In this document: positions 1 through 64,000 of the stretch, one piece after another | How positions within the stretch are numbered: position 1 is the stretch's first letter | Layout of the letters: every line of letters begins with the position of its first letter | Origin: an uncultured Verrucomicrobiae bacterium | GTDB taxonomy: Bacteria; Verrucomicrobiota; Verrucomicrobiia; Limisphaerales; JAFGQR01 | Direction: 5' to 3' | Assembly (NCBI GenBank): GCA_963788655.1 | Contig: CAWBHS010000089.1 | Coordinates: forward strand, 32,001 to 96,000 | Length of the DNA: 64,000 nucleotides | The notes under the pieces: model-generated | Told to the model about the DNA's origin: nothing | What the model saw: the letters and a program-made list of their open reading frames with translations, nothing else | Databases searched by the model: none | Program-made: the position numbers and the translations under genes

Positions 1-721
1 GCACGGCTTCCGGGACGAAGCCCTCATCCAGGTAAGTCGTCAATGAGGCGCCCACGTCGCGCTTGCTCATCTTGGTGCCGTCCTGGTTGAGGATCAGCGG
101 AATGTGCGCGTAACGCGGCGGCGGCACGTCGAAGGCCTGGAACAGCGCAATGTGCTTGGAGGTGTTGCTAAGATGGTCCTCGCCCCGGATAACGTGCGTG
201 ATGCCCATGTCCAGATCGTCCACGACATTGGTGAGGTGAAACACCGGTTTACCGTCGGAACGGACAATGACAAAATCCGGATCCTGCGCTTCCCGGTCGG
301 TCAACTCCCGCCGCACTTCGCCCACCACGAGGTCATCGATGAGGACCGGCTCGCGTTGCATCTTGAACTTGATGGCGCCGTCGTGTTCGTAGGCCAGGCC
401 GTGGGAGAGCAGGGCTTCCACTCGACGTTCGTAATCCTTGCGACGCTGGCTCTGGAAATACGGGCCACAGTCACCCTTGAACGGCCCCGTGGCTTCGGAG
501 GTCAAGGGGCCTTCGTCCCACACCAAGCCCAGCCAGCGCAGGCTGTTCAGCACCACATCGACGGCCTCCTGAGTGTTGCGGGCCGCGTCCGTGTCCTCAA
601 TGCGCAGGACAAAGTCGCCCCCGGTGTGCCGGGCGTAAAGCCAGTTGAACAACGCCGTGCGGGCGCCACCGATGTGCAGGTAGCCGGTGGGGCTGGGGGC
701 AAAACGAACGCGAGTTTTCAT
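1..721 (-). CDS. gltX: glutamate--tRNA ligase (3' part runs off the window)
   Basis: Manual translation of the minus strand: [27 protein letters not shown] (HIGH motif) and DGTKMSKR (KMSKS motif) near position 61-83. Not in the ORF track because it is open-ended. Alternative start at 727. Confidence 0.95.
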
Positions 722-878
722 AACCATTGATTTATTGCGCGACACAAGAAGATCCTTGTGCGTCCGAAACCTCACATCTGAGGTCTGTGGGAAGCTTAGG
801 AAAGAACGACGGCAATGCAACCGCAAACGCGATCAACCGATTCGAATGGCCTGGGGATTGGTGGAACCGCCCTAAACG

Positions 879-1045
879 CCGAAGACCGAAGGCTGAATTC
901 CGAGAGCAATCCGAAATCGGAAGTCCGAAGCCTGAAACCGAAGGCGTTTCCGTTTCAATGGTGCGCCGCCCGAATTCCCTCCGGCCGGATCAATTTGAGA
1001 TTTCGGGCTTCGGGCTTCTTTCGGATCTCGGCATTCGGATTTCAA
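879..1045. repeat. inverted pair of degenerate heptamer arrays (CCGAARN)n ... (NYTTCGG)n
   Basis: Left arm CCGAAGA CCGAAGG CTGAATT CCGAGAG caat CCGAAAT CGGAAGT CCGAAGC; right arm ATTTGAG ATTTCGG GCTTCGG gctt CTTTCGG ATCTCGG CATTCGG ATTTCAA. Confidence 0.75.
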
Positions 1046-1094
1046 TCACCGGGTTTTGCCTTGAACTCCAGGGAACCGCCCCTAGAGTGGTCCA

Positions 1095-1984
1095 ATGAGT
1101 TTTGTACCGTTGACTCGGGGCTTGAGCCTGGCCTGTTTCTGTTGTCCGCCGGCATCGCCGCGGCCCAGGTGGACGTGGCGGTGGTTCTGGACCACGAGCA
1201 ATATCTCCAGGATGAATCGTTGCCGGTGGAAGTGCGGATTGCGAACCGGTCCGGCCAGGACTTGCACTTGGGGCAGGAAGGCTGGCTGACGTTTTCCATC
1301 GAACGGAAAGACGGATTCTTCGTGCGCCAACTCGGCAAGGTTCCGGTGAAGGGCAAGTTTACCTTGGAATCTTCCTATGAGGTCAAGCGGCGGCTGGATT
1401 TGATGCCGTATTTCAGTTTGAGTGAACCGGGGCGTTACTACGTGACGGCCATGGTGAAACTCAAGCAATGGGGCCAGGAAATCGGCAGCAAACCCAAATC
1501 ATTCGACATCACGCGGGGCGCGCGTATCTGGCAACAGGAATTTGGGGTGCCGACCACCGAGGGCATCCCGGAAACCCGCCGCTACGCGCTCATTCAGGCC
1601 AACAACTTCAAGCGGCTCATGCTGTATCTGCGCCTGACGGATCCGCTGGATCAAAAAGTGTTTCGGATGCTGGCGTTGGGACAATTGGTTTCCTTCAGCC
1701 GACCGGAAGCGCAGGTGGACAAAGAGAGCAATTTGCACGTTCTTTTCCAAACGGGAGCGCGGGCATTCCTCTACTACCGGATCAGTCCCCAGGGAACGGT
1801 GTTGCTACGTCAGACGCACGAATATGGCGCGACCCGTCCCGTTTTGAAGAACAATGAGGAAGGAAAGATCTTTGTGAGCGGAGGGGTTCGGCGGATCAAT
1901 TCGTTCGATATTCCGCCGCCCCCGAAAGCGGTGGTGCCAGAGCAACCGACAACCCCGGCGACGCAATCTCCTCGGCTGCCGTAA
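1095..1984 (+). CDS. exported hypothetical protein (frameshift near 1140)
   Basis: MSFVPLTRGLSLACF joins LLSAGIAAAQV across one indel to give a signal peptide, followed by a long beta-rich ORF with a Pro-rich tail. Confidence 0.65.
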
Positions 1985-1987
1985 CGG

Positions 1988-2528
1988 TCAGGCGAAAGCC
2001 AATTGCTGTTTGAGGTGAAGGATCTTGGCGGCGATGGCCGCGAGATCCGGGAGGACAAAATCGTGGTGAACCTGACCCACCCACGGGGATTCCACCAACA
2101 AGGAAAGTACATCCCGCCGTGCGCGCAGCTTCCGAGTCCTGCCACTTGTCGCTGATGATAAACGAATGGTCGAGGTTCAGGTGCCATTTGAAGGCGGCCT
2201 CGATCAGCAGACCCGGGCGCGGCTTGCGACACGGGCAATGGTCGGTTTCATCGTGCGGGCAGACCATGATGTCGTCCAGGGGGAAGGTGCGCCGGAGCAG
2301 GTCGTGCATCCGGTCCAACTCGCGCCGTGATTGATATCCCCGTGAAAGGCCGGGTTGATTCGTGGTGGCGATCAACACAAAACCGGCATCTTTCAGCGTC
2401 TTCAATGGGGCCACGGCCGCCTTGTTCACCTTGCACTCCTCCAACGTCAACGGAGTAATCTGGTGTCGCGGCCCGGTACGCACTTGGTTCAGGATTCCAT
2501 CGCGCTCTATGAACACAGCTCGCTTCAT
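1988..2528 (-). CDS. HAD-IIIA family hydrolase, GmhB/histidinol-phosphatase-like (frameshift near 2105)
   Basis: FIERDGILN, TNQPG, CPH..CPCRKPRPG, IISDKWQD motifs. Removing one T restores the C-terminus ...SLLVESPWVGQVHHDFVLPDLAAIAAKILHLKQQLAFA*. Confidence 0.85.
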
Positions 2529-2994
2529 AAAAATGCTAATAAGCATAAATGCGGCCCAAGGCTAAACTGAGAGCCAAAAAAAGCGGTGAGCCACTACCGG
2601 CACTGTTTTTTGGCATGTCCGCCTCAAGCCCCCGAAAGCCTCTGCCGATACGGCATGGCCATCGCGAGCCGGCCTTCCCGGCGCATCCTTGCCGCTGCCG
2701 AGCGGGAAGATTTTTCTCAACGTTGCGGCGGCATCCGAAAATCAATTCGGGCATGCCTGATGCCGAGTTGTCATCGGGATCATCCTTGAATTTGCTTTGC
2801 TCCGGCCTCTTTGCCCCGGTACGTCTTGGTAAGACAAAAACACTTTTCGGATTCATACGACATCTATAAGTGTGAACCCAAAATTTCAGATGGCGTCGCT
2901 CCACGCAATCAAAAACTTACTGATATTCTTGACCGGATCGGAGATTGGAAAGCGGGAGGGGCGCAGTGAGGTGGATGCTCATCCAAGCAACAAC

Positions 2995-3396
2995 TCACTG
3001 CACAAGATCCACGATGTCGCCTGGCTCCAGCGTGGGATCGACCTTCCGGGCCAGCAATTGAGACGGATCAACCGTGGTCACTTGGCCCCGATGGTTGACC
3101 AAAATGACCCGCGGATCGCCCAGCCCATCGTATTCGGCCAGCACCAGGGCTTGGGACAGGGTGAGATGTTCGGTCCATGGCACATGGGGTTTATGGACGG
3201 GACCGTTCACCACGACAAATTTGGTCCCGTTTTTGCCGTCATTCTGCCGGCTCATTTGTTGTTGCCGCCAGGCTTGTTGTTGTCCCGCCAGGAAGGCCAT
3301 CCGGGCTTGCATCCGAGCTTCGGACTTGGAAACGCAGCCGGTCGCCGGCAGCAGCAGGACCAACCAGAGCAATAACGTTAGCATCAAGGCATTCAT
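2995..3396 (-). CDS. putative lipoprotein with SLBB/beta-grasp-like C-terminus
   Basis: Hydrophobic leader ending ATGC (lipobox-like); VVVNGPV...LTLSQAL...LEPGDIV pattern. Confidence 0.6.
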   Translation of the reverse strand: MNALMLTLLLWLVLLLPATGCVSKSEARMQARMAFLAGQQQAWRQQQMSRQNDGKNGTKFVVVNGPVHKPHVPWTEHLTLSQALVLAEYDGLGDPRVILVNHRGQVTTVDPSQLLARKVDPTLEPGDIVDLVQ

Positions 3397-3415
3397 CGCC
3401 AGAGTCGCAAAATCA

Positions 3416-3895
3416 TCAGTGTGCGGGCGTTTCCTGCAGCAGCTCTACCGCGTGAGGAATCGCTTCGGACACAAAACTTAAACACTCGACGGCGGCATTT
3501 GGTTTCCCCGGAAGGCAAATTAACAAAGCCCGATCCACCACCACGGCCAGATTGCGCGACAGAATCGCGTGCGGAGTGATCTTCAGCGATTCGGCGCGCA
3601 TGACTTCGCCAAAGCCCGGCAAGTCCCGCACCGCGATCTCCCGAACCGCTTCCGGGGTAACATCCCGCGACGTGATGCCCGTGCCACCGGTGGTCAGAAT
3701 CAAGTGACAGTCTCGTGCAGCCTGAATTTGCACTGCCCGCTGAATATCATTTTTGTCATCGGGCACTGTAGCTTCCGCGAGGATGTTCCAACCATAGCCT
3801 GCCGCTGCCTGCCGGAGCGCGGGTCCGCTCAAGTCGGAGTATTCGCCGCGGAACGCGCGGTCGGAAATTGTGATAAGGCCGACGTTGATTCGCAT
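3416..3895 (-). CDS. mogA: molybdopterin adenylyltransferase MogA/MoaB family
   Basis: GLITISDRA, DLSGP, LTTGGTG...RDVTPEA, LPGKP motifs. Confidence 0.9.
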   Translation of the reverse strand: MRINVGLITISDRAFRGEYSDLSGPALRQAAAGYGWNILAEATVPDDKNDIQRAVQIQAARDCHLILTTGGTGITSRDVTPEAVREIAVRDLPGFGEVMRAESLKITPHAILSRNLAVVVDRALLICLPGKPNAAVECLSFVSEAIPHAVELLQETPAH

Positions 3896-3957
3896 GGGGC
3901 ATCCTAAGTTGCAGATTCCGTTGTTCAATCGGTAAAACGCAATGATTCGGGCATTCC

Positions 3958-4102
3958 GGGGAGCGCGCCCGCCTCGGGCGCAGTCAACGGCGCCCTCGCC
4001 GTTGACCCGGATGGGGCGCGGCTTTCGCCATCCCAATCGCTCCGCTCCGGCGGATGGTCGGCGCGGGGCGTACCGATCCAAAGGCGAGGCGCCTGTGCTC
4101 CC
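3958..4102. repeat. REP-like palindromic element between moaC and mogA
   Basis: Perfect 10-bp hairpin GTCAACGGCG-ccct-CGCCGTTGAC (3983-4006); hairpin CGCCCG-cct-CGGGCG; outer GGGAGC...GCTCCC ends. Confidence 0.6.
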
Positions 4103-4163
4103 CAGTTCCTTGGGACTGCACTCAAACGGATGGATCAGTTGCCGTTCAAAGCGCACGTTCGGT

Positions 4164-4616
4164 TCACGTTTTTGTCTTCGACACCAGCCGAACACTCGTG
4201 ATGCGCATGCGTGGGTCCACTGCTTTGCACATGTCGTAAATCGTCAGGGCCGCCACCGTGACAGCAGTCAGGGCTTCCATCTCGACCCCGGTTTGCGCGG
4301 CAATTTTGGCGGAGGCGGTGATGCAAATCCGGTCCTGAGTCTTGGGGGTGTCAAAATTTACTTCGCAATGGGTGATGGGTAACGGATGGCAAAGCGGGAT
4401 CAATTCGCCAGTCCGTTTGGCCGCCTGAATACCGGCCACGCGCGCCGTGGCCAGCACGTTGCCTTTGGCAATGCGGTTGGCTTGGATCAATTGGAGCGTG
4501 GCCTTTTGCAGACGGATTTCGCCACCGGCAACGGCTTCGCGCTTTTGGACGGGTTTGGCTGAAACGTCCACCATGCGGGCTTCACCGCGCGAATCGAGGT
4601 GACTGAATTGCTTCAT
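4164..4616 (-). CDS. moaC: cyclic pyranopterin monophosphate synthase MoaC
   Basis: ARMVDVSAK, LIPLCHP, TGVEMEAL, YDMCKAVD. Confidence 0.95.
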   Translation of the reverse strand: MKQFSHLDSRGEARMVDVSAKPVQKREAVAGGEIRLQKATLQLIQANRIAKGNVLATARVAGIQAAKRTGELIPLCHPLPITHCEVNFDTPKTQDRICITASAKIAAQTGVEMEALTAVTVAALTIYDMCKAVDPRMRITSVRLVSKTKT

Positions 4617-5392
4617 GGCCGCCGAGTTGAGGCGATGGACTGCATCCATTCGCCAACCGCCGCGCGCATTTGCTCGGCGGCGTTGAGATGGGGTTTGACG
4701 AATTTGGGGGTGAACCAGGGAAAGGTGCCCAATAGATCGTGCGAAACCAGAATTTGTCCGTCGCAATCCGGCCCGGACCCGATGCCAATCGTCGGGATGG
4801 GGATCTCCCGCGTGATCTCCGCCGCGACCGGTGGCGTGACCAATTCCAGCACCAGCGCCGTGGCACCGGCTTCCACCAACGCCCGGGCATCGGCCAACAA
4901 GGCTTGGCGCTGTTCTTCGGTCTTACCTTTGACGTGATAACCGCCTTCCGCTCGTACGCTTTGGGGGAGCATGCCCAAGTGGCCGATATACGGAATGCCG
5001 GTCGCGACAATCCCCCGCACTTGTTCGATGATGCCGCGGCCGCCTTCGGCTTTGACCACTTCGGCTCCGGCCGCGACCAATCGGCGCGCATTGGCCAGGG
5101 CGGCTTCCACAGTGTCGCAACTGTGAAAGGGCAGGTCCGCGCCCAGCAGCGCCCGCGGTTGGGCGCGAGCGGCGGCGCGGACGTGATGCTCCATTTCATC
5201 CATGGTCACAAGGGTGGTGTCCGGATACCCCAGCACCACCATGCCTAGCGAGTCGCCGACCAGCAAAAACGGCACACCCGTTTCGTCCAGGAGCTTTGTC
5301 ATCGGATAATCGTAGGCAGTCAGAGCCGCGATCTTCTCGCCGCGCGGTTTCATGGCGCGGAGGGCTTCGGCGGTCACTTTGCTTTGTCGCAT
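4613..5392 (-). CDS. panB: 3-methyl-2-oxobutanoate hydroxymethyltransferase
   Basis: LTAYD, LVGDSLGM, ADLPF, PTIGIGSG..CDGQILV. Confidence 0.95.
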   Translation of the reverse strand: MRQSKVTAEALRAMKPRGEKIAALTAYDYPMTKLLDETGVPFLLVGDSLGMVVLGYPDTTLVTMDEMEHHVRAAARAQPRALLGADLPFHSCDTVEAALANARRLVAAGAEVVKAEGGRGIIEQVRGIVATGIPYIGHLGMLPQSVRAEGGYHVKGKTEEQRQALLADARALVEAGATALVLELVTPPVAAEITREIPIPTIGIGSGPDCDGQILVSHDLLGTFPWFTPKFVKPHLNAAEQMRAAVGEWMQSIASTRRP

Positions 5393-5625
5393 GAACCAAC
5401 GATTGCCGTGCCGACCCGCAGCGACAAGCGCAAAATGGTTGAAGGAAAGCTTTCCACGTCGCCGGCTGCAAAACTGGCGTTACTGGCTGTATCGCGGACT
5501 TTCAAGTCGGCTTGTGAGGCGAGGCGTTAACGCGAGCTTTGGGCTGCTGGAAACTCAGGTATTACCAGGCTGAACCAGAACTCGCTTGGCAGTCACCGGG
5601 CCTTTTGCTTAGCTGAGCGCGTTCA

Positions 5626-7794
5626 ATGCACAAGCGTCACGCCATCGTATTGTTGTTGTTCTGCCTGGGATGGGCAGCGTTGGCGGGCGCCCAGGAGAGT
5701 CCGCGCTGGGAGATTCACGCCGAGCAAGGGGTGAATATGAATTTCGAAACCGGCCTGGTCACCACGACCAACGGGATTTCGGTGAAGTATGCTGATTCAT
5801 TGCTTACCGCCCGCAATGCTACCTTGAACCAACGCACCGGCGAGATCACCGCCGAGGGTGACGTGCGCTTGGAACGGCAGGGCGTCGTTTGGCTCGGGAA
5901 AAGCCTCCAATACAATTTCATCACCGGCAAGGTAATTGCGCGGAATTTTAAAACCGGGCAGCCGCCATTCTTCGTGGGGGCCGAGGCAGTGGTCGGCGAC
6001 ACCAAGGCCGGGATTTACGCCGCCGCCAACGGGATGCTCACCACCGATGACGTTGCCAAACCCGGTTATAGTATCCGGGCCAAGTCAATCGTGGTCGTTC
6101 CCGGCGAATACATCATGGCCCGAAACGCGGTATTGTATTTGGGCAAAGTCCCGGTGTTTTGGTTTCCGTATTACCGCCGGAGCCTGGTTCGCCATCCGAA
6201 CTATTGGACGCTGGTGCCCGGCTACCGCAGTCGGGATGGCGCGTACCTGCTTTCGGCGTACAACTGGTATTGGAGCGAACGTTTGGACGGAGCGATGCAT
6301 CTCGACGGGCGATGGAAGCGCGGCGTGGGGGTGGGGCCGGATTTCAACTGGCACCTGCCGCGGTTTGGCGAGGGACAGTTCAAATACTATTACCTCCACG
6401 ATCTGGAGCCCGGTATGACCACCACGGACCGGCCCATCAAGGAGGACCGTCAGCGGGTTTGGTTTTCCCATCAGGTGGCGATCAATTCGAACCTGACCGC
6501 CAAGGCGATGGTGCGCTGGCAGAGCGATCCGATGATTGTCCGGGACTTCTTCGAAAGCGAATATCAGGAGAATCCTCAACCCAGCACCTATCTCGAGGTG
6601 AACCAGCAATGGACGAATTTCACCCTGAACCTCCTGGCGCAACCACGCGTCAACCGGTTCTTTGAAACGGTCGAGCAATTGCCGGATCTCCGCTTGTCGG
6701 GACTGCGGCAGCAGCTTGGCCGGACCCCGTTGTACTACGACAGCGAAAGCTCACTCGGCTGGTACCGGCGCAAGTTTGCCGAGAACGAGACCAACAATTA
6801 TTCGGCACTGCGGGCGGACACGTTCCATCAAGTATTGCTGCCGCACACCTTCTTTGGCTGGCTGAACGTCACCCCGCGCGTGGGCGGCCGGTTCACGCAC
6901 TACGGGGAATCAGATCCTTACGGGCGAGCGTTGTCCGAGCGTGACCGGGGCGTGTTCAACACCGGCGTGGAAATGACCTTCAAGGCCTCGCGGGTCTGGC
7001 CCGACGTGCGCAGCCGGTTTTGGCAACTGGACGGATTGCGGCACATCATCGAACCGGGGATCAATTATGCCTACGTGCCCCGGCCCAATCGGACGCCGGA
7101 CGAATTGCCGCAGTTTCAATTTGAATTGCCCACCACGCGGCTGTTGCCGATCATGTATCCCGCCTACAACGCCATCGACTCGATTGACAGCCAGAATGTG
7201 CTGCGATTGTCATTGCGCAATCTGCTCCAAACCAAACGCCAGGGACGCATCGAAGACTTCCTGCACTGGGCGGTGGTCACGGATTGGCGGCTCAAACCGC
7301 GCGCGGACCAAAGCACGTTTTCCGACCTGTATTCCCAGATGGATTTACAGCCGTTTTCCTGGGTGACGCTTAGCTCCGATTTGCGGATTGGTTTGGACAA
7401 TCCCCGCGTCCGGGAGGCCAATCACGGTCTGACGCTGGCTCCGAACTCCCACTGGAGCGTGAACTTCAGCCATCGGTATCTCGAGACGGACCTGGCCACC
7501 GGTCTGGGCACGGGCAACAACCTCTTTTCCAGCACGCTCTATTATCGGCTCAACGAGAACTGGGGCACGCGGGCCTATTGGCGTTACGAGGCGCGCGACA
7601 AGGTTTTGGAAGAACAACAATACACGCTCTACCGGGATTTCCGCAGTTGGACTGGCGCGCTCACCTTGCGGGTGCGGGACAATCGTAACGGCCCGACCGA
7701 TTTCACGGTGGCGGTGACGTTCTCCTTGAAAGCTTTCCCGCGCTTCGATTTGGGCGAGGACGTCAATCATCCATCGCGGTTGCTCGGATATTGA
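5626..7794 (+). CDS. lptD: LPS-assembly protein LptD (outer-membrane beta-barrel)
   Basis: Signal peptide, OstA-like N-domain (ITAEGDVRL), VPVFWFPY motif, long aromatic beta-barrel C-domain. Confidence 0.85.
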   Translation: MHKRHAIVLLLFCLGWAALAGAQESPRWEIHAEQGVNMNFETGLVTTTNGISVKYADSLLTARNATLNQRTGEITAEGDVRLERQGVVWLGKSLQYNFITGKVIARNFKTGQPPFFVGAEAVVGDTKAGIYAAANGMLTTDDVAKPGYSIRAKSIVVVPGEYIMARNAVLYLGKVPVFWFPYYRRSLVRHPNYWTLVPGYRSRDGAYLLSAYNWYWSERLDGAMHLDGRWKRGVGVGPDFNWHLPRFGEGQFKYYYLHDLEPGMTTTDRPIKEDRQRVWFSHQVAINSNLTAKAMVRWQSDPMIVRDFFESEYQENPQPSTYLEVNQQWTNFTLNLLAQPRVNRFFETVEQLPDLRLSGLRQQLGRTPLYYDSESSLGWYRRKFAENETNNYSALRADTFHQVLLPHTFFGWLNVTPRVGGRFTHYGESDPYGRALSERDRGVFNTGVEMTFKASRVWPDVRSRFWQLDGLRHIIEPGINYAYVPRPNRTPDELPQFQFELPTTRLLPIMYPAYNAIDSIDSQNVLRLSLRNLLQTKRQGRIEDFLHWAVVTDWRLKPRADQSTFSDLYSQMDLQPFSWVTLSSDLRIGLDNPRVREANHGLTLAPNSHWSVNFSHRYLETDLATGLGTGNNLFSSTLYYRLNENWGTRAYWRYEARDKVLEEQQYTLYRDFRSWTGALTLRVRDNRNGPTDFTVAVTFSLKAFPRFDLGEDVNHPSRLLGY

Positions 7795-7902
7795 CGCCGA
7801 TCATCGGCAACAGGCCAAGGTGGAGAAGAACATTGTGACGAAGAGAAGGTGTTTACACTGGTAGCCTACGATTGCGTTAACCAAAGAGACATCCTCTGAA
7901 GG

Positions 7903-8862
7903 TCAACTTGTTTCTGCTTGTACTGATGGTTGGCTTGTTCCTTTTCGCATAGCATCCAGTCGCGTTTGTAGAGCGGCAAGGTCGTGCAGGTAAATCGCGC
8001 CAATATCGTCGAGAGTCTTCTGGTAGGCGGCGGCGGCCCGTCCTCCGATGAGAATAATTGCTTCGCCCGGCAACAACTGGCGCAATCGCTTGAGCTCGGC
8101 TTCGAGATACGGATCGTCTTCGGGATAGACCAGGCTCAGCGCCACGGCGCGCGCGCGGTTTTGCAGGGCGGCGCCCGCAATCTCCTCGGCCGGCAAGCAT
8201 GGTCCCAGATAAGTCACCCGCCATCCTAGATTGCTGGCGGTGACCGCCACCATGACAGCGCCCAGTTCGTGCAACTGTCCGGGTGGAGTAGTCACCAGCA
8301 ATCGCGGCGAGCTTTCCGGCAGCGTGTAGGCGCGCGCAAAACTCCCCAGAAAGGTTCGAATGACCGCGGTGGCAATATGCTCGTGGGCCACCTTGAGCGT
8401 CCCGCCCTGCCAGCAATCGCCAATTTGCTGAATCAAGGGCACCATGACTTGCTGCAACAAACCGAGCTGACCCAGTTCCGAGGCGCCCCGGCTCAGCACG
8501 TTTTCAAGCCCCTGTCCGTCGAGTCGCTTGATGGCCGCCAGTCCTTCGGCGACATAATCCGGCTTGATGGATTTGCCCGGGGCAGGCGGGGCGGAGGGCT
8601 GGCGATTGACTTGCCGCTCCGCCTTCAGCAACTCGCTCAATTCCGAGTGCGACAACCGGGCGATTTGACCGATGTGATGGCCCGCCTGTGTCGCCTCGTG
8701 AAGCAATTGTAGGCGGGCTATCTCGGCCTCGCTGTAGAGTCGGCGTTTGGTTTCACTCCGCTCGGGCTTCACCGCTCCGTAACGCCGTTCCCACATACGA
8801 ATCAAATGTGGGCTCAGTCCCGTCCGTCGCGCCACAACCTTCATCGAATGTAAATATCCCAT
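7903..8862 (-). CDS. carH: MerR-family regulator with cobalamin-binding domain (CarH/LitR-type photoreceptor)
   Basis: MerR HTH (IRMWERRYG..P.R...RRLY), W-x9-EH (WQGGTLKVAHEH), GQLHELG, VTYLG; divergent from carotenoid genes. Confidence 0.88.
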   Translation of the reverse strand: MGYLHSMKVVARRTGLSPHLIRMWERRYGAVKPERSETKRRLYSEAEIARLQLLHEATQAGHHIGQIARLSHSELSELLKAERQVNRQPSAPPAPGKSIKPDYVAEGLAAIKRLDGQGLENVLSRGASELGQLGLLQQVMVPLIQQIGDCWQGGTLKVAHEHIATAVIRTFLGSFARAYTLPESSPRLLVTTPPGQLHELGAVMVAVTASNLGWRVTYLGPCLPAEEIAGAALQNRARAVALSLVYPEDDPYLEAELKRLRQLLPGEAIILIGGRAAAAYQKTLDDIGAIYLHDLAALQTRLDAMRKGTSQPSVQAETS

Positions 8863-8877
8863 CTAAGTTTATGACTT

Positions 8878-9070
8878 TAGACAAAGCATAAACAAATGGC
8901 AAATAATTAAGAAAATGGTGAATGATCATGGGTTTATCAGGATTTTAGATTTTTCACAATTTATTTACTAACAACACAATACGCAATTAATACGTTGAAA
9001 TCTAGCCTCGGAAGCTTAAAAGTTATACAAAATATTGACAAACAAACAAATATGAGACAAATATAAGACA
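8878..9070. promoter_or_regulatory. AT-rich divergent promoter region with 11-bp-spaced TnnACA direct repeats (putative CarH operators)
   Basis: TAGACA 8878 / TAAACA 8889; TATACA 9024 / TTGACA 9035; ACAAATATGAG-ACAAATATAAG-ACA 9046-9070. Confidence 0.7.
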
Positions 9071-9118
9071 TGAAGGCGCGGTCCTGAGCGGATCATCGGA
9101 ACTGAAAGACAAAACAAC

Positions 9119-10144
9119 ATGCGAACGAAATTAACCAACTGGAAAAACCAAGCGCAATTGAAGACGAGCTTGAGTCGGCAACGCAAGCGGAGCGCGACAA
9201 ACTCGACACCCGCAAAATCTTTGGACAGCGGCTTGCCTCTGACCAAGACCGCCGTTCAGCGGGGGTCTAGCTCCGTATCAACAGAGATTTCTCCGGAAGC
9301 GGAAGCCACGACAGCGCTGAGTCTCTATCTGCGAGAAATCGGCCAAGTGGATTTGCTCACCCTGGCACAGGAAAATGCCTTGGGCCGGCGCATCAAACGG
9401 GGCGACGCGAAAGCGCGTGACCAGATGATCAAAGCGAACCTTCGCCTGGTGGTTCACATCGCGCGCGACTATGAACATTGCGGACTGCCGCTGCTCGATC
9501 TGATCAACGAAGGCAACATCGGGTTGATGAAAGCCGCCGAGCGGTTTGATCCCGCCAAAGGTGCCAAGTTTTCCACCTACGCCTCGCTGTGGATCAAGCA
9601 GGCCATCCGACGGGGCCTGGCCGGCCAAGCCAAGACCATTCGCCTGCCGGTCAATGCCGTGGATACTCTATATCGCCTACGTCATACCGCCGTGCGGCTT
9701 AGCGAAGAACTGGGGCGCGATCCCAGCGACGAAGAACTGGCTCAGGAATTGGGAATATCCACTCGTCGAGTAACCGAATTGAACGTTGCTTCGTTGCCCC
9801 CGGCCTCCCTTGACGCCGCCATTGGAGACGACGACACGAGCCGGTTGATCGAAATCGTGGAGGACGAGCGCGCGGTCATGCCGAGTGCTGATCTGGAGGA
9901 CAAGAATAACCTGCAACTGGTGGCATCGCTCATCCAAACCCTGGAGCCGCGGGAGGCCACCATTCTGCGAATGCGATTTGGTTTGGACGGAGCCGCGGAG
10001 AGGACGTTGGAGGAAATCGGCAAGAAATTCGGCCTGACCCGCGAACGCATTCGCCAACTCCAAAACGAGGCGTTGCGCAAATTGCGCCGGGGCTTTGAGG
10101 ATCTGGACGTTAATCAACAGGACACCGTTGAGGTCGCCGCTTGA
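9119..10144 (+). CDS. RNA polymerase sigma-70 factor, RpoD/SigA family without region 1.1
   Basis: Region 1.2 LYLREIG..LLT; region 2 ANLRLVV, DLINEGNIGLMKAAERFDP.KG.KFSTYA; region 4 TLEEIG..FGLTRERIRQ. Confidence 0.93.
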   Translation: MRTKLTNWKNQAQLKTSLSRQRKRSATNSTPAKSLDSGLPLTKTAVQRGSSSVSTEISPEAEATTALSLYLREIGQVDLLTLAQENALGRRIKRGDAKARDQMIKANLRLVVHIARDYEHCGLPLLDLINEGNIGLMKAAERFDPAKGAKFSTYASLWIKQAIRRGLAGQAKTIRLPVNAVDTLYRLRHTAVRLSEELGRDPSDEELAQELGISTRRVTELNVASLPPASLDAAIGDDDTSRLIEIVEDERAVMPSADLEDKNNLQLVASLIQTLEPREATILRMRFGLDGAAERTLEEIGKKFGLTRERIRQLQNEALRKLRRGFEDLDVNQQDTVEVAA

Positions 10145-10199
10145 AACTGACTCGGCCATAAACGCGAACACAGGTTCCTTTGAAAAACCGCATCCCATT

Positions 10200-11736
10200 A
10201 TGACCAAAGAAATCATCATCATTGGCGCCGGTCCCGGCGGACTGGCTTCGGCAGTTTTACTCGCCGCGGCGGGAGCTAAAGTCAAAGTCATCGAACGACT
10301 GCCCCAAGTGGGTGGGCGAACGTCCACCATTGAAGCTCACGGTTACAAATTCGATTTGGGCCCGACCTTCTTTCTTTATCCGCGCGTGCTTGAGGACATC
10401 TTCAAGGCGGCGGGCACCGCGCTGTCAGAGCACGTGGAACTGAAGCGCCTCGACCCACAATACCGGCTGATTTTTGGCGAGGGCGGTCAACTCGATCTGT
10501 ACCCCCCAAATCGAGCAGATGGAGCGATCCATCGCCGCCCTCGCTCCAGTTGATGCGCCGTCGTTTCGGCGGTTCATCCTCGAAAACCGCACCAAGTTGG
10601 AAAAGATGCGGCCGTGTCTCGAGACCCCGTTCCTCGGTTGGAAGGATGTGCTCAACCGCCGGATGCTGGAACTTCTGCCGGTGGTGCGGCCACACCAGTC
10701 GATGGACGACTACCTGAAGCGGTTCTTCAAGGATCCGCGCATTCGCCTGGCTTTTTCCTTTCAGTCCAAATACCTGGGCATGTCGCCGTTCCGGTGCCCG
10801 AGCCTCTTTTCGATTCTTTCCTTTCTGGAATATGAATACGGCGTGTTTCATCCGGTCGGCGGTTGCGGAGCCATTTCCCAGGCCCTGGCCGAAGTGGCCT
10901 CCAGCCTGGGGGTCGAGTTTCGCTTGGATGAACCAGTGGAGGAAATGTTGTTCGCCGGGCGCAAAGCCACGGGCGTCCGCACCCGCGCCGGTGTGCATCG
11001 GGCCGACGCGGTAATTGTGAATGCCGACTTTGCCCGGGCCATGGTGCGGATGGTGCCCAACGAATTGCGCCGCCGGTGGACCGACGAGAAAATCACCAAA
11101 AAGAAATTCTCGTGCTCGACGTTCATGATGTATCTCGGGATCGAAGGCCGCTACGAATTGCCCCATCATTCGATCTTCATATCCAAGGATTATGCCCGCA
11201 ACCTGGACGAAATTGAGAACCAGCACGTGCTGTCATCTGATCCGTCCTTCTACGTGCAAAATGCGAGCGTGACCGATTCCACGCTGGCGCCCCGGAACCA
11301 CAGCGCGCTGTATTTGCTCGCTCCCGTGACTCACCAACATCCCCACGTGGACTGGTCCCGCGAACGTGAACGCTTTCGCGGAGTGCTGCTCGAAAAAATC
11401 GCCCAAGCCGGTTTTACGGACGTTGAAGCCCGCATCCGCTACGAACGGATCATTACCCCCGCCGATTGGGACCAGCGTTACGAAATTTATCGAGGCGCCA
11501 CGTTCAACCTGGCGCACTCACTGGACCAGATGCTGCACCTTCGACCGCGCAATCGGTTCGAGGATCTCGACGGAGTTTATCTCGTTGGCGGCGGCACCCA
11601 CCCGGGGAGTGGATTGCCGGTGATTTTTGAATCCGCTCGCATTACCAGCCGGCTTTTGCTGGACGATTTGGGCGTCACGCCGACCGTGGCTCCCGTCCGG
11701 CTGGAAGCCCAGTCCACCACTCTCCAACCAGCCTGA
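10200..11736 (+). CDS. crtN: phytoene/diapophytoene desaturase, CrtI/CrtN family (frameshift near 10497)
   Basis: IIGAGPGGL FAD motif, FDLGPTF, C-terminal LVGGGTHPGSGLP; two overlapping ORFs joined by one indel. Confidence 0.8.
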
Positions 11737-13256
11737 TGAGTAAAGTGCATTCCATTGGCTCCAATCCACTCGAAGCTCAGGCGTTAGCTTCGCGTGCGAT
11801 GGATTTGGAGGCGCGCGTGAAAACCGCGACTCGTGATGCCCGTCTTGCTCAAGTTCAATGGGCAGATACTTCTTTGAAACAGCGCCTCAAATTGCTTCGG
11901 CGGTTGCGTCATTTGCTGGTGGAACGTGCGAGCGAATTGGCGGCGGTGATCGGTGGTCCGCGCCACCGTCCGCTGGCAGAGACCCTCACCGCGGAAGTCA
12001 TTCCCTTGGTGGAAGCCTGTCGGTTTTTGGAGCGTGAAGCGGCAGCCATCCTGGCGCCTCGTCGAATTGGCCAACGTCATCGTCCGCTGTGGTTGACCGG
12101 AGTTTGGTCCGAGGTTCAGCGGGAAGCCTTGGGCGTGCTGCTCAAGGTGGCACCGTTCAATTATCCGCTTTTCATTCCCGGCGTTGTGACCTTGCAGGCT
12201 CTCGCTGCCGGCAATGCCATCCTGATCAAACCGGGGCATCAGGGCATGGCGGCAGCGAATGCATTGGCGCAACTCGTGAACGCCGCGGGAATCGATGGTC
12301 GATTGTGCCGCGTGCTGCCCGAACACCCGGACTCGGTGCGTTGCGCGGTCGAAGCCGGCGTGGCCAAAGTGTTTGTTACGGGCTCGGCTGCCACCGGCCG
12401 GGCGATTCAAGCAATGCTCGCCGAACATGTCGTGCCTTCCACTTTGGAACTTTCGGGCTGTGATTCCGTCCTCGTGCGCCGCGACGCCAATCTCGACCTG
12501 GTGGCGCAAGGTTTGGCTTTTGGCCTGCGACTGAATGCGGGCGCCACCTGTGTGGCCCCGCGACGCGTTTTCGTGCATACCTCGCGGGCCACGGAACTGG
12601 AAGGGCGGCTCGCTCAATTGCTCGCGGACGAAGCTCCGATTCCAATTCCTTGTCCGATGGCCCAGCGGCTCGTTTCCCTGTTGCGGGCGGCCTTGGCCGA
12701 AGGCGCTCATCTCGTGAGCGGGACGATTGGCGACGACGGTTCGGCGATCGGTCCGCAGGTTCTGGCGGGCGCCCAACCCGGGATGCAACTTCTCCGGGAG
12801 GATGTGTTGGCTCCGGTGCTGGCATTGGTATCGACCACCAATGATACCGAGGCGGTGGCGATGGCTAATGACTGTCCGTATGCCTTGGGAGCTACAATTT
12901 TCAGTGAGGACAAAAGATCTGCCGCCGAGTTGGCGGGGCAAATGCACGCGGGCGTGGTGGTGGTGAACGATGTGATCGTGCCCACGGCCGATCCTCGAGT
13001 GCCCTTTGGGGGACGTAAGCATAGTGGCTTTGGCGTGACCCGCGGCGCCGAAGGGCTTTTGGAAATGACGACGCCCAAAGTCATCACGATCCGGCGCGGT
13101 TCCTGGCGGCCGCACTTTGCGAAACCGGCTCCGGGCGATGAAGTTGTCTTTGCTGATTATCTCACCTTGGCTCACGGCGGTAGTCCCCGGAAACGGGTGC
13201 GCGCACTTCTCAACTTATTGCGGCGCCTTAGCAACAAAAACCACAGAACTTCCTGA
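11736..13256 (+). CDS. aldehyde dehydrogenase, likely carotenoid-aldehyde oxidising (AldH/CrtNc-like)
   Basis: PFNYP, VTGS, LELSG, catalytic Cys in GATCVA, PFGGRKHSGFG; position inside the carotenoid operon. Confidence 0.85.
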   Translation: MSKVHSIGSNPLEAQALASRAMDLEARVKTATRDARLAQVQWADTSLKQRLKLLRRLRHLLVERASELAAVIGGPRHRPLAETLTAEVIPLVEACRFLEREAAAILAPRRIGQRHRPLWLTGVWSEVQREALGVLLKVAPFNYPLFIPGVVTLQALAAGNAILIKPGHQGMAAANALAQLVNAAGIDGRLCRVLPEHPDSVRCAVEAGVAKVFVTGSAATGRAIQAMLAEHVVPSTLELSGCDSVLVRRDANLDLVAQGLAFGLRLNAGATCVAPRRVFVHTSRATELEGRLAQLLADEAPIPIPCPMAQRLVSLLRAALAEGAHLVSGTIGDDGSAIGPQVLAGAQPGMQLLREDVLAPVLALVSTTNDTEAVAMANDCPYALGATIFSEDKRSAAELAGQMHAGVVVVNDVIVPTADPRVPFGGRKHSGFGVTRGAEGLLEMTTPKVITIRRGSWRPHFAKPAPGDEVVFADYLTLAHGGSPRKRVRALLNLLRRLSNKNHRTS

Positions 13257-13271
13257 ACGAAAAACAACATT

Positions 13272-14840
13272 ATGACGGCAGAACTTTCACAAAAGATCGG
13301 GGTCATCGGCGGTGGGCTCGGCGGATTAGCGGCCGCCTGCACTTTGGCGGCCCGGGGTCACGAAGTGGTCCTGTTTGAAATGAATTCCTGGCTCGGCGGC
13401 AAAGCCGCTTTGTGGGAAGCGGACGGATTCCGCTTCGACATGGGACCGACCATTCTAACGCTACCGTCAGTGTTGCGACGCATTTTTGCGGAAGCCAACG
13501 AATCCATGCGCGACTACCTCGAACTGATTCCGCTTGATCCGCAGTGGCGCAGCTTTTTCGAGGACGGCTCCACCCTGGACCTGGTGGCGGACGTTCGCGA
13601 GATGGGTACCGCGCTCGATGCATTTTCGCCGGGCAAATCCTTAAGTGCCCGTTACACCCGGTTCATGGCGCTGGCCAAAAAACTGCACGACCTCTCGAAT
13701 CGCTATTTCTTCTATCGTTCGATTGGTGGCCTGCGGGACATGTACAACGCCCGGGCCACGTTTCGGGCCGGCACGTTGCGGGATGTGTTGACCATGCGCA
13801 TGGGCGGCACGGTTGCCGGCACGATCCGTTCCTTCATTCCCGACGCCCGCGTCGCGCAGATGCTCGATCATTTTACCCAGTACGTTGGTTCTGCTCCGGA
13901 CGCTTCGCCGGCGGTTCTCTGTGGCATTGCCGATATGCAGACGGCGGAAGGCGTTTGGTATCCGCGGGGCGGCACTCGGGCTGTGCCCGACGCGCTTGGC
14001 AAACTGGCGGTCAACCTCGGTGTGCATATCCGCACCCGGACGCCCATCGCGCGCATTCTAACCGCCAATGGGCGGGTGAGCGGAGTGGAAACGGCCAACG
14101 GAGAAACCATTCCACTTGCGGCGGTGGTTTCGAATAGCGACTCGGTGCGCACCCATCGCGAACTGCTGACGGGAGACGTTGCGCAGCGTTTCCTCAACCG
14201 TCGTCCGTACGAACCCGCCTGTTCCGGGGTGGTGTTGTACTTGGGATTGAACCGTCGGTATGAACAATTGCGGCACCACAATTTTGTGTTCTCCCAATCG
14301 CCGGAGGAAGAGTTTGATTACATCTATCGCCGCGGCGAACCGGCGCCCGATCCCACCTGTTATGTGTGCGCGCCGGCGCAGACCGAACCCGAGGTGGCGC
14401 CGCCCGGAGGCGAAGCTTTGTATGTGCTGGTCCACACCCCGTATTTGCGGCCGCACCACGAATGGCCGCGAATGCTGCCGGCCTACCGCCGCACCATTTT
14501 GGAAAAACTTAAACGGACCGCCGGTTTACGGGATATCGAGCAGCGCATCGTTACCGAAAAGGTGTTGACGCCGCAGGACATTCACGAGCGCTACCACGTG
14601 TTGAATGGCGCGATCTATGGCTTGGCGAGTCACGGGCGTTTCCTGGGCGCCTTCAAACCGGCCAATCGCAGTCCCGATCTGCGGGGATTGTATCTGGCCG
14701 GCGGTTCGGCCCATCCCGGCCCCGGCATGCCGATGGTGATGATGTCGGGTTGGATCGCTGCCGACGCGTTGGATCAGGATGGGGTGGCCACGCCGTCACG
14801 ACAATCGTCGCCCCGAACCACTGAAATGGTGGCTGCATAA
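13272..14840 (+). CDS. crtP: second CrtI-family FAD enzyme, likely diapolycopene/diaponeurosporene oxygenase (CrtP/CrtNb-like)
   Basis: VIGGGLGGL, FDMGPTILT, LAGGSAHPGPGMP. The crtP assignment is from context only. Confidence 0.7.
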   Translation: MTAELSQKIGVIGGGLGGLAAACTLAARGHEVVLFEMNSWLGGKAALWEADGFRFDMGPTILTLPSVLRRIFAEANESMRDYLELIPLDPQWRSFFEDGSTLDLVADVREMGTALDAFSPGKSLSARYTRFMALAKKLHDLSNRYFFYRSIGGLRDMYNARATFRAGTLRDVLTMRMGGTVAGTIRSFIPDARVAQMLDHFTQYVGSAPDASPAVLCGIADMQTAEGVWYPRGGTRAVPDALGKLAVNLGVHIRTRTPIARILTANGRVSGVETANGETIPLAAVVSNSDSVRTHRELLTGDVAQRFLNRRPYEPACSGVVLYLGLNRRYEQLRHHNFVFSQSPEEEFDYIYRRGEPAPDPTCYVCAPAQTEPEVAPPGGEALYVLVHTPYLRPHHEWPRMLPAYRRTILEKLKRTAGLRDIEQRIVTEKVLTPQDIHERYHVLNGAIYGLASHGRFLGAFKPANRSPDLRGLYLAGGSAHPGPGMPMVMMSGWIAADALDQDGVATPSRQSSPRTTEMVAA

Positions 14841-14851
14841 AATCTCTAGCG

Positions 14852-15739
14852 ATGCCCCCTTCGCAACTCCAGATCAATTCGGGCACAGCCGGAGCGTTGC
14901 GCGCGCGGCCACTGGTCCCATTTGCTACGACCAGGCCCATAGGACGTTCGAGCGCGACCTTGGCTGTGCCTTCAGTTTCCCCCTGGTTATTCAAGGGCTT
15001 TGCCCTTTATGCCCGCGCTTACATCAAAAAGCATTTTCACGCGCTTCGGCTTTGTCGTGCGGGGCAACCGCCCGCGGAGGACGACGCGCCGCTGGTGGTG
15101 TATGCGAATCATGCCTCCTGGTGGGATCCGCTGGTGGGCCTGGTGCTCGGGCAAACGTTCTTTCCCCGGCGCAACCTGTTCGCCCCCATGGCGGCTGAGT
15201 CTCTGGAAAAGTATCGAATGTTGGCCCGGTTGGGCTTCTTCGGCGTTGAACAGAACTCCGTCCGCGGGGCGGCCACGTTCCTGCGAACCAGTCTAAAGAT
15301 TCTTCGCTGGCCGAGTGCGTCGCTCTGGATCACCCCGCAGGGCCAATTCGGCGATCCGCGCGACCGACCGATCCGCTTCAAGCCGGGGCTTGGACAACTG
15401 GCGCAGCGGGTGAATCGCGCGCTCTTCGTCCCGTTGGCCATCGAGTATCCCTTTTGGGAAGAGCGCACTCCCGAAGTCTTGGCTGCTTTTGGCGAACCGG
15501 TGCTCGTCGAAGCCTCCCATATCCGACGCGCGGATGCCAAATACTGGACCGCGCTCTTTGAGCAGAAATTATCAGCCACGCTGGATCGGCTGGCGCGGGC
15601 ATCGCAACGCCGCATTCCGGAGGAATTTACGACGATACTGCGCGGACGAGCCGGGGTGGGCCTTCTTTACGATGGGTGGCGCAAGCTGCGCGCACGATTG
15701 CGCGGAGAAACATTCGCCAATGAACACGGCGCCAAATGA
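14852..15739 (+). CDS. PlsC-like (lysophospholipid) acyltransferase
   Basis: NHASWWD (HX4D), ITPQG, FKPG motifs. Confidence 0.85.
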   Translation: MPPSQLQINSGTAGALRARPLVPFATTRPIGRSSATLAVPSVSPWLFKGFALYARAYIKKHFHALRLCRAGQPPAEDDAPLVVYANHASWWDPLVGLVLGQTFFPRRNLFAPMAAESLEKYRMLARLGFFGVEQNSVRGAATFLRTSLKILRWPSASLWITPQGQFGDPRDRPIRFKPGLGQLAQRVNRALFVPLAIEYPFWEERTPEVLAAFGEPVLVEASHIRRADAKYWTALFEQKLSATLDRLARASQRRIPEEFTTILRGRAGVGLLYDGWRKLRARLRGETFANEHGAK

Positions 15740-16974
15740 ATCTCAACACGCTCTCTTTGATTGCCCTGGTTTTGGCGGGGATTCCCTGCCTGCTGTTCCT
15801 CGTGAATCTGCTGGCCTATCGCCAACCGGCCGGCGGCGTTGGAGTATTGCTGCCAAACGCGATTTTGAAACCGCGCTTTCATGTATCCGAAACCAGCGCG
15901 CCGGTCATCGTGCCGCAATCCATTTCCGTGCTCATTCCCGCGCGCAATGAAGAAACGAATATTCGCGCCACGCTGGCGGCGGTGCTTGCCAATCGCGGCG
16001 TCGAGTTCGAGGTCATCGTGATGGATGATCATTCGACCGATCTAACCGCGTCAATTGTCGCTGAGATTGCCGCGCGCGATGAGCGGGTGTTGCTCGTTCC
16101 GGCTCCGGAGTTGCCCGCTGGCTGGTGCGGCAAACCGCACGCCTGCTGGCAATTGGCGAAACATGCGCGGCACGGTCTATTCCTGTTTATCGACGCTGAT
16201 GTGCGCCTGGCTCCCGATGCCCTGGCACGCATGAGTTCGTTCATGAATACTGGCCGGGCCGACCTGGTCAGCGGCGTGCCGCGCCAGGAACTGGGAACAT
16301 TTTCTGAACGCTTGCTGCTGCCTCTGATTCACTTTCTTTTGCTCGGGTACCTGCCGATGCATTTCATGCGCTGGTCCAAATCCACCGGCTTCGGGACCGG
16401 CTGTGGCCAACTCTTCCTGGCCCGGGCCGAAGCCTATCGCCACTGTGGAGGTCACTCGACGGTGCGCGGGACGTTGCACGACGGGTTAAAGTTGCCGAAG
16501 GCGTTTCGTCGCGCCGGTTTTCGCACCGACTTGTTCGATGCCACTCCTCTGGCCGGCTGCCGGATGTATCGCCGCAATGCCGAGGTCTGGCAAGGTTTGG
16601 CCAAGAACGCCACCGAAGGGCTGGCCGCACCAGCGACAATTGCTCCGATGACCTTACTGCTGCTGGGAGGACAAGTGTTGCCGTTTTCATTGCTGGGGAT
16701 GGCGCCGTTTCTATCACCGGTAGCGTTGCTCATGGCGGTCACGGCGGCCCTGAGTTCGCTGTTGCCTCGTCTGATCGCCGTGCCGAAATTCAAACAACCC
16801 ATTGGCAGCGCACTGCTGCATCCCTTCGCCATTCTGGCCTTGCTGATCATTCAGTGGACCGCCTTCATCCGCTGGCTGGCCGGGAAACCGGCCACTTGGA
16901 AGGGGCGCGATTACTGTCCCTCGTTGCCGGTTGTTCACCTGACAAAGTCCATTCCGAAACCACGAAAAGCCTGA
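15736..16974 (+). CDS. glycosyltransferase family 2, CrtQ-like
   Basis: LIPARNEE, DDHSTD, GWCGK, FIDAD; N- and C-terminal TM segments. Confidence 0.85.
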   Translation: MNLNTLSLIALVLAGIPCLLFLVNLLAYRQPAGGVGVLLPNAILKPRFHVSETSAPVIVPQSISVLIPARNEETNIRATLAAVLANRGVEFEVIVMDDHSTDLTASIVAEIAARDERVLLVPAPELPAGWCGKPHACWQLAKHARHGLFLFIDADVRLAPDALARMSSFMNTGRADLVSGVPRQELGTFSERLLLPLIHFLLLGYLPMHFMRWSKSTGFGTGCGQLFLARAEAYRHCGGHSTVRGTLHDGLKLPKAFRRAGFRTDLFDATPLAGCRMYRRNAEVWQGLAKNATEGLAAPATIAPMTLLLLGGQVLPFSLLGMAPFLSPVALLMAVTAALSSLLPRLIAVPKFKQPIGSALLHPFAILALLIIQWTAFIRWLAGKPATWKGRDYCPSLPVVHLTKSIPKPRKA

Positions 16975-16988
16975 TTACACCTTGTTCC

Positions 16989-17558
16989 ATGAATTACCTT
17001 TTACGCTTGCTAAAACTTCGTTCAGCTTCGATGACTGGGATGTGCTTACTGCACTTTCTCGGATGCGCAGCCTTTGCCGGCCAAGCCAAACCACCTCCGG
17101 CCGACACGACGGCGGCGCACCCGACCAAAGTCGCTCCGTTCGCCCTGGCTGACCAATACGATCATGTTCACCGGTTCACGCTGCCACTGGCGAAAATTAC
17201 CGTGCTGACGGTGGCCGACAAGAAGGGTTCCCGTCACATCGAAGAGTGGGTGCATCCGCTCAAGCAGCGCTACAACCTGCGAATTGACATTGTGGGCGTG
17301 GCCGACCTCCGAGGAGTGCCGGGCCTGTTTCATGGCCGGGTGGTGAAGTCGTTCAAGCAGAGCCAGCGCTACCCAGTGATGTTGGATTGGAAGGGGGAAG
17401 TCGCCGAACAACTCGATTGTGCCAAAGGTCAGGCGAATGTCTTCGTGCTGGATCGTCAGGGACGCATCGTAGCCCGAAGGGCTGGCCCCGCAACTCCAGA
17501 CTCGCTGAAGGAACTTTTCAGCGCCATTGACCGATCAGTGGTTCCGGAGACCCCATGA
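16989..17558 (+). CDS. exported thioredoxin-fold/YtfJ-like protein
   Basis: Signal peptide, FALADQY, YPVMLDW, VFVLDRQGRIV; no CxxC. Confidence 0.6.
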   Translation: MNYLLRLLKLRSASMTGMCLLHFLGCAAFAGQAKPPPADTTAAHPTKVAPFALADQYDHVHRFTLPLAKITVLTVADKKGSRHIEEWVHPLKQRYNLRIDIVGVADLRGVPGLFHGRVVKSFKQSQRYPVMLDWKGEVAEQLDCAKGQANVFVLDRQGRIVARRAGPATPDSLKELFSAIDRSVVPETP

Positions 17559-17723
17559 AGCTGATTTCGTCCACGTAGCGCAAGCAAGGGAGCCCTGCGC
17601 TACCAACACAATCAAGACGCACGGCTCGGGGCTGTAGCTCCAAAAAAATGCGGGACATTCGGGGTAATTTATGATACGCATTACCTCGTAACCCGTTTTA
17701 TTGGCGAAAGTGAAGTTCAATCT

Positions 17724-20700
17724 ATGAAACGTCGTATCATTTCCTCCCTGGTGATTCTCTTCCTATGTAGCCCCGCTGTGCTTCCGTTGTTCGCGGCGGA
17801 TACTATCGTCATTTCGGAATTCATGGCCAATAACAATGGGATCCTTGCGGACGAGGACGGCGACTTTTCGGATTGGATTGAACTCCATAATCCCACGGCC
17901 ACGGTCGTCGAGCTGGAAGGCTATTACCTGAGCGATGATCCGGGCCTGCTGACCAAGTGGGCCTTCCCGGCGGTCAGCCTGTCGCCGGACGGCTATTTGG
18001 TGGTGTTCGCATCCGGCAAGAACCGCTCCAATCCGGGCGGCCAGTTGCACACGAGTTTTCAATTGAATACTGATGGCGAGTTTCTGGCGCTGGTGTTGCC
18101 GGATGGGCACACGCTGGCCAGCGTGTTCAATCCGGAGTATCCACCACAACGCGAGGACGTGGCCTACGGCGTGGCCCAACAACCCGTGTCCATCGCACTT
18201 ATCGCCAGCTCGGTGCCGCAGATTCTGGTGCCGGCCAATGCCGGCGAATTACCGGCGAATTGGAGCGCGGTCGATTTCCAACCCGACGGCAATTGGATTA
18301 ATGGCAGCGCCCCGGCGGCTATTGGCTTCGATACCGATCAACCAACGGCCACGCCCGTAAACGTCGCTCCCGGTGGCACAGCCGTGCAAAGCACCACCTC
18401 CGGCGGTAACACCGCCAACCTGGCCACCGATGGCAGCACGGCAAATTTCACCCACACCCTGTCCGCTGACACTTCGCCATTTTGGCAGGTTACACTGGCC
18501 AGTGAAACCGCCGTGTATCGTGTCGTATTGCGCAATCGCACGAGTTGCTGCCAGTCCCGGTTGCGCGATATCACCGTGCAAATTCTTTCGGCGGACGGCA
18601 ACGCCACCAACTACAACTCTTCCCTGCTCAACGCGGAGAATGTGGGTTACACCTATCCGGCTGGCCCGGCTTCGATTGAAGTCGATTTGACCGCGCTGGC
18701 GGGCGGCCCGGTGTTGGGCCAGGTGATACGGGTGTTGCGCGCGCCGGACCCGGACCTTTCCGGCAGTGGTGGCCAGGGCGGTGCTGACGAAGTTGCCGTG
18801 TTGTCGTTGGCGGAAGTTGAGGTCCATGGCGTGCCCACGGCTACTGAAGTGAATCTGGCCCGCACCGGCAGTCCGGCGCCCACCGCGTCCCAATCGTCCA
18901 CTTTGAGCACTTACACTCCGGACCTCGCCATCAATGGCAACCTCGGTGATTTCACGCATACCGCCAGCGCGGACTCCAATCCCACTTGGACCCTCAATCT
19001 GGGGCGCCGCTCCGTGGTCAATTCCGTGACGATTCACAACCGTGATGACTGCTGCGGATCGCGATTGCGCGACCTCACCGTGCAAATTCTCGACACCGAC
19101 GGTTCGACCGCGGTTTATACTTCACCCTTGTTGAATCCGGAGAATGCCGGTTACAGTTTTCCGAACGGCCCAGACCATCTCGATGTTGTTCCTCCCGCGC
19201 CGGTGCTCGGCCAATACGTGCGCATCCGGCGGACCCCGGACCCCGATCTTTCCGGCACTGGTGGCCAGGGTAATACTGACGAAGCCGGTGTCTTAGCCCT
19301 GGGCGAAGTGATCGTGCTGGGTTTGGATGTGAACGGCTATCGTCCGTTTATCCGCACCGACCTCGAGAACCAAATGCTCGGCAACAATGCTTCGGCGTTT
19401 GTGCGCCTACCCTTTACGGTGGATGATCCGTCGGTGCTGGATGAACTCACGTTGCGGTTGCGCTACGACGACGGATTTATTGCCTATCTTAATGGGGTGA
19501 AAATCGCCGAACGTAACGCGCCCGCCACGCCCGCCTGGAATTCGGCTGCCACCGTTGATCGCGACCTCGCCAGCGGCATCCTACCGGAAACGATTTCGTT
19601 GACTGACTACCTGCCGCAACTAATGGCCGGCGTCAACGTGCTGGCAATTCAGGCGATGAACTCGAGCGTCAGTGACGGCAATTTTCTACTCCAACCGGAA
19701 TTGACCGGCGCGCAGATTGAAGAGAGTCCGTATGCCTATCTGGTGGACGCCACACCCGGTACCCGCAACGAAACGGACTATTACTTTGGCGACGTGGCGG
19801 ACACCCAGTTCAGCGTGGACCGCGGATTCTTCGATGCACCGTTTACATTGGAGATCACTTCCGCGACGCCCGATGCACAGATCTATTATTCCTTGGACGG
19901 CAGTGAGCCCAGCGCCAGCCGGGGCCTGCTTTATACCGAACCGTTGACCATCACGAACACCACCATCGTCCGCGCCCGCGCGTTCAAGCCGGATCTCAAG
20001 CCAACAGATATTGACACGGAGACTTACATCTTTCTGGACGATGTCATTCACCAGGCGCCCACCGGGGCGGCTCCGCCCAATTTCCCCGCGTCATGGGGCC
20101 GGAACCGCGTCGATTACGGCATGGACCCAACCGTCGTGTCCAAATACTCCCTGGCCGAATGGCACGAGGCACTGACGCAAATCCCGACCATGTCGATCGT
20201 CACCGAGGTGGAGAACCTTTTTGATCCGGTGACGGGCATCTACGCCAACGCGGATGGGCACGGCGAAGACTGGGAACGGCCCAGTTCGATTGAGTTGATC
20301 GATCCGCACGGCACCCCGCAAGGCCAGTTCCAGGAGAACTGCGGGCTGCGCATTCGGGGTGGCTACAGCCGCAACACCGACTTCGTGAAACATTCCCTGC
20401 GCGTCTTTTTCCGGCGCGATTACGGAGCGGCCAAACTGCACTACCCACTCTTCGAAAACGAGGGCGCCGACACCTTTGACACGTTTGATTTGCGCACCAG
20501 CCAAAATTACGCCTGGCCGCGGGAAACCAGCTTGAGCAACGGTCAAAACGATACGCTGGTCCGCGAAGTGTTTTGCCGCGAAACCCTGGGCAAGATGGGC
20601 CAACCCTACCGTCGCTCACGCTACTATCACCTTTATCTGAATGGACAGTATTGGGGTATCTATATGACCGATGAGCGACCGGAGGCTTCCTACGGCGCCA

Positions 20701-23700
20701 CCTACCTCGGCGGTAACAAGGATGATTATGACGTGGTGAAATGTGCCAATCACATCGGCAATTTCGTGACCGAAGCCACGGATGGCAACTTCGGTACCTG
20801 GACCAATTTGTTTACCATGGGGCTAGACATGCTCGACGACAGCGGCAATGCCAATTATTTCCGCATGCTGGGCCGCAATCCGGACGGCACCCGCAATCCC
20901 GCGCTGCCCGTGATGGTCGATGCCGATAACCTGATCAATTACATGCTGGGGATTTTTTACACGGGCGACGGCGATGCCACGCTGTCGTCTTTCCTGGGAA
21001 ATACCGAACCAAACAATTGGTTTGGTATGAAGAACCGCAATAATCCCGACCAGGGTTTCTTGTTCTTCAACAGTGATTGCGAGCACACCCTGGGCGCCCC
21101 CAGCAGTCAGGTGGACCGCACCGGACCGTGGAAGGACATTGCGGGATCGAATGTCCGCAATTTCACCTATTCCAACCCGCAGTACCTGCACGAAGAATTG
21201 ATGCTCAATCCCGAGTACCGCCTCCTTTTTGCCGACCACGTGCAACGCCATTTCTTCAATGGCGGTGTGCTCACTCCGGAAGCATGCACGAATCGCTTCT
21301 TGCGCTGGGCGGACCAGATCAACCAAGCCATCCGCGCCTACGAAGCCCGCTGGGGCGACGCGAATAACGCCCACGTCAAATATTCCGCGACCGATTGGAC
21401 CAATCGCATTAACACCATCGTCAACTCCTGGTTCCCCAACCGCACGGCCACGGTGCTCCAGCAGCTCAAAGTCGATAACCTGTATCCCGCCATTAGTGCG
21501 CCGGAATTCAGTCAGCTTGGCGGCGACATTGCCGAAGGCTTCAACTTGACCATGACCAATCCCAACGCGAGCGGCGCTATTTACTACACGCTCGACGGCA
21601 CGGACCCGCGCCAGGTGGGCGGAACCGTCAATCCCACGGCCGCAGCGTACAGCAGCCCGATTGCGTTGAACGCCAGCACGCGCGTGAAAGCCCGGGTGCT
21701 CAACGGTTCAACCTGGAGCGCCCTGGTGGAAGCCGATTTTGCCATCCCCGGCATCGTGCCGTTGCGCATCACCGAATTGATGTACCACCCGGCCCCGGTG
21801 AGCGCAACCGAGGCGGCGGCGGGATTCAGCAACGCCGACGACTTCGAATTCATCGAACTGCGCAACGTCGGCGCGATCACCATCAACCTGGCCGGCATCC
21901 AATTCGTTGACGGGATCACCTTCACCTTCCCCAGCGGCAGCTTGGCGCCCGGCGAACGTATCCTGGTGGTGAAGAATCTGGCCGCCTTCAACCTGCGCTA
22001 CGGACCCGTGAGTCGTGTGGCCGGTTATTATAGCGGCAACCTGAACAATGCCGGCGAGCATCTCCGGCTCCAGGACGCGGCGGGGCGGGCCATCCTGGAT
22101 TTCTCCTACGCGGACGGGTGGTATCCCATCACGGACGGATTTGGTTTCTCGTTGGTGGCCGTGGATGAGAACGCGCCAGCTTCGACTTGGGGCAGCAAGT
22201 CCAGTTGGCAGTCGGGCAGCAACCTGGGCGGTTCGCCCGGCGCGGCCAATCCTCCGTCACCGGGAATCCCCTTCGTCGTCATCAACGAAGTGCTCACCCG
22301 GCCGGCGGCGGGCGGCAAGGTCAGCGTTGAACTCGCCAACTTGAGCGACAGTCCGGCTGATGTTGGTAACTGGTGGCTGACGGATGATTTTCGCAATCCC
22401 TGGAAGTTCCGTTTGCCGGCGAACACCATCATTCCCGTGGGCGGTTTTGTGGTATTCAATGAAGATGATTTCGGCCCGACCGCATTGGGAATGAATGCTA
22501 TACAGTTGAGCAGCGCCGGCAGCGAAATTCGCTTGTTCAGCGCGGACGCCAATGGGGATTTCACCGGCTACGTCCAAGGCTGGGACTTTGGACCGGCGGA
22601 AGCTGACGTGAGCTTTGGCCGGTACGTGATTAGCACCGGCGCGGACCATCTGGTGGCGCAAACCGCCGTGACGCTGGATGCCACGAATGCCGAACCGCGG
22701 ATTGGCCCGGTGGTGATCAGCGAGATCATGTATCGTCCACCCGACCTGGGCATGAACGACAACAGCCGGGATGAATACCTCGAACTGTTGAACACTTCCC
22801 CGAATCCGGTGCCGTTGTTTGAACCGGCTGCGCCGGTTTACACGTGGCGGGTCACGGGCGGTGTGGATTTCGCCTTGCCACCCGATCTGACTCTGGCGGC
22901 CGGCGAATACTTGTTGGTGGTCAGTTTCAATCCGGCGACTGACCCGGCATTGCTGGCCGATTTCCGCGTCCGCTATTCCGTACCCGCCAACGTTTGCATC
23001 CTGGGACCCTACAGCGGCAAGCTCGACAACTCCGGGGAAAGCGTGGAATTGCGAACGGCAATCCGGTTGCCGACCAGTCTGCCGGCTTGGGCGATAGCGG
23101 ACAAGGTTTCCTACGAAGACGCCGACCCGTGGCCGGGCGGCGCCGACGGTTACGGACCCTCGCTGCAACGTGTGGACGTGGCTGCGTACGGCAATGATCC
23201 AGTGAATTGGGTGGCGGTGGGACCGCGTCCCGGCCGGACCTTTGTCGGCGGCACGCTGCCGGTGATCACAATCCAGCCCACGGACCAAGCAGCGGTGGAG
23301 CAAACGAGCGCCACGTTTAGTGTCGAGGTGGAAGACAGCAGTGCCGTTACGTACCAGTGGCGTTTCGAAGGCCACAATATTGCGGATGCCACCAACACAA
23401 CGTATTCGATTGAGCCTGTGCAGCCCGCGGATGAGGGCTTGTATTCGGTGGTGATTCTGGGTGCGGGTGGCGCCGTGGTCAGCAGCAACGCCGCGCTCAC
23501 CGTGCTCTCATTGCCCAAAATTATCGTCCACCCGGAAAGCCAAACCGTGGATGCTGGCGGCACGGCGATGCTCTCCGTCGTCGCCTCGGGCACGGGTTCT
23601 CTGAGCTACCAATGGCGGCGCAATGGGATCGACGTTCCCGGCGCGACCAGCGCCTCGCTAACCGTGACGGATCTCCAACTCGACGTGAATGACGGGATCT

Positions 23701-24978
23701 ACACGGTGGTGGTTACCGACGCGGTGGGATCGCGCGAGAGCCATCCCGCGCTGGTGGTCTTGCTCCTGCCGCCGGCCGTTGTGGAAGGCCCCTTTCCGAC
23801 CAATCAGGTCGTGGCCTCGGGCAGCACCTTCACCATCAGTCTGACGGTTCGGGGCACGTTGCCGATCGGCTATTATTGGCGCCTCGGGAACGGGTATTAT
23901 AACTTCGAATCCGGAGGCGGGTACACCTATGCCGAGACGAACTCGGCGTACGTCAGCACGAGCGTGCTGGTGATTACCAACGCGCAGAAGGCCTTACACG
24001 AGAATAAATATCGCGTGGGCATCAGCAACAGTGTTCAGACCTACCAAACTGCCAGTGCCTATGCCTATGTGACCGTCATTGACGGCCCGGCCATTACGCT
24101 GCAGCCGACCAATCAATCGGCCGCGCTGGGTGCCCCGGTTACCTTCCATGCCGGCGCGAGCGGCGAAGCGCCGTTGACGTTCCAATGGTGGCACAATGAC
24201 GCTCCGATCGCCGGCGCCACCGGCACCAGTTACAGCCTCAACAGCGTGCAGGCCAGCGACGCCGGCGCGTACACGTTTGTGGCGAGCAATCCGGCCGCCA
24301 GCGCCACGAGCCACGTGGCGTATCTGACGCTGCCCGTGGCTCCGACCATTGTCACGCAACCGGCGGATCAAGCGGTGCATGTCTGCTCGAATGCGGTGTT
24401 CACGGTCGAAGCCAGCGGGGCGCCCTTGAGCTACCAATGGTGGTTCAATGCGACCAATCGCCTGGCCAATGAAACCAATGCCAGCCTGGTGATCGTTCAG
24501 CCGGGCCTGGCCGATGAGGGCCGTTACTCGGTGGTGGTCAGCAATCTCTTTGGCGCGACGCCGAGTGACGCCGCCACGTTGACCCTGCTCGACGGGGACA
24601 GCGATGGTGACGGCATGAGCGACACCTGGGAACTGGCGCACGGCTTGAATCCTTGCGATGCGTCGGACCGCGATCTCGACCCGGACCAGGACGGGCGCAC
24701 CAACTGGCAGGAATTTGTTAGCGGCACCGACCCGGGCAGCAACGCCAGCGTTCTGCGGGTGAGTTTGGTGGGTGACAGCGGGGGAGCGCGCATTCAATTC
24801 GAAGCGGCGCCCAATGTCGGGTACACGATCCAGGTACCGGACCAGCTTGACGGAAGGGCCTTGGCTGAAATTGACCGACATCGAACCCGCAGCGACTCCG
24901 CCGTCGGTGGACTTCCTGGATCCCAACGTAGCGGCCGATGGCGGACGGTTCTATCGCATCGTCACGCCCAGGCAGTAA
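17724..24978 (+). CDS. giant secreted protein: lamin-tail domains, two F-type-lectin/discoidin domains, CotH kinase, Ig repeats, Asp-rich Ca-binding repeat (frameshift near 24833)
   Basis: ISEFMANN/DWIELHN, NRDDCCGSRL, LRIRGGYSR..YLNGQYWGIY, ITELMYHP, YQW Ig repeats, DSDGDGMSD. True C-terminus ...RFYRIVTPRQ* lies in ORF 24772..24978. Confidence 0.85.
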
Positions 24979-25131
24979 TAGGCAGAACCTCTTCGGTTCG
25001 GAGTCCCGGCTTTAGCCGGTCAAAGCATGCATCCAAGAGCGGGCACCCAACGGTTAGGCCCCCGGTTCTGATGAATCATACAACGGCGGTTGATTAGGCA
25101 CCGAGAACGCGAAGATTTTGGACGGTTCATT

Positions 25132-25202
25132 TCACCGCAAAGACACGGAGAGCGCAAAGAATCTGGTTCGGAATCTTTGCGCCCTTCGTGTCTTTGCGGT
25201 GA
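25132..25202. repeat. 29-bp inverted repeat (27/29 match)
   Basis: TCACCGCAAAGACACGGAGAGCGCAAAGA ... TCTTTGCGCCCTTCGTGTCTTTGCGGTGA. Confidence 0.85.
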
Positions 25203-25419
25203 GTCAGGCGGCCTACTTGCAGTTCTGACGGTCGGAGTCGATATTCGCGCTGCTTTGGGTTGGAGCTCTGCTGTTGCAAGTGGCGACGAGATTTTCTGCG
25301 CGCGGCACCAACCTACCACGATTTAGCGCGAACGCCTTGCCGGCTGAAGCCGACTCCAAACTTGGCGTGGGGATTTTGCTTGCGACTCGGCTTGGTCGCA
25401 GGCATCACCGCCTCACGCA

Positions 25420-28157
25420 ATGACACTCTTGAAGAACGTTCTTTCCTGCCTGGCAGTGGCAATCACGACAGTTGGATCGTGCTTGGCCGGCGACCTGGTC
25501 CCGACCTCACTCGAATGCGAATACGCGCAAAATCCGCTCGGCGTTGATCTGCCGGCGCCGCGGCTTTTCTGGAAACTCGCGAGCCGCACCCGCGGCCAGC
25601 GGCAAACGGCTTATCGCATCCTGGTGGCTTCATCGCCTGAACGATTGCGCCTGGAAGAAGGCGATCTGTGGGACAGCGGCAAGGTCAGTTCCGAGGCAAC
25701 CATCCAGATCCATTACGCGGGCAAACCGCTCCGGACATGTCACAGCAGGTTTTTTGGAAAGTCCGGGTATGGGACAAAGACGGCGAAGCGTTGAACTGGA
25801 CTGAGCCCGCCACTTGGACCATGGGGGTGCTGGACCGCGCGGATTGGCAGGCGCAATGGATCAGTGCCGCAGCTCTCGAAACGAACCACAACGCACTGGC
25901 GACCTTGCTGCTGCGCCGGGAGGTCGCCATCAAGCCGCGGCTCGTCCGTGCGGTGATGCACCTCTGCGGGCTTGGCCAATACGAATTGACACTCAACGGC
26001 CGCAAAGTGGGCGCGGATTTACTGGCGCCCGGTTGGACGAAGTATGACCGGACCTGTCTCTATGACACGCACGATTTGACGCCGCTGCTGCACGAAGGCA
26101 CGAATGCCCTGGGCCTGTTGCTGGGAAACGGGATGTACCATGTCACCGGCGGCCGGTACACCAAGTTCAAAGGTTCGTTCGGGCCGCTCAAGCTGATGGC
26201 GCAGTTGCGGTTGGAGTATGCCGACGGAACCATGCAGCTCATCGGCACTGACCCGCAATGGCGCGTGGCTCCGGGGCCAATCACGTTCTCGTGCATTTTC
26301 GGTGGCGAGGACTATGACGCCCGCCTCAAGCCGGCCGGTTGGAACCAGCCAGGATTCGCTGATGCGAACTGGGACCGCGCCGTGGTGGTGCCGGGTCCAG
26401 GCGGCCAATTGCGGGGATTGTCCTGCGCGGCGCCACCCATTCGGGCCATCGAAGTGCTGAAGCCGGTGAGCGTGACGGATCTCAGCCCGGGCCTACGCGT
26501 TTATGATCTTGGTCAAAATGCCTCCATTATGCCGCGCTTCCAAGTTCGGGGCCCAGCGGGTTCGGTCGTAAAGATCACTCCGGCGGAACTGCTGCGGGAG
26601 GATGGTTCGGTGGACCGGGGCTCATGCGGCGGCGGGGAGGCCTACTGGAAATACACGTTGTCCGGAAAGGGAACTGAATCCTGGTTTCCCAAGTTCTGGT
26701 ATCACGGCAGCCGCTATCTGCAGGTCGCGTGTACGGCCGCCAGTGGGAAGGGCGAGCGGCCGAAGGTGGAATCGTTGGAGGGGGTGGTCGTGCATTCCTC
26801 CTCGTCGCCGGTGGGTGAGTTTGCCTGCTCCAATGAGTTGTTCAATCGCATCCGCCAACTGGTGCGCTGGGCGCAACGCAGCAATCTCCAGCACGTCATT
26901 ACCGATTGTCCGCACCGCGAACGTTTGGGCTGGTTGGAGCAATATCATTTGAATGGACCGTCGCTGCGTTATGAATTCGACTTGGCCCAGATCTTCACCA
27001 AAGGCATGAATGACATGGCTGATTCCCAGTTGGACAACGGCCTGGTACCGGACATCGCGCCGGAATACACGGTGTTCTCCGGCGGGTTCCGCGATTCGCC
27101 TGAATGGGGCAGCGCGTATGTCATCGTGCCCTGGCAGCAATATGAATGGACGGGCGACCTGGATTTGCTGCGCGCGCATTACCCTGGCATGCAACGCTAC
27201 GTTGCCTACCTGGGCAGCCACGCTAAAAACCATATCGTTTCCCATGGCTTGGGCGACTGGTACGACCGCGGCCCGAAGCCGCCCGGCCCCGCGCAGTTGA
27301 CGCCGTGCGAGTTGACCGCCACCGCGTTCTACTACGAAGACACGCATATCCTGGCACAAACTGCCCGACTCCTGGGCCAACCTGACGACGCCCACAAATA
27401 CGACCAACTGGCAAACAACATCCGCGCGGCCTTCAACCGGGCCTTGTTCAATCCGACCACCGGCCAATACGCCACCGGCTCGCAATGCGCCAATTCGATG
27501 CCGCTGGTGATGGGATTGGCGGACCCCACGGCCCGCGCTGGCTTGGTGGAGGCCGTGGTCCAGGATGTCCGGCGCCGCGGTAATGTGCTGACGCCGGGCG
27601 ACGTGGGGTATCGCTATCTGTTGCGTGCGCTGGCGGACGGCGGTCGGTCCGACGTAATCTTTTACCTCAACAACCAGTCCGCGACGCCGGGCTACGGTTA
27701 CCAATTGAAACAGGGCGCCACCAGTCTGACCGAAGCCTGGGATGCCGGACGCGGCTCTTCGCAAAACCATTTCATGTTGGGCCACATCATGGAATGGTTT
27801 TATCACGACCTGGCCGGCATTCAAGGCGACCCGGCCGGACCTGGTTTCAAGCAAATCATCATTCACCCGCAACCGGTCGGTAACGTCACGTGGACGCGGG
27901 CCAGTTATGATTCGATTCGCGGACGTATCGTCTCGGACTGGCGAATTACCGGCGGGAAATTTGAGCTACGGATTTCGATTCCGGCGAATACTCGGGCGAC
28001 GGTTTTCGTCCCCGGTTCGTCCGCGGACTTGGTGACGGAGGGCGGCCGACCGGCGGCGACGGCGCCAGGGGTGACATTTGCGCGATTGGTGCCGAAGACA
28101 GTGGTGTTCACCGTCGAGTCCGGCAGTTACCTGTTCGCTTCGGCGCTGCCGGAGTGA
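25420..28157 (+). CDS. alpha-L-rhamnosidase, GH78 (frameshift near 25735)
   Basis: CEYAQNPLGVD, WDSGKV, DLGQN, TDCPHRERLGW, GATSLTEAW, SQNHFMLG. Confidence 0.9.
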
Positions 28158-28255
28158 GTACCGAGAGAATCGTTCCTTGACCTGCTTTTGCCGACTGCTA
28201 ATTTGGACCATCACTGTCATACGAACATAGATCGATAGCAATAAACGCAATTTAA

Positions 28256-28945
28256 ATGAAATCATACAGCATCCTCGCTCTGACGCTTGGGGTATCGGTT
28301 GTGGCCGCGGGCGCCGCGGACACCGTGAATCTCAAAGATACCAAGCAACGGGTCAGTTACAGCATCGGCGCCGACATTGGCGCGAACTTCAAACGCCAGG
28401 GTATCGAGGTGGATCCCAAAGCATTGGCCGCCGGCATTACCGACTCGCTGACCGGGAAGACGGCGTTGACCGAAGCTGAAATGAAGGAAACCATGATGAA
28501 TTTCCGGAAGGAGTTTATGGCGAAAATGGAAGCCAAACAAAAAGTCGATGGCGAAAAGAATGTCCAGGAAGGGGAAGCCTTTCTGGCGGCCAACGCCAAA
28601 AAAGCCGGTGTCAAAACCACCGCCAGCGGCCTGCAATACAAGGTGATCAAATCCGGTAAAGGGGAATCCCCGCAAGCCACGGACAAGGTCAAAGTGCATT
28701 ATCATGGCACCCTGATTGACGGCACGGTCTTCGACAGTTCGGTGGACCGTGGGGAGCCCGTCACCTTCGGCGTCAACCAGGTTATTCCCGGCTGGACCGA
28801 GGCCCTGCAACTGATGAAGGTGGGTGACAAGTGGCAGTTGTTTATTCCTGCCAAACTCGCCTACGGCGAACGCGGCGCCGGGGGCAAAATCGGTCCCAAT
28901 GCCACGTTGATTTTTGACGTCGAATTGCTCGCCATCGAGAAATAG
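28256..28945 (+). CDS. FKBP-type peptidyl-prolyl isomerase (Mip/FkpA-like)
   Basis: SYSIG, TASGLQY, VHYHGTLIDGTVFDSS, VIPGW, AYG, LIFDVEL. Confidence 0.95.
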   Translation: MKSYSILALTLGVSVVAAGAADTVNLKDTKQRVSYSIGADIGANFKRQGIEVDPKALAAGITDSLTGKTALTEAEMKETMMNFRKEFMAKMEAKQKVDGEKNVQEGEAFLAANAKKAGVKTTASGLQYKVIKSGKGESPQATDKVKVHYHGTLIDGTVFDSSVDRGEPVTFGVNQVIPGWTEALQLMKVGDKWQLFIPAKLAYGERGAGGKIGPNATLIFDVELLAIEK

Positions 28946-28999
28946 CGCGGCGTTTGATGGGGCGTTTTAAGTCCCGCCTTCAGGTGGCGGTGCCGGCTT

Positions 29000-29170
29000 G
29001 GTAGGGCGAGACTCTGTCGAGCCCTGAGTTCTCCGCGGCAATCTCAGTTTTCATCTAACGAAATTGTGGGGGGCTTTGGCGTTCCGAAGGCCCAAGGTTT
29101 TTATTTGATGGGCTGCCGGCTTCCGAATCCACACCTGAGAAACCAGGGCTCGGCGGAGTCTTGCCCCACC
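29000..29170. repeat. GTAG-type REPIN-like inverted repeat (27-bp arms)
   Basis: GGTAGGGCGAGACTCTGTCGAGCCCTG versus the reverse complement of CAGGGCTCGGCGGAGTCTTGCCCCACC: 23/27, all mismatches transitions. Confidence 0.75.
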
Positions 29171-29297
29171 GGAGTTGGATTGCGACTCGACTCCGCCGCA
29201 CCACGGGTCGTTGTTCGCGCCGCAAAGTAAGGATTGCCCACGCCGACTGGCTGGCGATATGGTAATTCCCGCTGCAAGTGAACTCGGAATTTAGTGC

Positions 29298-30251
29298 ATG
29301 ACCATGATCACGCCCAATTTCCAAGCCAGTGTAACCGCACCGGTAACGCCAGCCATCCAACGGGCCAAGTGGATGCTGTTCCAGCCGTTCGATTTCACGA
29401 AGTGGTTGGTGATGGGTTTCTGTGCCTGGCTGGCGTATTTGGGACAAGGCGGAGGCAGTGGTGGTGGGGGAGGTTTCGGTTCGAAAATGCGTTCGAGCCC
29501 GCGAAACGCTTCGCGCCAGTTCCACGAGCTGAAAGATTATGTCTTGAACAACCTGGACTGGCTGGTGCCGCTCGCCGTGGGTGTGGCGTTGGTGGGGGTA
29601 TTGATCTGGCTGTTGGTGATGTGGCTCAGCAGCCGCGGCCGGTTCATGTTTCTGCACTGTGTCATCGCGAACACCGCGGAAGTCGTGCTGCCCTGGCAAC
29701 GGTTTGCCGCCCAGGGAAACAGTCTGTTTCTCTTCCGCATCGGGCTCGGGCTCCTGACCTTCCTGGTGTTGGCGCCGTTGTTGCTTGTGATCGGCGGATT
29801 GGTTATCGCCATGATGTCGCAGGGGCAGGCCCGGCTGTTATTGGTCTCCGGGGCGCTCACTGCTTTCATCGCTGCCGTGGGGCTGGGAGTAACCTTTGCG
29901 GTGGCCTTCAAATTCACCGAGGATTTCGTGGTGCCCATCATGTTCCTGCGGCGAGGTAATTGCCTGGAGGGTTGGCGGGAATTTCTGGGACTGCTGGCGG
30001 TGAACAAGGCCAACTTCGCCCTCTACATCGTATTCGTGATGGTCATTAAAATCGTCATCGCCATGCTGATTTTGGTGATCGTGCTGGCAACGTGCTGCAC
30101 GGCCGGCTGCTTGCTGGCAATTCCCTATGTCGGTACGGTGCTGCTGCTACCCGTGCTGGCTTTTGAACGATCGTATTCCCTCTATTACCTGGCGCAATAC
30201 GACGCGCCCTACGATGTGTTTGCCGCGGCCACAGCGGGAACGGGGGAGTGA
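29298..30251 (+). CDS. multi-pass membrane protein of unknown function
   Basis: About 6 hydrophobic segments and a Gly-rich loop. Confidence 0.75.
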   Translation: MTMITPNFQASVTAPVTPAIQRAKWMLFQPFDFTKWLVMGFCAWLAYLGQGGGSGGGGGFGSKMRSSPRNASRQFHELKDYVLNNLDWLVPLAVGVALVGVLIWLLVMWLSSRGRFMFLHCVIANTAEVVLPWQRFAAQGNSLFLFRIGLGLLTFLVLAPLLLVIGGLVIAMMSQGQARLLLVSGALTAFIAAVGLGVTFAVAFKFTEDFVVPIMFLRRGNCLEGWREFLGLLAVNKANFALYIVFVMVIKIVIAMLILVIVLATCCTAGCLLAIPYVGTVLLLPVLAFERSYSLYYLAQYDAPYDVFAAATAGTGE

Positions 30252-30299
30252 GTAGATGCCACCGCCATCTGGCATCCGGCATTCAGCATCCCTCCACTC

Positions 30300-30539
30300 T
30301 CACGCCAGTTTCCCGTGTGTGCCGTCGCATAACGGAGCGTTGGCGGAATGCTTGCAAGCGCACCAAGCCACGGATTTTTCCTCGGTGACCTCAACTTTCG
30401 TGGGCGCCAGACCGGTGCCTTTATGCGAGCCGTCGCAAAATGGTTGGCCTTGGGAGCGACCGCAGGCACACCACCAATAGATGCCCGGAACTACGTTCTG
30501 CACGATCGGGGATTTTTGAAATACAACAGGTTCAGCCAT
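30300..30539 (-). CDS. CDGSH iron-sulfur protein with two CDGSH motifs (MiNT/CISD3 type)
   Basis: WWCACGRS..QPFCDGSH and WCACKHS..APLCDGTH. Confidence 0.92.
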   Translation of the reverse strand: MAEPVVFQKSPIVQNVVPGIYWWCACGRSQGQPFCDGSHKGTGLAPTKVEVTEEKSVAWCACKHSANAPLCDGTHGKLA

Positions 30540-30638
30540 AAGCGTGATATGAGTTTGGATTTGTTATCGTGTTGCCGGGGTGTTGCGGGGGAGGTTGGAG
30601 CCTCTTTGGCATTACCGTCCCGCGCTGTTAGCCAACGG

Positions 30639-31870
<1,232 letters not shown>

Positions 31871-31927
31871 GGGCGCCGATTAAACGGGGAAGCCTGACAG
31901 AACGCAAAGCCGAAAATGAACTGGCAA

Positions 31928-31968
31928 AATGACTGACAACCAAGGACCAAGCCCCAGAGAATGACCAA
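31928..31968 (+). repeat. heptamer-array arm, left boundary of the RM/kinase island
   Basis: AATGACTGACAACCAAGGACCAAGCCCCAGAGAATGACCAA; 31/41 identical to the reverse complement of 36579-36619. Confidence 0.65.
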
Positions 31969-32019
31969 GGGCGAAGGCGCAAGTTCCATCACGGCGTAAC
32001 GCGCCTCCCAATGCGCCAC

Positions 32020-32907
32020 GCTTGAGCAAGCTGCGTAAATCGTCGCGGTCTTTGGCCTGCACCGGCGTCTGGCGCAGCAACTCTTTGCAAAACGAGAATG
32101 TGTCGAAAAGCTGGTCGTCCAAATCGTTACGGTCGGTCAACACGACAACGGTAGGATTCTCCATCGCCGGGTGTTGCACGATCTTTCCGGCGTAGAACAC
32201 CATCGAAAGACTTTTACCGCTCCCTTGCGTATGCCAGATGACGCCTGCGCGACGGTCGCCAATATTTTCCGAGGTAGGAGACGAGGTGACGAGGCTCTGA
32301 CTAATTTCCGATTTTGAAGTTCGAGTCTCCTCACGTCGTCTCCTACTGGATTCAGAGGAAACACCCGCCGCCCGCAAGGTCGTTTCCACCGCTTTATTGA
32401 CGGCGTGGAACTGATGATAGCCCGCCAGCTTCTTCACGACCTTTTCGCCGTCGTCCTCGAATACGATGAAATTGCGGATTAAGTCCAACAAGCGGTGATT
32501 GTCGAACACGCCTTTGAGCAGCGTTTCCAGTTGCAACGAACCGGGCGGGACAAGCTCCTTTCCCGTAATGGTGCGCCACGTCATGAACCGCTCCCAATCA
32601 GACGTGACCGTGCCGAGCCGCGCTTCGTGGCCATCGGAAACGCGCGATTGTTCTCGATGAGCGTGGGATAATTGACCAAACGCAGTTTGCGCAACGTTTC
32701 CTGCAACCCCTCCGGCGGAATCTTGGAATTCAAATCCTCCAGCTTGGTTTGCAGCCGGTCGAAAAGAAAAACCTGCTGGTAATCCGCCCGCTCCGCCGCT
32801 GATTCACCCGGCGCGATGGTGAGGCCAGATAAAACCTCGCAACCAAGCTCACGAAGCCTGTCGAGCGAGCATTCTTCAACGACCGACTCCGTGATCCCTT
32901 TGCTCAT
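32020..32907 (-). pseudogene. hsdR: type I restriction subunit R remnant (internal deletion and C-terminal truncation)
   Basis: ITESVVE..., LIENNRAF fused to SDGHEARLG..FMTWRT; YHQFHAV; WHTQGSGKS (Walker A); TDRNDLDDQL; similarity ends after RSLLK. Confidence 0.85.
32274..32346. repeat. GTAG palindromic element inserted in frame in hsdR
   Basis: GTAGGAGACGAGGTGACGAGGCTC ... GAGTCTCCTCACGTCGTCTCCTAC (21/24). Confidence 0.8.
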
Positions 32908-33773
32908 TTCTTCTTTGGTTTGTCGTGCAACACCATCTCCGACAACTCGTGGTTGCCGATTTCTTCGGCAACGTGCTCCGCGAAGTGTTCCAGTTCATTC
33001 TCGCGGACAAGTTGTTTATGCCCCGGAATCTTGCTCAACAGATGAAACGCGTTTTCAAACGCCTTCTTGGTCTCATCCTGGCGCGGCTCGCCCAGCAGGA
33101 AGTGAATCTTGAATTTCTCCCGTGCATCATGCAGCGCAACTCCGCGGCCAAGCCATTTATTCGCCTTCTCACGGATGCTGCCCGGATCAACGAGGTCAAA
33201 CGAAACCGGCTCGTAGAGATGCCAGACGTCATTCTTCCACGCGAAGCGAAAATCGTATTGGTAGTCCTTCGTCTCGATTTTCTTTTCCGCCAGCTTTTCC
33301 GCCGTCTTGCCCAGCCTCGCTTTGAACGGCTTTGCAATTTCCTCGTCGCTCCGGCTCACCTGTTCCGCGCCGGCGACGTATCGCTCCACCAACCGCTTGA
33401 ACAATTCGTCCATTGTCTTCGCCACGTCCTCCGTGAAACCGCCGCCCTGTTCCGACCATTGCAGCGAACTGTCGTCCGGTGGCAGCACTTGCCGGACGAT
33501 TTCCTTGAGCGCAGTCACCGGTGGAACTTCGAGACCGTCGCGGATTTCGGCGGCGATTTCGTCGAACCGGTTCGCCATGTAACGCATCAAGGCCCGGTAG
33601 TGCAGATGGTCAATCTTCAAAAAGATCGCGTTCAACCGTCCGTAGGACGTGGTGAAGCGGGCTTCCAGATACCGTTGCTCGGGCGAATAGAGCACAACCC
33701 CGATGTTGGCGAATTCGCCGGTCACAACGTCGTGCAGATAACGCAGTGTGATGGTGCTGTAGGTTGGTTTCAT
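32904..33773 (-). CDS. DUF3037-domain protein
   Basis: Y..LRY..D...GEFANIGVVL N-terminal signature; start overlaps the kinase stop (ATGA). Confidence 0.8.
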   Translation of the reverse strand: MKPTYSTITLRYLHDVVTGEFANIGVVLYSPEQRYLEARFTTSYGRLNAIFLKIDHLHYRALMRYMANRFDEIAAEIRDGLEVPPVTALKEIVRQVLPPDDSSLQWSEQGGGFTEDVAKTMDELFKRLVERYVAGAEQVSRSDEEIAKPFKARLGKTAEKLAEKKIETKDYQYDFRFAWKNDVWHLYEPVSFDLVDPGSIREKANKWLGRGVALHDAREKFKIHFLLGEPRQDETKKAFENAFHLLSKIPGHKQLVRENELEHFAEHVAEEIGNHELSEMVLHDKPKKK

Positions 33774-34574
33774 CGCAGTATGTGTTTTACGTAATTTACC
33801 AAATTGTCCCGGTGCTGGCGAGCCTCTCGGAGATACGCGGCGACCTGCTCGCCAAAGTCGCTCTGTCCCAGCCACTCCGCCGGAACAGCGTCAAGATAGC
33901 CTTGAATCCGCTTGTCAGACAGTGCGCCGAGCTTTTCCTTGAATGGGCCAAGATTCAGCCGCCCGCCGCGCAAGTCTGCCATAGAAAACGTGCTGTTCCA
34001 GAAACCGGAAACCATTCCCCTGACTGGCTGCGGCCCAGGGCTTTGGCGCTCCACCGATAATCGGCACGGACAAGAATGAGAACGCCTGCTCATGGTCGTA
34101 AACGCCGAGCCGGTCCGAACGCGCCCAAAGGTTGGGATTCACCGCCCGCCGGTCCGCATTCTGGATCAACGTGTCGAAGGCAAAAATATCCGCCGCTTGA
34201 TCCCGTTGCGCGCCGACCGGGTTGCGGCCGGGCGGCCACGTCGTAAATCCCGCGCCAAGGTGAACCGAACCAAAATTCAAGCCGGGACTGCCTTTAACCA
34301 ATTTCACCAGTTCGCGTTCGGCTATGACAGCTTCAAAACCAACCGGCACGTCCACGACCGCTGCTTGCGGGACTTGCAGTCCAAGGTTGTCTGCCAATTG
34401 CGCGGTGAGCAATTCGGCGGTTTGCGCCGTCCCGGTCATCTCGCGCCCGCGAAACTTCACCACCACCTCAAACGTGTCACCGCCCGCGTTCTCGCAACCC
34501 AGCAACAGCGGATGATTCCGCCCTGTGGACATCGCCTTGATGAATTGCGTGGCTGTGAGCTCCAGGACTTCCAT
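33770..34574 (-). CDS. HipA-like/PI3K-fold kinase (frameshift near 33975)
   Basis: STGRNHP loop, VVKF, AELL, FDTLIQNADR...NPNL, YDHEQAF; C-terminus continues in ORF 33770..34093. Confidence 0.82.
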
Positions 34575-34576
34575 AG

Positions 34577-35638
34577 TCAGGTGGTTGCCTCCACAAGTTT
34601 GGCGGCGGCGGGCACGCGCAACTCGCCCGACAGCAGCTTCGGCATCAGCGCGTCGCGCAGCGCGGCGAGGGTGCGGGATTCGTGGAGGTTCGCAATGATT
34701 CGTTCGACGAGCGGATGAATCTTCTCAGTGAACTCGGCGGCAAGCTGTTTCGGTGGCAGCGCAACTTCGTAACGGGAAATGTCATTCCAATTTGCCCGTG
34801 GCATCTTCGTTCTGGTTGAAGCTGCGTTTGTGTGGTTCACAAGCTCGACGCTGGAAACGTGGCCAAGCACAAAGCCGAACCATGCAGGTTCTTTTGGCGT
34901 GATGACCAAAATATCTGTTGAGCAAACGCCATCCAGCGGGGCGACACCGATTTTGTGAAAGTAAGGCCGCAGTTTGCCGAAAAGGATTTCGCCGCGCTTG
35001 AACTCGAATTTGCCACTCTCCAACTCTTCGGTGTGCCCCCAATCGGAAAGCGCAATGCAACGACGCGGCATGTGTTCAAGTCCGATGTATGCCATATCGG
35101 TTTTAATTTGGTCCGGCTGGATTCCGCGACGCGGATTCTCGGCGACTTCACCGAGCGTTCCCGCGCGCCAGCCTTTGGGGAGGGCGGATTGGCCTGCCTG
35201 TCTGCGGGACGCAGGCAGGGTGGCCCGATCCACGAACCAGGATTTGAACAGGCTCTGGGCCAGCGCCTCCAGCGTCTCGTTCATCCGCCGGTTCAAATCA
35301 ATCTTGTCGTCCAGAGTGCCCAACACCGCGGCAATTGCACGCTGTTCGTTTGGCTCGGGAATGCAAATGGGAATATGGTAAATGAAATTCCGATTTAGTG
35401 ATGCCTGTGCGCTGCCCGAGTTGTATCGGCTGAAATCAATAGACTTCAGAAAATAATAGGTGAACCGCGTGTCGTTGCCGCGAAAGTCTGTGACGTAAAG
35501 CGCGGTGTTGTGCGGCCAGTAATCAGTCGGGCAATAGTGAACTTGCCCGAATGATGCGCCGCTACGACCAACAACAACTCCCGGCCCTTTGGCTTTGGCT
35601 ATGGCGTGGTAACCGTTCATTCCAGCAGAACCCAGAAC
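34577..35638 (-). pseudogene. hsdS: type I RM specificity subunit S, N-terminally truncated
   Basis: EQRAIAAVLGTLDDKIDLN, LFKSWF, LPKGW, LAALRDALMPKLLSGE; begins at an internal VLGSAG motif. Confidence 0.82.
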
Positions 35639-36298
35639 ACGCGGCCTTTGTAGGGTTCAAGCATGGCGACGAGCACCTGCACGACGCATTGCGGGGTGTA
35701 GAACTCGCCGCCGCCCTTGCCTTCCGCGCTGGCGAATTTGCCGAGAAAGTATTCATAGACGCGCCCGAGCACGTCCTTGGACTTCGCCGCCGATTCGTTG
35801 AAGCCGATGTTGCTGATGATGTCCACGAGTCCGCCGAGCCGGACTTTGTCGAGGCTGGGCCGGGCGTAATCGCGCGGCAGCACGCCTTTGAGCGTGGGAT
35901 TCTCGCGCTCAATCGCGCCCATCGCGTCGTCAATGACCTTGCCAATCTCCGGCGACTTGGCTTTGGCCTTGATGGTGTGCCAGCGGGCTTCGGGCGGCAG
36001 CCAGAAGACATTCGCGGCCAGATATTCGTCGCGGTTCTCGGCGGCGTCGGCGCGTTGCGGTTCGTCCTTGATGAACCATTCGCTCTTGGGATCGGAGAAG
36101 CCGAACAGCAGTTGCTCGCGTTTTTCCTCGAAGGCGTCGGAGATGTATTTCAGGAAGATGAGGCCGAGGCAGACGTGCTTGTATTCCGAGGCGTCCATGT
36201 GCCCGCGCATCTTGTCGGCGGCGGCCCAGAGCTGGGCTTCAAAGTTCGAGGGCGGAGCCGTTGCCGTTGGGCTTTTTCTGAGGTCGTGCTTTCGCCAT
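35617..36298 (-). pseudogene. hsdM: type I RM methyltransferase subunit M, N-terminal part only
   Basis: [37 protein letters not shown]; stops before DPxxGSGG and NPPF. Confidence 0.85.
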
Positions 36299-36486
36299 GC
36301 GTCAATGCGGTTTAATCATAGTCCGCTTCAGTCTTGGTTTAAAGGCTGCCTCGCAAACAAGTCTTGCTTCCCGTTAACGAATTCGAGGATGCGCCCAAAT
36401 TGTTTGTAATGGTAAAGAGCCAAAATTGGATCCTGGGGTCATGTAAACGGGGGCGGCCCAAACGATGAAGACTCGTGCAACAGGCC

Positions 36487-36556
36487 GTAGCCGCCAACGT
36501 GAGGAGGCGGAGCAAAGGAAGTGGCATCAGGTCCGCCTTCTCACATCGGCGGCTAT
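36487..36556. repeat. GTAG palindromic element related to the one in hsdR
   Basis: GTAGCCGCCAACGTGAGGAGGCGGA ... TCCGCCTTCTCACATCGGCGGCTAT (21/25). Confidence 0.75.
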
Positions 36557-36578
36557 GGTGACTGTGGAATCTTCGGAT

Positions 36579-36619
36579 TTGGACCTTCTCTGGTCATTGG
36601 CCATTGGTTATTGGTCATT
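36579..36619 (-). repeat. heptamer-array arm, right boundary of the RM/kinase island
   Basis: TTGGACCTTCTCTGGTCATTGGCCATTGGTTATTGGTCATT; inverted counterpart of 31928-31968. Confidence 0.65.
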
Positions 36620-36628
36620 GAGAGCAGG

Positions 36629-37505
36629 TCACTGAAGATACGGTTCAATGTGGACCAGCACGTCGAACACGGCGGGGATTTCGACACACACCTGGTCCTT
36701 GACCGCATGGGCAATCGCGTGGGCTTTCTTGACGGAGATCTCGGGGTCCACTTCCACGTGCATGTCCACGTAAAATTGGAATCCCATTTTGCGCACGCGG
36801 CATTTTTCAATCCTCGCCACCCCCTCCACCTGACCGGCAACGGCGCGGATCTTCTTGATCAGACCGGGATCGGGCGCGGTGTCCATGAGTTCATTCAGGG
36901 CGGGCCGCAGCAGGCGCCAGCCGTTCCAGGCAATAATGACGGCCGCGACAATGGCAGCAATGTCGTCGGCAATTTCGAATCCAGGTCCGCCGATCAACGC
37001 CACGGAAATGCCGATGGCCGCGGCGATGGAGGTGATGGCGTCACTGCGATGGTGCCAGGCATCGCTGCGCACTACGGAACTTTCCACCGAGTTGGCTTCC
37101 CGCAAGGCGAAGCGGAACAACGCTTCTTTGATGGCCACTACCGCAAACAGGACGGCCAACGTGAAGGGCGCCGGTCCGATTTGGGGATTAATGATTTCAT
37201 GGATGGCCTCAACCGTAATCCACACGGCGGCCAGCAACAGCATGGTGGCCACCAAGGCAGCCGCAATGGGTTCGGCTTTGCCGTGCCCGTACAGGATGAT
37301 CCATGTCTGGTGGCTCGGAGGCCACCACCAGGCCCCGCCAAACAATCACCGAGCTGATAATGTCCGACAGTGATTCCACAGCATCGGCGACCAGCGCATG
37401 GGAATGTCCGAGGAGCCCCGCCGTCAGTTTGCTGCCTGCCAGAGCCGTGTTCGCCGCCAACCCGATGAAGGTGACGCGCAAGCCGCGATAGAGACGCTGG
37501 TCCAA
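36629..37505 (-). CDS. cation diffusion facilitator transporter, FieF-like (frameshift near 37295)
   Basis: SHALVADAVESLSD, PPD..HPYGHGKAE, DAWHHRSD, VLVHIEP. Confidence 0.9.
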
Positions 37506-37527
37506 ATTTCGAGGTCCGTTCAGCGGT

Positions 37528-39103
37528 TCAGGCCCAGTAGTGGTAATTCACTTCCGGGAACAGGTTGTCCGTGGCTTCAATCTGCGCCAGCCAATGTTCG
37601 TCGATGCGCGTGGTGGTCAATTGCTCGTGCAGCGCAATAAACCGGAGCAAATGATCTTTGACCCGCTTCCGGGCGTAATCAGGGCTGGTGCCGGTGCGCA
37701 GGATGAACGGCCAGTCGCTGGACTGCGCCAGCAGCAATTCCCGCGCGGCTTGTTTGAGCGCGCGCTCGATCCAGCCCGTGGCGTTCGGGAATTGGCGGGC
37801 CAGTTGGGTCATCCGTTCCTGGGCGACGTGCAAGTGCGGGTAAATCCATTCGTTGGTTTCGTTCAGCCAAACCCTCCAGTAGCCTTCCTCGCCCCAACTT
37901 GAAGCGCTGGGCTGGCCAACTTGATTGGTGGGATATTGCCGCAGGTAGTCGCTCGGCGTGATGAGCGCGACGGTGCTTTGCTCGAACAACAGCTTGCGCA
38001 CCAAGTAATCCAGGAATTCCGGCCCTTCATACCACCAATGCCCAAACAGTTCCGCGTCGTACGGCGCCACAATCACCGGCGGACGTTCCATGATCGAGGC
38101 CAGTTCATTGACCTGTTTGAGGCGGGCCTGGAGAAAATGTTGGGCGTGTTCCGCCGCCACGTACAGGGCAGCCTTCCGATCGTAAATCTGCTTGTCCGGT
38201 GCCGGGCCGGTGATGCTGTAATACTTGATCCCGGTGAAACTGCGTTGATTGCCGGTGGGCAGGTGCGGTCGCACATAATCGAAATCCAGATCGAACCCGA
38301 TGTCGCGGTAGAAATCACGGTAGCGGGTATCACCGGGATACCCTTCGTGCTTGCTCCAAACTTGTTTGGCAGACTCCAAGTCCCGTCCAAACGCGGCGAG
38401 TCCATTGGGCGTAAACAGCGGCGCATAGACGCCAAAACGCGGCCGGGGACGGGCATGAAGAAGGCCGTGGGTATCGAGGATGAACCAGCGAATCTCCGCT
38501 TCCTGCAAGATCGGTTCAAGCCCCTCAAGGTAGGCGCACTCCGGCAGCCAGATGCCGCGCGGATCGCGGCCAAAGCACGCCCGGTAAGGATCGCGCGCCA
38601 CGAGGATTTGGGCGCGGAGCGACGGACGATGATCGGCCAGCAGCGGCAGCAAGGCATGCGTGGCGGCGGAGGTGATGATCTCCAGTTGGCCGGCGTCCTG
38701 GAATCGGCCGAACGCCGCGACCAGGTTCTGTTGGCAGGCCTGATACGTTTGGCGCAGCGATTTGAACCGCTCGAAATACATTTGGGCCAGTGGATGACAG
38801 GCCGAGTCCCAGGCCGTGCGGTGAACTTCCTTGTCGGCCAACTCGACCAATCCGTCCAGATGCCGGACATAGCGCGCTTGCAGCAACGGATCGAGCAACA
38901 TGGCGCAGAGCGTCGGTGAGAGCGTCAAGGTCAGCCGCCAGTCCAATTCGTCGCGCCGCCAGCCTCCCAGCATTTGGAGCAAGGGCAGGTACAGTCTCGG
39001 TGATGGCTTCGTAAAGCCAGTTCTCTTCGAGGAAACGGTCGTGTTCGGGATGCCGCACGAAGGGCAGGTGGGCGTGCAACACGAGCGAAAGATAGCCTTT
39101 CAT
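37528..39103 (-). CDS. GH57 1,4-alpha-glucan branching enzyme, DUF1957 type (frameshift near 38990)
   Basis: LVLHAHLPFVRHP, GIWLPECAY, APYDAELFGHWWYEG, LLAQSSDWPF. Confidence 0.92.
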
Positions 39104-39196
39104 GACGGAGCAAAAAATGGATTACCGCCAGCGTATAAGACTCGGAATTGGCTTCTCAAGTGAATCCTTCTTAAGGGCAACCGGCCGCGCAGTGCC

Positions 39197-40729
39197 TCAC
39201 GAGAGGTTCTCGGGGCGCGGCGGTTTCAGGTGCGGTTCCTGCGGATGCTGGCCCACAGTTCCGCGATACCGCGTGCGGCGCCGAAAGTCCAATTTGGCCG
39301 AACGCTGATCCGTGCCGTCGGCCGCCGTGGCGACCGCTTCCAGACCATAACTTCCATCCGGCAGGGCAAAGCGAAAACTGAAGGTGCCATCGTCGCGCAA
39401 TCGAATTGGCCGGCCTTCCAGCGTGACCTCGGCCCCCGGTTCGGTGGCGCCGTAAATGATCAGTTCGGCATTGATGTTGAACCAAAAAGCGCGCTCCGCT
39501 TCCGGCCCGGCCCCCTGGCTGGAGATACCGGAAACCGGGGCGCTCCCCACTCCCGCGGGCGCGAAGGGCACTCCGGCGGCCGGCCACGCGGAAGGCGGTC
39601 CCACGCCCGACGCCCATTCGTGTCGCAATTGCCGGCGGAGCATTTCAGTGATTTCCAACGACCCGATCCACACGTGGCGGACCGCGTCCATGTTGACCAT
39701 GCGGGCGAGAGCATCCTCGTGTTTCGGAGTCCAGTGCTTGGCGGAAATCTGCTCGCGTGCCGGCAAACCCGGATGGCCGGTGGCGCGCAATTCCTGGAGG
39801 GCTTCCGCGAGCGGCGCTTGGGTGCCGGCGGCCTGCTTGATCAATTCCAGCAGTTGGGCGAACGGCAGATCGGGCGGGATGGTTTCCACCGCAAACGACA
39901 AATCATCCGACATGGCATCGGGCGGAGTCAGCGTTTCTCGGGAGGTCGAAATGGATTCCCATCGGTGGCCGGGATCGTAATAACCCAATTCGGCTTGGAA
40001 GCGGGTGCCGCCCTGCCCAACGTGGACAAACCAACTCCGGGAATCGGGAGCAAGGGGCGTTTCCTCGACGGGCGTTCCGGCGACTTGGTCACGATAGACG
40101 CGCAGCACCAATTGGCCGCTCTCGGCCCGTTGGCGGTACTGCTCCTGCTGCGCGTGCGTCAAGTCCCAGTGCGCATAGAGCCAATGCGGATCGCGAGCGG
40201 TGAGCAACAATTCTTGGGTGCCGTAGGCTTCCGGCAGTTCCCGTTCCTCAACGGGACTCGAGCCAGCTTCCCTTGGAGCGATGGGCCGCAGGGCATAACG
40301 CTGGCCTGGGCCACTGACGGGCGGCTTTGGAGCGGGAGCCGTAGTTTTTAATGCTCGCGCCGCCGTTTTGCTCACGGTCGGTTCGGTTGTCTCGGGATCG
40401 TCTTCCAGCAGGATGGGGGGGATTTTCAGGCGAGGCTTTGCGGAAATGGTTTTTGGTCGGGCCGGACTGGATTGGGTCGCACTGGCTTTGGTGAGGCGGC
40501 TTTTGGCGGGGCGACTTGGGGACTTGGTAACCCGCACCTGCTTCGCTTTGGTTGGTTTGGCTTTGGCACCTTTCGCTGGGATCGATTTCGCTTGGGCCAG
40601 CTTGGCGCCGGTGGATTTGGCCTTGGGTGTTTTGCCCTTGGTTGCCTTGCGCATTGCTGGCTCAGCCGCTTTCCTCCCGGTGGGCCGGGGGGCTGGTTTA
40701 ACTGGCTTTTTTGCTCTCGTTGCTTTCAT
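39197..40729 (-). CDS. DUF4912-domain protein with Lys/Ala/Pro-rich N-terminus
   Basis: LPEAYG..LLLTARDPHWLYAHWD; NAELIIYGATEP; DGTFSFRFALPDG. Confidence 0.85.
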   Translation of the reverse strand: MKATRAKKPVKPAPRPTGRKAAEPAMRKATKGKTPKAKSTGAKLAQAKSIPAKGAKAKPTKAKQVRVTKSPSRPAKSRLTKASATQSSPARPKTISAKPRLKIPPILLEDDPETTEPTVSKTAARALKTTAPAPKPPVSGPGQRYALRPIAPREAGSSPVEERELPEAYGTQELLLTARDPHWLYAHWDLTHAQQEQYRQRAESGQLVLRVYRDQVAGTPVEETPLAPDSRSWFVHVGQGGTRFQAELGYYDPGHRWESISTSRETLTPPDAMSDDLSFAVETIPPDLPFAQLLELIKQAAGTQAPLAEALQELRATGHPGLPAREQISAKHWTPKHEDALARMVNMDAVRHVWIGSLEITEMLRRQLRHEWASGVGPPSAWPAAGVPFAPAGVGSAPVSGISSQGAGPEAERAFWFNINAELIIYGATEPGAEVTLEGRPIRLRDDGTFSFRFALPDGSYGLEAVATAADGTDQRSAKLDFRRRTRYRGTVGQHPQEPHLKPPRPENLS

Positions 40730-40942
40730 GGGTGCTTCGCACGGAGTTGGCCGGCGCACTCTAAACGAGCGCATGGTAAGGGCAAGGCGATGCGCCCGCA
40801 ACGGGTAAATGGATGGGGGATGAACTTCAACCGGCGGTGTCAGCCATCCGAACCCTCGCAGACGAAGGGGGTTGTAAAAACTTCACTTGCAAAGTATTGG
40901 GAGGCGGGTGTTAACTAATTCTAAACGCAGGACGGCGAACAA

Positions 40943-41350
40943 ATGAAACAGCCCATCCAGGCCGGCGACGGACACCGGCAAAAAGCAACCACCTTGATTT
41001 ACTTGGTGGACGATGAGCCGCTGCTGTTGGACTTGGCGGAAATGGCTCTGAAAGGCAACGGTTACCTCCTCAAGAAATTTCAGAATCCGGAGTTGGCCCT
41101 CAAATCGTTTGTGCGGGCGCGGGCCAAACCGGTTTTAATCATCACCGACTACGCCATGGGCCGCGTAAACGGTTGCGATTTCCTCGCCAGTTGCAAGCAG
41201 GTTGATCCGACGGTCAAAACCCTCCTCGTCAGCGGCACGGTGGGACCGGAAATCGTGCTGAACGCGCCGGTGACCATTGATCGCTTCCTGGCCAAACCCT
41301 ACCAGCCGGAAACGCTGGCCGATTTGGTGCGGGCGGTGTTGGCGACATAA
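40943..41350 (+). CDS. single-domain response regulator
   Basis: LVDDE, ITDYAM, LVSG, FLAKP. Confidence 0.9.
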   Translation: MKQPIQAGDGHRQKATTLIYLVDDEPLLLDLAEMALKGNGYLLKKFQNPELALKSFVRARAKPVLIITDYAMGRVNGCDFLASCKQVDPTVKTLLVSGTVGPEIVLNAPVTIDRFLAKPYQPETLADLVRAVLAT

Positions 41351-41376
41351 TCATCCGGGCTTCCTGCCTTGCCAGC

Positions 41377-41694
41377 ATGACCTTGCGCGCCAAAAAATTG
41401 GGCATCCTCCTTTCCACGCGACCGGACGCTCCCGGCTTCCAGCACGGTTTGCAGTTGGCCGAACAGGCGCTGGCCAACGGCGTGACGGTTTACCTCTATT
41501 GCATCGATGAGGCCGTGATGGGGGTGGCCGATCGGCGATTGCAGGCAATGAAGGCGCGGGGACTCAATCTTTATGCGTGCGCTTATGCGGCCCAGCGACG
41601 GCACCTTCCGGTCAGCGATGACGCGGTCTTTTCCGGCTTGTCCATCGTGAGTGATTTGATGGCCGGCACGGATCGGTTCGTGAGTTTCAACTGA
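41377..41694 (+). CDS. DsrE/TusD-like protein
   Basis: LYCIDEAV, LYACAYAAQRR (conserved Cys), GLSIVSDLMAGTDRFVSF. Confidence 0.8.
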   Translation: MTLRAKKLGILLSTRPDAPGFQHGLQLAEQALANGVTVYLYCIDEAVMGVADRRLQAMKARGLNLYACAYAAQRRHLPVSDDAVFSGLSIVSDLMAGTDRFVSFN

Positions 41695-41717
41695 GCAACC
41701 AGGAGCGTGGCCGACCA

Positions 41718-42068
41718 ATGAATCCGAGCGTCTTAATCGTCATCGCCAGCGATCCGCGGACCAGTCCCCGCGCCGCCGAAGCGGTGCGTATCGCGGCGGG
41801 GATCAGCGTCTGGGGGCGCTTGGACGTTCAGGTATGCCTGCAAGGGGCAGCCGTCCAGATGTTAGGTGAGTTTCCCGACGACTTGATGGATGGAGACCAA
41901 GTGACTCAGTGTCTGCCGATGTTGGCGCGGCACAATTGCTCGCTCTATGTTGGGCGCGACGCCGTGCCGACGCTGCCCACGGCGCGGGCCGAAATTCCGT
42001 TCCAGGAAATTGACGCCTCGCAACTGGGAGCCTTGGCCGCGCAGTGCCGGTGCTTGCTTCGTTTCTAA
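41718..42068 (+). CDS. DsrF/TusC-like protein
   Basis: VLIVIASDP....AAEAVRIAAG, CLQGAAV, terminal LLRF. Confidence 0.7.
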   Translation: MNPSVLIVIASDPRTSPRAAEAVRIAAGISVWGRLDVQVCLQGAAVQMLGEFPDDLMDGDQVTQCLPMLARHNCSLYVGRDAVPTLPTARAEIPFQEIDASQLGALAAQCRCLLRF

Positions 42069-42070
42069 TC

Positions 42071-42250
42071 ATGCGTGCCATCCTCCACATTCTGACCCAC
42101 CCAACCGATGAATGGTCGCAACAACTCATCGCCGCGGAGCAGGCGCTGCCCGATTGCCGGATTGAGGTGGTGGATTTGACGCGGCCCGAGCCGGATTATC
42201 AGGATTTGCTGGAAAAGATATTTATCGCCGACAGCGTGCAGGTTTGGTGA
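42071..42250 (+). CDS. small DsrH/TusB-like protein
   Basis: ILHIL N-terminus; DYQDLLEKIFIADSVQVW C-terminus typical of DsrH. Confidence 0.6.
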   Translation: MRAILHILTHPTDEWSQQLIAAEQALPDCRIEVVDLTRPEPDYQDLLEKIFIADSVQVW

Positions 42251-42347
42251 CGAGCCCAAAGAAACGAGACATTCCTGATCAAAGCCGAACAGACCGATAG
42301 CGGGGGAGAGAAGGTTTCTTTCAGCTTCGTGTATTTGTTGGCCAGGA

Positions 42348-43451
42348 TCATTGCTCCGTTTGTTTGTCTATTTTGTCACTGTGCGGCGAATCCAATTCCA
42401 ATTCCAGTTGTTGCCGGTTCGGCCGTCGAAAAGCAGTAGTCGATAACTCCCAGCGGCTGTTGTTGAAGCCCGCCCGTCGGCATCCAACCTGGAACATTCG
42501 CGTGATCTCCTCGGCATAGTGGCCTTGCCCGCTCATGCGAAAGCCGAAGCGCGGATCATTCAGTTTGCCGTTGCGCAGGGACCGAATGCGTCCCAGGATT
42601 TTGTCCTGCTTCTCGGGCGCATGCTGTTCCAACCACTCTTGAAACACGGTGGCGACGGTAAGCGGCAGCCGCAACACTTCCTTGCTCGCCCACTGCGCTC
42701 CGGCCTCCTTGGCGGCGTTCAAAACGGACAAAACTTCATGGTCGTTCAAACCCGGAATAATTGGCGCAATCAAGATACCCGCCGGAATGCCTGCTCGCGT
42801 CAATTCCTCGACGGCGCGGAGACGATGACCGGGCAACGACGCGCGCGGCTCCAATCGCCGGGTCAGTTCCGGTTGGAGGGAGTTAACGGAAAGAGTGACC
42901 GATACCGCGCGGTGAGCCGCCAGTTCGCGCAGCAGGTCAATGTCGCGCGTTACTAAATAATTCTTGGTGACAATGCTCACCGGATTTCGGAACTCAGCCA
43001 GCACTTGCAGGCATTGCCGTGTCAATTGCAGGCGCCGCTCGACGGGTTGGTAAGGATCGGTGACGCCGCTGAGCGCGAGCGGCTGAGGCTTCCAACGGGG
43101 CGACGCCAATTCGCGGCGCAGCAACTCCGGCGCGTCGGTCTTGACCACGATTTGAGTTTCGAAGTCCAGGCCCGCGGAAAAGCCCAGATACTCGTGGGTG
43201 ATTCTGGCGTAGCAATAACTGCAACCATGCTCGCAGCCCCGATACGGATTAATGCTGGCTGCGAAGGGAATGTCGGGGCTGTCGTTGTACGTGATGATCG
43301 ATTGGGAGCAGTCCCGCAGGAACTGGGTCTTCGGTGCCGGGTCTTGCTCCGGATCCCAATCGGCGTCCCGTTCCAGCGAGATGCGTTCGAATCGGTTGGC
43401 CGGATTGCTGGCGGCGCCGCGACCGCGCGGCGATGACGGTTGGTTGACCAC
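42348..43451 (-). CDS. radical SAM protein, PA0069 family (spore-photoproduct-lyase-like)
   Basis: RGRGAASNP.NRF, INPYRGCEHGCSYCYAR, TDPYQPVE. Confidence 0.9.
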   Translation of the reverse strand: MVNQPSSPRGRGAASNPANRFERISLERDADWDPEQDPAPKTQFLRDCSQSIITYNDSPDIPFAASINPYRGCEHGCSYCYARITHEYLGFSAGLDFETQIVVKTDAPELLRRELASPRWKPQPLALSGVTDPYQPVERRLQLTRQCLQVLAEFRNPVSIVTKNYLVTRDIDLLRELAAHRAVSVTLSVNSLQPELTRRLEPRASLPGHRLRAVEELTRAGIPAGILIAPIIPGLNDHEVLSVLNAAKEAGAQWASKEVLRLPLTVATVFQEWLEQHAPEKQDKILGRIRSLRNGKLNDPRFGFRMSGQGHYAEEITRMFQVGCRRAGFNNSRWELSTTAFRRPNRQQLELELDSPHSDKIDKQTEQ

Positions 43452-43686
43452 AGCGTCAATTTGTCAGAACAATCTCATGGCGTCCAATTCGTTGAAAGCG
43501 GTCGTGATGCCTGGAAATGGGGCGCGGATTCCGGTCAATCGGTGGTGCCCCTTTCCAAGCTCTCGCCCATTCTGGGCGCAGCGAGTGGCCGCCCTCCCCA
43601 AGTCCCCGAAACGCATCCCGGCGGAGCCTGGGGATACTGGCCCTGACGCGGCGGAAAACAATGGGGCGAAGGCTTGCCCCTGGGGC

Positions 43687-44316
43687 CTACTCCAAGGCCT
43701 TGGCTTTGAGGTTCCGAAACTCGACTTTCATTTTGAGTCCGGGATGAATCTGCAGGCCGATCGGGCCGGGGCGGGAATATTTGGGATTTTGATATTCGAC
43801 CACTTGCCGACCATTCAGCCACACGGTGAAGGTATCACCTTTGGCCTGAAGCCGGATCGTGTTCCAATCGCCGGATTTGAGCAGTTGCGCGCGGTCTTTG
43901 GTCCGGCCGGACTCGGGATACATATCCTTGCCGCCGGTATAGAAGCAGCAGGTCATGTCTTGCTTGAGGCTGCGCGAGACGCCGAATTGCAATTGCAGTT
44001 CCGGCTTGCGGACCATGATGCCACTGTCGATCTCGCCGCTCCAACGCACGTCGGCCTCGACGACCACGTCTTGGTACGATTGCTTCGTGTAAAGCATGCT
44101 GCCCTTCAAGTTGGGCGCGTTCTCGCCGATCAAGACGCCGTCCACGACTTTCCAATACGGGTTTGGATTGGGCACCTTCCAGCCGGTCAAGTCGCGGCCG
44201 TTGAAAATGGAGGGCAGGTCATCGGCCGCGCGAGCCGCGAAGCTGGCGGAAAACGTCAGGAGAATGGCCGCTGCCCAGGTGGTGAGATGGCCGGTTCGTG
44301 AGAGTGATATTTTCAT
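43687..44316 (-). CDS. DUF1080 / 3-keto-disaccharide hydrolase family protein, exported
   Basis: IFNGRDLTGW, DSGI, GDWN, GPIGLQIH, VEFRNL. Start codon uncertain. Confidence 0.85.
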   Translation of the reverse strand: MKISLSRTGHLTTWAAAILLTFSASFAARAADDLPSIFNGRDLTGWKVPNPNPYWKVVDGVLIGENAPNLKGSMLYTKQSYQDVVVEADVRWSGEIDSGIMVRKPELQLQFGVSRSLKQDMTCCFYTGGKDMYPESGRTKDRAQLLKSGDWNTIRLQAKGDTFTVWLNGRQVVEYQNPKYSRPGPIGLQIHPGLKMKVEFRNLKAKALE

Positions 44317-44424
44317 AGTGGTAGTAATTTCGGTGTCAGTCATTGGTTTAGTTGGACTGCGCCCAACGGCGATGTCTTCATTTGCCATCAAGTCGATTCG
44401 CCGATCTCGATTGCTTGTTCGTAC

Positions 44425-46372
44425 CTACCAAATTCTCACCAGCACCACGCCGTGCCGCGGCACCGTGGTTTGGAACTGATCGGAGAACTTGCCGAGATCC
44501 TGCTGTCGCCAAAGGTCGCGGACGCGATGCGAGCCGGTCAAGCCCAAGTCCGACCAGCGGGCGGTCGCCTGGGCTTCGCCTTCACCGCGATTGAACAAGC
44601 CAACGGCCTTGGAGCCGTCTTCCATGTCCTTGGCCCAAACTTCCAGCCCGCCGGTCTTAGCGACGCGACCCGCCTGGCGACCGAGTGGATCCTGATTTAC
44701 CTCCAGCACTTCGTCGTTGGTGAGCAGGCTCAGCGTGAACTCGTCCAGTTGCGACATGTCGCAGCCGATGAGCAACGGCGACGTGAGCAGGCACCAGAGG
44801 CTGATGTGGGTGTATTGCTCGTTGGGCGTGAGCCGCGTGGGACGCAATCGCCCCCAGCCCAACCGCCCCACGACCAGCATGTCCGGATCATTCCAATGGC
44901 CCGGCCCGGCGTATTGCTCGTGGCCGGCCTGACCGAAGCCGATGCCCGACATGCTGCCCCAGGTGTCGGTGATGTCGCCGGTGGTGCGCCAGCAATTGCC
45001 GCCGACCTGGGCGCCCCATTCCCACACGTTGCCCATGCCGTATTGGCAGAGGCTGAAGACAATGTCGCGGTCCACCTGGTCGAGCGCGGCGCGCATCACC
45101 TGGTAGGGCTTCATCAAGCGCGGCCGCTCGGGAAGCGATTTGTCCTGCACCTGGCTGTAGGAACACCAGTCGTATTTCAAGTAATCAAAGCCCCACTCGG
45201 CGTAGCGTTGGGCGTCGAGATCTTCATGTTTCCAACTGCCCTCGAAACCAGCGCAGGTCTTCGGACCCGGCGAGGAATAGAGCCCGATCTTCAGCCCCTT
45301 GGCATGGACGTAGTCGGCCAGCGCCTTCATGTCCGGGAATTTCTCGTTGGAAAGTATTTTGCCGTCCGGCGCGCGGCCATCTTCCCAACAATCGTCAATG
45401 TTGATGTAAGTCCAGCCGTGATTGATCAAGCCGCTGGTCACCATCGCGTCGGCGGCGGCCCGCACTTTGGCGTCGTCCACCGCGCCGGCAAAGCAGTTCC
45501 AACTGTTCCAGCCCATCGGCGGGGTGAGCGCGATTTGGTCGCCGCACACGATCCGCAGCTTGCGTTCGGCCGAACCGAGTTGGTTGCGAGCGCGCAGGGT
45601 CACGAGGTGTTCGCCTTTGGTGGTCAGAACGCCCGTGATGTGGCCGGTGGCGGGATCGAGTTGCAGACCGGCCGGCAGACCTTCCGCCGCGAAGGACATG
45701 GGCCGGTTGCCGGTGGCCGCGATGGTGAAAAGAAACGGATGGTTCGGCCGAACGCCGAACACTTTCGCGCCGTTGATGCGCGGCGTAGCCGGGGCGGGAG
45801 GCGTGAGTATCACCGCCTCTTCGCGCGGCGCATCGACGGTTACCGGTGGTGCGCCGCGGTAGTCGAATTTGGCCTCCACCCAATCGGCGTGGTCGAAGTT
45901 GATGCCGTTGCCCGCGTCGCCAACCAGCAACACAAGCGTTTTGACTCCCTGGAGATTTACTTCAACTTGTTGGGCGGGTTGACCGGCTTTCATCACTCCG
46001 CTTTTCCACAGGGTCTTGCCGTCGCCGACCACGGAGAACTCGACGCTGGATTCCGGGTTCTTCGCTTCGTCGTCCACGCCCACGCGTGCGGAGAATCGTT
46101 CCGCGTCGCCTTTGAGATCGAGGTAGAGAGCACTCTCCGCGTGCGTGCCCAGGCCGCGTTCAAATGGCTGGCCGGCGATGGTCAAGGGGTGATTATCCAC
46201 CGAACGGTTTTTGTGGGGATCGCCCCAGCCTTGCGAGGTTTTACCGACCTCGAGCTGATCCAGCCAGACGCTGGCCGCGTGGAGACGCGGTTGGCCAGCA
46301 ACGGCAAGGGAGATGAGCAGCGGCAGCAGCCACTGACGCGGGAACGAATTGGATGATACGATTGCTTTTCAT
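44425..46372 (-). CDS. alpha-galactosidase GH27 with NPCBM and Ig-like domains (N-terminal frameshift)
   Basis: GLGTHA..NPCBM; TPPMGWNSWN, IDDCW, YLKYDWC, WNDPDML. Confidence 0.9.
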
Positions 46373-46553
46373 ACAGTTAACGGAACAAGGCTGAAACGAA
46401 TGCCTGCATTCAGCAAGAAGGAATTGTTGGGAGGGTGGTTGGCATTGTTCGAAAAAAGCCGGTCTTGCGCGTGAAGAAACTGCGTTATCAATACGATCGA
46501 CCGGCCCCGTTGCAGTTGCACTTTGGAACGAGGTGCAATCCTTCGCGCCAGCG

Positions 46554-46690
46554 TTTGGAGTGCGTCCGGCTTGCCGGCGCTTTTGCACGAAGATGGGCTA
46601 TCAGTCCCTCAAGCGGGCGGGATTGATCTTGATCGCCCCACGTCAGGCGAAAGCGGGAGCAAGCTCCGCGCACCAAACGCTGCGCGATGT
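46554..46690. repeat. REP-like element TTTGGAGTGCG ... CGCACCAAA
   Basis: Imperfect inverted ends with internal hairpins, in an intergenic region. Confidence 0.55.
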
Positions 46691-46814
46691 TCGGAGACCC
46701 CTTGGGACAGCCGTCTCGGCTGTCTCGAATGATCGGCAACCTGCCGCCAGTCAGCGAACGTTCAGCAAAGTATTGGAAGGCCTTGGGTCATTCGGGACCG
46801 GCGGGACGCCGGTC

Positions 46815-49800
46815 CTACGGGGTTGGGAGCACGCGCACTCGGTAGAAACGTGCATCCGCAGTGGGCGCGGGATCGGTGAGCGTGGTAACGCCACCGCTGG
46901 CAGCGTTGGTCACTACGGAGGTCCAACTTGTTGGAGGAATTCCATCGGCGTAATCCAGAGCGTATGGGACGCCGTTGGTGCTCAGGAAAGAAAGGCCAAA
47001 AGCATTCGGGGAGTGGGAAATCACCATGAGGGCGGCCACCAGGTTGGTGGTTGCTCCCACACTGTTCGACACCACCACCGAGTAGGCGCCGACATTGGTC
47101 GTTTGCACATTGGGGAGGAGCAACTCGCTACCGGTGGCGTCCGGGATGTCTGCGTTCCCGAACCGCCATTGCACGTCGGGCGTTGGGTAACCCACGACTT
47201 CCACATCCAAGCGAGCATCGCGCCCGGCGACGGATACCAGGTTCAGCGGTTGGTTCGTGATGCCCGGGCTGAACCGGACACTGAGAGTGGCGGCGGTGCT
47301 GTTCGTTGCTCCCGATTCATCGGTGAGCGTGACGCGATAAAGTCCGGCAGCTTCCGGCTGAGCGTTCGTCACTGAATACGTGCTGTTGGTGGCTCCGGCA
47401 ATGGCCATGCCGTCGGTGCTCCATTGATAGGTCAACGGCGCGGGACTGCTAACGGTCAGGTTGAACGTGGCGGTATCGCCTTGATCGACTTCCACGTTGC
47501 TCAACGGCGTAAAAACGCTTAGCACCGCCGGATCGCTGGTTTCGCGCTCCCCGAGATCATTCCAGGTAACGACCTCGTATTCGCCAGCGTCCGTTAATTT
47601 GAGATTGTTAATGCTTAGCGAGCTGAGGTTGGCACCGGGCAGATTGGCGCCGTTGTGCATCCACTGGTAACTCAGAATTCCGGTGGCTTTGACGCCGACG
47701 GAGAATACGGCCCGGCCGGCGCGCGCGAGGATCTGGCTTGGCGGCTGATCGGTGATGCGCAGCGGCGAGTTCACGGTCAGGCTGGCCGACAAACTGGTAT
47801 CCGAACCGTAAGCATTGGACACTTCCACGCGGTAGGCTCCCTCGTTGGTTTCATACGCGACCGGAATCAAGTAGGTGTCGCCGGTGGCTCCGGAAATGAG
47901 ATTGCCTTTGAAGAACCACTGGTATGTAAAGGGCGTGTCGCCGGTGGCAGTGACCGAGAACATAACCGGTTCGCCTTCGAACACGAGTTGGCTGAGCGGA
48001 TCCTGGGTGATGGTCGGCGGCAGGTGGACGGTCAATTGCACACTGGCACTGTCCACCGAACCGGCGGCGTTGGATACGGTGACGCGATAGCTGCCCGCGT
48101 TGGTCGTTTGCGCATTGGCAATGACCAGCGTATTGCCGGTGGCGCCCGCCATGGCGGTACCGCCGAAATACCACTGGAATCCGGGGTCGGGTGATCCGGT
48201 GGCTTCGATCTGGAACGTTGCGGTTTCACCCTGGATGACTGAAAGGTTGGTCGGCGGCACGGTGATCACGGGCGCTTCGAGGATGATCAAGCTCACCGGC
48301 GCGCTGGTCACCGCTCCCAGGCTGTTGGTGATCACGACGGTGTACATTCCGGCGTTGATCTTCTGCGCGTTGATGAGGGTGAGGGAAGTGTTGGTTTGCT
48401 CAGGCACGATCAAGCCCTCGAAGTACCATTGATAACGGAGCGGAGCATCACCGGCCGCGGCGACAACGAACTCCGCCGTCGCGCCAGGATAGACCATGCG
48501 GTTGGTCGGTTGCACAGTAATCACCGGTGGTTGCGGGACCGTCACGGTCAAGGTGGCTTCCTGGCTGGTGGCTCGCTCGCTGTCACTGCTGGAAATGACC
48601 ACCCGATAGCCGCCGGCGTCGCTCGCGCTTACCTCGACCAGGGTCAAATTACTGGAGGTGGCTCCCGGCAAAGTCACTCCATTGCGTTGCCATTCATACG
48701 TCAGGTTGGCGGAACTCTCAACCACCACACTAAACACCACCGTGCTGCCCTGGGTGACGGACTGGCTGACCGGGTTGGTCAAAATCTTGAGGGGCACTTG
48801 AACGGTCAACGTGGCCACTTCACTGGTCGCAGCGCCGAACTGGTTGCCCACGACCACTTGGTATTCGCCCTCTTGGGCGAGTTGCACGTTGCTGCGCGTA
48901 AGACTGTTGGTGGTGGTTCCGGTTTGCTCGTTCGTCACCGTCTGAACGATATTGGTCGCTTGGAAATACCAACGGTAGGTCACCGGAACATCGCTTTCCG
49001 CAGTCACATAAAACGTGGCGTTACTGCTCCGGAGCACAGTCTGGTTGGTGGCGTCCAGTGTGATAACCGGGGGCAACGCACTTGCGCCGTATTCGAAGGC
49101 GCCGATGTCGCACCGCCCTCCGAACGGATACGGTCGGGTCACGCCGCGTTGATCGGTCGGCAGACAAAAGTTGGGATCGCCACTGTCGATGGCCGGACTG
49201 CCATCCTGCGGTTCCATGGTTTCCGTAGGTCCGCCGTAATCATCCAAAGTGTAAAGCAGGGGGTCAATGCTGTAGCTGCTGCCCGGACCCGTAAAGGGCG
49301 GGGTGATATCGGAATTGATATTATAACCGGCGTCGGTTACCGGCCCATAGAAATTTCCGCTGCTGACCCAGTAGGCAACGATCGTGTTTTTCAGGATCAC
49401 GGCACTGCCCGCATTGCCGATGTTGTCGCCGCGCCAAGCGCCGTAGGCACCGTTTTGCCCCGGAAGAGATCCCCCGCCGCCGGCCAAACCGTTGGTGCCG
49501 GGAATGGTATTGCCGGAGGAAAAAGTGCAATTAGTGATCAGCGCCTGGCCTTGATTGTAGTAGTTGCCGCCCCAGGCACTACCACCGTTGCCGCCGTTGC
49601 CACCTTGTTGCGATCCGTAACCGCCGTTGCCGCCATTGCCTCCCGCTACGCTGTTCGTGTAAAAGGTGCAATTCAGCACGCGGTTCAGGCCATAGTTGGC
49701 AATCCCGCCCCCAAACGCATCCGCGCCGGCCGGACCGGCGCCGCCGGTGCCAGCCACGCCGCCACCATCACCCGAGTCGCCGCTTTGGACGTGGTTGTCG

Positions 49801-50693
49801 GTAAGCGTGGAGGCGGTGACCTCGCATTCACCCAGGCTGTAAATCGCTGCCCCGGCACCGACAGCTCCAGCGCCTCCCTGGCCGAGGAAACTGGGGTTGC
49901 TGCCCACGCCGTTCGTGCCACCCGCACCACCCGCGCCCCCGACCGCACGATTCAGTTTAAAAGTAGATTCGGTGACGGACAGCTTGCTCTGGTTATAGAT
50001 GACGCCGCCCTTCCCGATTGCCCCGCTGCCGCCGGCGCCGCCATTGCCGCCGAAAACACTGCCATCCCCACCGTTGCCTCCTCCGCCGCCCGCACCGCCG
50101 GTCGCACTGTTGCCGACAAAGAGGCATCGGGCCGCAGTCGTCGTCGCGGCATTGAACAGAACGCCGCCCGACGCAGGCGCCCCGCCTCCTCCTGAGCCGC
50201 CCGGTTTGCCCTGCAATTCGCCGTCGGTGCCGTCGATTCCCGCGGTACCATCCGCGCCCAGGGCGATATTGTTGGTCAATACGCAATCCTCCAGCCCGAG
50301 CAGCCCTTGGTTGTAAATGGCGCCGCCCGCGGTGCTGCGGCCATCGGCCAACGTCAGATCTTGAAGGGTGAACTGAATTCCCGGATTGACGGTGAAGAGA
50401 CGGACGCCATTGGTCGATTCCGGGTCGTTGTCATAACCACCGCTGAGGATTACCTCGTAGCCAGCCCCGTTCAGAACCGTGTTGGTGCGGACTGTGATGG
50501 TTTGCGAAAGCGTGATGGTGCCGCTGTTGGTGAACGTGACCGTGCCGCCATTGGTCATCGCATTGAGGAGCGCGGTTTGGGTCATGTTGGTCACGACGCC
50601 ATCGGCGTATGCGGGGCAGGACAATTCAATCCAAGCCGGAAATACTCCAGCAATAAGACACACACGGGCCAGTTGTTGTAGTCGCACCTTCAT
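46815..50693 (-). CDS. large secreted protein: Gly-rich beta-helix / choice-of-anchor-Q-like region followed by about 8 Ig repeats
   Basis: Signal peptide; GGAGGAGG runs; GSPAIDSG..DQRG..CDIGAFE; repeated YQW..G.Y.V Ig units; ends RFYRVRVLPTP. Confidence 0.85.
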   Translation of the reverse strand: MKVRLQQLARVCLIAGVFPAWIELSCPAYADGVVTNMTQTALLNAMTNGGTVTFTNSGTITLSQTITVRTNTVLNGAGYEVILSGGYDNDPESTNGVRLFTVNPGIQFTLQDLTLADGRSTAGGAIYNQGLLGLEDCVLTNNIALGADGTAGIDGTDGELQGKPGGSGGGGAPASGGVLFNAATTTAARCLFVGNSATGGAGGGGGNGGDGSVFGGNGGAGGSGAIGKGGVIYNQSKLSVTESTFKLNRAVGGAGGAGGTNGVGSNPSFLGQGGAGAVGAGAAIYSLGECEVTASTLTDNHVQSGDSGDGGGVAGTGGAGPAGADAFGGGIANYGLNRVLNCTFYTNSVAGGNGGNGGYGSQQGGNGGNGGSAWGGNYYNQGQALITNCTFSSGNTIPGTNGLAGGGGSLPGQNGAYGAWRGDNIGNAGSAVILKNTIVAYWVSSGNFYGPVTDAGYNINSDITPPFTGPGSSYSIDPLLYTLDDYGGPTETMEPQDGSPAIDSGDPNFCLPTDQRGVTRPYPFGGRCDIGAFEYGASALPPVITLDATNQTVLRSSNATFYVTAESDVPVTYRWYFQATNIVQTVTNEQTGTTTNSLTRSNVQLAQEGEYQVVVGNQFGAATSEVATLTVQVPLKILTNPVSQSVTQGSTVVFSVVVESSANLTYEWQRNGVTLPGATSSNLTLVEVSASDAGGYRVVISSSDSERATSQEATLTVTVPQPPVITVQPTNRMVYPGATAEFVVAAAGDAPLRYQWYFEGLIVPEQTNTSLTLINAQKINAGMYTVVITNSLGAVTSAPVSLIILEAPVITVPPTNLSVIQGETATFQIEATGSPDPGFQWYFGGTAMAGATGNTLVIANAQTTNAGSYRVTVSNAAGSVDSASVQLTVHLPPTITQDPLSQLVFEGEPVMFSVTATGDTPFTYQWFFKGNLISGATGDTYLIPVAYETNEGAYRVEVSNAYGSDTSLSASLTVNSPLRITDQPPSQILARAGRAVFSVGVKATGILSYQWMHNGANLPGANLSSLSINNLKLTDAGEYEVVTWNDLGERETSDPAVLSVFTPLSNVEVDQGDTATFNLTVSSPAPLTYQWSTDGMAIAGATNSTYSVTNAQPEAAGLYRVTLTDESGATNSTAATLSVRFSPGITNQPLNLVSVAGRDARLDVEVVGYPTPDVQWRFGNADIPDATGSELLLPNVQTTNVGAYSVVVSNSVGATTNLVAALMVISHSPNAFGLSFLSTNGVPYALDYADGIPPTSWTSVVTNAASGGVTTLTDPAPTADARFYRVRVLPTP

Positions 50694-50725
50694 GATTGTC
50701 CAAGTCTGGCCGAGCTGGCACCAGC

Positions 50726-53337
50726 TCAGAAGCCTTCGCGTTTGTATAATTCCTTCGCCGACTTCTGTTGGTTCTTCCGCGCATCGTCGGTAAAGTCGCG
50801 CTCCGCTTTGCTGATGCCCGGCAATTTGGCTTTTTCTTCCATGGCCACCAAGGCGGCGTCCTCCGGGGTGTTCAGCACTTTGGGCCGGATGAGAATCATC
50901 AACTCGACCCGGTTGCCGGACTTGGTGGTGCTGCGGAAGAGCGAGCCCAGCAGCGGGATGTCCTTGAGGAACGGCACGCCGGAATTCGAGCTGCGCTTTT
51001 CGGTGCGCATGAAGCCGCCCAGAATCACTGTCTCGCCGTCGCGCACCGACACCTTGGCATTGGCCGATCGCTCGACGGTCGTGGGCACGTCATTGCCGTC
51101 GATCTTGACCGGCTCACCGACATTATCGACGCGCTGGTCGATGTCCATGACCACCAGGCCGTCCGGGTTGATCAACGGTAGCACGTTCAGCTCGATGCCG
51201 ATGCGCAATTGGGCGATCTGCGATTGGGATGCCGCCGTAGCCGCCGTAGCCGGCCGGTGACATAAGGCCGCGTCTCACCGACGAAGATGCGGCACGGCAC
51301 GGCGTGCGAGGTTTGCACCCGCGGGCGGGACAGAACCTTGACATCGCCCACGCTGGCAATCGCCTGAATGGCCAGGTCGAGGTCGTTGCGGTACGCCGCG
51401 AAGTAGGAAAATCCGCTCTGCAAACCGGGGATCGAGGGCACCCCGTTGCTGCTTGAGCCGGTCCGGCCCAGCCAGGACCAGGGCTCGGCCGCGTTTTGTC
51501 CGCTGTTGTAGCCGCCGACGCCCGCCCACTTGCCGGCGACTTCCGGCCGCTGCAAGGCGCTCACGCCGAAACTGAAGGTGTCGTTGAGGGAGACTTCCAG
51601 GACCACCGCTTCGATGAGCACCTGGGCGAGCACCACGTCGAGCTTGGAGACAATTTCCTGGATCATTTCGATGTCCTCCTCCGAGGCGAAAATCAACAGC
51701 GAATTGGTGCGTTCGTCGGCAATGATTTTCGTTTTGCCCAGCACCACAATATCCTCGTCGGTGGCCTTGTTGACGATTTGCTGGAGACGCTGCTGGAAGG
51801 AGGCTTTCGGGGTGACCACATCCAGTGAGGCATTGTCGGCACCGGACAACGGGACAACGGCTTCCGAACGAGGATAAACCCCTCCGCTATACCCGCCCCC
51901 ATAGCTGCTGCCGTAACGGCTGCTCGAGCCGCCGTAAGAGGAACCGTAGCCGCTGCCGCCGGCGCTGTAGCCGGGCAGTCCGCCGCCCCCGCCCCCGCCC
52001 GGCGTGCTGAACCGTTGCGAGCTGACGCTTTGACCGCCAACGGAAGTCACGGCGCCGCCGCCCTCCGTGAGGCTGCTCAACACTTGGGCGATGTCCGCGG
52101 CCAAGGCGTATTTGATGGGGATAACCACCGGTCTAACGTCGCGCGGGATGTACACGTCAATTTCCCGGATCAGTTCCACCATGCGTTTGATGTTGATGGC
52201 GTAGTCGCGCAGGACCAACGTTTGCGTGCTCTTGATCGCCATGATGCTGTCGGGCGCCTTGGACGCAAAGGGCTTGAGGGCATCGACAATGTCGCCAGGA
52301 TCCGTGTATTTCAATTTGGCGACGTAGCAGATGTATTGCTTGCCTTCCGGCAAATCCTCCGGATCGGCGTCGTAGAAGGTCATACCGGCCTGGGGAGCTT
52401 CGGCGGTGGGCAGCGCCTGCACAAACTTGTCGCCCATGGGCACCATGGTAACCCCATTCAGGGCCAGGATACTATCCAAAGCCTGGATGGCTTCTTTGCG
52501 GGTCAAGTCGGTTTGCGTATATAGGGTGATGGGCTGCTGCGGTAACGAGGACGGCCGCAGAATGGTCCGTCCGGTCAGATCCTGATACACGACGAGCACC
52601 TGGCTCAAGTCAAGTTCTTCAAACTTGATCTGGCCGGCGGGAATGATCTGGTTCTCGGCCGCTTCCCCTTCGGCTCCGCCCTCGTCCGGTTTGGCGGTCG
52701 CTGTTGCCGACGGCAGATTGGTCCGCAAGGACGGAGGAAGTCCGGCGGGCACGCCGGGCGGCCGGGCACCGGGTACTGGCGGAATAGCGGCGGTGGCTCC
52801 CGGAGCGGGGGGCACCGGGATGGCCGTGGGTCCGGGTCGTCGTACCGGCGGGTTGCGCACGGGATTGGGCGCCGCCGGATTGGTGGTGGGCGTCGGCAGA
52901 CCCGGCCGGGCGGAAGGGGTGGGTAATTTCGGAGCCACCGCAGGCGGGATCGTCGGTGGGGCGGCGCTGGCGGTCGGCGCGTTGCTGGTGCGCAATGGCA
53001 CCGGAGCCATGGCGGCGCGCGGTTCGACTCGGAGGAAACGATCCGGCAGCGAGGAATGATTCGTGGCCAAACCCGCCTCGACGATGATGGTGCCCAAGGG
53101 ATCCGGCACCGTGGTGACCGTGGTCTCCGGTTGGGTGATTCCGGCAAGGTCCGGCTGGGGCAGTCCATCCATGCGGGCGTACGCCCGGTCCATTGCTTGG
53201 CGAATTCTCGCCTGCTGGTTCGGCAGCGCTTCGGCGGGGGAAGCCGTGGGACTCGGTTGCGGCGCTTGCGCCCAGACCGCCCAGGCGCAGCCAATGGTCA
53301 ATACGATTTGGAGAACAGTTTTCACGGCAAGATTCAA
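50726..53337 (-). CDS. gspD: type II secretion secretin GspD (frameshift near 51250)
   Basis: IIADERTNSLLI, QVLIEAVVLEV, VLSRPRV, GETVILGG, SGVPFLKDIPLLGSLF, ELMILIRP. Confidence 0.9.
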
Positions 53338-53465
53338 TTTGATGATTGGGTGGGTACGTTGAGCAAACGAGGGAGCGCCCGCGGCGGTCGTCCGGCGACT
53401 ACCGTATCCAAGCGGACGCAGCGGTCGGTGGACAGGTTCGCGATGGGGGACTCAATATTCACGGT

Positions 53466-54302
53466 TCACTTTCGGGAGGCGCCGGAAGCCGGTGACGGAG
53501 GCGATCCTGAGCGGACGGGCACGGAATTCATACGTGGCGGCAGGGTGGGGGGCTTGGAAGGGGTGGGTTGTTTGGGAGCAACGACCGGTTTGGCGGGCGT
53601 CGAGCGTTTGGCAGGGACGGGGGAAGTGGGCCGTGATCGAGCCGGAGCGGGGCGAGCCGGGGCGCTGGCCGGGCGCGATGAGTTGGATGGCGCCGGCGGA
53701 GCCGCTTTTTTGACTGGAGCGGGAGGAGAGCCGATTCCCGCGCCGCGCGGAGCTTCTTTCTGGTAACTGGCGACCAGCGTGATGTTCCCTTGCAGCTTGT
53801 AACGTCGGGCATCGGGTTGGAGGGACATGCTAAGCACGCGGATCAAGGAACTCTTTTCGGCCAGGTTGTTGAGGAAACAGACCAGCTCTTTCTCGCCGGC
53901 ATTGACCCGGATATTGAGCACTTCTTCGTCAAAGAAAGCATTGGTTTTGGCGGAGGACTGGGTGCGGGGCTTATCGTAGCTTTGGACCGGCACCCCACAC
54001 AGGAGGGCCTGTGAGGAAACGTCCCGTTGCAACTGTAACGCTCGCCCCGCCTCGGCCACTTCGGCCCCCAGTTTGCCCAGCGTCTCTCGCTTCTTGGCAT
54101 ATTCCGGCTCCTGGGCAATTGCCATCTGGAACGTCTGCAAAGTTCCGCCGGCGTCCTTCAGTTGTTGTTGCACGCGGCCCAGATCGCCGAAGTGCGGAAA
54201 TACCAGCAGCAGGTTCAGGAAGACGAAAACCACCCCGCCGGCGATCACCACCAACCGGCGTTCGCCCGGGCGCAAATTCAGTTTGTCAAACAAGCTCGTC
54301 AT
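53466..54302 (-). CDS. GspM/PilO-like inner-membrane platform protein with Pro-rich tail
   Basis: LRPGERRLV plus one TM helix and a coiled coil; position between gspL-like gene and gspD. Confidence 0.65.
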   Translation of the reverse strand: MTSLFDKLNLRPGERRLVVIAGGVVFVFLNLLLVFPHFGDLGRVQQQLKDAGGTLQTFQMAIAQEPEYAKKRETLGKLGAEVAEAGRALQLQRDVSSQALLCGVPVQSYDKPRTQSSAKTNAFFDEEVLNIRVNAGEKELVCFLNNLAEKSSLIRVLSMSLQPDARRYKLQGNITLVASYQKEAPRGAGIGSPPAPVKKAAPPAPSNSSRPASAPARPAPARSRPTSPVPAKRSTPAKPVVAPKQPTPSKPPTLPPRMNSVPVRSGSPPSPASGASRK

Positions 54303-55684
54303 CGAGATACGGTGTTCTTCAAGACGCAAGTGAACTGCCACCGTTTGCGATTGCCCGGGTAATCGCGCATGGTGGGCGCCTCCACCTCGGCGAACAGGGG
54401 TTCCCCTTTACCAGCGTCCAGTTTGCTCTCGGTTTCCACGTTGCGTAATGTTTCATTGAAATCCATGACTTTACTGACATCAGCGTCACCCGCGCTGCCG
54501 GTGATGACCAGTTTTTGGCCGCGGTCGAAATTCAGCGAATCCAAGGTCAATTCCGTGGGCAGATTCAGCGCCACGGCTTTCCAGCTCTCCAGGGCCGCAA
54601 ATTGGAGTTCCACCTGGTCCTGCAATACCCGCACGGTTTCCTTGACCCGCTGGGCATTGGTGTAGGAACCGCTAAGCTGGGCGACCTGTTCGCGCACGCC
54701 TTCGAGGCGCCAACGCGTCGCCTCCACCCAGCCGAAATAAATCCCGAGGCCCAACAAATACAACGCCAGCAACGCGCCCAGGCTGCGCATCCATATCCGA
54801 TCGACGAACTGCTGCTTGTAACGGGTGGTGTATTCGGGCGGCAGCAGATTGGTGTGGGCGTCATTGCGCGTTACCCGGCGCGCCGTGCGGGCAGCCAAAT
54901 CCACCGCTGGTCCCGGTGGCACCACGGCGGCCGTTTCGGCTTGGATGAATTCCAACAGCCACGGCTCGGTCGCGGCGGGATCGGTCATTATATGAAGCCG
55001 CGGCGGCTCGTTGAGCCAGCCTTCCAATTCGCCGGCCCAGGCGGTTTGGGACAGGTTTTCCCGCAACAAAGCACCCCGCACCTCGGGATCGGGAAAGTAC
55101 ACCAGCGAGATGTGGCGCAGGACGTTGCCGTACCACCAAGCGATCAGGAAATGGTCCTTGGCGAGACCCAAGCCCGGATAGATCCAAACGCCGTCCTCGG
55201 TGATTTCCGTGGCGCGGACCTGGTCGAGCAGCGGCAGTTCCAAGCGGTCGGGGTGGTAGCCCTGGGTTTCGATCTTGCCCAGAAAATCGTCCACCATGCT
55301 CCGGGGAACCACGATGACGACCACCGTCTGCATTTCGTCGGTGGCTTGGGGCAGGACCTCGAAACACCACTCGATTTGCGCCACGGGCAGCGGGGAGATT
55401 TTCTCGAGCTGCAACTCGACCATGGCGCGCGTTTCGGCCAAGTCGCTCGGGGGCAGTTGTATCGCCCGCAGGAACACATGGTCGGCGGGCAGCCAGGCGA
55501 CATTGAGTTTGGGTTGAAAGAGGGTTTGCCAGTCCTTGGCGACAATTTTAGCCGGCAAGGGTTCGCTGGGCAGTTTGGATTCGCTGCGCAGCAGGTTGAA
55601 TTTGCTGCTGGCCGCCGAGAACTGCCAGACGTTCCGGCCCTCCTTGCCCACTTGCAGCACGTTACACGATTGCCATCGAGCCAT
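54299..55684 (-). CDS. GspL/PilM-PilN-like protein
   Basis: Cytoplasmic domain, TNLLP motif, TM helix, periplasmic LTLDSL..LVITGSA domain. Confidence 0.65.
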   Translation of the reverse strand: MARWQSCNVLQVGKEGRNVWQFSAASSKFNLLRSESKLPSEPLPAKIVAKDWQTLFQPKLNVAWLPADHVFLRAIQLPPSDLAETRAMVELQLEKISPLPVAQIEWCFEVLPQATDEMQTVVVIVVPRSMVDDFLGKIETQGYHPDRLELPLLDQVRATEITEDGVWIYPGLGLAKDHFLIAWWYGNVLRHISLVYFPDPEVRGALLRENLSQTAWAGELEGWLNEPPRLHIMTDPAATEPWLLEFIQAETAAVVPPGPAVDLAARTARRVTRNDAHTNLLPPEYTTRYKQQFVDRIWMRSLGALLALYLLGLGIYFGWVEATRWRLEGVREQVAQLSGSYTNAQRVKETVRVLQDQVELQFAALESWKAVALNLPTELTLDSLNFDRGQKLVITGSAGDADVSKVMDFNETLRNVETESKLDAGKGEPLFAEVEAPTMRDYPGNRKRWQFTCVLKNTVSR

Positions 55685-55685
55685 C

Positions 55686-57440
55686 TTAAGTCCTCGTCAT
55701 CATGACGGTTTGCGAATCCTCCATCAATGACTTCAAATGTTCTTCCGTTTGGGTGACCCGCAGCACTTCCTCAATGGTGCTCAGGCTGGCCTTGACTTTG
55801 CGCCAGCCATCCACGCGCAGCGTGCGCATGCCTTCCGCGATGGCCGTTTGCGCAATGGTCGAGGCGGCCACCCGGTGCAAAATGTGCGAGCGGATTGCTT
55901 CGGACATGATTAAAATTTCGTAAATTCCCAGGCGCCCCTGGTAGCCCAATTGCCGGCACTCCTCGCAGCCGGTGCCTTGCCAGAACTTGGCCGTGGGGAT
56001 TTCCTCCGGCGGGAAGCCAATGCGTTTGAGATAGGTGGGATCCACCTTCCGTTCTTCTTTGCAGCCCGGACAGATTGTGCGCACCAGGCGTTGCGCCATG
56101 ACCGCTTCCACCGACGACGCAACGAGGAACGGTTCGATGCCCATGTCGATCAACCGCGTGAACGCACTGGGGGCATCGTTGGTGTGCAGGGTGCTGAAGA
56201 CCAAGTGACCGGTCAGGGCGGCGCGGATGGCGATTTCGGCGGTTTCGAGATCGCGAATTTCCCCGACCATGATCACGTTGGGATCCTGGCGGAGAATATG
56301 GCGCAAGCCCATGGCAAACGTGAGCCCGATGTCCGAGCGCACGGCAATTTGGTTGATGCCCTTCAACTCGTACTCGACCGGTTCCTCGATGGTGATGATG
56401 CGTTTCTGGACCGAGTTGATGGTGCTGAGAAATGCGTAAAGGGAAGTGGACTTGCCCGAACCAGTGGGTCCGGTCACCAGCATGATCCCGTGCGGCTTAA
56501 TAATGATGTCCCGGATCATCTTCTCCTCCTCGGGGGAGAAGCCCAATTTGTCCAGCGTTAGGAATATTTTGCCGCGGGTGAGCAGGCGGAGGGAAACACT
56601 TTCACCATAGACCGTCGGCACGGTGGATACCCGGATGTCGATTTCCTCGCCTTTGATCCGCACATTGATGCGGCCATCCTGCGGCAGGCGCTTTTCGGAG
56701 ATGTTCATCCCGGACATCACTTTGATGCGCGAAATGATCGCTGCCTGGTAGCGCTTCAACTGCGGCGGCATGGGCGTCTGGTGCAGGATGCCGTCAATCC
56801 GGTAGCGGATGCGCAATTCATCTTCGGCGGGCTCGAAATGAATGTCCGTGGCGCGGTCTTTATAGGCTTCCCAGACGATCTGGTTGACAAACTTGATGAC
56901 GCTCGCCTCCTGGTCGGACTCGGTAATTTCCTTGTCCTCGGCCACCAGCAACTCGATGGGATCATCGTCCTTTTGGAGTTCGTCGAGGGTTTCGGCGCCC
57001 ACGCCATAGTATTTCTTGAGGGCTTTCTCGATCTCGGCGCGGGTGGCCAGGGCGAACTGGACCGGCAACCGGGCGTCGAATTGCACGGCATTGAGCATTC
57101 CGGCATCGAACGGATTGGCGACGACAATCTGGAGCGTGCCGTTCCGGAAATCGGTGGGAAAAGCCAGGTATTGAAAGGCAACCTTGGTCGATAGCTTGTT
57201 CCGGGCTTCCGTGGGAATGTCCAGTGTGCGCAGATCCAGAAAGGGCCAATTCAACACCCGCGACAGGCTCTGCAAAAAAGTCACTTCGGAACTACCGGAT
57301 TCCCGGCAGACGAACTCCAGCAGTGATTCCTGCGAACCACCCGCCACAGCGACTTGCCAGGCTTTGTGCCAGTCATCGAGTTTTTCCGGCGAGGCCAACA
57401 CGGCCGAAGCCAGCAAGTTTTTTAACGAGACAAATCCCAT
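55686..57440 (-). CDS. gspE: type II secretion/pilus assembly ATPase GspE
   Basis: ATDIHFEP, RLPQDG, GPTGSGKS, LRQDPNVIMVGEIRD, STLHTN, two CxxC pairs. Confidence 0.93.
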   Translation of the reverse strand: MGFVSLKNLLASAVLASPEKLDDWHKAWQVAVAGGSQESLLEFVCRESGSSEVTFLQSLSRVLNWPFLDLRTLDIPTEARNKLSTKVAFQYLAFPTDFRNGTLQIVVANPFDAGMLNAVQFDARLPVQFALATRAEIEKALKKYYGVGAETLDELQKDDDPIELLVAEDKEITESDQEASVIKFVNQIVWEAYKDRATDIHFEPAEDELRIRYRIDGILHQTPMPPQLKRYQAAIISRIKVMSGMNISEKRLPQDGRINVRIKGEEIDIRVSTVPTVYGESVSLRLLTRGKIFLTLDKLGFSPEEEKMIRDIIIKPHGIMLVTGPTGSGKSTSLYAFLSTINSVQKRIITIEEPVEYELKGINQIAVRSDIGLTFAMGLRHILRQDPNVIMVGEIRDLETAEIAIRAALTGHLVFSTLHTNDAPSAFTRLIDMGIEPFLVASSVEAVMAQRLVRTICPGCKEERKVDPTYLKRIGFPPEEIPTAKFWQGTGCEECRQLGYQGRLGIYEILIMSEAIRSHILHRVAASTIAQTAIAEGMRTLRVDGWRKVKASLSTIEEVLRVTQTEEHLKSLMEDSQTVMMTRT

Positions 57441-57883
57441 GCGGTCTTACTCTTCATCATTGTCTTTTAACGTAACAACGGAACCTATAAAAAGTTGCGG
57501 AGGGGGTCAAAGTAATAAACTCCGCCCACCGCGCAGGCGGCAAAACCGTATCAGCTCGAAGTGACGCCACTGCCACTCCGGTCCATAAAGTGGCTGCCCA
57601 TCACCCGGTTGCGAGCCATTGTCACTGCAGCTTAATCATGCAAAGCAGTTTCTGAACCTATTCGATTTCGAAGCAATTTAGTTTTTCCAATTCTTTTTCT
57701 TTCTTTGAGTTGACAACCCGGGACGTCTGCTGGCACATTGGCGCCGGTTCGGACGGTAGCACGTTTCTTCAGCGGGGTTCCCCCAAACCCCCACCTCCTT
57801 GGCGTCTATCGTCCGGGCCACTAACACTTCAGACCTACTTTCTCCTTGTGAATAAACCGGCTCCCGGTGTAGTCATTTCTTCT

Positions 57884-59329
57884 ATGCCTACACCAAATAT
57901 ATTTAGTGCAAATTCAAGCAACATCTCTCGTCGGAGATTTCTCACCCAATCCACGCTGGCAATCGGCGCCACGGTCATGACGGGGCCGTCCTTGTTGCGT
58001 GGCCAAAACCTCAATGGAAAAATCAACGTCGCCTGCATTGGCGTCAACGGCAAAGGGAGCAGTGACACCGACAGCGCGTACAACATGGGCGGCAACATCG
58101 TCGCCCTGTGCGATGTCGATGAAAACAGTCTCAACGGCAAACTGCGCAGCCTTCAGGACCGAGCCCGCAAAGCCGGCAAGGAAGAACCCAAGCCCAAGCT
58201 TTATCGCGATTTCCGCAAGCTGCTCGAGGAAATGGACAAGTCCATCGATGCCGTCACCGTTTCCACGCCGGACCATTGTCACGGCCCGGCGGGCATCCGC
58301 GCCATGCGGTTGGGCAAACACATCTATTGCCAGAAACCGCTGACCCAGACGGTCTATGAAGCGCGCACGATGCGGGAACTGGCGAAGGAGAAGAATCTGG
58401 CCACCCAAATGGGCAACCAGGGCAGTGCCGAAAGCGGTCTCCGGCGGGCCGTGGAAGTCATCCAGGCCGGCGTGATCGGCAACCCCAAAGAAATTCACGT
58501 CTGGTCCAACCGGCCAATATGGCCCCAGGGACTCAATCGTCCCGAAGGTTCGGACCCAGTGCCGTCCTCCCTGGACTGGAACCTGTGGCTGGGGCCGGCA
58601 CCGGAACGCCCCTTCAAGAAAGACGTTTATCATCCGTTCAAATGGCGCGGTTGGTACGATTACGGCACCGGCGCCCTGGGCGACATGGCTTGCCACACCG
58701 TCAATATGCCGTTCCGCGCGTGCAAACTGGGTTACCCCAATGTGGTCGAATGCGAACTCGATTCGCGGTTCTACCCTGAAACATATCCGAAGACCTCGCG
58801 CATCCGCTATGAATTCCCTGCCCGCGAAGGGCTGCCGCCGCTCAAGTTCTGGTGGTACGACGGCAACCCGGGCGATGCCATCAAGCCCTTGCGTCCGAGC
58901 GCGGACATCACCAAGGAAATCATCACCATGCGCGACAAACTGCCGGGCAGCGGCTGCCTGATTATTGGCGACAAGGGCAAAGTCTTCTCGCCCGACGATT
59001 ACGGCGCCCGCTTCTACGTGGTGCTCAACGGCGAACAGGAATACAAGTCCGGCTTGGATCACCCCGCCTGCAAGGAAGTGCCGCAAACCATTGAGCGCTC
59101 ACCGGGGCATGACCAGGAATGGTTCCGCATGATCAAGACCGGCAAACCGTCCTATTCGAACTTCTCGATTGCGGCGTATCTCACCGAAATCATCCTGCTC
59201 GGTTGCATCGCCCTGCGCGTGGGTGAAGGCCGGCGGATGGAATGGGACGGCCCCAACATGAAATCAACGAACATCGCCGAAGCGGCCCAATTCGTTAAAC
59301 GCAATTACCGCAGCGGTTGGGAAGTGTAA
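57884..59329 (+). CDS. Gfo/Idh/MocA oxidoreductase with Tat signal
   Basis: SRRRFL, ACIGVNGKG, STPDH, YCQKP, GALGDMACH. Confidence 0.92.
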   Translation: MPTPNIFSANSSNISRRRFLTQSTLAIGATVMTGPSLLRGQNLNGKINVACIGVNGKGSSDTDSAYNMGGNIVALCDVDENSLNGKLRSLQDRARKAGKEEPKPKLYRDFRKLLEEMDKSIDAVTVSTPDHCHGPAGIRAMRLGKHIYCQKPLTQTVYEARTMRELAKEKNLATQMGNQGSAESGLRRAVEVIQAGVIGNPKEIHVWSNRPIWPQGLNRPEGSDPVPSSLDWNLWLGPAPERPFKKDVYHPFKWRGWYDYGTGALGDMACHTVNMPFRACKLGYPNVVECELDSRFYPETYPKTSRIRYEFPAREGLPPLKFWWYDGNPGDAIKPLRPSADITKEIITMRDKLPGSGCLIIGDKGKVFSPDDYGARFYVVLNGEQEYKSGLDHPACKEVPQTIERSPGHDQEWFRMIKTGKPSYSNFSIAAYLTEIILLGCIALRVGEGRRMEWDGPNMKSTNIAEAAQFVKRNYRSGWEV

Positions 59330-59358
59330 GCCTTTACCGTCTCAAAACCGTTCAGCAC

Positions 59359-59400
59359 TCCCGCGGTGGACTTAGCCGTCCGCCGCGGGATTTTTGTATT
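59359..59400 (+). terminator. intrinsic terminator
   Basis: TCCCGCGGTGGAC-ttagcc-GTCCGCCGCGGGA followed by TTTTTG, 30 nt after the stop codon. Confidence 0.8.
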
Positions 59401-59772
59401 TTCCAGCATGTTTGACTAAGTGGGTCACCGGCATGAGGCGGCGGATTCGTCCGTGCCCTGCAAACGATCTGGATCGCCGAGCACCGCCTCCAACACCGCC
59501 GGCCAATCACCCAAATCGGTCGGCACGATGATCGGCAATCCCGGCGCGCGCGGTTCCGTGTCGGTGTAAGTGTCCGGCCCCATCCGATCCGGCAGGGGCA
59601 AGGCCAGCCGCACCACCGCGATGGCCTCCCGCTCAAGCCATGGTTCGGCTCTTTGCACAACCGATTCCCGTTTTTCTTCGCCGCCGTGATGTTCGCCTAC
59701 CCGGCGTCCCAGTTGCTCCCGGAGTTGCTCTGTCAACTCCAGCCCATCGTTGGCACCCTTCAGGTTCAGGAC

Positions 59773-59804
59773 AAAAAAGATGACCGGGAAATTCCCGGTC
59801 ATCT
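59773..59804 (-). terminator. intrinsic terminator for the LamG/Ig gene
   Basis: Minus strand AGATGACCGGG-aattt-CCCGGTCATCT followed by a T-tract. Confidence 0.8.
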
Positions 59805-59835
59805 AACTGGACTAATTGTTTTCGGACGGGGTTCC

Positions 59836-62800
59836 TTACGGAACCATTACGCGGAAGATTCGCAGCGGCCGGACGGCCGGCACTTGCCACGGCGCGCTGG
59901 CGTCGGGATTGGCATACCAGGGTCCCAGAATGTCCTCCGCCTCTTCCAGGATGCCGTACGGCCAGGAGAGCAGCAGGCTGGAGCCTTGCGGCGGCGCGTC
60001 GAAGTTAAGACGCACCATCAACGCGTCCGGCGCGACCAGTTCCGCGTCGTCGCCGCTTACGATGGCGGTGAGTTCGGATTCGTCGAGCATCCGGTCGTAG
60101 ATGCGGAAGTCGTCGAGGCTGCCGTTGTACGTGCGCCAGTAACCATCATGCGACCGGCCGATTTCGATGGATTGTTTGACCGGCCAGATCCAGGCGCTGG
60201 AATTGCCTTGAGACGTGTCCAGCACGCCGTCGAGGTAGATCGAAATCGATCCGGCCGCCGACTGATCATACACGTAGGCGACATGGTGCCAGTCGTTGTC
60301 ATTGACCGTGTTGGCCGTGACAAACGAATTGCCGCCACCGTTGTTCTGCACAAACAGGGTGCCATCGTCTTTCATGACAATGACATCCCCTTCCGAAGTG
60401 CGACGGTCAAAGATGATGGAGCCTTCGCTGCCGCTGGTCATGTCGTTCCCCGCGGTGCGCATCCAGAACGCGATGGTGCCTTGAGCCCCATCAAAGTCCG
60501 GATGAGCCGGCAGGACGATCTGATCGCCTTCGGGGGCCACAAACTGCGCGACCCCCGAGCGGGTGGTGGAGATGTTGTCGGTTTCGGAATCCAGCCAGGC
60601 GGTGCCGTTATCAAGGCCGTCGTGCGGCAGACCGACCGGTTTCGAATCCAGGACGGCCGGGCCTTCTGTCGCCGTCAACGAGAGCGCCAGGGTTTCGCCG
60701 GACCCGTTCAGGTAGAGGTTGCCAATCGCGGCCAGGCTCAGCGCCTGGTTGTAAATGGCCACGTCATCGATGATGCCATTGAACAGGCGCGTGCCCGCCG
60801 AGGTGTCTTCGCCGATGTAAGTAGTGCCGTTGAATTCCTCGATGTCGTTGGCGACGATACGAACCGCCGACTGGAGTATGCCATCAGTGCCTAGATAGAG
60901 GGTACCGTTGGTGGGCGTGACGACCAGGGCCACGAAACTCCACTGGTTCGTTGGCACGATCAGCTCGGAGTTCCAACCCCAGGTGGCATTGGCGTTGTTC
61001 CAGGTGAAACGCAATTCGTTGCCGTCACCGTAATGCACGCCGGCCACCGTGCTGCCCGCCCGGCTGAACACGATTCCGCGCCAGCCGCCTTGATCGCCAT
61101 CGGGATAAATCCAACCGGCGATGGTGACGGTGTTGGTGTAGAGGTTCAGCGCCGGCAGGGCCACGCGGGAGCCGGCCACGCCGGTCAATTGAACGGCCGT
61201 GTTGTCAGCTTCGAAGCCGCCGAATTGCGGTCCCGGGGCGCCCGGCACGGCGCCAGCATCGTAGGTGCCATTGTGGCCGCCCCAATAATCGTAGGCGGTG
61301 GTGGCGCCAACGGCCTCATCCAACGGCCAAAAGCCTACCGGATCTTGCGTCAGCACTTCGCTCGCGTAACCGTTCTCCGCCGGCACCAGCACGGTAAGCA
61401 GGGCTGGAATCGAATCATCGAAGCCGCTGTCGTTCTCGATGCCCACAAAATATTCGCCCGCGTCCGGACCCGTCACATTGGCAATGGTGAGCGTCGCGCT
61501 GTTGGCACCGGAGATACTACCATTGTCGGTGAGCGGGTTGTTGTCGTGGTACCATTGGTAATTTATCGGCAGCGTGCCCACCGCCGTCACTTGGAAGGAA
61601 ACGCTCTGGCCGGCGTAGCGGGTTTGACTGGTCGGCTGATAGATAATCGTCGCGCCCACCTCGCCCGCGCCCTGCGCGTAGATGGCGTTAATGGTCTCCG
61701 CCGAGAGGGCATGGTCGAAGACCGCGACTTCGTCGATGGCGCCAGAGAAGTAGTTGCCAGTGGCGTCCAGCACGGCGGCGCCGATGCGGAAGGGCGACGG
61801 GGAACTGCCGTAATTGTTGGTCGTGTTCAGGGCGCTTGCGATGGGACTGCCATTTCGGTAGAGCGTGAGTTGAGTGCCATCGCCCACCGCGGCCAGGAAA
61901 TACCATTGGCCGGCGCTGATGAGCGAGGTGGGATCGAAAGCCACCAAACCCGTCGCCGGCGTCCAGATGCCGAGGTCGGTTGCGGTATGGAAGCCAAATT
62001 CGGCCACGTCATTTTGGCCAAACAAGCCGACGCGTGCGCTGTCGCCCGACATCTGCGGCATGACCGATGGATTGAACCAGCCCATGATGGTGAACTGCGT
62101 GCGGTCGTTTATGAGGCTGGCCGAGGTGGAGGTGCTGGCGCTGGTATTGGTGCCGTCGTAACTGGCGGCGTTGTTGTCGCTCTCGAAGCCGGGCGAAAGC
62201 GGCGGGCGCGGTCCGGCCACGTAGGTCACTTGGTCATTGGTGGCGTCGTTGCCGCCGAAATAATCGTAGGCGGTCAGCGCGCTGTCCGTTTCATTGAGCC
62301 GCCAGTAGGCCAGCGGTTGATTGGTAATGATGGTATCCTCGAAACTGCCCGCCGTGACCGCTAACAACGTAAGCCCAACCGTGGACGAGTTGGTCCAACC
62401 GACCTGGTTCGTCACGTAAAGCGTATAGTTGCCGGCATCGGCCGTTTGCAGGTTGGTCAGCGTCAGGGTCACATTCGTAGCATCCGTGATGGGGGTACCG
62501 TCGTGTTCCCATTGGAACTGGAACGGTGCGGTGCCCTCGATGATCGGCGCAAAGACCGCGGTGCCGCTGCGGTACCGGGTGGCGGGCGCGATGTCCTGGG
62601 TCAGCAGCGGTGGGGCGTCCTCCACCGTGATGGTGTTCGTGATGCTCAGGACCGAACCGTTGTCATTCGAAACCTGCACGTAATAATCGCCGGAATCGGT
62701 CGGCACGGCATTGGACAAAACCAGCGTCGCCTCGGTGGCGTTTTCAACCGGATCAACGTCCTTGAACCATTGATACGAAAGCGGTAACGGCGCGCCGCCG

Positions 62801-63736
62801 GTGGCGGTTACACTCATCGACACGGTAGTCCCGGTGAAAACGCTGCTGGCGGGCGAGGGCGAGGGCTGGGCGGTGATCACCGGTGTGATTTGGACCACGT
62901 CGCCGTAGGCGGTGCCCAGGCGGAAGGCGTCCAATTCGCCACTGCTGGTCGGACCGTTCACATAGGCCAGGAGGTGCGTGTACGTGTTGGCGTCGTCAAA
63001 GGAGTAGCTCACATCCCAAACGACGTCCGCTTCGTTCGGGGGCAGTGTCTGGTAACCGGTGCGGGTGGCATTGAAGAAGGCGGCCTGCACCGTGTCGTCG
63101 CCCGTGGCGCTGGTGGTGATCTTGATCAGGATGAGGTTGCGGTCGTCATTGTTCACCTCGGTGGGACTGTAGGCATTGGCGCCGTAAGGGCCCTGGCCGA
63201 CGTTCAATGTGCCGACGGCGACAACCAACTTACGGTTGGCGGGCGGATTAAAACTGGTGTTGTTCCAAGTGGCGCCCACCGAAATGAACTGGCTGGCAGG
63301 ATCGCTGCCGGTGGCCAGGCCAAAACCGATGGCGTCGTCATTGCGGCGACGCATGTTGTAGGTGATGTAATACGTTCCGTCGGCCGCAAAGTCGATTTGG
63401 CTGCCCGCGGCGAGTTGGCGGGTGCCCCACCAACCGACATCCCACTGCCCGGAACTGGGCGGACCCCACCAGAGGCCACCGTTGCCGTTGATTAGGACGG
63501 GCATCTCATTGGTGATGTTGGGATCGACGTTGAAGTTGTCGGCCAGATTGATGTTGCCGATTTAGGTTGGCGGCCCAGGTGGTGCTGGGCTCGAAGCCCA
63601 CGGAGGTGGAACTGTCGCCGGCGCCATCGAGGGAAGGCGTCAGCCCGTCGAACAATTCGCGAACCAGCAAGGCCGCATTGGCTTGGATCAAACCGGCCGC
63701 AGCCAGGGTGGCTGCCAGGATCAGACGTTTTTTCAT
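59836..63736 (-). CDS. large secreted protein with three LamG-like jellyroll and three Ig domains (N-terminal frameshifts near 63500-63565)
   Basis: Signal peptide MKKRLILAA..; AYWRLNE, GQWYFLAAV, GAIDEVAVF repeats; ends RIFRVMVP. Confidence 0.85.
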
Positions 63737-64000
63737 ATCGTTGCTCTGGAATGGTTGTGGTTACAGCAGGCCTCACGATCAAACGACCATCGGTCTGTGT
63801 CCCAATCGGGCGATATCATCCATCCATGCTCGTCGTCGAAAAGCCAGGCTGAGAAAACCCTGCCCGGCACTCCGCGATTTCTGAAAGAACAAGCATCAAA
63901 CGCAATCCGCGCGAACGGGACAATCTTCCTTCGTATGGGCTAAAACCGCTCAAATGTCAATCAAGTTCGAGCTGGACTTGTTGTTACGCTGCGGGTTGCA

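Follow-up and report, generated by a model that had tools for sequence, protein, structure and literature searches.

To our knowledge, CarH has been described mainly as a local switch of carotenoid synthesis, relayed at most by an ECF sigma factor. The relay of CarH in Thermus is reportedly LdrP, of the CRP/FNR family, whereas at the locus analysed here it would be a sigma factor. This locus lies in the window, the whole stretch of 64,000 nucleotides that was analysed, from the genome of an uncultured Verrucomicrobiae bacterium (G000; 8.96 Mb, 86% complete).

In Streptomyces coelicolor and S. griseus, the gene for LitR, an AdoB12-dependent class I LitR/CarH protein, is divergent from the sigma gene litS, and the output is carotenoid (PMC11519972, in part); both features are shared by the window. 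Both litR and litS promoters are repressed in the dark, and predicted operators are found at both promoters in the window. LitS, however, belongs to the ECF sigmas and recognises a dedicated promoter, that of crtE, whereas the window sigma is a full-length, group-2-like sigma-70. Unlike in LitR-LitS, the window sigma is co-oriented with the crt genes under one predicted CarH operator, and relatives appear to drive crt without a sigma. An earlier note on this DNA had named the ECF sigmas LitS and CarQ among the partners of CarH; LitS is a true precedent, whereas CarQ is assigned to the CarA pathway of Myxococcus, which does not depend on B12 (PMC9304148, in part).

The CarH proteins of Thermus thermophilus, Bacillus megaterium and myxobacteria (3whp, 5c8d; PMC9304148, in part) share with the window protein the domain order, the recognition helix RxWERRY, the upper-ligand motif Wx9EH and the lower His. 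Their published operators, tandem 11-bp nnnnTnnACAn repeats with the −35 element inside one repeat, are of the kind predicted here. The cyanobacterial group 2 sigmas SigB and SigD are likewise non-primary and RpoD-like, and are light-induced; they belong to phototrophs and to another sigma lineage, and the available part of the source mentions no CarH-type repressor (PMC8875361). For the output, the C30 squalene route of Planctopirus limnophila has the same two desaturases, aldH, glycosyltransferase and acyltransferase in a cluster that lacks a synthase, and CrtN has been reported in Verrucomicrobia (PMC9907078, in part). The Planctopirus acyltransferase is of the PF18927 CrtO family and that of the window is PF01553; unlike in Planctopirus, the window cluster is led by a sigma and a predicted CarH operator, and its C30 product is predicted from the genes.

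The full-text literature searched, which takes in few subscription papers and leaves supplements aside, holds no description of CarH with a non-ECF sigma, nor of CarH in Verrucomicrobiota, in agreement with the earlier claim that the wiring is undescribed in this phylum; nor is it described in the available parts of PMC7064467, PMC9758184 and PMC8717448. Judged by the genomes compared below, the carH–sigma–crt wiring is real and conserved, and would work like LitR-LitS with a non-ECF sigma.

The carH–sigma–carotenoid locus

The features of the locus are as follows.

7903..8862, minus strand: carH/litR-type repressor gene, 319 aa (domain profiles, PDB matches, motif alignment)
8874..8895, plus strand: predicted CarH operator 1, a tandem pair of 11-bp TnnACA repeats that lies 12 bp before the carH start; 24.0 bits, second in the genome
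9020..9071, plus strand: predicted CarH operator 2 at the sigma/crt promoter, two full repeats with pseudo-repeats at 9050 and 9061; 27.7 bits, first in the genome
9119..10144, plus strand: group-2-like sigma-70, 341 aa (Pfam Sigma70 r1.2, r2, r3 and r4; no r1.1 match)
10200..11736, plus strand: crtI-family desaturase 1, likely crtN (profiles), split by a one-base frameshift near 10500
11736..13256, plus strand: aldehyde dehydrogenase, likely aldH (Pfam; same position in relatives)
13272..14840, plus strand: crtI-family desaturase 2, likely crtP (TIGR02734, 400 bits, over the cut-off)
14852..15739, plus strand: PF01553 acyltransferase, likely for carotenoid ester formation (Pfam)
15736..16974, plus strand: GT2 glycosyltransferase, likely crtQ-like (Pfam, NCBIfam)
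16854..17558, plus strand: unannotated ORF of uncertain start, last in the cluster (no Pfam match; homologues in L039, L043, L044 and L150)

The arrangement proposed in the earlier note, a CarH-type gene divergent from a sigma-headed operon, is present: carH (minus strand) and the sigma gene (plus strand) face away from each other across 256 bp of 68% AT. The repressor carries MerR_1, B12-binding_2 and B12-binding domains (Pfam), that is, a MerR helix-turn-helix, a four-helix cap and a Rossmann B12-binding domain in the order of class I LitR/CarH, and the solved structures closest to it are those of Thermus CarH (3whp and 5c8d; E 4e-29). Its nearest named relative is from a Limisphaerales genome (54%), and the other named matches are mostly from Verrucomicrobiota, so that the order to which G000 belongs is probably Limisphaerales.

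Motifs were taken as defined in PMC9304148 (in part), where Wx9EH sets CarH apart from CarA. The recognition helix reads RMWERRY (residues 22–28). Since Wx9EH is intact (W151, E161 and H162), the window repressor is of the CarH and not of the CarA type. R22, W24, E25, R27, W151, E161, H162, H198 and G201 were invariant in 52/52 aligned CarH homologues. The lower-ligand motif, D/ExHx2G...SxT/V...GG, retains H198, G201, S243, V245 and G273–G274, and has Gln at its first position, which is Gln in 32 and Glu in 20 of the 52 homologues. Aligned with Thermus CarH, the window protein has no His after the Trp, and Leu and Cys stand at the Arg–Asp interface pair. The NCBIfam CarH equivalog model NF052513 gave 128 bits against a cut-off of 400, which was not reached; by its motifs the protein is a family member, and by this model not an equivalog.

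For the sigma, the earlier description as a sigma-70 with regions 1.2 to 4 and no acidic region 1.1, group-2-like and not ECF, was confirmed by Pfam, by the composition of the N-terminal tail and by the NCBIfam models. In place of region 1.1 there is a 64-aa tail with 11 basic and 4 acidic residues; regions 1.2 and 3 are present, and the best models are RpoD/RpoS-type, with scores that reach neither cut-off (RpoD, 301 against 555 bits; RpoS, 277 against 379 bits). Leu replaces the first Trp of the W-dyad. A separate primary RpoD is encoded in G000 by a 626-aa frame on contig C26, in which a long insert separates region 1.2 from region 2, and other short sigmas are found on C6 and C99, the latter being the core short sigma. 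The basic tail was considered as a special mark of the CarH-linked sigma and rejected, since core copies have a basic tail too.

Operators were scored with a matrix built from 35 sites, all from relatives, with the window left out; this matrix ranks both window sites first and second across the 8.96-Mb genome. Tandem TnnACA pairs number two in the intergenic region against a shuffle mean of 0.024 (1 of 5000 dinucleotide shuffles reached two; P=0.0002), whereas the count of bare TnnACA is not significant (5 against 2.7 expected, P=0.11). The full-repeat pair of operator 2 occupies 9020–9041, and its second repeat holds TTGACA at 9035–9040. Operator 1 would likely serve autorepression of carH. 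Among fetched copies, tandem TnnACA repeats precede 8/12 CarH-adjacent sigmas and 2/41 unlinked paralogues; both of these paralogues sit in CarH genomes (G039, where the sigma and carH are at the ends of different contigs, and G040). Other searches performed less well. A consensus promoter scan of the region yielded 3 sites where 1.6 were expected, the TTGACA site not being among them, a strict operator pattern had zero matches in 5 genomes, and a looser one had many matches in coding regions and missed G001, G017, G439 and the carH site of G343.

The first carotenoid gene begins 55 bp past the sigma stop codon, and the earlier claim of carotenoid genes directly behind the sigma was borne out by two crtI-family desaturases, an aldehyde dehydrogenase, an acyltransferase and a GT2 glycosyltransferase, which together form a predicted C30-carotenoid operon. 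The names crtN, aldH and crtP were given by gene order. The unannotated ORF closes the cluster in the window and in the four relatives listed, and two loci of the squalene/phytoene-synthase family are found elsewhere in G000. Frameshifts were detected in 8 of 58 G000 genes tested against relatives, including those for a topoisomerase and for the C99 core short sigma, and the photolyase gene on C80 is likewise split, which points to an indel-prone assembly. As desaturase 1 is uninterrupted in 8/8 relatives compared and frameshifts are this frequent in G000, the one-base frameshift of crtN is probably an assembly error; among the public contig pieces listed, which are short, none spans this position.

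Proposed switch and conservation of the pairing

In the proposed mechanism, AdoB12-loaded CarH would occupy the predicted 11-bp repeats in the dark and block both divergent promoters. The first step, the identity of CarH and the placement of its operators, is read directly in the sequence. Secondly, AdoB12 would be bound and photolysis of its Co–C bond would free the promoters, as with CarH of Thermus, Bacillus and Myxococcus. Thirdly, the sigma and the C30-carotenoid enzymes would be made from one transcript, as suggested by the 55-bp gap and the abutting genes. We are confident of these three steps. Fourthly, the crt genes would require derepression only and not the sigma, since the same operator appears to drive crtN directly in sigma-less relatives. 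Fifthly, the sigma would work in trans, as a copy of the core short sigma that is gated by light and has a similar promoter preference, and once released would redirect RNA polymerase to further stress genes. The whole chain, from light and release of CarH through the sigma and crt to wider stress genes, is favoured with moderate confidence; since the recognition helices of the sigma differ little from those of the core short sigma, the simplest reading is a light-gated duplicate with a wider stress regulon.

Full-length CarH was found in 18 of the 41 genomes first searched (19 before a weak partial match in G020 was removed) and in 110/251 sampled genomes of the order. One hundred of these 110 were examined; the ten left out had partial or weak matches or contig-end positions, and not every second copy was included. 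A linkage that is not conserved in relatives, named in the earlier note as evidence against its reading, is not what was found: a sigma faces carH in 58/100 CarH genomes (11/18 in the first set and 47/82 in the further set, where 5 loci lie at contig ends and are uninformative), and in about 4 of every 10 CarH genomes of the order carH has no sigma beside it. At the 47 sigma loci of the further set, the sigma is the first gene in 45 and follows a fasciclin gene in the other 2. None of the 47 scores below 16.6 bits by the operator matrix, a value reached by 13/7406 upstream regions of G000. The other partners of carH in this set were fasciclin (14), crtN (13), SDR (6) and amine oxidase (1) genes, with operator scores as high as at the sigma loci. 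A sigma faces carH in 2/24 named-record loci. In a sample of the phylum outside the order, CarH was present in 8/300 genomes and never faced a sigma; a 165-aa gene facing carH there was considered as an ECF sigma and rejected, being a fasciclin protein. In another phylum, CarH was found in 9/81 genomes, with a non-ECF sigma opposite carH in 3/9 (L326/G552, L328/G616 and L334/G602), the G616 copy having an internal stop. These three sigmas group with those of their own phylum in a quick tree with long branches, which suggests independent recruitment.

Downstream of the sigma, crtN was found at 16, photolyase at 6 and neither at 25 of the 47 loci with enough flank; behind some sigmas there are only housekeeping genes (serA, acpS, a TPR protein). 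The sigma is also kept in four of the 13 genomes with an operator-led sigma where no crtI-family gene was found (G008, G030, G032 and G039). Since it is retained both there and at the 25 loci without crtN or photolyase, the sigma would have a role beyond its own operon. This argues against its being only a local amplifier that boosts its own promoter after CarH release and has no wider regulon, as does the purifying selection under which the sigma stands even so: by simple counting, dN/dS is 0.09 for the G000/G001 pair, with dS near saturation, and 0.09–0.28 in eight other pairs, with dS near saturation for the distant ones. Such local amplification, which we consider unlikely, would agree with the position of the sigma as first gene under the same operator and promoter that drives crtN directly in G037, G012 and G021, and with the retention of region 4.2 residues typical of TTGACA readers. 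It would also agree with the failure of a search by eye to find targets in trans: upstream of unlinked crtN and photolyase genes, no sigma-specific promoter motif was seen, only generic TTG-N17-xAxxxT promoters.

The reading of the earlier note, a light-derepressed sigma that could drive a wider photoprotection regulon, is borne out in part. CarH most likely represses the sigma gene, the predicted operator lying over a TTGACA −35 element; for the wider regulon, the search by eye gave no sigma-specific motif, and crtN appears to stand under CarH directly in sigma-less relatives. CarH operators are found upstream of crtN in G012, G021, G010 (directly before an unlinked crtN) and the sigma-less G037, whose crtN promoter aligns in register with the window sigma/crt promoter. 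They also lie directly before Fe/Mn superoxide dismutase genes (G014 and G436) and a beta-propeller gene (G010), and part of a wider light response would thus be direct. No CarH operator was found within 350 nt of the G000 photolyase or of the unlinked crtN of G001, G014 and G017, which leaves room for control of these genes by the sigma. The Fe/Mn superoxide dismutase operators are at L286:1498 (G436) and L293:1521 (G014), both as tandem repeats (29 and 23 bits, respectively) and in one genus, and make this gene a candidate direct CarH target.

The wider stress response driven through light has to be weighed against a switch whose main input is cobalamin supply or oxidative B12 damage: in a B12 scavenger, apo-CarH would leave the operator when AdoB12 is scarce, and the stress sigma would be turned on. 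G000 encodes the PduO adenosyltransferase, MetH and a cobalamin riboswitch, and CobS and methylmalonyl-CoA mutase were not found in this 86% complete genome; as CobS was not found, the switch may be gated by B12 supply to the same degree as by light. The Gln in place of Asp/Glu in the B12 motif and the several metagenome loci at which carH is paired with a nucleoside-transporter-like gene and not with photoprotection genes are in line with such an input. We nevertheless judge it improbable as the main one, because Wx9EH, the photoreceptor hallmark, is intact in 52/52 homologues, because the cargo genes at the CarH loci of the order are carotenoid, photolyase, fasciclin, SOD and cfa/ufa-like genes, and because CarH co-occurs with photolyase (17/18 CarH genomes against 6/23 others, kin not being independent). 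For crtI-family genes the counts are 14/18 against 2/23, with the same dependence among kin. PduO was also considered as a co-occurrence marker of CarH and rejected, being present in 57/61 genomes.

Evolution of the CarH-associated sigma

RpoD-family sigmas were found in all 41 genomes, most of which have a conserved short core copy. By comparison of these sequences, the CarH-associated sigma is a faster-evolving paralogue of the conserved short sigma of the order (mean identity 61% among 15 CarH-associated sigmas against 82% among 24 core copies), which the dN/dS values above place under purifying selection. In region 4.2, the last position of RERxRQL is Leu in all 59 readable CarH-associated sigmas, Ile in 24/24 core copies and Leu in 4/16 other unlinked sigmas. 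In one tree, all 23 CarH-associated rows and four unlinked paralogues fell outside the branch of core and other sigmas (SH-aLRT 95), and in two other trees the G030/G032 pair was placed elsewhere; a single origin of the CarH-associated sigmas is plausible. An exclusive clade of operator-led sigmas was rejected (p-AU 0.017).

The first Trp of the W-dyad, replaced by Leu, Phe or Tyr in 20/61 CarH-associated sigmas and in 0/24 core copies, accelerates the opening of promoters, and alternative sigmas do not conserve it (PMC4593229, in part). Its loss, together with the lower identity among the light copies, would fit a sigma dedicated to a narrow, LitS-like class of promoters, those of crt and photolyase among them, which differs from the class read by the core short sigma. 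Two thirds of the CarH-associated sigmas keep the dyad, however, the recognition helices of regions 2.4 and 4.2 of the window sigma closely resemble those of the core short sigma, and no distinct motif precedes unlinked crtN or phr; we regard this specialisation as very unlikely.

For the light-gated duplicate of the core short sigma, a broader proposal is offered tentatively and may well not hold in full. The order would keep a light-gated copy of a general stress sigma, so that in these non-phototrophic Verrucomicrobiota one B12 photoreceptor flips a whole sigma regulon instead of a pigment operon; a second phylum would have come to this wiring independently, by way of its own short sigma; and the melting Trp, missing from a third of the copies after repeated losses, would point to a narrowing promoter range. 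If true, a full-length RpoD-like sigma gated by CarH would enable light to reprogramme transcription on a broad scale in a little-studied, non-phototrophic lineage, in which CarH occurs in 110/251 sampled genomes and is paired with a sigma in over half of those examined. With the predicted operator located to the single base, the idea lends itself to direct tests; the carH–sigma pair is also a candidate two-gene optogenetic amplifier.

Other carH loci and neighbouring genes

A second carH is present in G000 as a 3′ fragment (G000:C50:44500-46772, minus strand; 55% over 87 aa), its 5′ part being replaced by unrelated DNA. Behind it are SRPBCC and DUF2867 genes, a block that trails carH in several relatives. 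In metagenome loci L023, L024, L026, L029, L031, L032 and L034, carH faces the nucleoside-transporter-like (Gate) gene, often with a racemase gene and with no photoprotection gene, which is possibly another use of the switch. At L045:9936-17036 (G030) and L132:5425-8917 (G064), carH adjoins a cfa/DUF1365/amine-oxidase cluster that resembles furan-fatty-acid genes; such genes are light-induced under class II LitR in Pseudomonas (PMC9758184, in part). Stand-alone PAS-domain proteins of about 164 aa are encoded in light-related clusters at L051:845-1336 (G021) and L146:5578-6066 (G011), and are possible short LOV proteins.

In the window, the carotenoid cluster is followed directly by a gene (17724-25097, plus strand) for a 2457-aa protein with lamin-tail, CotH kinase, F5/8 and Ig domains. 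Short pieces of a type I restriction-modification system (hsdM, 197 aa; hsdS; hsdR, 234 aa) lie at 31880-36210 on the minus strand, with genes for a HipA-like kinase and a DUF3037 protein between them. In the upstream regions of G000, xAxxxT hexamers peak 6 nt before the ATG, where they number 320 (elsewhere about 190 per offset), with TT at −35/−34, and many transcripts are likely leaderless. A search of sequencing runs listed no RNA run and gave two soil DNA runs at a share of 0.05.

Follow-up and report, generated by a model that had tools for sequence, protein, structure and literature searches.

A HipA-like kinase and DUF3037 gene pair of type PDC-M66 in a broken type I restriction-modification operon of an uncultured Verrucomicrobiae bacterium

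A gene pair encoding a HipA-like kinase and a DUF3037-domain protein lies inside a type I restriction-modification (RM) operon of an uncultured Verrucomicrobiae bacterium, and all three hsd genes around it are remnants. What this pair is, and whether it has outlived the operon that carries it, was addressed with the window, which is the whole stretch of 64,000 nucleotides of contig CAWBHS010000089.1 that was analysed (position 1 is its first letter). A preliminary description had proposed a kinase toxin-antitoxin or abortive-infection module, possibly retained by addiction after the operon had decayed. The pair is not new; it has already been catalogued and has experimental support in relatives.

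As shown in Table 1, all features of the locus are on the minus strand, where the gene order is hsdM–hsdS–kinase–DUF3037–hsdR. The TGA of hsdS is followed by 'ct' and the ATG of the kinase gene, giving a gap of 2 nt. ATGA overlaps join the kinase gene to the DUF3037 gene (33770–33773, minus strand) and the DUF3037 gene to hsdR (32904–32907, minus strand). The order, the overlaps and the gap were as first described from the sequence. The ATGA shared by hsdM and hsdS (35617–35620) is a deletion junction and not the native M/S junction. The gene argG was found directly after the hsdR remnant. The promoter-like site upstream of hsdM is possibly the operon promoter; the promoter and terminator scan performed no better than on shuffled sequence (3 sites versus 1.4 ± 1.1 in shuffles).

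Table 1. Positions in the window of the features of the locus.
Feature	Position	Strand	Evidence
HipA-like Ser/Thr kinase gene (PDC-M66A; Pfam HipA_2), about 267 codons, two frames	33770..34574	-	Pfam, PADLOC, tblastn
Extra base that shifts the kinase frame after ...EQHVFYG	33975..33975	-	Comparison with P0122 and P0124, sequence
DUF3037-domain gene (PDC-M66B), intact, 289 aa	32904..33773	-	Pfam, PADLOC, homologues
hsdM remnant: HsdM_N and first 48 positions of N6_Mtase	35617..36298	-	Pfam, PADLOC MTase_I
hsdS remnant, without the first ~90–115 residues	34577..35620	-	PADLOC Specificity_I, tblastn
hsdR remnant: residues 1–90 and 196–405	31880..32907	-	Pfam, tblastn with L001 HsdR
Promoter-like site upstream of the hsdM start, TTTAAA-17-TATGAT, consensus match only	36315..36343	-	Promoter scan

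The family identity of the kinase was established with two sets of models. Pfam HipA_2 matched it at 1e-15 (58.1 bits, cut-off 27), and PADLOC PDC-M66A matched it in two frames, at 1.9e-47 (positions 12–212) and 7.9e-11 (positions 184–269) of 270. In tblastn over the two frames, the halves of the kinase were identical to the intact homologue P0122 at 187/202 (93%) and 64/67 (96%) positions. Homologues with an intact kinase of 267–268 aa read ...EQHVFYGSLRGGRL... across the insertion site; there the window carries an additional base (minus strand, 'ggcag[a]cttg') that is not part of a homopolymer. The 219-aa gene call of the public contig (P0121) has the same break. An alignment of 57 sequences gave G18, P22, K40, E54, F133–D134, N139, D141–R142, N148, D160–H161 and H196 as invariant columns, and the window kinase keeps every one of them, its reading frame being broken at 33975. 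The statement that the catalytic motifs are kept apart from one indel was therefore correct; the spacing of the catalytic loop, given as D-x3-N, is actually D-x4-N-x-D-R.

The relationship to HipA itself is distant. Domain HipA_C scored 16.3 bits in the kinase, below the Pfam cut-off of 30.5, the N-terminal HipA family was absent in the Pfam scan, and a search of the PDB with the kinase profile gave chance-level matches and no solved HipA structure at E <= 1. Since HipA_C is below its cut-off and no HipA structure was matched, the target of HipA is not transferable to this kinase. An HTH antitoxin of the HipB type had been noted as absent; indeed, neither the kinase nor its partner matched an HTH family, and the gene upstream is hsdS.

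The single extra base in the kinase gene is probably an assembly error, because at least six further frameshifts hit non-defence genes within the 64 kb. The other split genes in the window are those for an amine oxidase, argG (twice), a cation-efflux protein, a GH57 protein and a secretin, together with the 5' end of hsdM. At the rate of the window, the kinase gene would carry one or more indels with a probability of about 8%. The frameshift could be real, as its position off a homopolymer and its presence in the public gene call would suggest. When genomes are scanned, single-base frameshifts in contig CAWBHS010000089.1 are not to be taken as biology.

The partner protein was matched by DUF3037 in its N-terminal domain (residues 9–129; Pfam 2.5e-20) and almost over its whole length by PADLOC PDC-M66B (3.4e-76, positions 3–279 of 281). 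With both models matched, at E values well outside the range of chance, the proposed check in PADLOC returned PDC-M66 for the pair. Conservation of the partner is high: its homologues have the same length and are 74–93% identical, and its gene has a dN/dS of 0.05–0.07. The AF2 model of the protein had a pLDDT of 94.2. Searched with tblastn, the protein had no match in 50,697 phage records and matched 13 plasmid records, 2 of them near full length. The pair is also present on RefSeq plasmids, where it is annotated as 'HipA family kinase' and 'DUF3037 domain-containing protein', and in one Bacteroides record the DUF3037 protein consists of the N-domain only.

The C-terminal domain of about 150 aa matched no Pfam family, and DUF1829 was found neither in the window protein nor in any of the 94 subfamily members at E <= 1. 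The subfamily comprises 256 clusters (50% identity) at E <= 1e-30. The model of this domain (pLDDT 89.4) has the order α-βββ-α-β (DSSP H8-25, E27-32, E37-45, E49-56, H62-79, E86-93). Its best PDB matches were nuclease domains, namely those of VC1899, Cdn1, HamA, Card1, Can2, FokI, EcoT38I, SfsA and SduA, with probabilities up to 0.91, a best E value of 4.6e-3, a TMq of 0.44 or less and none at E <= 0.001. Matches in BFVD included a DUF1828 protein and phage entries named 'restriction endonuclease'. Residues K180, N181, E188, D193 and K203 are invariant or nearly invariant polar positions; a canonical D...(D/E)xK motif was not evident in the domain, with no ExK or DxK on the third strand. For the full-length protein, Foldseek gave 0 matches in the PDB at E <= 0.001 and a sequence-profile search of the PDB gave chance-level matches only, and the C-terminal half matched only unnamed clusters in the ESM Atlas. 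A restriction-endonuclease-like fold had been suggested for this half of the protein. The strand order and the PD-(D/E)xK domains among the top matches agree with that suggestion, but no match reached E <= 0.001 and the canonical motif is not evident, so the model weakly suggests that the domain may have such a fold.

Related loci were collected through the DUF3037 protein with a 15-sequence alignment, and the best 80 of at least 545 relatives were compared. Among these best 80, the kinase gene lies directly upstream of the DUF3037 gene in 70, and 58 of those 70 have the 4-nt overlap. Genes of the hsd type, found with profiles built from the related loci themselves, are near the pair in 36 of the best 80, and of the 56 among them with 3 kb or more of sequence on the upstream side, 22 have hsdM/S there; four 'hsdM' matches of about 1,070–1,260 aa (L010, L018, L032 and L068) may be other N6-methyltransferases. 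Two layouts with the pair immediately 3' of hsdS were observed, M-S-pair-R and R-M-S-pair, and the constancy of this position across both layouts is a useful point of the comparison. In other loci, the neighbours of the pair are genes of Septu, type III RM or type IV restriction systems. Among same-strand neighbour ORFs, 35/113 matched defence models versus 1/35 control ORFs (Fisher p = 2.6e-4); the controls were 35 ORFs of the window outside the locus, and the 113 ORFs are those of L001–L054 only, with 67 ORFs of L054–L080 outside the count. The neighbourhood enrichment that had been proposed as a check was thus found.

Not all related loci keep the kinase. Its gene is split into two ORFs in 5 of the 71 loci with a kinase ORF among the best 80 of at least 545. 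In L055, only the last ~25 kinase codons are left, next to a TIR gene; in L074, the kinase slot is occupied by a PIN gene, which overlaps a 77-aa upstream ORF of its own; and in L001, the slot contains other cargo. The DUF3037 proteins of these loci have an N-domain 90–96% identical to that of the kinase-linked ones. As a side observation, when these modules decay it tends to be the kinase that disappears while DUF3037 stays; the loci that show this had all been collected through DUF3037. A role of DUF3037 as a promiscuous antitoxin for kinase, PIN and TIR toxins was also considered and is disfavoured. The upstream ORF that the PIN gene of L074 has of its own and the kinase remnant of L055 point instead to cassette replacements that left DUF3037 behind.

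The three hsd genes had been described as carrying large deletions, and this was confirmed. The HsdM remnant, matched by Pfam and by PADLOC MTase_I, corresponds to residues 17–219 of the 724-aa L001 HsdM with 90.6% identity; its gene has a 1-nt insertion near 36246 and is truncated after 'EPYKGRV'. In the hsdS remnant, PADLOC Specificity_I matched at 2e-69 from profile position 40, and tblastn alignments begin at residue 92 of L009 HsdS and residue 116 of L008 HsdS. The HsdR remnant retains the residues listed in Table 1 of 1062, the remaining ~657 residues being gone, and contains HSDR_N and positions 1–91 of 221 of SWI2_SNF2 in Pfam. An internal deletion of ~319 nt in hsdR, with a frame change, lies at a TTTC microhomology near 32640.

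The hsd deletions appear to be recent, because the remnants still have a dN/dS of the purifying type. Values were 0.10–0.14 for the hsd remnants versus 0.05–0.15 for the intact pair, in a test that is rough as dS was 0.5–1.3 and near saturation. By the same rough measure, with dS near saturation, no dN/dS signature of long survival of the pair after the death of the RM system was detected. The suggestion that the pair has outlived the operon and is retained by addiction found no support: the hsd values are much like those of the pair, the kinase is itself frameshifted, and relatives, among loci found through DUF3037, lose or replace the kinase and keep DUF3037.

We consider it likely that the pair is an anti-phage module of a HipA-like kinase and a DUF3037 protein, of type PDC-M66 and related to DS-6/HipAD, with the following mechanism and cargo setting. 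The kinase of about 267 aa, a minimal Ser/Thr kinase of the HipA_2 type, would be the toxin, and the downstream, translationally coupled DUF3037 protein would neutralise it, most likely via its N-terminal DUF3037 domain. Phage infection would presumably release the kinase, and the freed kinase would phosphorylate an essential target, resulting in growth arrest and abortive infection; this target is suggested solely by analogy with HipA, whose own targets are aminoacyl-tRNA synthetases. Type I RM operons would carry the module as cargo, in a slot directly 3' of hsdS. In the window, three apparently recent deletions have destroyed the host operon and left the pair intact save for the one-base insertion in the kinase gene.

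Family identity, gene order, conservation and the association with RM and other defence genes come from the window and its related loci, and toxicity, neutralisation and defence are taken here from relatives in the literature. The HipA/DUF3037 pair of Retron-Sda1 is described as PDC-M66 by PADLOC; deletion of its kinase is reported to abolish defence against Bas51 and deletion of its DUF3037 gene to be toxic, and defence by the pair is stated to need neither the RT nor the ncRNA (PMC12548924, PLoS Biol 2025). For DS-6, loss of defence in a kinase catalytic mutant and an AlphaFold3 ipTM of 0.76–0.79 for the kinase with its partner are reported (PMC13092281, DefensePredictor, Science 2026). Together with the PADLOC assignment, the need for the kinase and the toxicity of DUF3037 loss in these relatives uphold the original proposal, in which the kinase belongs to a toxin-antitoxin or abortive-infection module housed by a type I RM operon. 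The locus adds a member from Verrucomicrobiota to a PADLOC-listed defence family with experimental support in relatives, which is little beyond annotation. A small useful point concerns the C-terminal domain of this large subfamily, which differs from DUF1829 and seems to resemble nucleases distantly.

Other readings of the locus were weighed against this module. It is unlikely that the locus as a whole is an island of decaying pseudogenes, in which the frameshift is real, the toxin dead, the DUF3037 gene an orphan antitoxin gene and no defence function left. All three hsd genes are broken, the insertion is off a homopolymer and in the public gene call, loss of the toxin with DUF3037 kept recurs in L055, L074 and L001, and five related loci have a split kinase. 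The further frameshifts, at least six in housekeeping-type genes and two of these in argG, are nevertheless better explained by an indel-prone assembly, and the kinase halves are 93–96% identical to intact homologues, have lost no invariant residue and have a dN/dS of 0.08–0.15. Another reading, which we regard as highly improbable, makes the DUF3037 protein the effector or sensor, with a PD-(D/E)xK-like C-domain that would cut or bind nucleic acid and a kinase that would regulate it rather than act as the toxin. The α-βββ-α-β order of the domain model, its nuclease matches in the PDB, the BFVD entries and the five conserved polar residues would all fit, but the E values and TM-scores given above, the lack of an evident canonical motif and kinase partners without any C-domain argue against it, as do the reports that in relatives deletion of DUF3037 is toxic and defence requires kinase activity (PMC12548924, PMC13092281).

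The position of the pair in the operon invites two further readings. PrrC, which depends on its RM partner, is an earlier example of cargo housed by a type I RM operon. A guard in the style of PrrC would be silenced by the restriction complex and fire when a phage anti-restriction protein disables that complex, so that deletion of the RM genes would leave it untriggerable or lost. The pair does lie immediately after hsdS, with the nearest upstream hsdM/S ending at most 300 nt away in 19 of the best 80 of at least 545 loci, and this holds in both operon layouts. However, no hsd gene is on the fetched stretch in 44 of these best 80 and none is upstream in 34 of the 56 among them with at least 3 kb upstream, the pair has no similarity to PrrC, and in further loci the pair adjoins Septu, type III RM or type IV restriction genes. 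Moreover, related HipA-like/DUF3037 pairs are reported to defend when cloned without any RM genes (PMC12548924, PMC13092281), and we regard such a guard as the least probable of the readings. It is also quite unlikely, although less so, that the module is no mere passenger but is coupled functionally to the methylase and specificity part of the type I system, with the conserved PD-(D/E)xK-like C-domain reading DNA or the state of the restriction complex and releasing the kinase. If that were true, phage sensing would fall to the 'antitoxin', within a second line of defence linked to restriction.

Among known systems, PrrC resembles the pair in its setting, a slot flanked by hsdS and hsdR in a type I operon. 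The proteins are unrelated, neither window protein matches PrrC in PADLOC, and relatives of the window pair work without RM genes. HipBA offers another analogy, in which a Ser/Thr kinase toxin of the HipA superfamily is neutralised by the product of the adjacent gene. HipA has about 440 aa, whereas the window kinase has 267 aa, lacks the N-terminal HipA domain, has HipA_C only below threshold and matches no solved HipA structure at E <= 1; in the window the toxin gene also comes first and no HTH antitoxin is present.

DS-6/HipAD is a further relative; HipAD, for which Brenes and Laub (2025) are cited, was reported from E. coli prophages. It shares a HipA-related kinase with a DUF3037-containing partner unlike HipB, and the proposed toxin-antitoxin or abortive-infection logic, and the window kinase keeps K40, E54, D134, N139, D141–R142 and D160–H161, in a frame broken at 33975. 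In contrast, DS-6B consists of DUF3037 and DUF1829, the latter being absent from the window protein, which was also without a match in the phage records. The pair of Retron-Sda1 was likened through its PADLOC type and not residue by residue, and the window locus has no retron. From PDC-M66 itself, the window locus differs in its broken host operon and the 1-nt insertion in its kinase gene. Both PDC-M66 models were matched almost end to end, and the kinase gene comes first, on the same strand and with overlapping stop and start codons. The PDC candidates are described as having been defined among genes located inside BREX, DISARM or type I RM systems (bioRxiv 10.1101/2024.01.29.577857), and the window pair, in its type I RM operon, is in one of the three contexts that define this set.

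The pair lies in a decayed type I RM operon with the order hsdM–hsdS–kinase–DUF3037–hsdR, and the gene order and junctions of the preliminary description were confirmed. In the window sequence, a 2-nt gap separates hsdS from the kinase gene, and ATGA overlaps join the kinase gene to DUF3037 and DUF3037 to hsdR. The hsdM/hsdS ATGA, which had been counted with these overlaps, falls on a deletion junction rather than a native one. Comparison with intact relatives also bore out the large deletions reported in all three hsd genes, and these are real sequence features. HsdM keeps residues 17–219 of 724 (90.6% identity to L001, the closest relative), HsdS is missing about the first 90–115 residues, and HsdR keeps residues 1–90 and 196–405 of 1062, with a deletion of ~319 nt at a TTTC microhomology near 32640 at its internal junction. 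As a whole, the earlier observation was accurate. An inverted repeat at 32274–32346 (29-nt arms, 83% complementary, 15-nt loop) was found within the hsdR coding remnant, where it matches an unusual Ser/Arg/Glu-rich stretch between conserved helicase motifs.

Features of the operon and frameshifts elsewhere in the window
Feature	Position	Strand	Remark
hsdM remnant	35617-36298	minus	HsdM_N and first 48 positions of N6_Mtase
hsdM 5' end	near 36246		extra C
hsdS remnant	34577-35620	minus	
Kinase gene	33770-34574	minus	267 codons, in two frames
DUF3037 gene	32904-33773	minus	intact, 289 codons
hsdR remnant	31880-32907	minus	argG directly after
argG	30639-31879		three pieces (two frameshifts)
Amine oxidase gene	10038-10550 and 10471-11733		split between frames
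Cation-efflux gene	37212-37547 and 36632-37345		split between frames
GH57 branching-enzyme gene	37528-39121		split between frames
Secretin gene	51190-53451 and 50729-51274		split between frames

Tblastn with P0122, an intact kinase homologue, aligned to the window in two successive frames, with 187/202 and 64/67 identities. Intact homologues are 265–268 aa long and read ...EQHVFYGSLRGGRL... at the break site; relative to them, the window kinase carries a single additional base at 33975 that is not part of a homopolymer. The public gene call of this contig (P0121, 219 aa) has the break too. The kinase retains every invariant column of a 57-sequence alignment (G18, P22, K40, E54, F133-D134, N139, D141-R142, N148, D160-H161 and H196). 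The reported motifs and single indel therefore stood, but the catalytic-loop spacing is D-x4-N-x-D-R, not D-x3-N. At least six single-base indels were present in conserved non-defence genes of the 64 kb, plus one in the hsdM 5' end, so the contig looks indel-prone and every frameshift in the window is to be read cautiously. With indels this frequent, the 805-nt kinase gene would have a chance of about 8% of containing one or more, and the simplest reading of the break is an indel-prone assembly. The window also contains a 2510-codon open frame (17565–25094) whose giant product combines lamin-tail, CotH kinase, F5/8 type C, Ig and chitobiase-C domains and which has no relation to the kinase/DUF3037 finding.

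The DUF3037 protein had 679 relatives at E <= 0.001 in a 90%-clustered set, the best being 93% identical and the named ones coming from Verrucomicrobiota MAGs. At 50% identity there were 1500 clusters at E <= 0.001 and 256 at E <= 1e-30; most of the 150 matches listed were ~280 aa and aligned across nearly the whole query. For the neighbourhoods, a scan of one genome per species gave 545 relatives, of which the 80 best loci were retained and annotated with profiles made in this analysis. A kinase ORF was present in 71 of these best 80 loci, directly upstream of DUF3037 in 70 under a strict adjacency rule, and the two genes overlapped by 4 nt in 58/70. Genes of hsd type occurred in 36/80 loci. 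Upstream sequence of 3 kb or more was available for 56 loci; in 22 of these, same-strand hsdM/S lay upstream, 300 nt or less away in 12. Eight loci, L009 and L045 among them, had the layout M-S-pair-R or pair-R and mirrored the window, and 12 had R-M-S-pair. Defence genes were enriched beside the pair: in loci L001–L054, 35/113 other same-strand neighbour ORFs matched defence models at E <= 1e-8, including AbiP2, GmrSD-like Orf5, Septu, SIR2-HerA, type III and type IV restriction genes and several PDCs, versus 1/35 control ORFs from the rest of the window (Fisher p = 2.6e-4).

RefSeq plasmids carried the same pair, annotated as 'HipA family kinase' and 'DUF3037 domain-containing protein'. On a Bacteroides plasmid (L083, 3223–4366), the DUF3037 protein beside the kinase has 127 aa and only the N-domain, and on a Hymenobacter plasmid (L082, 3180–4843) a 133-aa DUF3037 protein and a separate 92-aa hypothetical protein are annotated. 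These short partners hint that the N-domain may be the kinase-facing part. At L002:20-1705, hsdS continues into the kinase in a single open frame, with the first ~12 kinase codons seemingly swapped for the hsdS C-terminus, which is either an hsdS–kinase fusion or a small deletion. The operon of L001 (3949–8443) encodes an HsdM of 724 aa; only two short hsdS-like DNA remnants (6136–6232 and 6820–6893) are left, flanking a SieB-like gene, followed by an AbiP2 reverse transcriptase, so this operon is also remodelled.

Loci without a kinase carried other genes in the slot before DUF3037: a PIN gene in L074 (6.9e-17), a weak PIN-like ORF in L001 (1.6e-4), a TIR gene in L055 (3e-19), a 23S-IVP/bAvd-like gene in L021, a PrrC fragment in L027 and HerA in L014. 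One reading considered was that DUF3037 might be an antitoxin for multiple toxins. In a quick tree, the DUF3037 genes of kinase-less loci were tips nested within kinase-linked ones, and their N-domains were 90–96% identical to those of kinase-linked neighbours. In L074 (9368–10843), the PIN gene is preceded by an overlapping 77-aa ORF of its own, and in L055 (1951–3405) the last ~25 kinase codons remain at 2417–2548 beside the TIR gene. The multi-toxin reading was therefore largely rejected in favour of cassette replacements that left DUF3037. In L001 (8675–10870), AbiP2 and SieB-like genes lie upstream of the PIN-like ORF; across L055, L074 and L001, the space from hsdS to DUF3037/hsdR behaves like a cargo-exchange hotspot. 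Kinases were split in 5 of the 71 loci with a kinase ORF, and the asymmetry of kinase loss versus DUF3037 is biased because all these loci were found through DUF3037. The pair had also been proposed to outlive the RM system, perhaps by addiction. Pairwise dN/dS was 0.05–0.07 for DUF3037, 0.15 (versus L002) and 0.08 (versus L006) for the kinase, 0.10 for the hsdM remnant and 0.14 for the hsdR remnants, with dS to L001 of 0.5–1.3, near saturation. By this measure the hsd remnants displayed no relaxed selection, indicating that the deletions arose recently compared with the divergence from L001, and no signature of long retention after RM death was found. The idea was thus unsupported, and the dN/dS data speak neither for nor against addiction.

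Pfam covers only residues 9–129 of the DUF3037 protein. AlphaFold2 gave pLDDT 94.2 and pTM 0.74 for the whole protein, and 89.4 and 0.83 for residues 136–289, modelled in the order α-βββ-α-β-α-β-α. Foldseek against PDB returned no match at E <= 0.001 for either model; the top C-domain matches were mostly PD-(D/E)xK nuclease domains, namely VC1899 (4.6e-3), Cdn1, HamA, Card1, Can2, FokI, EcoT38I, SfsA and SduA (probability up to 0.91, TMq 0.33–0.44). In BFVD, two unnamed viral proteins matched over ~290–300 alignment columns (3e-12 and 5e-8, TM-scores 0.33–0.36), together with a DUF1828 protein and phage 'restriction endonuclease' entries. The conserved polar residues of the C-domain (K180, N181, E188, D193 and K203) form no canonical ExK motif. 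The restriction-endonuclease-like fold proposed earlier for this half is therefore weakly supported by the models, a reasonable but unproven lead.

PADLOC-DB assigned the pair to candidate system PDC-M66 (A 1.9e-47, B 3.4e-76) at near full-length coverage; no NCBIfam model for either protein was found. The main earlier interpretation, a kinase toxin–antitoxin or abortive-infection module, was right but already known. DUF3037 is described as strongly tied to HipA-like kinases (PLoS Biology 2025, PMC12548924), where a Retron-Sda1-linked pair is PDC-M66 by PADLOC, kinase deletion abolished defence against phage Bas51, DUF3037 deletion was toxic and the retron parts were dispensable. A term search of the Gerdes HipA phylogeny (PMC8262856) gave no mention of DUF3037. 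Most likely, the kinase, encoded first, would act as the toxin and the DUF3037 protein as the antitoxin, and the pair would work by abortive infection, riding as cargo 3' of hsdS. DS-6 (HipAD), validated in the DefensePredictor paper, consists of a HipA-related kinase and a DUF3037+DUF1829 protein; its catalytic mutant gave no defence, and AlphaFold3 predicts interaction (PMC13092281). In contrast to the DS-6 partner, 0/94 members of the window's subfamily matched DUF1829 or another family in the C-terminal half. The window's pair is an ordinary instance of an already known system.
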